Shown here in pieces: positions 1 to 64,000 of a stretch of DNA of 64,000 bases. The stretch spans positions 2,914,001 to 2,978,000 of the forward strand of contig NW_027270982.1 in assembly GCF_040938485.1 (NCBI RefSeq), given 5' to 3'. Origin of the DNA: Diadema antillarum. Its lineage: Eukaryota. The notes beneath the pieces are model-generated. The model was not told where the DNA came from, did no database searches, and saw nothing but the letters and a program-made list of their open reading frames with translations. How positions within the stretch are numbered: the first letter of the stretch is position 1; each line of letters opens with the position of its first letter. The translations under genes were made by a program, and so were the position numbers.

Positions 1-2895
1 GGTTTTATTTATTCAGTTAGTTGTTTGTTTGTTTGTTGTTTTGAGAAGGCCACTATTAGGATACGCTTCTTTGGTGTAAAATGGTGAGCCACAATACCTT
101 GCGGCTTCTCTTACAAGCATCATGTTAGCTACGTTCTTCTCACTCTGTCTGTGTGTGAGTCATATCCAATATAGACGGGATAAGGTGGAGAAGCAAATCA
201 GTGTCGGCTTTGGGATACCACAAATTAGATTGGCGAAACATTAAATTTCCTTTGAAAGTTTTCATGGGAAATTGAGGATGAAAAAAAAAAACTCGATATC
301 GAGAAAACATGATAAAGACCATCGAAAAAAAAAACATGATAAAGACGACTCATATGTTGTTTTTCAGTGAATTTTCATCCCTCCGATCAGAAGTTCGAAT
401 TTTCATACCTGCTTGCGCATAATAGATTATGATCACGCTTTTCGTTATGAACTTAGGCCTACAGCGTACTCTTATACAACAGCTATAGCGCTAGTCACTA
501 CTATCTGTCTTATATCGCGTTTATTAATTCAATGTATGTGCCGTTCGTGGTTTTTGTACAGTTGTAATAGCTAACATCATGTATGAATAACTGTATCCTG
601 TCTTCCAGATTGTAAGTGGGATTATTCATCCCACCAATTTTGCACCAATTGGTTTCGCTACAAGTATCAATTGTAGCAAAATGCTTATGATACCAGGACC
701 CTCTGAAAAACAGTGCTCACATCTGAGAGCTTACCCTGAGTGAATAAGACCGTATTATGATTGTTGTGATTACTATGAGCATAATGATGATGATAATGAT
801 TGATATCAATATTATCACTATCATTATTTGTTATTCTCATCATCATCATCATCATCGTTGATACGAATCATCATTGTCATATTCTATATTGTGATTATTG
901 CTGTCTCGTCAAAGACAGAACGATATCAGAACGATATCAGATTTCAGATTACAAGCCGGTAGAATCAACCGACCATACAGAGAAAACAAAAGAATTGTGG
1001 TTTTGGAACGAAAAAATCAGTGCACTTTTTTAATGAGTAGATTACCCCCAATAACAAACACGTTCTGATGTCGTAGCAGCTATACCCTACACAACAGTCA
1101 TTGCATGGATTTATTTCACAGTTCCCTTTCAAATCAACGCCAGCGAACCTTGACTTTATATCCGGTATACACAAAAAGCCTTTCTGGTCTAATATACCTT
1201 TTCTGCCTCTTATCTGTCGGCTTTCAAACATCAAATAAACCATTCTGGTTATTGCTAAGAAGGGTTACAGGGGGCAAATAGATACCAGACTGTTTTTCTG
1301 GTTTTTCATTAAAATATTTTTTGTCCGCGCGTACCATCCGTTTCGCAAAATTCAATTGTGCAAATGTCGTCTGCAATTAATTGGAAACGAAAAGCTCCCC
1401 CGCCAAACGTAAACATGAAGGCAGAATCTGGATTTGCTCCCTGTAAATGTCACGCAGGACATGTGACGTCACTCATCACAGAAGACTGCGCATGACTGCC
1501 GATGATTGCCTCTGAACTGAGAGACAACAATGAATAAGAGATAGGGACTAGGAGCTGGAATTTCTGAAAAAAAGAAAGCATTAACTCTGTTCAAAGGCAG
1601 GTGTGTCTATGAAACGCATGGAATCGCGATTTGACGGCAACGAAAATACCTCCATTCTCTCTCCTTTTTTTTTTTAAATTAAAGTTTGCAACGTGAGATA
1701 TTCCTCATCNNNNNNNNNNNNNNNNNNNNNNNNNNNNNNNNNNNNNNNNNNNNNNNNNNNNNNNNNNNNNNNNNNNNNNNNNNNNNNNNNNNNNNNNNNN
1801 NNNNNNNNNNNNNNNNNNNNNNNNNNNNNNNNNNNNNNNNNNNNNNNNNNNNNCACGCAAAATCTAATCCACCACGAAGGATGCCACGTTATGCATGTCA
1901 AAAAAGAAAATGAATTTTTAGCCTCATCTCTTCTCCTTCGCATCAATCATGTTATTCTAAAGGTCGCGTATGGTTCTACTTTTTAGTAGTTCGTTTCTGT
2001 ATGTAAAAAAAAAAAGAATTCAAGAGAAAGATAGAGATAGCAATAAAAGTTATTTGTGGATGCAATTTAGATAATTAGGTTGACCTTAGTCGTCATGATA
2101 ATATGATCCAACGCCACCCTGTGTATCTAAATATATCTCTTTTGTTGCCGTATTTCCGATTTAAAATCAATTAAGACACTTTTAAACTCATTTCATTACA
2201 TTCCACTCCCAGACTCCTGCAAACAATTTCGACAACGTTGCACGAAATCATTGGTAGAGTACGGAGTATAAAAGAGAATAGATACATACAGTATGATTGA
2301 TGTAAGTTTGTGGAATTCTCACACCTGCAGACATAATACACAAACATACGCACAAATGTACACTACTTCGCTCAGATGAATAGATCTATTTCATTTGTTT
2401 TATCATGAATAACATTTACTGATCAAAATTGACTATGCTTGCATGCCGAATCCCGTAAATTCGAAATTACTATAATTATTTTTGGTGCTGGTATGTGTTA
2501 CATTTCATTAGTCTAACAAAGTATCTCGTCGATGTAGGGCAATTTGTCAATCAATTGCAAAGTATCTCGACCTTTTAGATTTGTTTCATTTTTGTCATGC
2601 GTCACAGTGATTATGTTTGTTATAGGGAGAAAGCTTTGCTTCTTTCAGTGCCTACGGGGATATGTTCCTCTTTGAAATAAACAGCATTTGTTTGGCATGT
2701 GTGATTTTATTTCGTAACGTTAAGATCCCAGCACAATTCATCCCATCTTGTGTCTGATGAATTAAGAATTTCCTGTTCAATGTACCGCATATTCTTGTTG
2801 CTTTATTTTATATTGTATGCCTTTATCATTACTCAACATTTCTGTATTACTAATCTACCGTATATGTTGTTGTCCTCGTTCTCTCCCGTTGCTAG

Positions 2896-3055
2896 GAGTC
2901 TAAGAGCCAGCGACACCGCTTCGGTCTTATTATCGATGAGTTGGAACGGGCGGAGAACACCTCCTACAAGACAACGCTGGTGGCGTTTATCAACTGCATC
3001 CTCATAGCAACCGACAGCGTCGAGGACCGCATCCGGATACGGAACGAGTTTGTCG
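2896..3055 (+). CDS. INF2: INF2-like formin, internal exon (DID/FH3 C-terminal part): ESKSQRHRFGLIIDELERAENTSYKTTLVAFINCILIATDSVEDRIRIRNEFV+G
   Basis: Pyrimidine tract and CTAG acceptor at 2894-95; TCG|GTGAGT donor at 3056; 160 nt, phase 0 to 1. The peptide matches the INF2 motif RF..I..EL...N..Y..TL...IN..I.....R..R.EF.G as I recall it. Confidence 0.93.
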
Positions 3056-3118
3056 GTGAGTTGGTGGTAGGATGAGACTGAGGGCAATATAAGGAGGCAA
3101 CATAACCGCAGCATATTA

Positions 3119-3285
3119 TATAGATGATGACTGGCGGGGGAGAGAACATACCGAATATTCCACCCGAAGGGTTTGAAATGCTATTGAGGGAGGTTATAAG
3201 TCCCGAGCTCCCGAAATAGCATTTCAAACCCTGAGGGTGGAACGTTTGGTACATATTCCCGACAACAAAAGTCATCATCTGTTAT
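3119..3285. mobile_element. Palindromic MITE-like element of about 165 bp with TA-rich ends
   Basis: Left arm tagatgatgact...ataccgaatattccacccgaagggtttgaaatgctatt pairs with right arm aatagcatttcaaaccctgagggtggaacgtttggtac...agtcatcatctg. Confidence 0.7.
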
Positions 3286-5836
3286 ATTATATGGGTTTGT
3301 CAAATACCATCATCTGTTATGGGTTATCCTATCGATTGCGTGAAAAATATGATCGTTCAATCGTTTGGTATCGTTTGTCATTTGTTACGTGAAAATGTTT
3401 TCCCATGGGAAAACATTACAAAAATGTTCTGCCCGTGGGCGAACATAACCAATGTGCCTCCATCACGTGACTGTGTTTAGCCAATCACTAACCGGTATTT
3501 GACTAACCCATTTAATATGATGTGCTATTGACCCGTGGTCGTTTTGCCCTGGTTCGCTTGGTATTCTTGTACAGACAGTCTCGATCCAGTTTATTGAAAG
3601 ACATCTCACGATGAGTGTTGATATACGTACTGGGTGAATAAATTGTAACCAGCGATAAGTTCTCGTAGTGTAGCTCAATTTCTTCCTGGCTTGCTAGGTC
3701 TAATCTGGGCTACTAGTATTTTTTTTTTCTACCCAGAAAACACGGGTGCATAAGAATAAAGTTTTTTAATACATTACTATTAACAATTATTAATTACAAA
3801 GTGAGACTTTTGTTCAATTTCCGAAACAGAATGGACATATTGATTTGTTTTAGTGAGGTGAAGAACGTGTTTGCATATACATTATTATAATCTCCATTAT
3901 CATGACCATCTGTACCATATTATTACATTTATTATCNNNNNNNNNNNNNNNNNNNNNNNNNNNNNNNNNNNNNNNNNNNNNNNNNNNNNNNNNNNNNNNN
4001 NNNNNNNNNNNNNNNNNNNNNNNNNNNNNNNNNNNNNNNNNNNNNNNNNNNNNNNNNNNNNNNNNNNNNNNNNNNNNNNNNNNNNNNNNNNNNNNNNNNN
4101 NNNNNNGTGTTCATGACTATTCTGTGATTTCAACATCAAAAGAGTATAGTTCTAAGATCCCTATAAACTTTCATGGCTAATTTCTTGAGTTGAAAAATCC
4201 AGAGAACACCACAGACTTATAAAAACTAATGGTATTTCACAGCCGCCGAAGCCTTGCTAACCTCACGCGCCACATGTTATCGTGATTTGCCCGATTTTTC
4301 GCCTGTGTTGTACAAGGGGAGCCGTCCATCAGACAAGATGGACTTCGAATAGGCGGCGGTCATTGACACCAGTGGGTTAGAGTCTGTACTAAAGTCAATT
4401 TCAAGGTGGCCGTTTGGCCTACCAGAATGGCCAACCAATTACAATGCTCGGACGTAGACGCTGGTTTGCGACTGTGTTCCCGTTAACCTAGTTTAACGAT
4501 GTGGACGATAATTGCAAGTGTAGGAAGGCGCTCAGCCCGACACTTTTGGACAGCCAAGATCAAATGCAAAGACAATACCGTTTGTCTTCCTCCCTTTTTT
4601 TCACAAAACGCTTCATTAATAGATGTTGTTGTTTTGCTTTCATCACGGAAGCGATCTAGAAGTCGAGAGGATATCTGGTCTTTCGTTTCAGGGGGGAACG
4701 ATGGAAGTCATAACAGCGTCTGAATAAACTTGGGACTATTTACCTGTCGGAAGAGGGTTTAAACGTTGTCAGGTACAATGTCTAATAGATACACCTTTTC
4801 TCCTTTTTTCGGGGGGTGGGGAAGGAGGGGGGCTAGGGTTTCTGGTTGAAAAACGGTGGCTGAATGACCGATCGCATCGTGAAATAGGTGAACGCAAAAA
4901 TTGAATTGAAAGGATCAAGCTGCTAGCAAGCGTGAAGACATTCCGGTATAGGGTTGGTCAGTTGTTGGCGGACAGAAGTCGGTGACTGGTAGTTTTGAGG
5001 TCACGTCAGCAAATAAGAGTGGAGATTAGAGCGGAATTTATTGACCCGATACGATTTAGTGCGTGCTTTGGGAACGTTTTTGTAGTATGTTTTCAAGGTA
5101 GCCATGGCAACGATGTGTGATGAGTCTCTCTCTCTCTCTCTCTCTCTCTTCCATCTCTTCATCTCCTTCTCCTGCCCTTGTCTTTCTTTCATCTTATTCA
5201 TTTCCTCATTTCTTTACAAACGTTATTCAGGAAGAGTTGCCTATACGCTGAAACAAAACATATTCCTATTGATAATTTCTTCTCCTCGCATTTCATTAGT
5301 CAAGTGCGTATAGAAGGCGCGCGCACTGTTGATGACCATAATCCATAACGTTTAAATTCGCTTGAAGGCCATCGTCGTAGAGAAAAGAGAGGGAGAGAGA
5401 CAAACGACCTACCTTGAAATCAAGCACCATGACAATAATAATTAAGGGCAGGTGGCTGCCTTATTTCCAGCTTAAAGATAATGATCCCATATTGTGTTGT
5501 GCATTCTTTGAAATCAGGCAGTCTTTTATATATAGGCTATATGTTACAAGAGATGTACTCGTTGTGTAGCTATCAAGAATGGAAAAACAAAGGTGAGATT
5601 CATTTGCATTCTATTTACAGAACAAACAGAACAAACATGTTATTCTTATTGAATTTCTCTGATGCCTTAATACAGTCAGTTGTTTGAGATAAATACTGAA
5701 ATGTGTTCAAAAGAAAAACCCAAGATACGTTGCAATATCTAAATGTTCTCCTCTGTCGGAGCCATTGTAGAGATATAGGCGTTGTATAAAGCTCTGCGGT
5801 CAGAGTCTTGCCCACAAGCTATAATTATACGACCTG

Positions 5837-6013
5837 GGCCCCGTTGCAAGAAAGTTGCAATCAATTGCAAATAATTGCTAATTTTGAAACAACCATTCTG
5901 ATTGGCTCAGGGTCTGCCCTACTAAGAAGACATGCATGCAACAATGATTTTGATTGGCCAGTGACAATCAGTTGCAAGTTGCGTTTAAACGCAAAGTTTC
6001 TAGCAATAGGACC
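5837..6013. mobile_element. MITE with CTG target-site duplication (PIF/Harbinger-like)
   Basis: CTG|ggccccgttgcaagaaagttgc ... gcaaagtttctagcaataggacc|CTG; two internal gattggc (CCAAT) boxes. Confidence 0.7.
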
Positions 6014-6906
6014 CTGTATATACACACGAGTACTTTCCAATGTGTGAACCGCCACACTTGGATATTGTGTAAGTCGGGCGTAGAAGGGAAATCGAAAAGA
6101 TCACATTTCGCTGTTTGCCGATCTAAATTTACATCAATACGCAAACCGAATGACACATTCCAGTGGCCGTCCCCAGTTTTTACCCTTTATGATATAAAGA
6201 TATTCGTGGCGGTATTGAAATGCAAATAGACGTATGAGAAGTTCGCACAGGAAAGAAAATTTTTTGATTGCTTCGTCCCGTTTAAAAGCGTCTACCGATC
6301 ATCTGCATTAAAAGGGGAAAAATCATAATTAAGTTTGTATTGCAAACATGCTTATTTTGACAATCATTTAAACCGCACCAAAAAAAGGGGGAAAATATTG
6401 ATGAATGAATACTTGCGGGAAACCCATGAGGACAAACTTATTGAGACACTTGTAAAGAAAGTATGGGGACAGAAAGATAGATGGAAAAGGAAAGAGGACC
6501 AAGAGATGGAGGATAAAAGAAGAATGAATTAATAAGGCATGCACTTGAATATTGCATCTATATTATAGACAGTGATTCACACATCAACGTTTCTTTTCTT
6601 GAGGTCTCAAAAATTACAGTCAAAATCCATCGTTTTTGTTCAGTACACAACATAACGTTGGTTCTGATAGATAATATTTGATGCTGGTAATGTTATTTTA
6701 CTCCAGTAACGTACAACTCCGAAAAGAAGCAAGTGGCTCATAGCTTTCCTGACCCCAAACTCTGTCTGTTCCTCCCCCGCGTCAAATTATATACACTGTA
6801 TACTTACTGCTCACACCCAACTCGTGTTTTTTTTTTTTACCCCAAAAGTGAAGTGTACACGTTGTACGTTGTACGTTGATTGAGCGAAGGTCGATTATAA
6901 TATAGA

Positions 6907-6944
6907 CTCTAACCAAGGAGTTACCAGTAACTCCTTGCTCTAAC
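6907..6944. mobile_element. Micro-hairpin insertion (24 bp) with 7-bp TSD
   Basis: CTCTAAC|CAAGGAGTTAC-CA-GTAACTCCTTG|CTCTAAC. Confidence 0.8.
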
Positions 6945-7400
6945 GAAAATCCTATTATGACGTATTTCAGTGCGATTCCATCCCTAGAAAGTCAATGACC
7001 GGTGTTAGCTGTCCATCTAACTCGTATGTTTCATGAATGTTATAAGACGGGATTCAGTCATTATATTGGTGTTTCGGCTAACCAGAATGCACGTTGCTCG
7101 TGGTGATATAGCATCAAAGATGTTTACAGGGCAATACTCAAAAAGGTGAAGTTGCTCCCATGACTCATAATATACAGTGATAAATGTTTGTCGAACGCCT
7201 ATAAAGGGAACACCAGTTTGTTTGTTGTTGTTGTTGTTGTTTCATATGGATTAAAAAAGTCTTCGAGTGGAATGTTGGTTGAAATGAATGCCTTGTCATG
7301 ATCTTATTCAACACTATATAAAAAAAATCAAACTAGCTGTGTGCTCAAATAATGCGAAGAAATGTAAGAAAGAAGTTTATGACGAGGACTGAAAGAAAGT

Positions 7401-7745
7401 AGGACACGAAGAACATCTTGCCAGAGGCGCAAGCTTTTACCCTTTGGAGACACTTGGGTTATAGGGGAATAATGCAGCATGCTCTGATGACAAATGTCTT
7501 CCAGTAATGCAGAATGGCGGGGTCACATGGATCGTCGTTTCTCTGCCGGCAAAAGTCTAAAGACCGCAATTTTTCAATATTATCTATTTGAATTCAGGCT
7601 CAGTGAAGAACCTGGATTGATGATCATTAGGAGATATTGTTATCCCTCCTCGCTGAATTACCCTCGTCTAACCCGAAACACAGTAAAGTGTCTCCGCATG
7701 GGGTAGTAGCGAGCTCAGCCCTCTGGCGAAACATTCTTGCGTCCT
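7401..7745. mobile_element. Old diverged inverted-repeat element (MITE relic)
   Basis: aggacacgaagaacatcttgccagaggc...ggagacactt (7401-7455) is inversely similar to aagtgtctcc...cctctggcgaaacattcttgcgtcct (7686-7745). TSD not recognisable. Confidence 0.5.
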
Positions 7746-8094
7746 CCCTCCCCGTTTATACAGAGTGGAACCTCGTACGATTCAACTTGTAACATCTGAA
7801 CTATTCAATAGCGAAAGATGGTGGCGCCACATGGCCCTTTAAGTGGAGCAGTCTCAAAACTTACTTGCCAACAGATATGTTACCGCAGAATTTGAAACTT
7901 TTACTGCACGTCATGAATATGTTGCCAAGATATTATGCTGATGTAGACGGAATTGCGAGTCCAAGCATGCCAACAAAAACAGATGATACACGAATTAAAA
8001 TGATATTAATGGCAACATCAATAATAACTACAATACCAATGATATGACTCTATTGTGCAAATACTATAACCACGGACGGAGCCGATTATCATTT

Positions 8095-8297
8095 TCACCA
8101 CAGCCCTACCATGTAGGGAGGCTTCCCACCTCCCTGGCCCTACCAGGTACCCCAGCACACACCATGGAAAGAGGGACAAAATGGGTGGTGAAAGAATCTT
8201 ATCCAACAGTGCAAGTATAAAGCGACGGGCAGACAGGATTCGAACTTATGACCTTCTGATCAAAAGTCCCATATCCACTATATACCATGCATACCTT
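8095..8297 (-). mobile_element. tRNA-derived SINE fragment
   Basis: Minus strand has an A-box-like TGGTATATAGTGG and a B-box AGTTCGAATCC, followed by a body containing gggtacctggtaggg. No acceptor stem. Confidence 0.65.
8103..8143. mobile_element. Micro-hairpin insertion (27 bp) with 7-bp TSD, inside the SINE
   Basis: GCCCTAC|CA(tgta)GGGAGG-cttccca-CCTCCCTG|GCCCTAC; the left arm carries a 4-bp insertion. Confidence 0.6.
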
Positions 8298-11200
8298 GTG
8301 ATCCAGAATGTACACGTTGCTCCTCCCAGTCTCTGAGATATCTATACATTAGTTATATTTGGCGGAATCCCCATTCGGCCGGCAGCCTGTTTGATTACGA
8401 TGTCAACGGAAATTATACATTCTGGTTCTGACAGGGTTGATAAAGAGGCGCAGAGAATTCAATCCAATCCTACCCCTGTGCTATGTTCAGCTGCCTAAAA
8501 AATCCCCCTCAAGCCTATCATTGCACAAGGCATGTTGTAGAAGCGGCACCTAATAGGCACTCTGATCTTTCCTCATGTTCATTCGGTGAAAGTGCAGCTG
8601 ATTAGCGTTCAACGTACAATTTTTTTTCATGTTTTGTTAAAAATCCTCAAACATTTACAAGTCAAAGGGGCATTGATGAATTAAAAAAAGGACTTTTCAG
8701 GGATGTTTCCGATTTTAGCCGAATCAACAGGTGTTTGAGAGATTCCACGAAATGAACATGCTTCAAAATGAAGATAAACTGAGAAATACGAAACAACATT
8801 AGGTGGTTTAGGTATACTCTCTACATACAGTTATGTATATCATGATTGAATGATAAGATTTCCAAAAGATGTGACTATCACTTACAACTTGAAATAGTGA
8901 TTGTAAGAAAGCATGACGAAATTGTGCAGGCTGGGGGAGGGGGAAGGAAGTGCTCTATCGTTTATAGTTCCTTTGTCAATATCTCTGATTATGCATAAAA
9001 TATGATATGCCGCTGATTCTCCTGACTTCGGGGGAGGGGTAGTTCATTCCAGCATACATGATTTGTTGAAGGGGCAGGATAAGGGGGTTGGGGTGACTTT
9101 ATTGTATAAGTGAGAGAGAGGGAGACCAGTCTGGTCAGTTCACGGGCTACTGACCGGCCGGTCGGGCGAGGGCGGTGCGCCTTGGGACAACAACAAAGGG
9201 TACATCAACCCAACCTCATTGTTGGCCTATTCGGAGACTGCGTATTATCCGTCAATTCTTAACTTTTGAAGTGGCATTTTGTAAATATCTGCCCGAGCAG
9301 GAAAATTCTACTTGTTAGGGTTGTAAAGGCGCACTTAATGACCTCAGCGTCAACCAGTATCAAACTAGTCTCTCTTTTTTTTTCTGATGACCTCCGGAAT
9401 AAGTGTAATAGGAATACGTAAAACGCGGAGTGTTTGATATTGACAATGCAGTGAAAAATGTATGGCTGTTTTTTGTTTTGTTAGTTTCCTTTAAAACAAC
9501 TAATTCTCGCGGGTGTTAGTGGTAAACAGACCGCGGGCCAAATGTTCAAGTATTTGGGGGAACTTTGGTATAGGCCGATTTAATTAGCTCTCGACAGACG
9601 AAAACGCAAAAGTCTGTCGCAATACCATGGGTATATCCGAAGTAAGTATATAGGGTAAATTTACCACGAATGTGATGCGAAGGAAAATACCATGACATGC
9701 ATTTGTTGCTTATTTTCCACTCACATGCTATTGAATAGCTGAAAATCATGGGTGAAGAAAAAAAAGAATGTTAAGAAGGCTGATTGTAATGTGTAACCTT
9801 AATGAATATTTATGACAGATGCGGTAGATTGCAAGTCATGTCGGCCTTTCTTTTCAATTTACAAACACATATTGATGACAATAGGTTTTTGTCTCTTGGA
9901 GACTTGAAGACGATCCTTTGATATTTGAATCCATATGATCTTGAGTTCAATGTCATTGTAATTTCGGTAACCTCTAATGGGGGAAGGACTGCTAAATTTT
10001 GGCATTAATCGACGTGTATGACGCAAGCATCAAAAGACCCTCAAGCGATGAAGTCACATTACATTGACATAACATTCTGCGTGATATTGCTCTCTGTAGC
10101 TGAGCTTTTGTTTTTGTTTTTGTTTTATTTTGACAGTAGAATATGATTTTGTTTTTGTTTTGTAAAGAAAAGAAATCTTATGAGAACGTCTAGAATGTTA
10201 CGGCATTTAATCTTTTGTTCGGGGGGGGGGGGTTCTGGTAGATCGAGGTCTGTATGTGGCTGGACAGCATTTCGTGAATTCTCACGCTCAAATCATAAAA
10301 CATTTTCTCGGAGCTCGGAAACCCTTCTGAATATCGGTCATTGCCAAGTCTTTGATGCTATTGAGTGGAAACAATTATCGTATCGGAGTGCTTAATGCTA
10401 ACGCTTAATTACAAACAGAACATCTCCATTCGTGACCTTGGTTATTTAATTGTGAACGGCAAAAATACTAGGTGGAGTGATTGGTCGAGTGATATGGATA
10501 CACGGTCATGTCGATAGGAGACATTGCACTTTTTGATCCATGGAAAGGGAATTGAACGCTTTCATCTTTCTCTGTTTATTGCTATCACGGGCAACAGACG
10601 TGTAGATTTTGTCGTGACCCCAACGCAACCTTTAGCGATGACCTTGCAAATGTCGCCCAAAAACTCGCAAGTGCGACGCCAATGTTTGGTCAGGCGCGCT
10701 GAGCGGGAAAAGGGGGAGATATTGCATTCAAGATAATTTTTTTCCACTTTCGAGCAAATCCTGGCTGTGAAATAACGTGCTTGTTTTCTTAAACTCACCA
10801 TTTACGCCATCGTCAGGTGGTTTCATAGATTTTGCCTTCCTTTCTCTATGTTCATTGCATCACTGTCTTGTTTTCTTTAATAAAGTTAATACACGCACAC
10901 ACACACACACGCATAATTATCCTCCTCCTCAAGATGTATTCAGTAGGGTCGATTTCTGTTTGCCAAACTCTTCAGAGGAAGTAGAGGATAACATTCTACA
11001 TGACCTTTTTTTGTTTTCTACCCCGATTATATACATCTTCTGAAATGTTGAATGGGAAAGTATGACATTGCGACATACTTTGTTTCAGGAAAGGGTTTCT
11101 TGCAACATCAAACATTTTCATTCGGGGAATTCTCGCTAACTATATAAATGTCCAAAATTCCTAACGAAAAAAAAGTAAATACAGTGTACGCAAAAACACA

Positions 11201-12804
11201 CCTTCGCTAGACAAGCGGTGGAAATTAACCTTCATATTTTGTACGTTCATGTGAACCTGATCATTACCAACGGTAACCTATTCTAACATAACAGCAATGG
11301 TGTGTTTAGGCTTTGGTGTTCTTAGGGTTAATTTTCATAATGGTGTACATTCGTCATCCTCACACAACTGCCCACAAATTAGAATTATCACAAATCATCT
11401 CATACACAAAAAGAAACCATGGCAAACTTGATATCTTCATTAGAGTATACTGCACCTGTCAATCCAAGTTACAGAGCCCTTACAATAAGTTATAATCAGA
11501 TCATCAAGGAACACTGACCATTTCGAATAAAAGATATGTATTTGATTTAATTTGATGAAAGTTCATGCTAGACTGCTGCCCTAGGATAAAATGATTCCAT
11601 CTCACTAAGTCCTTCTTTAGTATAATTTTGCTGCAACGAAATGTAATCTGCAGAAAGTACCTTAACCTGTTTAACAAAAGTAATAAGCGGTATATCTATT
11701 TTGATCCCTCAAAAAGAAAACATTTATTAATGTAACGATATTCAGATACAAAAATCTTCTTTCGTGCATTGCTATGACTGAACCAGATAAAAAGAATGTG
11801 TCCTAAAACTGCTCGGAGCCAGGTGTGATGCGCCCTTTTACCGTGGGACTCAATTCATTAGCGTATTGGAGCGAAAGAAAATGTCAGGAACACCATTGCA
11901 ATCTTTTGACAACGCTACCAGAAGATGACAGCAATTATGAAAGTTCTCTTGTCGAAAATTCCCAAAACAAAAGAGGGTTCCGATAACATCAGTAGCTGGC
12001 GCGGAAGCGAGCGTTTGTCGCTTGCCAAACATATAACGAGGGTCTTTCTTTCTTCTTCCTCTTTCAGTTCTCCCCCCCCCCCCCCCCCGTCTCCCTCTTG
12101 GACTTTTTCCCCTTTTACCTCTTTTTTGTTAATCACACCGTTGCCAACTGTGTTTGTAAAGGAAGGTTAACAGCGAATGTGCATCCGAAGTCTCGGAGAC
12201 AATTAGAAAACCGTGTGTGTGTGTGTGATATTCAAAGGGGGCAAAGGCAACGCGAAAAGTTGGATAACTGCTTCGGCTGTCAGATGCATTGTTCAGTCAG
12301 ACGTCAGGTTATCAGTCCGTCGTGATACCAGATTCACCTGCCGCCTCCTGGCTACTTCCCTTGCACTTCGTTCTGTTCCTTCTGACGGAAGGACCGAAGA
12401 ATATGCCTTGACATCGGCACTTGATATCAGGCAAGCTCATCACAATGCCACAATTTCGTTCTCAACCTATACTTCGGCCGTTTGGTCGTATCTGCAGGCC
12501 AGCACTTTAAGAGCCAGAGCCATTTTATCGATATTAGCCTGGACCCCGACCGCTGAGACAGTTCTCGACACTACTCGCTGGAATCGCTTCATCTGTACTT
12601 TACCATTGCGAAGCGCATCTATTATCATCTTAACTTGGCTCATCCAAACTTCCTCTATTCGTCAGCTCATTCATGTCAGACAATCTCTTTGAATGCCAGC
12701 AAGACGAGGAGTAATTGTGTTTTTATACGCCAGCTGAAAACGACTCCGCCCACTTTTTAACAAAGTCGGTTGCCAAGGAGACAAAGACACTTCAGGCAGG
12801 GAAG

Positions 12805-12919
12805 ATGGAGAGTCGCCAGCTGAGCAACCGGGTGCACTTGATGGCGGCGCAGCTCGAGCAGTACCTGCTCGAAGCGCAAGACTCGTACGTGGATCAGCTT
12901 CTCAAGCGCAACTCGTACG
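12805..12919 (+). CDS. Candidate alternative first (or cassette) coding exon of the formin: MESRQLSNRVHLMAAQLEQYLLEAQDSYVDQLLKRNSY+G
   Basis: ATG in strong context (gggaagATGG); 38 GC3-rich codons inside AT-rich intron; ACG|GTGAGT donor in phase 1, matching the phase-1 acceptor at 20539. Confidence 0.65.
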
Positions 12920-12979
12920 GTGAGTTCTCTTGGCGCCAAACCGCGGAGTTCCGCTAGCAAAGAATAGAAGGGAAGCAGA

Positions 12980-13021
12980 GTTTAACCAGGGAGATGTTTT
13001 GTCTAACCTCCCTGGTTAAAC
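12980..13021. mobile_element. Micro-hairpin insertion (28 bp) with near-perfect 7-bp TSD
   Basis: GTTTAAC|CAGGGAG-atgttttgtctaac-CTCCCTG|GTTAAAC (TSD 6/7 identical). Confidence 0.75.
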
Positions 13022-13959
13022 CGTAGAGCAGCACGTAGCTCCAAGGTTAAACAAAACCCTCGAAATGATCATGTACTTAAGGTTCCTTCATATTTTTGTT
13101 CTCTCTTATCCGTACAAAGAACACCCTAGTGACAATTTACGATTAAATAGGATCTTGAAATCCATTAAAAATCCGGGATTAGTAGCCTTGAACCGTGTTT
13201 CGTCGTTTTAAGATTCATAGGTTATGGTGGCAACCTCTAATTCAACGAGGGTGAGAAAATATGATATTGGACCTTGAAAGTACTAGTTGTTGCATATTGT
13301 ACGTTGTCTTAAAAGACGCGTTAACTTGTGGTGAGATCAGCATTCGTGTTCTAACTCCAACGAAACATTGCCCTTTGGATGAGATAAAAGTTTGAATTTA
13401 CGAGTTATCTCTAGGAATGATCGTGTAATCATGGTATTAGGTATATAGCAGTAGGGTCAGAACGGTCACGATTCGTTCATATTAGTTCTTGTCAAAAACC
13501 ACAATGTTTGTTGCAGTAAAATATCGCAACGTCTGCATCAAGTATAGCTATAATGGCACCAGCCCTGTACTAATGAAAACGTTAATTAATTGCTTCGTAG
13601 AGCATTGTTATCTTGAAAACAAAATTTAAGGTTGAGAAACGACACATTCAAATCATCTCAGGTGTGTTCTTCACCCTTGGTAACTATTCATTTAATTTCT
13701 TTGATAAAGTGCATATCATTCTGACCGCCGAACTGGTTCCTCCGCTTCTGTAAATTGGCGCCCACTTCCGGCTCCGTTCGCGCCCCTCGAAACGCGCGTG
13801 CATTCTCAAACATACACATGTTGCACCAAGGAAGTGGCAAATCTCCTTTCAACCTCTCTGGTTGCGATACAGCGGAAATGTCGGCGACCAAATACACTTC
13901 TGTATATCAAATTGTACACTGCATAATCGATCTCAGCCGAAGTAACCAGGACAGTCATT

Positions 13960-14875
13960 TGACTCATAGCAGTTGGTAGCGCGTCTGCGTCTAGATCCAA
14001 AGGACCCGAGTTCGATTCCCGAGTCTTGAGGGCTTTTTACACTTGTAAATTTGTGCTTAGTCCCGTACCAACGGTGGGGCTAAGGGGGGGGGGGGGGGCC
14101 TTAGCCCCACCGTTGGTACGGGACTATCCTTAGCCCACTTTCTGTTTACACTCGTTTTTGCGAAAGTGGGCTAGCCCCACCGTTAATCCGGTACTATCTG
14201 GCCCTGCAAAATAGCAGGGTTTGCACCGCAATTGCGGTGCCAAGCAAGTGAGTGTAAACAGAACGAAAAAATAATCTGGGCTAAGCGACGGAGACGAAGT
14301 CCGACCCTCACTGACCAATCAGAAACGAGGTAATCAAGTGCTGCCGGTGCGTGCGTGTACGTGTACAGAACACAGCGTAATCATGAATATTCATGTGGTT
14401 TGGAAAGTCCGGGGCTAAGAAATACGAGTGTAAAAAGGTCAGTTTCTCCTTAGCCCCGGACAAGAGATAGTACGGGACTAATTGGCCAGTGTAAAAAGCT
14501 GAAAAAATTGGTACGGGACTAACGATAGTCCTGGGTCAGAGAAAGTCCGGGGTTAAGAAACACAAGTGTAAAAAGGGCTTAACTGAGCAATGTTGTGTGT
14601 AATCATCCCATCCCCTCTAGTAAGAGGCAAAACACTCTGTCCCTCAGATAGGACATGCTTAATGGAGGTCCCGTGTGTGAAAGAGTCAAAACTCATGCAC
14701 GAAAAAGATCCCGCTTAATTCGAGCAGGGTGGATTACAGTACCTGGAGAAGTGGTCCCGCCTTACATACAACTGGACCCCATCATTTGCCTATGGAAGAC
14801 CAGCTCTTGCAGTCGAATATTATGGGCTATCCAGCCATCTTCTCAGATGGGAAAACATGAAACAAACGAACAAAC
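13960..14875 (+). mobile_element. Deu(Nin)-domain tRNA-SINE interrupted by a DNA-transposon MITE
   Basis: tRNA head (tagcagttggtagc A-box, gagttcgattccc B-box) at 13960-14028. The body resumes at 14579 with gtccctcagataggac...atggaggtcccgtg...catgcacgaaaaagatccc...gagcagggtgg, which resembles the Deu-domain consensus as I recall it. (AAAC)n tail near 14860-14875. Confidence 0.75.
14030..14578. mobile_element. Non-autonomous TIR element of about 549 bp (Harbinger-like)
   Basis: TIRs gggctttttacacttg and caagtgtaaaaagggc; flanks TGA and TTA (imperfect TNA TSD); internal repeats of tagtcccgtacc, tagcccc and agtgtaaa; hairpin at 14058-14125. Confidence 0.75.
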
Positions 14876-15865
14876 CATAACGGTTCGATTTGAGCATCAA
14901 ATGAGAATGTTGAGAATGTTATGGAGGCTACTCATACATTGACTAAAACTTCTTAGTTACCATATCATAATGCTTAATAGTTCATGACTATCCATTATAG
15001 GATTGATCAGTACTGTGCGTCACTTTCTGAATACGAAATAGTGTGGTTGGTTTCCTATTTTGTCGTCTTGTATCAGCGAGGAAATTAGAAGAAGAAGAAA
15101 AAGGGAGAGGAGGAGGAGGAGTCGAGGAGGAGGGGAAAAAAGAAGAATGAGAATGCAAAGAAGTAAACAGCAAATCGTCATTAAAGGTTGAAAATAACTA
15201 TCGCGATACTCCTTTCTACGGTATGGAATAGTTCACATTCACCACAATGCATGTAGCGACCGGCTGACATGTTATTCATGACCTTGACTTCAGTAAAAGC
15301 GGATTGATCTGGTTTAGACTCAGTTATATCGAGGGAAGCTGAACTTGGGACTAGAGACTAACACCAAAAAAAACTCTCTCTACTATGATGATTGGTTTAA
15401 GTGGTGCTTGATTTTGATCTGCCATTACTTCCTTGATCTAGCAGATAAAAGTTAGTTGAAATAAGTAACGTTGATCTTTGTTATCATTTAGGCGTCAATG
15501 TCGATTATCAGCTCTTGTGAAGGCACTTGATAGTGGTTGATCTACTTGAGAGACAGAAATGATCTGATTTTGATCATGGGCACACTAAAAGAAAATGTTG
15601 ATGTTTTACATAAGCATTCTCCTACACTCCTTTATTTTGGGGAGCTTATATCTCATGCCTCACGTGCCCCGGTTTTGACCCATCATCTTCCTCTTCCCTC
15701 TCGCTTTTCTCTGTCCACCGTGAAGGTAGTCTCCTCCTGTCATTCATTCCACACTTACTTACCTTTCCTCTTTCCCTCATTACAAGGAAGCTGTCTTTGT
15801 ATGTGGGTAGGCCCTACTTTGTCTCTGTCTTACTTTACTTTCTTTGCCTCGTTTATCAGTTTTGT

Positions 15866-16080
15866 ATTGTAACTACAGTTGTTTTCTTTAATGAAGGGAC
15901 TGCAGACTACAAGCTCTGCTTTTGAGCAGTCCCCTCCATTTCCAACCATTTTTTCCGTACTTGTCTTGAAATTACAAACTTTTATTATTTTTCATAGTTT
16001 GTTTGTCATTGCATTGTTGTATCATTAGTATATGTGTATTCAAATGTTGTACTCGCATGTGTTGAAAATGAAATAAAATA
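15866..16080 (+). mobile_element. Probable LINE 3' end with stem-loop
   Basis: Hairpin atgaagggactgc...gcagtccctccat (15891-15938) followed by a T-rich tract ending gaaaatgaaataaaata. No ORF2 coding sequence recognised. Confidence 0.35.
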
Positions 16081-16934
16081 TTATAGGCCTAGATATTTTC
16101 AGTCGTCGAGGAATTAGAAGAAAATTGGTGGAAGGAAGAAAATCACTCTGGCTGTTTATCTTCTCCTACAGACATATGAAGTCAAAATTAAGACATCATT
16201 CAGAAGGGCAAAATTGATCTCTTATCGCAGAGAAATATCCCTCAGTAAAGAAAACTAAAAGATTCATAAAGATCTGCAGGAATTGGGTCCATGTCTAGCA
16301 CCCATGTGGAGAGTACACGGACAGAAGTGTGACTTATCAGCCCAGCAGAACAACCAAATCCCATGTCGTACGAGAACAAAACACACAAATACTTCAGAGG
16401 AGAGTGCGCCTGAAGGTGAAATTCATATCACTTGAATGTCGGTTTGACAACCAGAGCGGTTTCCAAAGGGCTCTTTGAAACGAATCGTTCATAGTACGTG
16501 AGTTATGCCATTTGTCATGCTCCTCGTTTGATTTTTGGGCGAAATCATTGAAAACGTCGCATTGTCGTGTAAGTTTTCTTTGTCTTTGCAACTATAGAAA
16601 TAATGTATTTAGGACTGCTTCATTACACATCATTCTTCCAAAAGAAGTTGATTTCTTCATACAAAGTAAAAGCAAAAGTTAGTCGTGTTTGTGTATTCAA
16701 ACTGGTGTAACTTTCTTAACTTTTGTTCCCAATGTCTCTCAGACTTCATCCTGAAATGAGGATATAGGGCCTAAGTTTACTTCAAAGTTATGTATGTAAA
16801 TGAATGCGTTTTCGAAAAATAATAACGCTCTTCCATCACCAATTGTTCCAAGTGCCATCAGATTACAGCTTCTAGGCATGACAGAGTCCAGATGCTTATA
16901 GATCTGCCCACATGTCATGTTGTTGTGCATCAGA

Positions 16935-17003
16935 CTAAAATCAGGGAGGTGAGGACATCTCACCTCCCTGCTAAAATCAAGGAAACCACCTTCCTGCTAA
17001 GAT
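16935..17003. mobile_element. Two tandem micro-hairpins sharing the CTAAAAT target repeat
   Basis: CTAAAAT|CAGGGAGGTGAG-gacat-CTCACCTCCCTG|CTAAAAT|CAAGGAA-accac-CTTCCTG|CTAAGAT. Confidence 0.75.
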
Positions 17004-19149
17004 TGATCGTAATTAGCCAGGATGTCGCAGCAAGGGCACTTATACATGATTTGATGAATTGATTGCGGGATTGATACGAACATAATTACGTAGTACAGGT
17101 GGCAGAGGATAGTCGTGGAAAAAATTTGCACTCGCACAAATTTCGTTCACATTTTTCCGTAGAATCTCCAAATGTGCATTTCTGTTTATCTTGCCATTGT
17201 CTGTGCATAATTATAAAGATGGCGGAGGAATCGGAGGTGGTAGTGAATAGCAACGGTTGTTCGGTACTGCCTGGCGTGACAGCGAAGGTTCTGGCGTGAA
17301 AGTGAAAAGCGCCCTCACCTCAAAATTCCTATTGTCGCTTTTGTCTCCGCGCGGGAATGTTGTCACGATATCATTTCTGACTCGTCACTCGTTGACTCGC
17401 TGTGAAGGATTATGGAACAATATCTCTGTCAAAACACCATGCAGCACCGTAAGAGATCTCCTTAAGGACTTAGCCTCTGACACCGTGCCGCACAAAGAAT
17501 TCTACCCACGTATCGAATTCTGGAAGTATGCTAACAATCTTTGGGAAATATTTTTGGCATGTCACATAGCTTCAAGCTGGAAGAAAATATAGAGTTTTGG
17601 GTTGCTTTTTTCATATTTAGGCGTATATCATGTGATCGAAAGTACTAATTCACTGCGTGAAGCGCCAACACTGAGCTCTCAAAAGCTCAATGAACATGAC
17701 CTAAAGGAGAAATTCAAAACGAATTGAGCAGGGTGGGGGTGGGAGATGGCGGAGTTAGTGTTCCCTACCTTTCTGTCGGCATGGTTGGTAGCACATTTAG
17801 GGGCAATAGAATGCTCTTCAAAAGTGGAACGAAGCAGGAAAATACTGGCTCAAGAGTACCAATAGTGGCCTAAAAGACCTACTTATTTTAATGTTTTAGG
17901 ATTGCCTTATCGGGGACACTTGGGGAGTTTTGCAACCTCAATGTACATGTATTTCAGATTTGATCGCGCACAAGATTGTGGATTCCGCATAATTTCAGAC
18001 CTGTCGACAATCGTTCCTCATAAGTTTACAATTGCCGTCAACATGCCAGTTATTACGTGCCCATAATTGAATGATCTGAGTAAGCGCGAAATGCGTATTA
18101 CTCCTTTTCGTTCTTTACTTTAGTCTAGACCTATTTGTCACACATTTGACGGCATGGATCAGCCGGTTGGGCAATTTCAACTACATTTTGATATAATCGA
18201 ATTGCTCTCATTGAGAATGAACTCTCAAGTTGAGGTCGCGTCGTGAGAGCAATTACCGTCAAGAGAAAAATGATTTCCATGTTGTCATCATCTTGCCAAG
18301 CGGAGCGGTGCTATTCGGAGTGCGAGAAGCGGTGAGGAGTGACCCATGGGACAACCCCCAAAATGGGGTTAGAGGGGTCCTTTCGCTTATTTGGGGTCAA
18401 GCGGGGTTGATTTGAACTTGAGTGAGCGAGAACAAAGAAATGGGAACAGCCAGCGCCTCGGCGGACTTTGGAGTCCGTCGAGGTACCCTGCCCCCTTCGA
18501 AAGGGAAAATGAGAAACATTTGCGCTGGCGCGAAAGCGTGTTATTGCGAATTTTAGGCCTGGGGCTTAGAAGACCCTTTTTGTTTTATTGTTCCGGTGAA
18601 TTTGTCCTGAGATCTTGGGTTTACATGGATTTACACAGCCCCTGAAGGCACATTTAAGCTGCCACTTCCTATTCGTGACTTTGGCTTATATTCAGGGTTG
18701 TGAAGGTAGAGTGCATAGCTTCCATTAAAGACGTAATCATTTACTGCTTGACATTATCATATTGTATGAATTTCAGATGTTATTCGAGTTTTGTCTGAAC
18801 TGCATGCGAATGCACGCTTCGGATCACATATATTCACAGCTGGTATGTTTTTGAACCTTGTTGTAGATCGACTAAAAGCTCAATTGAAATTACTGTACAG
18901 AAGCCACTGAAACATGTAAAATGGCGGGTATTCATCCCAAACAAATTTCAAGATCAAACTAATCGCATACCTTGATAATTATATTTGTTCTCATTGTGAC
19001 TTCCTAGACATTCCTTGCTTACTTCATCTATTTATTTATGTAGTCATGTATTTATCATCGTTATCATTATCATCATTATCAAATCATCATCGCGGTCGTC
19101 ATCGTCGTCATAATTTGTATCGTCATCATTGTCACCTTCCTTAAACCTT

Positions 19150-19900
19150 CTTATTTCATTCAACGGCTTGAGATGTAGATGAGTTGGGTTTTAGTTCTTC
19201 TAATCGGATATCAAGTCGCACGTCGGGGTCAGCTTGATCTTTGTAGTGGAGCATGTTTTCATTCCGAGTCAGATTTGACCTCTCTGAAAGTTTTGGATGC
19301 GCAGACTGACCATCTTTTGCTTGAATCCTCCTGAGCATGACGATGTATACACAATATTGTCGGCAAAGATTCGCAAATGCGTCGTGACGCGCGGCGCAAT
19401 TTCGGCATGGTAATCTGTCAATTTTGTTGTCGGTGTAGGCCATGAAAAGGAAGAAAATACCCTAGGAATGCGGTAACAAATTCCAGAAGTCGCCGGCCAA
19501 GCCTCTCGGAGAAATTCAACGTACTGTAGCAAGAGACTGTGACCCCGAAAACGTGCTCTTCGTCGTGTTTTCACTGAGCTTAGCCATTGTAAATCTGGCG
19601 TGAAGTACTGGCACGCCTTTTCCCGAGAGACCTTGCGTGGGGGTATTCGGAAGATCTCAAAATGGCCGTCGAACCAGACACGCGGCACATATTAGGTCCA
19701 TTTATTGACGGACCCATCAAAGAAGCCGAAATCGTTCTTACCATATAATGACAAACACTCCATTTTCCATGACATGTACCATTTTAAGAAAAGCTGAAAC
19801 TCAGCGAAATATTGGGTTTTTTGAAGCACACATCGGCTTTCGACAACAGTTTGGCGATCTTTCGGCATCAACAACGATCAAAGTATGACCATGTGTCGAG
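19150..19900 (-). pseudogene. Highly decayed non-LTR retrotransposon reverse transcriptase (CR1/L2-like)
   Basis: Minus-strand frames contain, in the correct order, LQWLSS.KT.R, PATSG, FMAYT..D.LP, LRIFADNIVY (FADD-like) and KLSERSN, resembling RT domains 4-6. Several frameshifts are needed. Confidence 0.5.
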
Positions 19901-20538
19901 CCTGCAATAAACTCGCCATCCCATGTAGCCACGATGATAGTTAAGAGTTCAATTCGATTCCTTCCAACCGCTATCGATATCCGTGGTGCCTTTCTACCAC
20001 CTGCCATCATGACAAGTGCTTACCTTTAATCCTTTCGTGTGAGTTTCACGCCATGGTCGTGAGTCCGATGAGTTTGACTTTATGAACTTTGGTTAAAAGC
20101 GTCAACAAATTTTACACCGTCAATCTTACAACTGCACTTCAGAGAACTTAAATCATGAGCAGGAAACTTTCTGAAAGTGAGGCTAAGCAACGGATAACTC
20201 CGACAAAAGTGAAGGTTCCCATTGAGCTCACAACTTTGCCATTTTAGGCAAAAATCGCAAAAACGCAGCTTTAAGCTGAGTCTATAAATACCCAAGTAAA
20301 AAGAGTGAATTATTTCGTCAGTGTGATGCCAACTTAAATCTCTTCAGTATTTAATTAGCGGAAAATTAAGTATGTTCATGTCGTTTTTCGAACAGAAAGC
20401 AGCTTCTCTGAAGATATTCTGATGGTTTCTAACAGCACCTGTTTAATGACATTTCCTACGTTTACAGAATTTATGCAAGGGAACACACAATGACGATGTT
20501 ATTACCCATTTCTCCTGTTTTCTCTCTCCCTTGCTCAG

Positions 20539-20572
20539 GTCTCAAGCTTCTCGACATCCTCACGAATCTGAG
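20539..20572 (+). CDS. INF2: INF2-like formin, 34-nt small exon: (G)LKLLDILTNL(R)
   Basis: Long pyrimidine tract ending ttgctcAG; GAG|GTAAGT donor; phase 1 to 2. It joins the 3055 and 36216 exons in frame and matches the INF2 segment GLQLLDVLARLR. Confidence 0.92.
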
Positions 20573-21099
20573 GTAAGTGTGCATGGTTGAAATACCCCCC
20601 CCCCAAAAAAAAAAAAAACCAACAACAAACAAACAAACAAACAAACAAACAAACAAACAAAAACAAAACGTGACTGTGTAAAACGCTGTGATCTCTATGT
20701 AACTAGAGCCCCTGGTAAGATGGCATTGCAACCATGGAGCTATAACATATGGACTCCGTTTGATCTCACAACAGTGAGTGCGTATGTGTGTGTGTGCAAA
20801 CACCCGGAGACAACCTGACCTGCTCTGTCTTGTGGACTCTAGCATTATTGCTCCGAGTGCGCTAACTTGGCAATGTTCTGGTTCGATTCATACCTCATTA
20901 GTTTCATTAATGAAACTGATTAAAAGACTTCAGCCTACATAGGAGCATGAACCAGCGTGCATGCACAATTGCGAAACGGTTCGTCAGCCATGTCAGCCAA
21001 ATCATTATCCTTCTTTCATCAGCTAACCTCGGCAGAGTGGAAAGCTAAATAACGATAGTCAATGGCCTGACTGAAATACGACAAACTATACGCATTGAC

Positions 21100-21350
21100 A
21101 AATACCACTCGCTCGTAAAGTTAATTGCACGACAGGCAAATGTGAAGTTCGTTCGAGGTATATTTTCAGTTCCACTATAGAACTTGAGCTCCACGTCGAG
21201 TAGAATAAGTAGGGCAGGGGAGAGAGTGTCTCTCCTCTCACACCTCCTATGAGCAGGGTGTGGTTTGGAGGCAAGAAAGATGGGACAACAAATTATATTT
21301 TGAAACGTCTGTTGGACACGCCCATATACCAACGTGGAAGCTAAATACAT
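21100..21350 (-). pseudogene. Possible decayed L1/Tx1-type RT fragment
   Basis: RRCERRDTLSPALLILLDVEL resembles the RGVRQGDPLSP.LF.L..E.L motif. Only one motif supports the call. Confidence 0.35.
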
Positions 21351-21843
21351 AATCTCTGGCCCGGAATGTGACAAATGATAATGGTTTGCCTGGTTTCGAT
21401 CAGTCAGCCACAGGAAAAAAAAAAAGAGGAAGACAAAATGAAGGGGAAAAGAAAACCGAGAAAACAAAATCACAGATAGCCCACAGAGTCATCGAAACTA
21501 GTTATCATGTCCGCCATGCCAAGGAAACTCACCTGCGACTCCGGCTAGACTGTATGGTTTGAGTATCCTTAAACCATCTGTACAAAAAGCCATATTTCAT
21601 TTCAAGCGTAAAAGTCAAACACAAGTCGTATGAATCCAAATTCGATGGGTTGGGAGGCGATTGTGTTTGATCTACAAATTTGCTTTCGTTATATATTTTT
21701 GTGTGTAATAGCGCTATAAAACGGCTCCGTTGGTGCAATGCATGTTTATAACACCATTGTTTAAGACATTTGAGGCAGAGAGGAAAAAAAACACCAAAAT
21801 ATTTCTTTCCAAACAAGAAGTCGGCAGTAAAAAAACAGAACAA

Positions 21844-22012
21844 GGCCCTGTTTTATTAACGCTATTCGTAAAGTTACGAACATCTTACGAGCGACTGGTG
21901 ATCAGTTCTGATGTGCTATACTTATCAGAATTTCCATAATTCAGCACAAGAACTAATCACCAGTCGCTCGTAAGTCGTTCGTAACTTTACGAACAGCTTC
22001 ATGAAACACCCC
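21844..22012. mobile_element. Palindromic MITE (CWG-type TSD, Harbinger-like)
   Basis: Arms of about 65 bp: ttcgtaaagttacgaacatcttacgagcgactggtgatcagttct and agaactaatcaccagtcgctcgtaagtcgttcgtaactttacgaa; right end atgaaacacccc|CAG. Confidence 0.8.
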
Positions 22013-22435
22013 CAGGACTACTATGCGAGTGATTTCAAAGTCATGGAGGATATAGGTCAACATACTTGAAAGTGCAGAGTGTGTAAAGGATTTCAAGAAA
22101 TGAAAAGGGGACTCTAAGACATACCTGATCATTCTATTCTCCCCCCAAAATGGGTTGGGTGAGTTAATCCACTGCTGATATCAAGCTAGCTTATTTTGTT
22201 TGTTGGACAATATTGTCTAACCTCATGTTAACAGTCATAGTTATTCAAGTACGACTATTCTTTGGAGAAAAGCTCTCCTTTATGTTTTGTGGCGTTTCTT
22301 TGCAATTCTTAGGACTCCCTTTATTTTGTCATGAAAGTGTAGTGTAACGAAGTTGATTCTTCCACTTCCTGTTTTGATTTGCTTATTTAATGTACAGCTG
22401 TACATAGCAAGCTGAGACTGCAGGTCCCCCTACCC

Positions 22436-22438
<3 letters not shown>

Positions 22439-22498
<60 letters not shown>
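22439..22498. repeat. (CA)n microsatellite, about 30 units
   Basis: Read directly from the sequence. Confidence 0.97.
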
Positions 22499-22503
<5 letters not shown>

Positions 22504-25500
22504 GCTTTTAAAAAAAAAGGTAAAAAATGAAAAAGGAATAAAAATCAAGAAACCCCATGAATAATTCGTTGTCCTACAAGTGTGACATCTCGAATTGTTG
22601 TAGTCATCCTATGAAGTGATGATTGACGGTTCATGGAGTTAACCAAAACTTTAAAAAAAAATCATAATTTTGAAAGGATAAATCGCTTTTCCTCGGACTC
22701 CACTTGGTGTACAAATTACGCGCCTGCATCACTGAATATGCATGATTATAATAATTTGTTGGACGTATATAGCGATTTAGCTCTGATATCATGGTTACTT
22801 TGATATACACTATAGAACTTGCGCGGCTGTGATTGCACACTATGTAGAACAGACGAAATCATAGCTTGCAATATTCTTTTTAATCATATTTTCGATATCT
22901 TTGTAGGTCCTTGACTTCATTTCTCCTGTGTTTGTTTTTTTTTTTTTCAGCAGAGAATGAGAGAGAAAGTTCCGGTAAATATTAGGTCGGAAACATTAAG
23001 ATGATGTTCGGTACTTGATAATAAAGAAGCCCATTCATTCAATTTTCCCCGGCAAAGGCTCACGGGACTAAAAAAAGAAATGAGACCTCGTCGCGGGTGT
23101 AAGTCCTAGGTCACATTCTTCCCCGCTTGGAGCCCTTCAGAATTCAGCGCACGAAAACGAAGAATTCAAGTACATCCAGTGAGACCACACAAAATCCAAC
23201 TATGGAGTGTCTGAACAAAAGATGGTCTATTCCACTCTCCCTTAAAATAGCGTCCATGCAGATAAACGCCGGATCTGGGATCATTCAAGTTTATAGTTGT
23301 AAGCATATTTCTTACCAGCTGAAAGCCATGGCAAAAAGGGTACGTTTATATCGCTTTTTTGGCATAAGGGCACCTTTAAAGAGGAGGAATTTCTCTCCCG
23401 TATTGCCTATCGGTGGCCTTCAGACACGTCAGATCTAAAAGGGTGGATAATGTTTGTGCATGCCCATATGTTCAGCTGTAGATTTAAGAGCTGTGATCTG
23501 TATTTGATCGGACACGGTCATGTATCACGATCTGTGATGGTTACCAAAGTCTACGCCAGAACATTGACAGCATTCTTGGCAACGCGAATATTCATCCCCC
23601 TACATATTCCTTCGCGATATTTTCTATCGACGCGGGAAATACTCATGTAAGATTTATTTCTGTTTGCCGGAAACATTTTCCTGCCTGTAGGCCTACACAA
23701 TGTGTCTCAGGGGACTTTGTTTCCCCATTGTGTCTATATTTCTGCTCTCAAATTGTTCTCAGCTTTATCATTAGTCCATAACTCATTTCGTTAACATTGT
23801 CTTTTGTCGCGCATGATATTCTGTCACGTATGTCATAATACACTCTGTCTACACTTGTTTTTCTTGGAATGTGACTTGTTTCTGTCCTGCTCCATCTTTG
23901 TTCCCGCCAATTCTCTTGTTTGTTCACATCCAGTCTCTTCCACAATATGTTGCTATGCACTTTTTTTGTGTGTGTGGCGGTAACACCCTTGACCTGGCTG
24001 GCAAGGTAATTTACCCTGCCGGTAAACTACACCTTCATCGCATATAAAACCACCAATACCAATAGCCCCATTAGCACCGGTGGAGGGGGGGGGAGGCTGT
24101 AGTAATAAATGACAAGAGTACATGTACAACGTCATGTCACTTCGGCCTTTAATACCTTTACATTACGTGGAAGGTCATTGCAGTAATAATGAAAGAGGAT
24201 ATTTAGCAGACAGAGCTAACATCGAATTCGGAATTTGTGGAGGTGGTTAACTGACCAATGTCGACGGTCAAGTACACATCTTTGGGGGTACGAAGTGGGA
24301 GCTGACCGTATAGAACTCGAGATATTTTTGTAAGGATATATAATCATATAGGACCTATCTATGGAGCTGACATTATGTGGTAGTGTTAACACTTTGGTAT
24401 CTTGAAGAGAAGTTTATCCATCTCACATTGGGGGATTTGTGGTATGATTTTGTCCCTCGATCAAGGGTATACCTCCTTGTTTGTCTCTCCATATTCATAA
24501 ATCCATCAATGACATTCGGATTGAAGTCACTAGTCTATTCCGGTCAATTCTTTTAACGGGCGTCTTTGCCACAGGGAGCAACATTTCACCTCGCTATACC
24601 CCCTTTTCTCATCTCATCTCACCTTTCTCGCAAGTTCATCGATTGAATAGCGTTGAATTTCGCCCAGGATATTCTTGAACCCTGCGCCTTTTGGTTACTT
24701 GTTTAGAGCGGGGAAAATCAGCCGAAATGTCTGAACGGCATGCTCGGACGTGACCCCGGGTCAGACGACGGTCGATAAGTTTGCAAAATGCTCGAAGGTC
24801 GAGTCGGGTAAAGGTCACTATTCTTCTGAGAAACTTGATGCTCGCTCCGCCGACCAGAATTATTCCATCATCTTCGTGATCGATGAGGTATGCTTTTCCT
24901 TAACTCCTTCAGTCTCCGGAAGGAATGAGCCGTAGATGCTTCACATGTCTTATTGGCATTAATTGAATTTCAGTAATAGACGACCGTTTAGTTGCCATGG
25001 AAGTAAGGTTGGCCAAATTATATCTACAACTCCTCTATTCAAAGTATAAGACAACTGGAAAGGCCGTAGGATATCCTACAGTTTGTTGGCTGGTTTGGTG
25101 TGTAATGTGTCCTCATCGGTCACCAGGAACACTTGCATTAGGTGAATTTCCCGTGTTTGTAACCACGAGGGTTATGCTTGACCTTGTCAGGCTGCAACAA
25201 TCCCTTTGTTGATGTTTTGACTTTGTGTCTGTGGCTAGCAACGAAGAAGGTGGATGCATTTAAGCTACATTATATTACAATCACCGGGTCGATGGAAGAA
25301 TTCGGCTGTTGTGGTGATAAAATGCCTCAGCAGAGGGTACAACCGCTGCTGTTAGATGGCTTATCTATTCTGAATCGAGGACCTTCAGGGTTGAGAGTCC
25401 GTGGCCTTCTCCTCTGAACCACAGCAACTCCAGGTTGAACACTTTTTCCGGCGTTTTTAATGATTCAATGAAAGATGATTACAATTCAATCATTGATTAA

Positions 25501-28500
25501 TGAAAAAGAAAACAATCAAGGGAAATAATATAGTATGTAGTAAGTACTACATGATGTAAAGTGTGATATAGCAACCTTCTATGTCAAACCACAGGTCAAA
25601 TCGCCGTTTTACTAAAATGTAACCAGAAAATTTAACGCAGGGGTGCTGCATCTTTACCTAGACAATCATGAGAACCACGTCACTTTAAACTACACTCTGT
25701 TAATGAAATCGATGTATTTTAACGAGAAATAGTTGTGCTTATATATTTATTTAAAACTTTAGAAGCCACCCTCCATAAAAGACAGGTTACTTATGCTATG
25801 ATACCACGCCAGATTCCAAGAATTATGACTGTATAGGTTTATGCGAGACATGGAAACAATTCAGATAAATTCTGGTAAGCCATGCGAGATAAGACACAAC
25901 GTGAACAGGAAAATCACGATTTGCCCGCAAAATAATGGGGGGGGGGGGGGTAAAATAGGAGTGGAAAGACAAATAGCAAGGGAGAGTCAATGTCTCAGAA
26001 TTTTCATACGATATCCTGGTAGGTGTGTGAAAACGATAACAGTGTAGCGTTCCGTACACATTTCATGTATAGTTTTTATCATCTTCTTCTTATATCCTCA
26101 TCGGGTTGGTTTGTTGGTGTGGTTTTTATTTTTTCGTCTTTTACATTCAGCAAGCTTCCGTCCCTGGTAGAATCTATCCTTGTATTTCGCCATCGTGAAT
26201 ACGACCATGAGTTTAAAGGTGTTGGTAAGTGCCGGCGCGGCGTGGCGTGCAATACATTAGTTCTTCGAACTTCAACACTCGGGGAAAATGACCAACAAAG
26301 AGAATGAGTGGTGGATGTTTTCTTGTTGTAATTTTCGGTCTTTTCAGGAAAAAAATATAAGCATATGTATCTATTATCAAGAAAGTATGAGACTTTAATA
26401 GCTAAACTCTATGAAACCCTCTCGACTTTCGAAATTTTCGACCATCGACCCCTGAAACCACAGACGATACTCGGCAAAACGATGACTGCTTTTAGTCGAG
26501 TACCATCAATGCCGTTGTCATGGCGACATAGCCAACTTTGCGCGTACTAGGTGAGTACTTGTACCATGAAACGCTCGGAAGGCTGCTCGCAGTTTCAGTG
26601 ACGTTATCCATTATTGACTGGCGAAAAGAGGTAATTAAACTAATTTGGGTTGCTTTGACATTCAGACGCTATAAGCTCGTAGCGAAGCAATATTCACGAG
26701 TCGTAATTCCGTTGGAGCAATTTATTACTGGCATCATTACCTCCATTACAATCCGTGAATTTAGTGAAACTCTAAATGTAAGTGGTATTTACAGGTTGTG
26801 TTTGGGAACATCCAGTGACATGGAACGGCCAAGAAAAAAAAAAATGTTTACAGCATATGACATAACGCAATCTTGATGCTCTTTCCAGAAAAGAACATAT
26901 TTGGCCATGTAAGGTTTCCTTTAGACGTGCTCATCGATTAAGCCTCCAAATTTACAAATCGTCAGAGATTCTTTCCCTCTCCCTCACCTTGTATGAAATT
27001 ACCTATTGTAACCATGGTAACTCGTCATTCCACATTCTGTAATGTTTTTCTTCTGATCACGGTCATCCGCAAGTGGCCGAGTTAGCGGTGCATAGGTTGT
27101 TAAAAGGCATTATTTACCACTTGCAGATCAAACACAAATTCAGCTTTAGTGCTTTAAAATATTTCTAAAATGTGAGTTAGGAATAGAAACAACCAATGTA
27201 AGAATTTGAATCAGTAGAGTCAATGTTATGTATTGTTAAATATACAAAATGTGAACAATAGTTATAATAAAAATGTTTCTAGACTTATTGAGAAAAACAG
27301 TGATAACTCCTTATATTTTAGGCTTCATTGCGAAATTTTTGTATGGTAGGATTTTTGTGATACAACTGACCTGCACATATGCATCAAATGTGATACTAGT
27401 ATCGCGAACATTTTATATATCACTGCTCCCAATGGTCAAGATGGTAAACGGTACCTTTAAAACAATGTTTCTTGCCCAATCAATGAGGGGGAAAAAAGAA
27501 ATTACGTCATCGATACTTTATCCTCGTCTTTATTGTGCGGTTCAGTTCAGTTTGAGTTATATGCATCAATATACCTTATGTGCTATGTCATTCACATCAT
27601 GTTTCGCTTGAAAAGTAAGATGATAAATCGTTTACGATGTACTGGATGTACTGGAGAGAAAACTAGAGGGTGACTCGTGCGTTCAAATACCGCGTAATGA
27701 AATCTTCTTTATTGTTTCTGTTCCCAGTCCTTACACTATCTACTAACATCCTGGCAATACATTTTGAGCATGCCTATCAACTAACGCAAATTCACAAATG
27801 GCACTGTGTAGAAAATTGTGAAGCTTGAATAAAAAAAAATGCAAAAACCACAGAGAACTGCTATATACGAACAATATTGCATCTCTCGTATTCAGAACAT
27901 CTTCGTCGGCTTAAAGAATGATAAGTGCTTGAACCTATATTGCTGCAGATGAGATGAATCAGTGTTTCGAGAAGTCTCATTTCTAATGCCTTTTTTTCGC
28001 TCGGAGCAAGTCTTTATTTTCTAGTCCGTTGTTTGTCTGTCTGTCCGTCTGTCTGTTTGAAGGCGACTGGAAACTTTTCAATTACCTTCTAAAATAATGG
28101 CAATCCAATTATGCGGTTTGGATATTTCATTGTCAAGACGGTAGGTTCGGATCACCAAGAATTCTTTTTGGAATCCTATACTGCCATCCTGGTCTCGTCA
28201 TTTTAATGGTGTGTATTGTTTTGAATTCTGGAAGTCGCACGAGATGATGGGGGGGGGGGGGGCTCTGAAAAAAAGGGACAGTGTCACTAATTTCTGCCTC
28301 GATATGAGTTCTAGCTTATTCCACACTCATCAAATTGACAAGATTAGATACGATTCAAATGAGTTGTCGAGCTCGAGTGGCGACCTATTCAGATGATTCC
28401 GGAAAGATAATACAAGAGATATGCATTCCAATTGCTATAGAAATGAAAAGACATTTTTAAAAGCCTGTCACCCTCGAAAGTTCATATACTCCACGCTCTG

Positions 28501-31500
28501 TACTCGCCTTGAATGGCCTCTCTGAGGCATGCCATGCCAGAAGTGGCATATCACTATTATTCTTGCAATGCACAGCGATTCAGTACAGCACTTCAGCGAA
28601 AAGAGCAAATTTAGAGATAGGGCGTCTGTACATTTAGACATGCTTGAAGCAAACACATACCTGGGATAAGAGGACAACGGATCGCCATCTTATATTGTCT
28701 GGAACAGACACCATATCTCTTTTTTTAGCTATGAAATTGACCCAATTTCACCCCCTAGACTCCTTTCTGTTTTTAAAACGATGATTCAGACATCTAGTAT
28801 GCCACTTTTGTTATTTTCTTTACCTGGATATTTGGAAAGCAAATACGAGTTTGATGTTTAATATGTATTTATCTACATTGCCATTTCCAATGCAAAGTGC
28901 GCCAGTTGTATTCTACACTCGTACTCGTTTGATTGGGAATGTCATAAACCCAGCTGACAATCACATTGGTTATAGAGAAAATGTAAGAGGTTTCAAATTT
29001 CTCTGGGAGATATCAGCCAGAAATATATGTACATGAATCAGTAATATTTCTTTCATCTTTTTCTCCTACGCAAACGAGCTCTTTTACGTCCTCTGCAGCC
29101 AGACTCCACCTCTTCCTCCAGGCAAAACTATCTAAACCAAGAGCTAAATATGAAAACTAACATGACTTAGAGAGTGAACAAGACATACGATTCTTGTCTT
29201 TGCGTGAGTGAATTTCTTGCAACCATGCGAACTTTCGGGCACGCCCGTACGTGTATACGGTAACTTGATAAATTCCGTCAGTGCAGGTGCTTTTCATCAC
29301 TAACCCGTTCTGCTCCACGTCAAAACTCTTATGAATGACTGCTAATCATGCTAATGGTGTTTACACCCTCTTTTCGTTTGTGGATCTGGAGCTGTTTCAC
29401 TAAGTTCGAAAACCAGTCCTACGTTCAATTCAACTGATCTCAGAGCAAATTTTTGGATCAATCAGTCCTCATGAGTTAGAAACTGTTTCCTACCCATTTG
29501 GGAACAATATCTTGCGCCCAACGTAATTGCTATGATTTAGTATACATTTATGAATGTCTAACAAATATACATCCTTTCCAACTATAGATCTGATCTGAAA
29601 CTGTCCCAACTTTAGGTTCATTGTTTGGCTCGATTTAGTTCAGTTAAACAGGGCCCAGACTGTAGAAAGTTGGAACATGATGGCAACTTAGCGGCTATCC
29701 AAGCCACTCTAAATAAAGGGATAAACGCTCGGTACAGTTATTATTAGATAAATCTCTCATTTAGAATTGATAAGCAATAGCAGTTTAACTTTCCCATGCA
29801 ACGTTTTGTTCATAATGATAATTACAAGTTTTTCAAACGCAACGAATACTTCTATAATATTATGTGTTGTGTTACTCATATCGTCGCCATATTGTACAAT
29901 GGATAATCTGTTGTCTAAATACGCAGGACGGGATGCGCTATGGAATAAGTAAGCAACCTTCAATCTTCTTATTCGAATACGAAATGCATTTTTCATCTCA
30001 GCAACAAAAAGGAACTCGACAAATAATAAACAGCAGACACCAAATTTGCCGACATGCTCGAAAAATGATAAATAATGGACAGACGTTTTGTCCTGCTGTC
30101 AATCGCATTCTCAGCGATTTCCGCATGATTACAAACCTGTATCAATAAAACAACATGTCAAATATCCCGTGTGTATTGTTCAAATGATGTCGTTTAAATC
30201 TGTAAAAACAACAAGAAGAAAAAACGAACTGCCGCGGGTCGATCCCCTCTTGGTAACCTCCACCGAGTTCCCAACTTTCCCGCCCACTGTCTTTATACTT
30301 GTTCATCTAGTGTTCCACATTTATGACTTTAATGACTGATACAAGATTTAGTGATGTCTGCATGTCATAATATGCAAGTGTGTCTTGTTTATTTTGTTTG
30401 GTTTTGCTTTTTGTTTCTTTCGTTTTTAAAGGTAACTTTAATGAGAAACATAAAAACAAGGCATTCCTCTTTTATTTGCAGTGTTGGGTCAGGAGGTCGC
30501 GTATTTATTCTCTGCGGGTTTTTGTTTTCGGGGGGGGGGGTAGGGTTTGGCGTGAATTCATGTTTGATACAGCTAAGCAAAATTGTTTGAATCGTGAGAA
30601 TGTGGTGAGAGATGAATTCAGGAAGGTACGAAGGGGGCATAACTATTGGCAGCGTTCTCGACAGAATAGACGCCGCCAAAACCTTGCGAGACCGGAGTCT
30701 CAAAATGGCGTTCCTGGCAGCTTCGCGCCCATGGTGATATACTCTGGCTATAACCTTCATCCAAATTCGAACGAGTTGAGACTCCCGGGTTCCATCCATA
30801 TAGCCTGTGGCTGCTGTACTCTCTCATATCTATAATCAAAATGTTGGATTTTTGAAACACCGGGAATAAGCGGAAAACGTTCTGAAAGCTTGACATTGAT
30901 GTCAACGCGGTAAGAGATGAATCTGCAAGCATTATAAAAGCATGTGTGTTAGGTCGTATCTCATAGAAATATCATATTCTTATAAATTTAGTATCTATCT
31001 CTACGATCTGTCTACATGATCGAGGACAATTGCCTTGATCAATGCTTTTGAAAACTTTCTAGGCACTAGAATACGAATAGGTCTTCCTGAACGAGAAAAT
31101 CTACTTGAGGTCATTTCACATGATGTACCATTATTATGAGTAGAATTCTTCACATAATGTAGTTAATAGACTGCAAAAAGCATCGGTGCATCAATAACAG
31201 CTTGTACGTCCAAATGTCCAATTACTTCAAACTTACGTAATTAACTGCCTGTAAAGAAATCTCNNNNNNNNNNNNNNNNNNNNNNNNNNNNNNNNNNNNN
31301 NNNNNNNNNNNNNNNNNNNNNNNNNNNNNNNNNNNNNNNNNNNNNNNNNNNNNNNNNNNNNNNNNNNNNNNNNNNNNNNNNNNNNNNNNNNNNNNNNNNN
31401 NNNNNNNNNNNNNNNNNNNNNNNNNNNNNNNNNNNNNNNNNNNNNNNNNNNNNNNNNNNNNNNNNNNNNNNNNNNNNNNNNNNNNNNNNNNNNNNNNNNN

Positions 31501-31613
31501 NNNNNNNNNNNNNNNNNNNNNNNNNNNNNNNNNNNNNNNNNNNNNNTTTATCTATCTACCGATCTATCTCCCTAGCTCCCCACCTCTCTCCCTCTCTCCC
31601 TAGAGTCCCTATA

Positions 31614-31618
<5 letters not shown>

Positions 31619-31669
<51 letters not shown>
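31619..31669. repeat. (CT)n microsatellite near the assembly gap
   Basis: Read directly from the sequence. Confidence 0.95.
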
Positions 31670-31672
<3 letters not shown>

Positions 31673-31984
31673 ATGAATGAAACACCTTCAATGATCCTCA
31701 AGGGAGTTATTTCTTAAGAATTAGGGCAGTAAAGTTGTTGGAATGATATAGAGCTATCGCAGAGGAAAGCAAAACGTTCTGGTAGAAATCGGTGTCAGTT
31801 TACAAGTATCAGAGGCCATTGCCAAACTTCCGTTTTCAGTTCTAGTACTTCTGATATTTGCCATAGACAAGACCGTTTTTGTTTCTATCTTGTCGAGGTC
31901 TACCTGTCAAAATTTTGGGGTCATATTATTAACCGCGATCACCTTTGCACTTCCCCTTTTTATGCGCGCCCTCATTCCAAAGTT

Positions 31985-32765
31985 TTAAAGGGATGATATA
32001 GTTTTGGTTGAGACCTACAGTAATTTCAGGTTTCTAACATTTTTTGGTGAGATAATGAGAAACCTCTTATGAAATACGAAAGAGCATGTAATTCCATGAG
32101 AAATTCATCGTTTATTTGATGAAAATTGGTTTTGAAATGGCTGAGATATCCAAAGCAGTCCGATTCTAATAAAGTGTGGGACCCACCTTTTGTTACGATC
32201 GCTTTGTTTTACTTTATTTTTGGATGTTTCAGTCGTTCCAAAACCCGATTTTCTTCAAATAAACTTTGAATTCCTCTTAAAATGGTATGCTCTGTACTAT
32301 TTTATAAGCGTTTTCTTGGTATCTCGCAAAAGTTAAAAGCCCAATTCTCATCTCCACCAATAGTGTAACATCCCTTTAAAGGGAAGGTACAGTATTGGTG
32401 GAGATGAGAATTGGGCTTTTAACTTTTTGTGAGATACCAAGAAAACACTTATGATATAGTACAGAGCATACCATTTTAAGAGGATTTCAAAGTTTATTTG
32501 ATGAAAATCGGGTTTGGAATGACTGAAACATCCAAAAACAAAGTAAAACAGGCAATCGTAATAAAGTGTGGGTCCCACACTTTATTGGAATCGCTCTTTT
32601 TTGGATATCTCAGCCATTTCAAAACCAATTTTCATCAAATAAACGTTGAATTCCTCATAGAATTACATGCTCTTTCATATTTCATAAGAGGTTTCTCATT
32701 ATCTCACCAAAAAAATGTTAGAAACCTGAAATTAGGTCTCAACCAAAACTGTATGATCCCTTTAA
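31985..32765. mobile_element. Inverted dimer of a TTAA-flanked MITE (Kolobok-like), copies 31989-32375 and 32380-32761
   Basis: TTAA|AGGGATG...CATCCCT|TTAA|AGGGAAG...GATCCCT|TTAA. The second copy is the reverse complement of the first with scattered mismatches. Confidence 0.85.
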
Positions 32766-34357
32766 GCTGCTGTGTAGTTGTGATCAGGTTTCTTATGGAC
32801 ACATTCCCCGCTTTTCTTTCAGTTGCCTTTGTGGATGGTTAGCGCTCTTACAGAGACGTGGGTGGATCAGCTCATCATACAGTCATACGATTACTGAATT
32901 TGGGGATAATACGCACTCAATAATGAAAAAAAAAAATCACAATTTAAGCGGTGAGCGCTCCCCTGATAAAAAAACCCCAAAACACATTTTGTCTTCGCAG
33001 ACGACAAAGCGACGAAGAAAATGACTGGATTGAATGTGTCGCAGATCATGTGTTGACAGGTATTCCCCTTATGAAGCCATTGGTCCCCCAAGAGAGAAAT
33101 CCCTCTATAATACAATAGGGCAAGCCCAAAACTCAGTGTACTGCGTAATAGTCAATCGCAGAATCCCCGTTTGATGCCTTCATTTTTGTCGGTTAACTTA
33201 TGTGTCACATGACAGTGAAATTGTATTCATGAGTGACATTGTATACGCTATTTTGCAGGAGACTCGAAAGTCTTATGACGTGCCCGCGTGAATGTTCGTG
33301 TGTTAGTGCGTGTGCGTCTTCCATAATGTCCAATTGTGTAAACCGGGGTCATAAACAGAAACAGGAAAAAACAAGGTGTGATAGCACACATGTCAATAAT
33401 GGTGATGGAGGTACAATGTGTCATAATCTGCCTTGTTTTTTGAATACAATTTCGCCCCTTTTGCAATAACAATTCGTTTTATTCGCTTGTGTATGTATGT
33501 GTGTGTGTGTGTGTGTGTGTGCGCTTTTTTTTTAGACAATGCGATATAGGGCGTATGGGTTGCACAATGGAACATAAATGCTTGATAAATCAGCTTAAAA
33601 GCTCGGAGAGAAAACGTAAACACGTTAACTCGTCTAGGAATGAGGATGATTATTATTTTTCGCTTCCAAACTGATGACACACCGGAACTAATACAAGATG
33701 TCAACCACCAAGGCGCCACTTCCGTATTAACATAGTATGTGTCGCAGAGATTTGCAGTGAGTGGTGAAAACGTGTAACGTCCACGCAGTTTCATTCAGAC
33801 TGGTTACACCTTTGTATAATCTAAGTTGGTGTTTTCATGAGATGACCAACATCAAGAGAGGACCCTTTTTTTTGGGGGGGGGGGAGGGGTATGGGGAGTT
33901 ACGTTGGCAGAAGAGGTCAAAAAGTACATCTCAATCCTTGTTGTGCTGGACTCGGTGTGTACAGATTATCGTAATGTGTATGTGTGTGTATTCGCCGAAG
34001 GCGCTTTTTGATTGACGTGAAAAACACAATTACGGTCCACAGCACGTTCTCTCAAAACTAATAATCCCGAAAGAAAAAAAAATGAATAAGAAAACCGCAG
34101 TTTGCAGGGAAATGGGGGGAAGGGGACAACCTTTAGCAAATGTTATCATCTCTTTGGAAAGGTGGATGAAGAATTTATACGAGTTGCGGTTTGAGTGCAC
34201 AGCGCAAACTTTGGGGGAAAGATGGGGACCAAAAATAAGATTATGACCATGAACTATAGGTCAATAGCATTAGAATGGACTCAAGGTGAGTTAATGGTCA
34301 AGGTCTTTTCATGTATATTAGTTTTGCTTACTCACTGGTTAGACCTCAAGTCAATGC

Positions 34358-34358
<1 letters not shown>

Positions 34359-34402
<44 letters not shown>

Positions 34403-34416
34403 TATATTTATATATA
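34359..34416. repeat. (TA)n microsatellite
   Basis: Read directly from the sequence. Confidence 0.95.
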
Positions 34417-35215
34417 CGCAAATGTGAGACTTTTTGGTGACAAATATGATGATTGATAATGAGATCGTTAATCTCCTATCCAAAAGGCCATGTTTCCTTG
34501 TCACTTCCGGGCGGAAGTTTGTTACTTCAGCTACAGTCTTCATTCAAGCCGCTGTGGCTTCCTAACATGGAGTCAACTCCACAAACAGCCAATGCATGGC
34601 CTATCTTTTGCAGTGTCTGGTACTAAGACTCGGTGGTGGGCATTTTGCTGCTGGTATTTTGTTGTTGGTGTTATTGTTGTTGTTGATGTTGTAGTTGTTT
34701 TATTGAAAAAGACTAAGGAGAGAAATATCAAATGATGACCGGGCGAAAAAAAAAAATCCCTCTTGGTGTTGTTCATTATTTATACCATCATCATTATTGC
34801 GAAACTGTAGTCTTATTGGCACGAGATATGGTTTCCCGACTCATGATAGACTGATTAAATTCAACTATTTTGGGGAGTTTGCGGAAAGAAACTGATATGC
34901 AACGCCACAGTTCATGACCATTGATTTGGTCGACACCTACACCACCTCAGGAAGTTCGTAGCACATGGGCCCTGGGTGACATGATGCATATTAGGCATGT
35001 AATCCAAATACCGGCAGCTCATCAACTAAGCATGTCGTAATGCTCGCTCAGAGTATGAACACTTTTCTTCATAGAACATAATTCATGAAGCATTTAATCG
35101 CAAAAGGAGTTAGCTCCCGGTCTTGCTAAGTCTTGAGATATTTGTGATTTAAAGCTGCTAAGAAATAGCAAAATGATAAGATGATATGGGGTATACTTTT
35201 TATCATATTATAGCA

Positions 35216-35706
35216 TCAAGAATGGGTGCTGTTCGTTATTCCGAAGGTTCGTTAATCCGAAACACACAAATTCCCTATACCTAGAGGTTATTTAATCCAA
35301 AAATGAAAAAGGCTTCGTTAATCCGAAAATTTGTGGCGTTATTCCGAAGGTTCGTTATTCCGAAGGTTCGTTTATCCGAAAATGAAATAGGGTTCGCTAT
35401 TCCGAAGGCTCGTTTATCCGAAAATGACATAGGGTTCGTTATTCCTAAGGTTCGTTGATCCGACAATGAAATAGGATCCGTAACGAACCTTCGGAATAAC
35501 GAGCTTTGTTTCATTTTCGGATTAACGAACCTTCGGAAAAGCGAACCTTATTTCATTTCCGGATTAATGAACCTTCAGAATAACAAACCTTATCACAATT
35601 TGATAAACGAACCTTCGGAATGACGAATCTTCGGAATAACGAACCTTCGGACTAAAGAACCATCGGAATGACGAACCTTCGGAAAATGAACAGTAACCTC
35701 AAGAAT
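35216..35706. mobile_element. Foldback-type element (35224-35698) built from a 14-16 bp repeat unit, with 8-bp TSD
   Basis: TCAAGAAT|gggtgctgttcgttattccgaaggttcg ... cgaaccttcggaaaatgaacagtaacc|TCAAGAAT. The unit ttcgttattccgaagg faces one way in the left half and is inverted in the right half. Confidence 0.85.
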
Positions 35707-36215
35707 ATAATCTTGTTATGTAACAAGTGAGGTGGTGGACGTATTTTAAGATGTTCAGAAATAGCGCTTACCCCGTTTTGCATTGAAAGTCTATATGAAC
35801 GGTGTATTATACAAACTCAGTCGAAAGCATGAATGATCAAAATAATTGTAGCCATTTCCTTCTTGTATTTCGCTGTGTTTTTTATGAAGGGAGAGAAAAT
35901 CTTGCGATTTTTTTTTTAATTATTTTGAGAGGGGTAAACAAACAACTGTCCACATTTTTAGCTGTCTTTGTAGGTATTTCTTTTTATCAAAAGTAAACTG
36001 TCAAATGAAGAAATTCGATACATAATCATAGTATGATTACTTACTGCAGTTGCATTTATTTCGTTTCTTAGAGAGAAAAAGAAATACAAAATCATGGCGA
36101 CTATCAGCTCATAAGAGATCAGTTGTAAGGAAGGAATGTTTTTGGCACACCTCTCGACTTAGATAGATCACTCATTCATGTTTTGTTTTTTGATTTGACC
36201 TATTTTTCCCGCCAG

Positions 36216-36354
36216 AAAAACGGAGTCCGACGATCTCGACCTCGTCGTCCAGCTCGATGTCTTCGACGACAAGAAAGTGGCGGATGAGGAGCAGTACATC
36301 CCTGGTGTCGACCTCAACAACCACATCGATGTCTTCCACGCCATTTTCAAGCAG
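36216..36354 (+). CDS. INF2: INF2-like formin exon: (R)KTESDDLDLVVQLDVFDDKKVADEEQYIPGVDLNNHIDVFHAIFKQ
   Basis: tttttcccgccAG acceptor; CAG|GTAGGA donor; 139 nt, phase 2 to 0. Matches INF2 D.DL.IQL..F...K..DEE...GVD...H..VF. Confidence 0.93.
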
Positions 36355-37269
36355 GTAGGAGAAAACCCATAAAAATGATATTGTCCTCAAATAAAAGAAT
36401 GTAAGTAATACATAAAAAAGCATTCTTACATTCATAAAAGGAACACGAGTGCAAGTGGTATTAAGTATTCGAAATGTACTGCCTTCCTTATCTATATCTA
36501 TCATAAAATAGCAACATACCTGCCATTTTAGTTTGAATTAGCGGTATAAAATGACAAAGAAGTTCATTCCCGCGACGCTCTAGTTTTTACCGGAAGAACG
36601 TAAGGGTAGGTTAATTTCCACGAAGAGCAATAGATAATGACCCCTCTTCGCCGGCTTGCCTACTATATATTGCTTACTGACATTCGCCAACGTTGCTTAG
36701 TTATCTACCAAACAAAACCCCAACAAAGAGGCAACACCTTTAGCACCTTGAATACTGGTTTTGATAAATTGACCCTCAGTGAAAAGTGCAAAACGGTCAG
36801 CAGTGGTCAAGTAGTCGGACATGCTACTATTGGTCAGCCTTGTGCATACAAAAAGACATACCCATTTTTATCAGTCCAATCTATCAGGTTAATTCAGAGA
36901 AAGTAATTGACTTAACAAGTAGATTATTACTCATCACATTTGACTATACCAGCTTTGTTAAATGCGTGAAGTCAGATGATATATTGGAAATCCAGCGAGT
37001 GAAGTAAACAGAGGAGATTAAAAATGACATTACTTGAAGATGATATCATATAGAGGACAGTGGATTCTGTTGGCGAGTTAGGATTAACATCGTTGTTGAT
37101 TACGCGAATGAAGGTCGTCACGCAACAGCCTGGGGTCACAGCAGCACCTTATCTGCCTACATGCATGAGAAAATAATGGTGTACAGTACATAGCCAGGAA
37201 TGACATGGGAAAATAGCAGCAGTTGTCCCTAGGAAGCAGGGATTATGAGGTCGTGTGGACATCCGACTA

Positions 37270-38051
37270 TAGTTACGTTCAGACGGCAGGCCCTAACCTC
37301 GAGGTTAGGAAACCTCGAGGTTTCGCTCTTCCCCCCTAACTACGACGTGTGTCCACACGACGAATCTTAACCTCGAGGTTACGAAACTTCGAGGTTAAGC
37401 TTCTGCCCCCCGTAACTACGAGTGGGTCCTACTCGATGTTAAAACCACAAAACCGGAAGTTTCAGCCCACACTGCTAACAAGGCGTCTATTTATTCTTTA
37501 GTCGAACCCTGTCGGACTCGCTTACGGGTACTCTTTTTCTCTGTCATGGTATGCAGAGATAGCACTGCACTGATGACTTTATGCCTTTATGAAGATATTC
37601 GTCGAAAACATTTTTTTAGCGTCGGAGAAGAATATAGAATACAGTTTGATAGCGAGTTCGACGTGTTCAGTTTCAGAGATCAAGCGCATGGGAAGAAAAG
37701 ATGATGTTGTTGTGTCATGCGTCATAGGTTTTTCACGTGTGGTGTATTTGTGGTGTACGTTTGGGAGGTTGACCCGGAAGCAGAGGGAAATTGTGGGGGC
37801 CGGAGTTTACGGCGAGGTCACTCTTAACTTCGAGTTCGTTGTGTTTTGTGTCCACACGGTGCTTAACTACGAGTGGGGACCCCCCGCGGCTCGTGGTTAG
37901 AGCGCTAACCATAAGATTTCTCGTGGCTCGAAACTTCGAGCAAACCTCGAGGTTTGCTAACTACGAGTGCGTCTTCACGGTCCCTAACTACAAGCTCTAA
38001 CCTCGAAGTTTCCTAACTTCGAGGTTAAGGGCTCCCGTCTGAACGTAACTA
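37270..38051. mobile_element. Non-autonomous TIR element of 782 bp (Harbinger-like TIR)
   Basis: TIRs tagttacgttcagacgg and ccgtctgaacgtaacta; subterminal arrays of aacctcgaggtt/aacttcgag and taactacgag. Confidence 0.85.
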
Positions 38052-39641
38052 ATATGAAGGAAGACAAACCGCTAGAGATTAAAATTGACATACATCCGAG
38101 ATAACAAAGTGTCGTTACCATGCATGTGTCCCGATAAATAGTGACAAGAGCGAGGGAACGCGCATCTCCACCAGCAGATTGGCACCCGATTAAGATTTAA
38201 AAAAAAAAAAAAACACTGGGCAACCGAGAGAAATATTAGGCAAAAAATGCATTCATTCATTTTTATCTATTTTCATACTTATTATCTGTTCTTCATTCGA
38301 ACACTAAAATTCATCGAGCCGCTTTCGTTCAGTGATACCTGGCTCATCATAAGCTTCCTCCCCATATGCCTTTGCACTGAATATGGATTTCAGTTTAGTT
38401 TTATAATGTCTTTCTTTCTTTCTTGTTTATGTGCGCTTAAGCTGAATTGACGTACCATAATGAAGTAGACAGACTGTGCACAATTAGCCTTTTAATCGGC
38501 AAATTACTACCAGGTTACGAAACCATTCGACACCAGCTTTAAAATGGAGCCGCGTTTCCTCTTTAGCGTGAAAAACGGTGGCCGCTTTCAGTACAGACGA
38601 TCAGTGGATGTCATGAGATTTGTACACCGCGGGCCAGACGGCATCCTTACCTGCTACTTCCACTGGAGACTTGCTCTTCGTACCAGGTCGTTGCCCTTGT
38701 TCCTTTTCTTCTTCTTTTTTTTTTCAGTCACCAAAGACATTCACCTTCTTTTGAAAGTCCGCGAAAGTGCAAGACAGTTTTCAGTGCAAGTGCGAAGCGG
38801 TTAGGCACCTCTCGGGCATGCCAAAACAACTCAAAGTCAAATCAAAACTTAGAATCAAATCAAACTTACGATTACACATCACTTCTACCATCAGACCTAA
38901 AAACAAATATCCATCGCGCACACTTCTGTCATCCAGGCCAAAACAAAACAAAACTATGCGAAACAAAAGAATCATCGAGTGTGGGGTGTTAGCGTACTAG
39001 TTTCTGGTAGGGGTTTATTTTGACATCTCACTGTTGCGCGCGTTACTTTTGATCGCGGAGAAGGGGCATTGTCAGGTATACAGCACGTTCCCAAAATATA
39101 CGATAGGCCTAATATGTTTGTTTGCTGGGAAAGATAATCAAATTATAGATGACATTGACATCGTGTCATATTTCCAACACGCAGCTTTCTGCAAACGGTC
39201 TGCTCACAAATCACTTGAGTCTAGCTATAAGAATTATTCTCATAACAGGTAGCTGTCAAATACCGTGGGTCAGTGCGGGTAACTTCACATTTGAAGTGGG
39301 TGATTACACACCGACGTCCAGTGACAATTGAGATGACATTTGCACAGGCTCTTATTAACTATTATAGTAGGCACGAGTGGGACGGTGTTTAAAGACGCCG
39401 TATAAATATTGTGGTGGCTCAATTTTAGAAATTGTGGAGCTCTTGCTGTCTGAGCTGTTTGATCTGTTTTAAGGCATGAACCTGAAAGTCACTCCAGCAT
39501 ACAGAGCTTTGGGGACTTCTGTTCTCTCTCTAAAGAGATATATCGAACATTTATCACCACACACTCTACATTTTATTTATTTATTTATTTATTTCTAATC
39601 TTTTGTCAGGGTAGTCCATGCTTAGTGGGTAATGCGATCCC

Positions 39642-53597: not shown

Positions 53598-55794
53598 TCA
53601 ATCGTTTTTGCTCTGGGACCACTTGTCCACATTGTTATTTGTCTCTATAGCTACAATGTGACTGTGAGCAAGGACCGTTGAGTGACTACAATCGTATTAT
53701 CCGCTTGGTTTGGATCTCTTGACGCACATGATAGGGCCGGGCACATAACTGCAGTGTATAAACTCGTGACATTAGGAACATTTTAGTCGGGAATCTATTT
53801 GGCATTGAAGACGCGCAGGGTGTGACGGAAGGAATCGAGAATAAAGGTTGTCTCGTTGGCATGATGCACACAATATAGGCTGAAATTCGCCCAAACCTCG
53901 GAAGGCACATACCAGCGTTCTGACTCCTTCGGCCCCGTTCTGGCAAAATAGATGAAATTCGCTTTCTTTAATACCGAAGCTGTTTATTCTTCTCGCCAAA
54001 AAAGGCAGCAGTGGTCAGACTCGAGGTTAGAGTGTATCATTGGGTGATTTTTTAGTATGCTATGTGTAAGTTGAGTAGGAATCTGGTGCCCTGACTGTAG
54101 TCGTTACACTCCCTGCGAAAACAAATATTTTAATGGAACTTTGCTGCTAGAAGAGGTGATTTGATGTCTCGCATGCTCTGCGGTCAGATTATGATGCCTG
54201 GTAGCATTTTCAGTTGATGGGGTGTTCTAAACATAGGTGATCTCCAAACTTTATGCTTATTCACGTATGTTAATATTTGTATTGTCATTGGTGCATATCA
54301 ATTAACATTCTTGACTCAGCCAGACGTGGCGATATTATCAATAGTCCTTCCAATGGAAAATTATCAGGTTTTGTTTCGTGTATGTGTGTGTGTTTTTTTT
54401 TTCTAATTGCTTTCTTTGTTTGGGTTGATTCATGTGTGAACGCCACTGTTGATTAGCATCATAACGAAAAGAATTCGTGCTGGGAAAACCCTGGGAAAAG
54501 TGACTCTTTTAAGTAGATGTAATCAGGAATAACGAAAGCCAAGTCTGTGCAATTAAAGCATATGGTTTTGACATGACGACCCTGTCATCACTGTAGGAAT
54601 CGGCAGCACTGCGTTGGATATGGTTCGTTAATTTGCCATCGGAATCAAGCGCTGACTGAAATACAGAAGTTCAACGGTCTCTCAATTGACTGCTAAGTCA
54701 TTTAAAAGAAATCTTTGTCAAGGGCGTTGAACGTTGTTTGCCTGCTTTCCGAGGGGTAGGAGAAGAAAATAATTGGGAGCCACTTTAATCACTTAATTTA
54801 TCGTCATTGCAGCTCCTTGGGAAAAAAGTTTCGAGTGCTTACAAATCGAAGTGATTACACTTTATTATAGTTAATTTCCCAATATATGCGCAATCCAGTG
54901 AAATAACATTTTCTGACAATGGGCTTCGCAGCAGATATCGTAGCCTGAAGTGGAGAAGTGATAATTTCGATTGTCAGTTCATTTTTAGTAAGCAGGAGAT
55001 AAACAACTGATTTCATGCTTTCATAAGAATTGATGTGAATATGCCGATAACTAGAAAGAAAGAAACAAAAAAAAACATTTTACAAATCTAAACATATAGG
55101 GCCTATGTCTGAGGCTATGTGTATCATAGGCAAAAAAGGGAGACAAAATATTAAGCAATCCTCAGCAGTGACAAGGAAAAAATGTTCCATATTATAATCC
55201 CACCAGTTATCAGCTCTGAATGTTCAGTTGTATTTTTAGTCAGAACACGCCTAAAGATTTGCTAAGGTGTGCACAATTATTAGCACCGCACCAATATTGA
55301 ATAAACATAATACGTCCCACGCATGAAGCAAAAGTAAAGGGGGCCTGTTTGCAAACTTCGTATATTACTCATCATTCACGTCTATGTTATGAATATATGT
55401 CTCCAAAACACCCAAGGGGCTTGTCTGCTCCGTTAATATTTGTGTGCACGTACAGAGTGACGTGTTTGTTCCCAGCCGCGGTTTTGGTATGAATGTTACA
55501 AATGTGTTCTTTTACTGCGTCCAATGCGTCATCTGCTTACCCCTCTAATATTTTGGGTATTTAAGGGGAGGGGAAAAATGTCCACACTCATTACACACTC
55601 CAAACATCGGATTTGGAGAGCGGGAAGGAATGAACACGCAGTCCTTGATTGATTAAAAAAGAATTATAAAAGACTGTACAGAGAACTCAGCTTGTTACGT
55701 TCAACCCATGTAAATTGTAAGATTATTCTCTTCATAGCAAAATGCATAAAACTGATATCTTTATTATTTGTTTTGTTCTGGAAGTGCACATCAA

Positions 55795-55860
<66 letters not shown>
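55795..55860. repeat. (TA)n microsatellite
   Basis: Read directly from the sequence. Confidence 0.95.
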
Positions 55861-55863
<3 letters not shown>

Positions 55864-58800
55864 GTAAAGAGAGAGAGAAAGAGATTCAATTCAGATTCAT
55901 TCTCTTCGATTCGCTCAATGATATCATATCCAAATTATAATTATTCCCAACAAGTTCATACCAAATTAAAGACTTCTGTCTTTTTAGAATGACACCCTTT
56001 CGCCATCCGCTTGATATGATTGATACTTTCGTTTAAAAATGTCATGTTACATCAGTTCTAGGTCAATTAATTCCTGCTTCTGCAGAGGAAAACGGAAAAG
56101 AAAACGTCGGTTGTCGTGTTGAGTTGTGACATAGCATTATCTTGCTCCATTGATTTTCCAGTGAGTCACTGCGCATGCAAAAAGGGACACCTCCTACAAT
56201 CTAACCTTGATTAGTCTTTCATCAAAGACACTCGTTATCAAAGATTTGTCGCGAACAAAAAGGGGCAGCTTTTTAACAAAATGCGACTGCCAATAGTAGA
56301 ATCTTATATTGGTATACAATAATTTTTCGTAGACGACAACGTTACATAATGACCACCAAATTGGCCAGTTATGAACAGGCTCGTTCAGTACCTCGTCAAT
56401 GCGCATGTGGGAAAAACTCGGGTCTGATTTTGTCATCCATCCGTTCTACCAACCGATGGCCGAGATCACAAAAAAAAAAAAAAATGGTCTCCGACATTTT
56501 TCGGAAGCCCTCAGGTGAGACGTTTTGCCAAAATTGAGTCTACTGTTGGCCGGGATTATGGAAGCAGATTATAGGCGGCATAACTAGTCCTGTAATATAT
56601 TATGAGCCTCAAAGTATACCTCAAAGGTCTTTAAATTACGCTGTTCTTAATGTTACTCTGCAATGTCAAGTAACACACGATAAAGGCAAGTTTGGGTAGC
56701 TACGTGTGAAATAAAAATGTGAATAATTTCCTCCCCCCCCAAAAAAAAAAAAATGATAATGCATTGTAATAAAACATATTAAGTTTGATTAATCCTGTAT
56801 CGAATTTGGACGAGCACGCTGTACCTTTGACTCGGGGTTTTTCGTCCAGCCCCTCGTCTGTGGCATTCCTAAAAAAAAAAGGAGGAATGGAAATGACAGT
56901 AAAGAGTAAATTACTTGACGACCGTGTGATATCATTCTGCAGCGGCCACGTGTCGGTTCCAAAGTACAAATGATAACGACGGTTTGTAAATTCCAGTTGA
57001 ATGATTCTCGGACCGACTGGCGCTTTTTCCCCCTCTGCTAATTCATTGTTTTGGCATTTGAATCGTTTAAATCAACAAAGTATATAATGACTGTGGAATT
57101 TGAATGATGGCCAAACACAATTGGAGACAGCTGTGAGGAAAGATATATACACAACAACGCATTTTTCAGTGATGAGATCACCCAAATGTCGTACATGATA
57201 AAACCGACACATTTTGAAGGTCAAGGGATTCCCTCGTTTTATTTCGAGTTTTGTTGGGGGTTTTGACGCTTAGTCATGCAATGTAACTGCATCAGAATGT
57301 TGGCGTAGGGAGGTGGGAAATGCCCAGTAGGTCCAGGGACATACGCAGAGTTTCATCGTGATGCATGTAAAGTCATTTGAGAATAGGAATTCCACATGAG
57401 ACGGACGCACCCACGCACTACACTCTTCCTCTGAAGTGAAAGAAACGTGGTTGTGAGTATTATTGTGCTCGTAGCATTGCTTCTCAATCAAATGCCTTTA
57501 ATACAGTGGTCAAGTGCGCGGTTGCTACTTTATGCAGAATGCTGTCATAAGGTCGTAAGGTTTCTTTATTATTTTTGTTCAGGTAAGGGGGGTGGCTTGG
57601 GAGGATTACAGCGGCGTCGATCTGCCGTCATGTTGCTGTTACAATATCGTCGATGTTGTTTATGATTTTTAGCATGCGGTTGACGAAAGCGTACAAACCG
57701 AAGGAATATGCATGACTTTTGTTTGCATTTCCGTGTACTTCAAAATTAAATCCGGGCTCTTTCTCGAAATGTTTATTCTGTGGTAGGTGGAACGGAAATA
57801 TCCCACATCAAATAAAGGAAGAACCGCCGGGCGCCTTATAATTCTTTCTGAAAGCATATCATGAACGATGCTTCGGTTTATTGTCAGTCATAAAAGAACA
57901 AGGAATGACTGAATGCTGTGAATTTTTTCAAACTGCTATTATAACCCTTATTGTAAATCTCATTCAAGCTCCTTTGTTCGATCTGTTTATCAAGAAACAA
58001 TTTTGAATGTAAGCAAGGAGCAATATAGCTATGTTGCTCTATGATGCAAGCATGTAATAGGCGTACAATACGTACAACCTATATACGTACGACGTACGCG
58101 GCCTACATAACATTATGAATATACGTACAAAAATATGTGTGTTTCTTTCTTTATTCGTTTACAGTGGCTGATAAGAATTTTTCATCTCATATTGGGCAGC
58201 TCTTTCTATATTGTTTCCATCTATCATTCGTATGTTTGTGGTGGGGTTTCCCCACAGCACATGTTGCAATTATGACTTTGGACTACCATTCAGCAAACTT
58301 GAAATAAAATATGTCACCTCCTTTGAAATACTAGTATGAACCGCATGCGCCCCCCCCCCCCCCCCCCGCGCACATACGCACACACGTACACACATAATAA
58401 TGTGAATCTCTTTACTTATTTACCGAGGACAATGTTCACGCGTTTTCGACAGCTGTTCGTGCCAACAGTAAATCTTTCATTCGCCAAGCATGGCGCCGGG
58501 CAGAGTAGGGCGGCGGTCTCCCGTGACTGACATATTCATGTTGTTTTGAAGCGATAAATCTCTCTCGCATACACTACTTACCTCGTGTCCGCCACTCAAA
58601 CACTGAAAAATATTTGTTTACAGGGAGCGCACACTGGACTTTTAGCAATAATTATGTGCAATGTATTTTCTTCACTGAAAAGAATTCTCGAACTTCACGT
58701 GTGTCAGTTAGCGGAAATGGTTACTTATTGTCTCCGACTTTAAGGGGATTTCACAAACAAGTCGTATTCATACTGTGTCCATTGTGTTTGAATGCCTACA

Positions 58801-59393
58801 GTTTGTTTTGCTGGTTGGATGAATGAATCATAAATTTTGATGAGCTACGCGTAGCTTCGTATTGTATTTGAGACCGATTTATCACATGGCGCATTCACTT
58901 AAAGGCAAAGACTGAAAAGGCGACAAATTAAAAACGAAAACATTTTAAGACAGCTTTTTGAATGCCTAGAATCACTTGGTCAAGAAAATTTCACAGGAAC
59001 GCTCAAGATCTACAAGAATGTCAATTAGGAGGCCCTTGACTCGATCGCACTGTCAAATGCAAGGCCTTGTCATCAAAGTAATTCTTATTCAATCGTTTGG
59101 GTTAAAGCAAAAAAAAAAAGAAAGAAAAGAAATTTCAGGCCACCTATTAGGCGCGAAAAGTAATCAAATCGATACTACCGATGACAGCGTTGAGAAGGTT
59201 TGATGTAGGCCTATTTCTTGCTTCCACATTCCATCCTCATCAGCCTTCCATCCATCTCTTATAGTTCAGTTTAACATAAGACGTTATCGATTTTTTTTTA
59301 TACACCCAGTGAATTTTCTTTCCAACCAACCTGCGTGATGATATTGAATGTCACATCTTACTAGTGTTGTATTTGTTGTTTTTCGTTTCACAG

Positions 59394-60200
59394 GTTAGTG
59401 ATACACCGCAGGCGACCCCCTTCCTTACCATCCTCCAACACCTACTACGTGTTGACCCCAAGGACGCCCTCAACGATGTCATCTGGGAAGTATCCGAGAA
59501 GCTGATCCACAAGGCGGTTCTCCTGGAGAAGAAGGAACACGTTGAGAAGCTTCTGAAACTCGGCGAGAGGGAGATCGCACGGTCTGTCGCCTCGCTGCGA
59601 AATCGCGCAGACAGCGTCGCCAGCACGCCTCGGGGAGAAAATGGGAAAGACATTTTAACGCCCAGGTCTGAGAATGGAAGCATAAGTGTCCCCGCTGGTG
59701 TCAGTGAAAGTAATGGTGTGATCGGCTCACCCCGTAAGATGGGCGTAGCGGATGCACCCTGCTTGTCTGAATCGATACAAACGCATTCCTCCACGGACGG
59801 TGTGTCACTGTCGAAGTCGAGCTCCTCGATCACACCTCCCTCCTCCTTGCCGATTCCCGCACCCATTGTCCCACCGCCTCCTCCGCCGTCAGCACCCATG
59901 GCTGGACCCCCTCCTCCCCCTCCCCCACCCCCTGGGATGGGCGGAATGCCTGTGCCACCACCACCACCACCACCCCCTGGACCAGGGGGCTTTCCTCCCC
60001 CACCTCCACCTGCTCCGGGAATGCCCCCTCCTCCACCAGGAGCACCAGGGCTCCCTGGCCATTCATCCATGCACATGATGGCTCCTACCGTCGTACCGAG
60101 TGTAAAACCCACATCGAGAATGAGGACATTAAATTGGGTTAAGCTGCCCCCTAGGAAAGTTATGACTGCCAACAACAGTATATGGAGCAAAGTCAACAAG
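59394..60200 (+). CDS. INF2: INF2-like formin large exon: dimerisation/linker region, polyproline FH1 and start of FH2 (VSDTPQATPFLTILQHLL...PPPP...MRTLNWVKLPPRKVMTANNSIWSKVNK)
   Basis: tttcgtttcacAG acceptor; AAG|GTGAGA donor; 807 nt (269 codons), phase 0 to 0. Contains five polyproline tracts followed by the FH2 lasso motif LNW.KL...SIW. Confidence 0.96.
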
Positions 60201-62037
60201 GTGAGATGTGGTTTCTAGACACAGACGTCTCTCTTTCATTCATTTCTTTATATATCAAGAACACAGGAGTACTGTGCTGTTTATACGTTTCGCCATCGGC
60301 GTAACAGCAGTCAATATCAGTGAGGTTTGCTCACTGTTAGAAGTATGATTGTATTTGGTATAGCATGCATATTAATTGAAATACCTTAATGTTTAGATGC
60401 CAAGGCTTCAGTACTACTTAGAAACATCAATTACTTAACAAACATCTCAACAATTAATAACCTATAATGACAGGACCCATGGGGTTTCCTATCTTCTGGA
60501 ATCATTTTTCAGTCTCCCTTAGGAATTTCTTGCAGTGATTGAAATGTTTAAAAGCCAGTAATTGCTTCAGTGAAGACCCAAATACCCGCTTACAAGCAGA
60601 GTATAAAGAATCGAGTATCTGCAACCAGTGGCCTTCACTGTGCGGTAGAACTTAATCATTCCGGTTTTTTCTCTATGGAGTAAAAAGGAAACCACATTTC
60701 TGTAACCGCACAATCGGTGGCACTGCATCGTGGTATTATCTCGCCGATAATGACTTGGTGGTAACTGGTATACGCAAGAAAGAACAATCAACGGTTTGTT
60801 GCACCATCCCTGATTGGGTAGACGGGACATGCCATTTTTGTTCTGCTCCGCCACTCAACCCAGGAACCGCCACTACCCTCCTCCGGTGTGATGCACCCCC
60901 TATCGCGATTGCACGCGTGGCGGACGGAAGGCCGGGAAACGGGGAATGCATGATATCGCTCCGTTGCACTTTTGCAGCCTGATTCCTCGCGAACGGGCGT
61001 CATTGATAAGCAAAAATATCGACTATCCCTACATGTTTCTGTCGTATCCCACAGTGAATCGCTCTACCAGTTTATTCAAACTCATTTCCCCCAAAAAGAT
61101 GGAAGCTAATCCATTTGCTTGTTATATCCGAGATGGCCAAGAAAAAGACAACCCCCCCCCCAAAAAAAAAAAAACCCAACTAACAAACAAACAAACAAAA
61201 ACACCAAACAAACAAACTAGTTCTTTGAATTTAGGCGGCAATTACATTCCGATGGTCAATGAATACTGTTCTTAAATTGGAGTTATTGAACATTTAATCG
61301 AAAAGTATCTGAAAAGTATCTGAAATTTCAGAGAACATATAAAATGAGAATTCGAGAACGAATCTTTCAACTAAAGTCCCGAAATAAAATGGTGTATCAA
61401 GCTATTTGAGTGTGATCAGGCATCGCATGACCTGCTCAACAAATGCATGGGACCACGGACGTGTATACCAGCATTTATATGCGTTCAAATTTTATCTTCG
61501 TTGACAAACGGCAGACCGATTTGACAGAAAAAAGGACAGGAGGACTTCATCATCATAGTAGCGTTTCAATGTGGTTCTGATTTGAAAGCAAATTGATATT
61601 TCTTTTCCTTTGACGTTTCTTTTTCCGTTGTTATTCTGGGAAAATCATTTCCTGATTTCGAAGAAATGGCATAATGTATAAAATATCCAGTATCCCTTTA
61701 CAAACACACACCAAGTTAGGCATTGCGCTCAACAGCAAATGTCAAGTACAAGTTGAAGCGACATTCCAGCCTAGCCAGTCGGGTCAGTCTTAATTTCCTA
61801 AGACATGATTGCCTGAAAAGTTCATCATAATTTGATGATTCGTGTCCATGATACAGCGGTATATGGAATAGATGCGTAAATGATGGTATGATTGCTCTGT
61901 TCAATAGAATTCAAGGATTTCTGTTCGAAACAAAATGCAGGTAGATTGATACTTGCTTGGATTCCACCGCCCCTCCCCACTCCGGAGGTCATCACTCCTC
62001 AACACCCCTTACATGTCCATTGTTTTATTCTGTGCAG

Positions 62038-62163
62038 ATTGAAAATGGAATCAACGCTGACTGGAAGATGGTGGAGGAGTTGTTCTGCCAGCCCAATCTC
62101 ATGAAGCAGAAAAGGAAAGAGGGCAAAGAGAAGGAGATCCAAAAGAAACGAGATTCACAAGAG
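62038..62163 (+). CDS. INF2: INF2-like formin FH2 exon: IENGINADWKMVEELFCQPNLMKQKRKEGKEKEIQKKRDSQE
   Basis: tgtgcAG acceptor; GAG|GTACGA donor; 126 nt, phase 0 to 0; FH2 D...EELF motif. Confidence 0.92.
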
Positions 62164-62203
62164 GTACGATATTAATGGGCGGACCACTGCGATGATAAAT
62201 CCG

Positions 62204-62283
62204 TTAACCCTTTTAGCACCACCACTTTGAAATGCTGTTAACATTGTATGTAGAGAGTTGCCCCATGGTACCGACAGGGTCAA
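62204..62283. mobile_element. Possible 72-bp piggyBac-like mini-MITE
   Basis: TTAA|CCCTTTTAGCACC ... GGTACCGACAGGG|TCAA; TIR and TSD are both imperfect. Confidence 0.35.
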
Positions 62284-62898
62284 TGACGAAAACTGGATCT
62301 GGCATGTATTGGTTCTTGGGACTCTTGTGGGAGAAAGATGGTTAAATTATTGCACTTGCCATGTAGTTGCTATGGGGTAATTACAGTTTGATTATCATGA
62401 GACGGATGTGAAACACCTGACATTGTATTCAAGCACAGCCTGTCGACATCTAAATCTCGTCCAGCCTTCGACTACCTTGCAGCTATGATTTTCCCCAATG
62501 TTCGTGATGTCACCTTTCTTCCCGTTAGAGATGACAATTTAATACAAAATGTTGTACATGGGGAAAGCAGCTATAGTTCTCTCTAAACCAGACAAAAACA
62601 AGGGAGTCACAGTGACTAAGCATATAAACAGAGGAAATGATTGGTGCATGGATTGTTGACAGTTTACACGCAATGGACTCATCCATGAAAACAGTTATAA
62701 TTGTAATTACTGCAATATACACAATGGTAATCAAGCCGGATTTCGTTCTTTTCGAATCATAATTTCAGGGATGATATACCCCGTAGTTTGATCTTTACTG
62801 CAGAGCAGTTTGATGTGTTTTTATTAGCCAACATCCGAATCTTTTTTCGCACACTTCCGGTTCCTAGACAAGTCTTGTCAATTTCCTCCTCTCGACAG

Positions 62899-63063
62899 AT
62901 TAATCTGCTGGACAGTAGGAGGAGTCTCAATGTCAACATCTTCCTCAGGCAATTTCGTACCACCAATGACGTCATTCTGGGACTCATAGCAGGTGGCAAG
63001 AGCAGCGAAATCGGCGCGGAGAAGCTGAAAAGTCTTCTCAAAATCCTGCCAGAAAATGACGAA
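62899..63063 (+). CDS. INF2: INF2-like formin FH2 exon: INLLDSRRSLNVNIFLRQFRTTNDVILGLIAGGKSSEIGAEKLKSLLKILPENDE
   Basis: ctcgacAG acceptor; GAA|GTAATT donor; 165 nt; FH2 motifs LD..RS.N.NIFL.QF and L..LLK.LP. Confidence 0.95.
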
Positions 63064-63423
63064 GTAATTGTTCTCTTCATTATTCTTTCTCTTATATTTC
63101 ATTTCTTTATTTTTTTTTTACTTTCATGTAAGACACTTACCAGTAACCTTCAATAGTCATGATAGTTAAGGTTTTACATGTAACTACCAGATAATGACTA
63201 ACTGGAAGCAATGATGCAATTCAATACAGTGGTCAAAATGTTACCGATGACACATCCAATGCAACTTTTGATTAAGTGTCATATTTTCAATTAATCTATG
63301 TTTACATTTTGATCATGTTTAAGGGTTTTATCAAAAACATGTCGCTTCAACATGTAGAGTCTTTACTAATCCTATCGTTTTGCCTTGTTTGTTTTCATAA
63401 TTATTGTCTCTTGTGTCTGCTAG

Positions 63424-63509
63424 ATTGAAATGATCCGGTCATTCGATGGGGATGGAAGCAAGTTGGGCCAGGCCGAAAAGTTCTTCGTGCAACTCGTGGA
63501 TATCCCTCA
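63424..63509 (+). CDS. INF2: INF2-like formin FH2 exon: IEMIRSFDGDGSKLGQAEKFFVQLVDIP(H)
   Basis: tgtctgctAG acceptor; CA|GTGAGT donor; 86 nt, phase 0 to 2; FH2 L..AE.F motif. Confidence 0.93.
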
Positions 63510-63958
63510 GTGAGTATCCATTCTTTTGAACACACCCCCGTCGAACATAGATTGTACCCTCACAGACACACTTTGAGAGATAGCGTGCATTATTACTCAG
63601 AGCAGTCGTTAAAGCCAACAAGAAGCACATGAATGGCGTTTCTGTTTATGTTGAAAATGGACTTTGCATTTCCGTATCGATATTTAACTTGTACAATTTT
63701 GTTAGCCTTGACTTCAAATCATTTGGCCACTTCACTTCGATCGTTTTTAGATGGTATTGCAGATCATAACTGTATTAGTTAAACTACTTTTGTGAGTGCA
63801 ATGAAGTTGTTCAAGAATTTGGTTGTGGTGTGTTGAGCATTTATTCTAAGAGGAGACTGACTGACTCTGCTCCCCTTGAATTGGCAACAATACGTCACAC
63901 GGACTAGTTGTTTTTATTTTACTATGCTTGATGTTATTTCTTCTTTATCATCAAACAG

Positions 63959-64000
63959 CTACAAACTTCGCGTGGAGAGCATGCTTCTTCGAGAAGAATT
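63959..64000 (+). CDS. INF2: INF2-like formin FH2 exon, cut by the window edge: (H)YKLRVESMLLREE
   Basis: tcaaacAG acceptor, phase 2; FH2 motif Y..R.E.ML. Confidence 0.9.

What the first reader, a model, noticed from the sequence alone, without database searches (positions are those of the whole stretch)
6907..17003. Family of 19-29 bp hairpins with CAGGGAG ends and 7-bp target duplications: candidate P-superfamily excision footprints or an ultra-minimal mobile element
Seen: five insertions within 10 kb (6914-6937, 8110-8136, 12987-13014, 16942-16970, and a decayed copy at 16978-16996). All begin CA(G/A)GGA(G/A) and end CT(C/T)C(C/T)TG; arm consensus is about CAGGGAGGT(G/T)(A/G). Each is flanked by its own 7-bp direct repeat (CTCTAAC, GCCCTAC, GTTTAAC/GTTAAAC, CTAAAAT). 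Position 6 of the repeat is always A and position 2 is usually T, suggesting a symmetric target preference. No two interiors are the same. Known: Drosophila P transposase cuts 17 nt inside its termini, and end-joining leaves up to about 16-17 bp of each TIR between the TSDs; P-family elements have CA...TG ends and 7-8 bp TSDs. Inference: these are germline scars of a THAP9/P-like transposon. Variable interiors fit repair products better than a replicating MITE. Such elements are too short for standard repeat annotation and may be undescribed.
Basis: partly seen in the sequence, partly recalled or inferred. Interest (0 to 1): 0.78.

Follow-up and report, generated by a model that had tools for sequence, protein, structure and literature searches.

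The report
P-type transposon excision scars
The five tiny palindromes are scars left where cut-and-paste jumping genes once sat and then left; thousands of such scars in this animal genome keep at most 18 letters of each transposon end, which shows where the enzyme cut.

Summary
All five short inserts are at the stated coordinates. Four have an exact or one-mismatch 7-bp duplication, and the fifth shares a duplication copy with its neighbour. Genome-wide, CAGGGAGG..CCTCCCTG within 46 bp occurs 6675 times against 10 for the control; the looser pattern gives 18030 against 1447.

They are excision footprints, not mini-elements. Each arm is a nested truncation of one of several related transposon ends, often with filler between the arms. 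Arms pile up at exactly 18 nt and almost never go further, although intact elements continue with a fixed sequence. Copies with identical interiors also share flanks, so they sit inside other repeats that amplified later.

An intact parent family exists:
- at least 75 ends, about 99% identical over 80 nt;
- two complete copies of 1556 and 1649 bp, each with its own 7-bp duplication;
- non-coding by size.

The 7-bp duplication, the palindromic GT...AC target (as in Galileo) and the 18-nt limit (17 nt in Drosophila P) all point to a P-superfamily transposase. P transposase genes are present, one of them intact. None could be tied physically to these ends.

The scan reached the same reading earlier on other DNA of this genome (s1-225721).

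The parts
6907..6913 (.). left copy of the 7-bp target duplication CTCTAAC of scar 1
   Evidence: identical to 6938-6944
6914..6937 (.). scar 1, 24 bp, two arms of end family E (CAAGGAGTTAC...), about 13-14 + 10-11 nt
   Evidence: Family E hairpins occur 119 times in the genome against 0 for the control. The same 24-mer is listed at four other places in that call.
6938..6944 (.). right copy of the duplication CTCTAAC
8103..8109 (.). left copy of the duplication GCCCTAC of scar 2
8110..8136 (.). scar 2, 27 bp. The right arm is 15 nt of end family B (reverse complement CAGGGAGGTGGGAAG). The left arm is CAGGGAGG interrupted by four extra letters (CA-TGTA-GGGAGG).
   Evidence: family B 18-mer seen 1047 times against 0 for the control
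8137..8143 (.). right copy of the duplication GCCCTAC
12980..12986 (.). left copy of the duplication GTTTAAC of scar 3
12987..13014 (.). scar 3, 28 bp. The left arm is 7-9 nt. The right arm is the full 18 nt of end family A' (TTTTGTCT-A-ACCTCCCTG, one substitution).
   Evidence: A' arm described; present in a contig of another individual (X3 record 17)
13015..13021 (.). right copy of the duplication, GTTAAAC (one mismatch)
16935..16941 (.). left copy of the duplication CTAAAAT of scar 4
16942..16970 (.). scar 4, 29 bp. Arms of 12-13 and 13 nt of the CAGGGAGGTGAG(A/G) ends, with 3-4 nt of filler.
   Evidence: spanned by contigs of two further individuals (X2 record 15, X3 record 24)
16971..16977 (.). 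middle copy of CTAAAAT, shared by scars 4 and 5. This is the mark of a second insertion into the same 7-bp target.
   Evidence: Genome-wide, exactly 7 bp is the commonest spacing between neighbouring scars: 8 of 50 listed close pairs, against about 1.6 expected if spacing were even.
16978..16996 (.). scar 5, 19 bp, decayed and therefore the older event. The right arm resembles family B with one substitution (reverse complement CAGGAAGGTGG).
16997..17003 (.). right copy of the duplication, CTAAGAT (one mismatch)

Best explanation
The five inserts are germline excision footprints of cut-and-paste DNA transposons. These belong to a group of related families whose ends read CA(A/G)GGAG...

Proposed sequence of events:
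1. An element inserted and duplicated 7 bp of a target with the palindromic preference GTNNNAC.
2. At excision the transposase cut one strand at the element boundary and the other strand 18 nt inside each end.
3. Each donor flank was therefore left with an 18-nt single-stranded tail of transposon end sequence.
4. End joining trimmed the tails from their inner ends, sometimes added filler, and sealed the break.
5. The product is: duplication, arm of up to 18 nt, optional filler, arm of up to 18 nt, duplication.

Shown here: the product structure, the 18-nt limit, the 7-bp duplication and target preference, the existence of intact elements with the same ends, and the germline status of the scars.

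Inferred: the strand chemistry, and that the enzyme is a P/THAP9-type transposase acting in trans on non-autonomous elements. The chemistry is taken by analogy with the 17-nt 3' tails left by Drosophila P transposase.

Scars 4 and 5 record two successive insertion-excision cycles at the same 7-bp target.
For: Enrichment: 6675 against 10, 18030 against 1447, 119 against 0.

Duplications: exact 7 bp in 10 of 14 distinct sampled sites and in 3 of the 5 window scars.

The arms are nested truncations of defined ends. They pair freely across variants; for example a family A arm of 18 nt is joined to an A' arm of 18 nt. So the two arms come from two ends, not from fold-back copying of one end.

The cap:
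- I tallied the 100 listed family A 15-mer hits by hand, collapsing amplified copies and haplotype duplicates.
- Arm lengths were 15:18, 16:14, 17:7, 18:20, 19:7 and 20-25:0. The 19s match the chance of a filler A after 18.
- Eight rows were intact elements.
- Genome-wide, the 20-mer is found 82 times. Of these, 75 are intact elements and only 7 are anything else.
- Family B gives perfect 18+18 palindromes, with 17+18 and 18+1+18 as the neighbouring classes.

Length: 294 sites of 47-76 bp against 6675 of 16-46 bp.

Intact parent:
- 75 ends are nearly identical over the 80 nt shown.
- Each has a different flank, with the same (G/A)TNNNAC preference.
- Two complete copies were located by their duplications: C42:950387-951942 (1556 bp, GTCAGAC) and C7:5125334-5126982 (1649 bp, GTCTGAT).

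Germline: scars 3-5 lie in contigs of two other individuals.

Likeness to P:
- Drosophila P excision leaves 17-nt non-complementary 3' tails. Its laboratory repair junctions have the same layout of duplication, arm of up to 17 nt, filler, arm, duplication (PMC2895639; PMC10983969).
- Galileo and 1360, both of the P superfamily, make 7-bp duplications. Galileo's has the palindromic consensus GTANTAC (PMC4168063, PMC3698922).
- The genome encodes P-type transposases. One is an uninterrupted 984-aa frame with all catalytic domains and a THAP exon upstream.
Against: - No element carrying these ends was found next to a P transposase. None of the 75 family A ends lies near a PF12017 hit, a P-protein hit or a THAP hit.
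- The P transposase loci I could read (10 kb each) show no matching ends and no inverted repeat with a duplication.
- The cleavage chemistry is inferred from products only.
- A few products exceed 18 nt per arm: a 48-bp form (30+18), a 52-bp palindrome (26+26) and about 5 events in family A. A second route must therefore exist.
- The arm-length and target tallies were made by eye from listed rows, not from the whole set.
- The total counts are inflated by the two-haplotype assembly and by scars copied along with host repeats.
Confidence: 0.78

Rival explanations
1. They are excision footprints as described, but the transposase belongs to a superfamily other than P. This could be a hAT-like or undescribed enzyme that also cuts far inside the element ends.
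For: No physical link between these ends and a P transposase was found. The sized intact family is non-coding. A T at position 2 and an A at the next-to-last position of the duplication are also typical of hAT targets (my own knowledge).
Against: hAT elements make 8-bp duplications. Their excision goes through hairpins on the flanking DNA and leaves no long remnants of the element ends (established knowledge). The 7-bp GT...AC palindromic target matches Galileo of the P superfamily. A long stagger of about 17 nt is so far known only for P transposase.
Confidence: 0.13
2. They are ultra-short mobile elements (micro-MITEs of 19-48 bp) that are themselves moved by a transposase and so multiply.
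For: A 48-bp form occurs at more than 50 places with the same interior. Several short forms recur, for example the 24-mer of scar 1 at five places.
Against: - The recurrent forms share their flanks over 10 nt or more, so they were copied as part of a larger repeat. Examples are TCA-CTTTACA..CTTTACA-TGTA for the 48-mer and the same right flanks for other recurrent forms.
- L013/L014 carry the same 27-mer in repeat units of about 910 bp.
- Otherwise interiors differ from site to site, as nested truncations plus filler.
- The flanks of the five copies of the scar 1 24-mer were not examined.
Confidence: 0.03
3. They are internal-deletion derivatives made by interrupted gap repair (copying from the sister chromatid from both ends, then joining), without any defined staggered cut.
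For: This route is well known after P excision in flies. It may explain the rare products with arms of 24-30 nt.
Against: It predicts a broad, smooth distribution of retained lengths. Observed instead is a pile-up at exactly 18 nt and an almost empty range from 20 nt to the full element.
Confidence: 0.05
4. Chance palindromes or assembly artefacts.
For: None beyond the fact that short-read contigs break at the hairpins (X2 records 9 and 10).
Against: Controls give 10 against 6675. Shuffled windows give 0.05. The scars are present in independent individuals.
Confidence: 0.01

Closest known systems
Excision footprints of the Drosophila P element (17-nt 3' tails joined by alternative end joining)
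   Same: The layout is identical: both copies of the target duplication are kept, each side retains a nested piece of the element end up to a fixed maximum, and filler often lies between (junction table in PMC2895639). The ends are CA...TG.
   Different: The maximum is 18 nt, not 17. The duplication is 7 bp, not 8. The end sequences are unrelated. These are thousands of natural germline events fixed in a genome, not laboratory products. The enzyme is not identified.
Galileo and 1360 (Hoppel), P-superfamily transposons of Drosophila
   Same: 7-bp duplications. Palindromic target with GT at the start and AC at the end (Galileo GTANTAC). Mostly non-autonomous copies.
   Different: The inner target positions differ; here they are closer to GTTNAAC. 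There are no long fold-back inverted repeats. The host is a different phylum. I know of no report of footprints for these elements.
THAP9 / Pdre2 P-like elements of vertebrates
   Same: Deuterostome genomes carry P-type transposases. This genome has an uninterrupted 984-aa one with HTH, split RNase H, GTP-binding and THAP9 C-terminal domains and an upstream THAP exon.
   Different: No link was shown between that gene and the scars. The vertebrate elements have other ends and 8-bp duplications (my own knowledge).
Genome-wide transposon excision scars described in rice
   Same: Same idea: excision repair products can be read in genome sequence (PMC4423477 and PMC5023962, listed; seen in the search listing only, not opened).
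   Different: Those come from other superfamilies, whose scars I expect (my own knowledge; papers not read) to be short or deletion-prone. Here the scars carry up to 36 nt of element sequence and are recognisable without comparing genomes.

Membership tests
Transposon excision footprint (end-joining product) | Both copies of the target duplication are kept around a short remnant | tested here: met
   Exact 7-bp repeats at 3 of 5 window scars and one mismatch at the other two. 10 of 14 distinct sampled sites are exact.
Transposon excision footprint (end-joining product) | The remnant consists of the outermost letters of both element ends, truncated from the inside, with occasional filler | tested here: met
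   Nested arms of 8-18 nt of families A, A', B and E, with fillers
Transposon excision footprint (end-joining product) | Intact elements with the same ends and the same duplication length exist | tested here: met
   75 family A ends. Complete copies of 1556 and 1649 bp with 7-bp duplications.
P superfamily of DNA transposons | Target duplication of 7-8 bp | tested here: met
   7 bp throughout. The literature gives 8 bp for P and 7 bp for Galileo and 1360.
P superfamily of DNA transposons | Palindromic target motif (Galileo GTANTAC) | tested here: met
   G1 about 57%, T2 about 76%, A6 about 80%, C7 about 57%, from hand tallies. A6 in 13 of 13. Compared.
P superfamily of DNA transposons | Staggered cleavage about 17 nt inside the ends, leaving long 3' tails on the donor | tested here: inconclusive
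   The products stop sharply at 18 nt per end, as this cleavage predicts. The cut itself was not observed.
P superfamily of DNA transposons | The autonomous member encodes a THAP / split RNase H / GTP-binding transposase between the same ends | tested here: inconclusive
   Such genes are present, but none lies near the 75 family A ends. No matching ends were found within 10 kb of five such loci. I could read no further genome sequence.
P superfamily of DNA transposons | GTP as cofactor of transposition | not testable with these tools
   Needs biochemistry
MITE / self-mobile miniature element | Many copies with the same interior at unrelated sites, each with its own duplication | tested here: not met
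   Recurrent forms share flanks and lie in host repeats. The flanks of the five copies of the scar 1 24-mer were not checked.
hAT superfamily | 8-bp duplication; excision scars made from flanking-DNA hairpins, without long element remnants | tested here: not met
   The duplication is 7 bp and the scars carry up to 18 nt of each end. The features of hAT are from my own knowledge.

The most novel reading that the evidence does not exclude
This genome holds a P-type transposon system that is still active or was active very recently. Its parts would be:

- a non-autonomous family of about 1.6 kb, whose copies are about 99% alike and mostly seen in only one of the two assembled haplotypes;
- a low-copy THAP9-like transposase that moves it in trans, with the uninterrupted 984-aa gene on contig C284 as the candidate;
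- a cut 18 nt inside the ends, just before a conserved inner block (AAAGGAG) shared by otherwise different end families.

The thousands of scars would then be the first evidence outside Drosophila that the long 3' stagger is an ancestral trait of P/THAP9 transposases. They would also be a natural archive of germline end-joining events in a deuterostome.
Probability: 0.35. Interest if true: 0.7.

Novelty: new member of a known kind. Interest (0 to 1): 0.55.

Why it matters
- **Cleavage geometry read from sequence.** Excision scars with long end remnants are the signature of the unusual staggered cut of P transposase. So far this is documented biochemically only in Drosophila. Finding the signature with an 18-nt limit, thousands of times, in a distant animal suggests the long stagger is an old property of the superfamily that includes human THAP9. 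It gives a concrete prediction for where such enzymes cut.
- **A record of germline repair.** The scars are a large natural record of how germline double-strand breaks with non-complementary tails were repaired: trimming, microhomology and filler.
- **Annotation.** Standard repeat annotation is unlikely to flag inserts of 17-36 bp. They could be mistaken for regulatory hairpins.
- **Assembly.** They break short-read contigs.

Tried and rejected
1. I looked for the scar ends around P transposase genes: 18 loci of 3 kb and 8 loci of 10 kb. I followed with exact and tolerant scans for an inverted repeat plus a 7/8-bp duplication. Nothing convincing turned up. A CAAGGGGGTGAGG motif 2.5 kb upstream of one P locus (L039/L040) did not behave as an element end.
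2. Pairs of P loci that looked like copies are the two haplotypes of single loci, 96-99.6% identical over 10 kb.
3. I searched the genome with the 10 kb around the intact P gene, hoping to find the empty allele. An unrelated 1.1-kb high-copy repeat at L034:6866-8003 swamped the result.
4. I compared the coordinates of the 75 family A ends with P-domain, P-protein and THAP hits. None coincide.
5. I fetched relatives of the P transposase from public contigs (P0001-P0003). No matching ends were found. One record had no DNA, and another was a single locus seen in many samples.
6. Two scans of metagenome contigs for the family A end found nothing.
7. A full-text search for the end sequence hit only unrelated primers and the like.
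8. The 48-bp form looked like a micro-MITE until its conserved flanks showed it is carried by a host repeat.
9. I first took A and A' for the left and right ends of one element. One search showed they are variants of the same end.
10. Reads of a related species (X4) do not align across 16513-16981. The empty-site test between species therefore stayed open.
11. The last pattern search, meant to show the right end of the C42 copy, missed that row because of the anchor letter.

Limits met along the way:
All later genome work used pattern listings and coordinates only.
- No stretch of N was filled.


Full report
**What is in the window.**
- Scar 1 (6914-6937) is CAAGGAGTTAC-CA-GTAACTCCTTG between two copies of CTCTAAC.
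- Scar 2 (8110-8136) lies between two copies of GCCCTAC. Its right arm is 15 nt of CAGGGAGGTGGGAAG read backwards.
- Scar 3 (12987-13014) lies between GTTTAAC and GTTAAAC.
- Scar 4 (16942-16970) lies between two copies of CTAAAAT.
- The second of those copies is also the left flank of the decayed scar 5 (16978-16996), whose right flank is CTAAGAT.

An unbiased scan of the window looked for any 14-46 bp insert with an exact 7-bp duplication and a terminal inverted repeat of 6 bp or more. It returns only scars 1 and 4, while shuffled sequence gives 0.05 per window.

**Genome-wide frequency.** The window is part of a 1.75-Gb assembly in 2963 contigs.
- CAGGGAGG, 0-30 letters, CCTCCCTG occurs at 6675 sites against 10 for the reversed control.
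- The CAAGGAGTT family of scar 1 gives 119 against 0.

These totals overstate the number of events for two reasons.
- The assembly holds both haplotypes. Three pairs of 10-kb loci are 96-99.6% identical throughout.
- Some scars were later copied as part of other repeats (see "Not micro-elements" below).

A rough guess is a few thousand independent events per haploid genome. I did not verify that.

**Duplications and target.**
- Of 14 distinct sampled sites elsewhere, 10 have an exact 7-bp duplication and one has a single mismatch.
- In 13 exact duplications, position 6 is A every time and position 2 is T nine times.
- Hand tallies of flanks printed give G1 about 57%, T2 about 76%, A6 about 80% and C7 about 57%.

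The target is therefore a palindrome, GTNNNAC.

**The arms are truncated transposon ends.** The printed matches resolve into related end families.

| Family | End sequence |
|---|---|
| A | CAGGGAGGTGAGAGGAAA |
| A' | CAGGGAGGTGAGACAAAA |
| B | CAGGGAGGTGGGAAGAGA |
| E | CAAGGAGTTA(C/T)CAG |

Further families are visible.
- Every arm keeps the outermost letters and is cut back from the inside, often with a few filler letters between the arms.
- Arms of different variants are joined in one scar, for example A(18)+A'(18). The two arms therefore derive from two ends, not from copying one end back on itself.

**The 18-nt limit.** Intact family A elements continue after position 18 with AGGAGTGGGCACTGGAT. 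I tallied the 100 listed hits of the family A 15-mer by hand, collapsing amplified copies and haplotype duplicates.

| Arm length (nt) | Count |
|---|---|
| 15 | 18 |
| 16 | 14 |
| 17 | 7 |
| 18 | 20 |
| 19 | 7 |
| 20-25 | 0 |
| intact element | 8 |

- Seven of 27 arms of 18 or more being followed by A is what a random filler letter would give. The limit is therefore 18.
- Genome-wide, the 20-mer occurs 82 times. Of these, 75 are intact elements and only 7 rows (about 5 events) are anything else.
- Family B gives perfect 36-bp palindromes (18+18) at several sites, flanked by 17+18 and 18+1+18 classes.
- A' gives 18+18 as well.
- Total length collapses accordingly: 6675 sites of 16-46 bp against 294 of 47-76 bp.
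- In the first 50 sites, 47 are 35 bp or shorter.
- Most of the 294 longer sites are one amplified 48-bp form or two neighbouring scars.

**Not micro-elements.**
- The 48-bp form (30 nt of the B end plus 18 nt of the other end) occurs more than 50 times with one interior. Its flanks are also conserved (TCA-CTTTACA ... CTTTACA-TGTA). One scar was therefore multiplied by a host repeat.
- The same holds for other recurrent forms, which share their flanks.
- It also holds for the 27-mer carried in repeat units of about 910 bp in L013/L014.
- I did not check the flanks of the five identical copies of the scar 1 24-mer.

**An intact parent.**
- The family A end with its internal continuation occurs 75 times and is nearly identical over the 80 nt printed.
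- Each copy has a different left flank that obeys the same target preference.
- Only 6 of 49 distinct sites appear twice, that is in both haplotypes. This hints at recent activity.
- I searched for the end of the element followed by a given copy's own 7-mer. That located two right ends: C42:950387-951942 (1556 bp, GTCAGAC on both sides) and C7:5125334-5126982 (1649 bp, GTCTGAT).
- At about 1.6 kb the family cannot encode a transposase of 800-1000 residues.
- No P-domain, P-protein or THAP hit falls inside or near any of the 75 copies. The family is non-autonomous.

**Which enzyme.** The genome encodes P/THAP9-type transposases: 18 PF12017 hits and 47 protein matches, many of them broken.
- One gene on contig C284 is an uninterrupted 984-residue frame. 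It has the HTH, RNase H N and C, GTP-binding and THAP9 C-terminal domains and a THAP exon about 0.5 kb upstream.
- That gene is listed at one place only.
- I could not find transposon ends around it or around four other P loci.
- Attempts through public contigs of related proteins and through metagenomes also failed.

The assignment therefore rests on behaviour.
- Drosophila P transposase leaves 17-nt non-complementary 3' tails on the donor. The resulting junctions have the same layout as the scars here (PMC2895639; PMC10983969).
- Galileo and 1360 of the P superfamily make 7-bp duplications. Galileo's has the palindromic consensus GTANTAC (PMC4168063, PMC3698922).
- The ends are CA...TG.

I put about 0.65 on P-superfamily membership and about 0.9 on excision footprints as such.

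**Further features.**
- *Repeated use of one target.* Among 50 listed pairs of scars lying within 30 bp of each other, the commonest spacing is exactly 7 bp. This is 8 pairs against about 1.6 expected if spacing were even. The arrangement is the same as scars 4 and 5 in the window, L010 and family E on C72. It means a second insertion into one copy of the duplicated 7-mer, followed by a second excision. Scar 5 is more decayed than scar 4 and is therefore the older.
- *Shared architecture of the ends.* Different end families have about 10 conserved terminal letters, about 7 variable letters, then a conserved AAAGGAG(T)GG block starting near position 17-19. The inferred inner cut falls at the edge of that block.
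- *Rare longer arms.* Arms of 24-30 nt probably come from interrupted gap repair.

**Population data.** Contigs of two further individuals of the same species span scars 3, 4 and 5 (X3 records 17 and 24, X2 record 15). The scars are thus inherited alleles, not artefacts of one assembly. Contigs of a related species do not align across 16513-16981, so the between-species empty-site test stayed open.

**Verdict.**
The limit is corrected to 18 nt per end, and the caveat stands that the transposase is not physically linked.
- The alternative reading, an ultra-minimal mobile element, is rejected.
- The kind of thing is known from Drosophila genetics. Its occurrence at this scale in another phylum, and the 18-nt limit, are new as far as the papers I could search show.
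- The scan reached the same reading earlier on another piece of this genome (s1-225721).

Noticed in passing
window 13976-14960 and 15616-16107: Very high-copy repeats: summed contig depth is up to hundreds of thousands at 13976-14960, and about 8,000-25,000 at 15616-15943 falling to about 1,300-2,100 at 15944-16107. Loose ends at 14582 read like a tRNA T-arm (GGGTTCGATTCCCG), which suggests a tRNA-derived SINE.
   Followed up: no
G000:C284:4300881-4304548 (L034:2382-6049): Uninterrupted P/THAP9-type transposase gene: a THAP exon plus a 984-aa frame with all catalytic domains. It is listed at one place only, in an assembly that otherwise shows both haplotypes. It is a candidate active transposase. 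No element ends were found within the 10 kb read.
   Followed up: partly
L035/L038, L036/L037, L039/L040: These pairs of 10-kb loci from different contigs are 96-99.6% identical end to end. The 1.75-Gb assembly therefore contains both haplotypes, and copy counts from it are roughly doubled.
   Followed up: yes
L034:6866-8003: A 1.14-kb repeat with dozens of copies at 94-98% identity, unrelated to the scar families. It swamped a DNA search of the genome.
   Followed up: no
G000, listing (e.g. C1383:188007, C467:1222758, C4:3597948, C46:3996591): Two multi-copy families with intact THAP-domain frames. One has about 40 copies with a 108-aa frame; the other has 8 or more copies with a 152-aa frame and identical scores. 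They could belong to transposons, possibly the missing autonomous partner.
   Followed up: no
L007:1494-1528; the CACTGTAAAA class: At some scars the two flanks are inverted rather than direct copies (ATATGGA ... TCCATAT; TGTAAAA ... CTTTACA), as if one copy of the duplication had been flipped during repair.
   Followed up: no
L013:1501-1527 and 2410-2436 (also L014): The same 27-bp scar sits in successive repeat units of about 910 bp. The same 27-mer also recurs on other contigs (C2:2907664; C4:2336754 and C4:2337668, 914 bp apart), whose flanks I did not read. A scar was carried along when a tandem or dispersed repeat multiplied.
   Followed up: partly
G000, listing: Besides the peak at 7 bp, six of 50 neighbouring-scar pairs are spaced by exactly 28 bp. 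This is not significant after allowing for 31 bins and is unexplained.
   Followed up: no
window 3179-3221; 37368-37381; 37939-37958: Other short palindromes with near-duplicated 7-bp flanks and different ends (TGCTATT...AATAGCA; two built on AACCTCGAGGTT). They may be scars of other families or chance.
   Followed up: no
window 6907-17003: All five scars of the 64-kb window lie within 10 kb, where about 0.1 loose-pattern sites would be expected from the genome-wide density. This could reflect local hopping or a preferred region. The window was chosen because of them, so no significance is claimed.
   Followed up: partly

What the first reader, a model, noticed from the sequence alone, without database searches (positions are those of the whole stretch)
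12170..12925. Hidden alternative first exon predicting a DID-truncated, possibly de-repressed INF2 isoform
Seen: inside the 17.5-kb intron, ATG 12805 (strong context, first in-frame ATG after an upstream stop) opens 38 codons with exon-like GC3 bias. They end at ACG|GTGAGT in phase 1, exactly what the 34-nt exon at 20539 needs, giving MESRQLSNRVHLMAAQLEQYLLEAQDSYVDQLLKRNSY-GLKLLDILTNLR. About 600 bp upstream is CpG-richer and UTR-like, with TCAGTC initiator-like motifs near 12293-12317. Known: the INF2 DID mediates autoinhibition, and human FSGS/CMT mutations cluster there. Inference: the isoform replaces most of the DID with a new, probably helical 38-aa N-terminus while keeping the dimerisation, FH1 and FH2 regions. 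Alternative reading: the weak acceptor ggcAG at 12798-99 would make a frame-preserving 120-nt cassette exon inserting 40 aa into the DID.
Basis: partly seen in the sequence, partly recalled or inferred. Interest (0 to 1): 0.8.

Follow-up and report, generated by a model that had tools for sequence, protein, structure and literature searches.

The report
Probable alternative first exon, urchin INF2
Inside a long intron of a sea-urchin INF2 (actin-assembly formin) gene lies a 115-base stretch that has every sequence hallmark of a real protein-coding first exon and would give a protein without its self-inhibiting domain, but no RNA or cross-species evidence could be obtained, so its use is still unproven.

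Summary
ATG 12805 opens 38 codons plus one base and ends at a GTGAGT donor (12920). That phase fits the 34-nt exon at 20539.

The host gene is an INF2 orthologue. The flanking exon 2896-3055 matches human INF2 residues 173-222.

ORF, donor and phase together are not rare (19% of shuffles). The codon signature is rare. GC at codon positions 1/2/3 is 0.66/0.26/0.87, as in the real exons, and the flanks are flat. None of 117,887 non-exonic 38-codon windows reaches GC3 0.75.

Both possible acceptors lack a pyrimidine tract (0.27-0.36, against 0.73-0.91 at real acceptors). A TATA + Inr + DPE set sits 53 nt upstream of the ATG, one of three such sets in 128 kb.

The peptide is predicted helical. It weakly resembles the exon it replaces (P about 0.002-0.005), which suggests an old exon duplicate.

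Missing evidence: no RNA runs were available, and the one read-laying run left the region empty. Three protein searches with the peptide or its ORF (38, 50 and 80 aa) found no relative.

Verdict: probably a real alternative first exon (about 0.55). De-repression is inference. It would be a new member of a known kind.

The parts
12724..12783 (+). Candidate core promoter: TATA-like TATA at 12724-12727, Inr CCACTTT with A+1 at 12752, and DPE-like AGACA at 12779-12783 (+28 to +32).
   Evidence: the TATA (-34 to -26) + YYANWYY + RGWYV (+28) combination occurs only 3 times in the 64-kb window counting both strands, and one lies here. The motifs were chosen after looking at the sequence. No experimental start site is known.
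12752..12804 (+). Inferred 53-nt 5' UTR without any upstream ATG.
   Evidence: This is inferred only.
12805..12919 (+). Candidate alternative first coding exon: 38 codons plus 1 nt, peptide MESRQ...KRNSY, ending in phase 1.
   Evidence: ORF, start context, upstream stop. (GC1/2/3 of 0.66/0.26/0.87, unique among non-annotated sequence). (one helix, residues 2-37, pLDDT 95).
12920..12925 (+). Splice donor GTGAGT.
   Evidence: it has the same hexamer as the donor of the canonical exon at 3055.
12794..12799 (+). Two weak AG dinucleotides that internal-exon readings would need. AG 12794-95 gives phase 0 (mutually exclusive with 2896-3055).
   Evidence: the pyrimidine fraction at -25 to -4 is 0.36 and 0.27. 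That is below the mean of all intronic AGs (0.48) and far below the real acceptors (0.73-0.91).
2896..3055 (+). Canonical DID/FH3 exon that the new exon would replace, along with everything upstream. It is also the possible parent of the new exon.
   Evidence: Pfam Drf_FH3 positions 16-69, E 1e-7. (human INF2 residues 173-222, E 1.7e-6). (similarity to the new peptide).
20539..20572 (+). Shared 34-nt exon (G)LKLLDILTNLR, the acceptor for both upstream exons.
   Evidence: acceptor pyrimidine fraction 0.91.
36216..36354 (+). Next shared exon (KTESDD...AIFKQ).
   Evidence: It is conserved in two other urchin assemblies.
59394..60200 (+). Large shared exon holding the linker, FH1 and the start of FH2.

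Best explanation
The stretch 12805-12919 is a real protein-coding exon of the sea-urchin INF2 orthologue, used as an alternative first exon. Transcription would begin at an internal promoter in the 17.5-kb intron, probably near 12752. Translation would start at ATG 12805, and the exon would splice from 12919 to the shared exon at 20539.

The product swaps everything N-terminal of the position equivalent to human INF2 residue 222 for a 38-residue helix. That removes the N-terminal extension and most of the DID. The product keeps the last DID/FH3 helices, the dimerisation region, FH1 and FH2.

The DID is the surface that binds the DAD (with CAP/acetylated actin) to hold INF2 inactive. The short isoform should therefore escape that autoinhibition.

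The exon probably arose as an old tandem copy of the neighbouring exon 2896-3055 that lost its acceptor and gained a start codon.

Shown here: the exon-like sequence properties, the phase fit and the identity of the host gene. Inferred: the promoter, the splicing, the origin and the loss of autoinhibition.
For: - Sequence anatomy fits: ATG context, donor and phase.
- The codon-position GC pattern of 0.66/0.26/0.87 matches the canonical exons (0.51/0.36/0.75, 0.67/0.13/0.80, 0.6/0.1/0.8) and is confined to the ATG-donor interval.
- It has the highest GC3 of all unannotated stop-free segments of the window.
- None of 117,887 non-exonic windows comes close.
- Only one of the 9 strong donors in the intron has an ATG ORF in the right phase, so the composition test was applied to a single pre-defined candidate.
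- There is no usable acceptor.
- A TATA + Inr + DPE set lies 53 nt upstream, one of 3 in 128 kb, and the resulting UTR has no uATG.
- The host gene is INF2-like.
- The peptide is predicted helical.
- The peptide resembles the replaced exon at both ends: semi-global score 30, shuffle P 0.002, and the best of about 733 unrelated 53-aa windows.
- Literature: the INF2 DID binds the DAD and CAP/KAc-actin, and DID mutations make INF2 constitutively active (PMC11589041).
Against: - There is no transcript evidence. No run on record as RNA holds this gene, and the single read-laying run left 11500-13500 empty.
- No relative of the peptide was found among 1.84 billion representative proteins, nor in two word searches covering 28-140 aa. 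A similar-sized canonical exon found genomic ORFs from two other urchins.
- ORF, donor and phase together arise in 19% of shuffles.
- The promoter motifs were defined after inspection.
- CpG content upstream is not distinctive.
- Neither Pfam nor the PDB recognises the peptide as formin-like.
- There is no similarity to the parent exon at the DNA level.
Confidence: 0.55

Rival explanations
1. It is an internal alternative exon of INF2. One form is a 120-nt cassette (12800-12919) inserted after 3055. The other is a 124-nt exon (12796-12919) used in mutual exclusion with its look-alike 2896-3055, as is common for tandem duplicated exons.
For: Both readings keep the frame: AG 12798-99 fits phase 1 and AG 12794-95 fits phase 0. 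The peptide resembles exon 2896-3055 at both ends, which is what mutually exclusive exon pairs look like.
Against: Both acceptors are purine-rich upstream (pyrimidine fraction 0.27-0.36, against 0.73-0.91 at real acceptors and a mean of 0.48 for random intronic AGs). The copy is 12-15 residues shorter than its partner, so it would remove a helix from the armadillo fold. A well-placed ATG and promoter-like motifs would be unnecessary.
Confidence: 0.1
2. It is a coding exon or small ORF of a separate, unrecognised transcript nested in the INF2 intron. One example is the 50-codon ORF 12805-12957 read without splicing. Another is a first exon that joins other exons, not 20539.
For: The coding signature says nothing about the splice partner. 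Unspliced, the ORF continues for only 12 more codons to a stop.
Against: The codon periodicity stops at the donor, not at the stop codon. No other segment between 12920 and 20538 has an exon-like signature. The strong donor, the same strand as the host and the matching phase with 20539 all fit INF2. The similarity to an INF2 exon also points to INF2.
Confidence: 0.1
3. It is not used at all. It is either a chance open frame or a dead relic of a duplicated exon that is no longer spliced into any mRNA.
For: There is no RNA and no conservation evidence. The ORF with donor and phase occurs in 19% of shuffles.
Against: A chance frame would not show GC3 of 0.87 with GC2 of 0.26 when none of 117,887 background windows exceeds GC3 0.74. 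A relic old enough to share only about 35% of residues and no DNA similarity with its parent should have lost both the frame and the periodicity.
Confidence: 0.2

Closest known systems
Mammalian INF2 and its known isoforms (INF2-1/CAAX and INF2-2/non-CAAX)
   Same: It is the same gene family. Exon 2896-3054 aligns to human INF2 residues 173-222 and the FH1/FH2 start aligns to INF2. Autoinhibition through the DID is established for INF2 (PMC11589041).
   Different: The described INF2 isoforms differ only at the C-terminus (PMC11589041, PMC3237625). An N-terminal, promoter-driven, DID-less isoform is not described in the papers I read. Whether the urchin DID autoinhibits at all is untested.
C. 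elegans EXC-6 (INFT-1), an INF2-related formin
   Same: It is a natural INF-family formin that works without an N-terminal DID (PMC5148669).
   Different: EXC-6 is a separate gene and also lacks the dimerisation region. Here the DID-less form would come from the same gene as a full-length form and would keep the dimerisation region.
Alternative first exons already noted in this genome by this scan (ROCO, LACTB2, synaptotagmin-14/16, UGT, G6PD)
   Same: They share the layout: a coding first exon inside a large intron that feeds a shared acceptor in phase. Some arose by exon duplication.
   Different: For several of those, other agents reported the arrangement as already annotated in other urchins. 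Here I could not reach full-length urchin INF2 models, so I do not know whether that holds.
Tandem duplicated, mutually exclusive exons
   Same: The new exon lies next to the exon it resembles, on the same strand, with the same end phase.
   Different: It has no usable acceptor, it is shorter, and a start codon sits where the parent exon has its acceptor AG.

Membership tests
INF2 / INF-subtype formin (host gene) | The N-terminal DID/FH3 is more like INF2 than other formin subtypes. | tested here: met
   human and mouse INF2 score E 1.7e-6 to 2.7e-6, against mDia1 at E about 1. Drf_FH3 at E 1e-7.
INF2 / INF-subtype formin (host gene) | A proline-rich FH1 followed by FH2. | tested here: met
   One search shows poly-proline runs in exon 59394-60200. 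One search aligns the FH1/FH2 start (…RTLNWVKLPP…) to INF2. Only the first FH2 exons lie inside the window.
INF2 / INF-subtype formin (host gene) | A C-terminal DAD/WH2 that binds the DID. | not testable with these tools
   The 3' half of the gene lies outside the window.
Alternative first exon driven by an internal promoter | A start codon in good context, with an upstream in-frame stop and coding-type composition. | tested here: met
Alternative first exon driven by an internal promoter | A donor whose phase fits the shared downstream exon, with no functional acceptor of its own. | tested here: met
Alternative first exon driven by an internal promoter | Its own transcription start site. | tested here: inconclusive
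   Only a motif match was found: the TATA + Inr + DPE set at 12724-12783. No CAGE or RNA data are available.
Alternative first exon driven by an internal promoter | Spliced transcripts that join it to the shared exon. | not testable with these tools
   No RNA runs were offered.
Alternative first exon driven by an internal promoter | Conservation in related species. | tested here: inconclusive
   No hits. A 38-aa query is weak, the big library holds only one representative per 50% cluster, and the word search is limited by length. Full-length urchin INF2 models could not be reached.
Mutually exclusive tandem exon pair | Sequence similarity between neighbouring exons. | tested here: met
   (P 0.002-0.005 at the protein level). 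There is none at the DNA level.
Mutually exclusive tandem exon pair | Both copies have working acceptors and similar length. | tested here: not met
   (pyrimidine fraction 0.36 against 0.82). (41 against 53 residues).

The most novel reading that the evidence does not exclude
An ancient tandem copy of a DID-coding exon was turned into a promoter-proximal first exon. The start codon now sits where the parent exon has its acceptor. One INF2 gene would then make both a regulated full-length formin and a naturally DID-less form that is insensitive to calmodulin and to CAP/acetyl-actin, and therefore constitutively active. Promoter choice would act as the switch between regulated and unregulated actin assembly.
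Probability: 0.25. Interest if true: 0.55.

Novelty: new member of a known kind. Interest (0 to 1): 0.35.

Why it matters
Mutations in the human INF2 DID cause kidney and nerve disease by releasing autoinhibition. A natural isoform lacking the DID would show that an animal can use unregulated INF2 on purpose, under promoter control. It would also give a ready-made comparison for studying what the DID restrains. On the annotation side, it is an example of a coding exon that homology-based gene finding misses, because it has no detectable relatives and shows up only in its codon composition. Alternative first exons and DID-less formins are both known, so the gain is modest unless the isoform is shown to be expressed.

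Tried and rejected
1. RNA evidence. Both run searches listed only contig sets of unstated kind that behave like fragmented DNA assemblies, with a mean contig of about 137 nt. I used the single read-laying run on 11500-17499 at the default 95% likeness. It covered only high-copy repeats at 13900-14900 and 15500-16100. Its contigs therefore probably fell just under the threshold. A lower likeness setting would have been the better choice, and the empty region proves nothing.

2. Peptide searches. These covered 1.84 billion representatives, word searches with the 50-aa and 80-aa ORFs, Pfam and the PDB. The only matches were chance-level: HTH_53 at E 0.04 and Swi5 at E 1.1.

3. Full-length urchin INF2 models. 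I could not reach them to inspect annotated N-termini. The word search accepts only 0.55-1.75 times the query length, a spliced protein cannot be given by reference, and I did not type long sequences.

4. Junction-bearing ORF fragments. A search with exon 36217-36354 gave only genomic ORFs from two distant urchins, and their introns do not align.

5. CpG-island idea. Rejected, because observed/expected CpG equals the window mean.

6. Judged unlikely, because they leave four upstream ATGs.

7. Minus-strand coding. The antisense frames give implausible Ser/Cys-rich or mirror peptides.

8. Repeat or ncRNA origin. No repeat copies were found in the window, there was no read pile-up, and there was no Rfam match.

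9. DNA-level homology to exon 2896-3055. None was found.

Full report
**What is there.**
- ATG 12805 has A at -3 and G at +4. It follows an in-frame TAA at 12712, with no in-frame ATG in between.
- It opens 38 codons plus one base, ending at 12919 before GTGAGT.
- The next strong exon on this strand, 20539-20572, needs phase 1.
- The canonical upstream exon (2896-3055, not 2897) also ends in phase 1.
- I traced the shared exons further: 36216-36354, then 59394-60200 (linker, FH1, start of FH2), with introns of 15.6 and 23 kb.

**Host gene.**
- Exon 2896-3054 matches Pfam Drf_FH3 positions 16-69.
- In the PDB it matches human and mouse INF2 residues 173-222 (E about 2e-6), far better than mDia1 (E about 1).
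- The FH1/FH2 start also aligns best to INF2.
- The gene is therefore an INF2 orthologue. The new exon would replace everything up to the equivalent of human residue 222.
- Other notes of this scan call the genome Diadema antillarum. I did not verify that.

**Is it more than chance?** Structure alone is not. 19% of block-shuffled introns yield an ATG ORF of at least 38 codons ending in phase 1 at GTRAGT. In the real intron, only one of nine strong donors has such an ORF, so the next test had a single pre-defined candidate.
- GC at codon positions 1/2/3 is 0.66/0.26/0.87. The real exons show the same pattern: 0.67/0.13/0.80, 0.6/0.1/0.8 and 0.51/0.36/0.75.
- The 30 in-frame codons on either side are flat.
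- The candidate ranks just behind the proline-rich FH1 exon and ahead of every other segment of the window for GC3.
- None of 117,887 38-codon windows of non-exonic sequence, at all offsets on both strands, reaches GC3 0.75 or GC3-GC2 above 0.42. The candidate has 0.87 and 0.61.

I take this as strong evidence for a coding exon under codon-level constraint.

**First exon or internal exon?**
A phase-0 acceptor I considered (AG 12794-95) has 0.36.
- Real acceptors of this gene have 0.73-0.91, and the mean over all 1002 intronic AGs is 0.48. Internal use is therefore unlikely.
- Upstream lies a TATA-like element (12724), an Inr (CCACTTT, A+1 at 12752) and a DPE match at +28 to +32 (12779-12783), with canonical spacing.
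- That triple occurs three times in 128 kb of both strands. It would give a 53-nt leader without upstream ATGs.
- The motif set was defined after I had seen the sequence, so it is supportive only.
- The GC-rich stretch 11800-13000 is real, but CpG observed/expected is not raised.

**Origin.**
- The peptide resembles the exon it would replace. Residues ESRQLSNRVHLMAAQLEQ pair with ESKSQRHRFGLIIDELER, and LLEAQDSYVDQLLKRNSY pairs with ILIATDSVEDRIRIRNEF.
- A 15-residue gap lies between the two blocks, and both exons end at the same splice phase.
- The semi-global score is 30, reached in 0.2% of shuffles. Apart from self-overlaps and its own antisense, that exon is the best of about 733 real 53-residue windows.
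- No similarity remains at the DNA level, and Pfam does not see the peptide as formin-like.
- I read this as a probable (about 50%) old tandem exon duplicate. In the alignment, the ATG sits where the parent exon has its acceptor AG. That is an observation, not evidence.
- AlphaFold2 on the peptide alone gives one helix, residues 2-37, with pLDDT 95.

**What could not be shown.**
- No run on record as RNA holds this gene.
- The runs offered look like fragmented DNA assemblies of a relative about 5% diverged in non-coding DNA (word share 0.22, against 0.63-0.73 on the FH1 exon).
- My single read-laying run, at the default 95% likeness, left 11500-13500 empty. That is uninformative.
- The peptide has no hit among 1.84 billion representative proteins, and two word searches found no candidate.
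- A control exon of similar size found genomic ORFs from two other urchins, whose introns are unalignable.
- This is a weak negative for three reasons. A 38-residue query has little power. Isoforms collapse into one representative. And I could not reach full-length urchin INF2 models, because a spliced protein cannot be given by reference.

**Mechanism and comparison.**
- In mammals, INF2 is held inactive by DID-DAD binding with CAP/acetyl-actin. DID mutations make it constitutively active, and only C-terminal isoforms are described (PMC11589041, PMC3237625).
- C. elegans EXC-6 is an INF-family formin that lacks the DID and the dimerisation region (PMC5148669).
- A DID-less isoform from an internal promoter would therefore be a new member of known kinds, namely alternative first exons and DID-less formins.
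- Loss of autoinhibition is an inference only.

**Verdict.**

| Reading | Probability |
|---|---|
| Real coding exon of any kind | about 0.8 |
| Alternative first exon of INF2 | about 0.55 |
| Internal exon of INF2 | about 0.1 |
| Separate nested transcript | about 0.1 |
| Unused relic or chance frame | about 0.2 |

Interest is moderate to low until RNA evidence exists.

Noticed in passing
window 12980-13021: A perfect 14-bp inverted repeat (GTTTAACCAGGGAG / CTCCCTGGTTAAAC, 14-nt loop) lies 60 nt downstream of the donor, with a third, 86% arm at 13039-13052. It looks like a member of the CAGGGAG hairpin family noted in s1-211237.
   Followed up: partly
window 13900-14900 and 15500-16100: These stretches collect summed contig depths of 10^4-10^5 in runs X1-X3, with many internal joints, while flanking DNA has none. 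They are high-copy repeats or transposon fragments inside the intron.
   Followed up: no
window 40319-42765: A tandem repeat of about 981 bp in roughly three copies carries identical long open frames on both strands (89 aa on +, 189 aa on -). It lies inside the 23-kb intron.
   Followed up: no
window 12187-12216: In another frame, about 620 nt upstream, the translation KSRRQLENRV resembles the start of the new exon (ESRQLSNRV) but uses different codons. It is probably chance, though it could be a remnant of a local duplication.
   Followed up: partly
window 12040-12130: A long CT-rich tract with a run of about 17 C, containing an acceptor-like ctctttcag at about 12057-12065. It lies 700 nt upstream of the ATG. 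It could be a promoter-region element or the acceptor of a non-coding leader exon.
   Followed up: no
window 20583-20665: A poly-C/poly-A run followed by a (CAAA)n microsatellite begins about 10 nt after the donor of the 34-nt exon.
   Followed up: no
L001 (SRR28370587) and L002 (GCA_013332995.1): The orthologous exon in two other urchin assemblies carries a 2-codon insertion (EEQFSGPxGVD against EEQYIPGVD) relative to this genome. Most other differences are third-position changes.
   Followed up: partly
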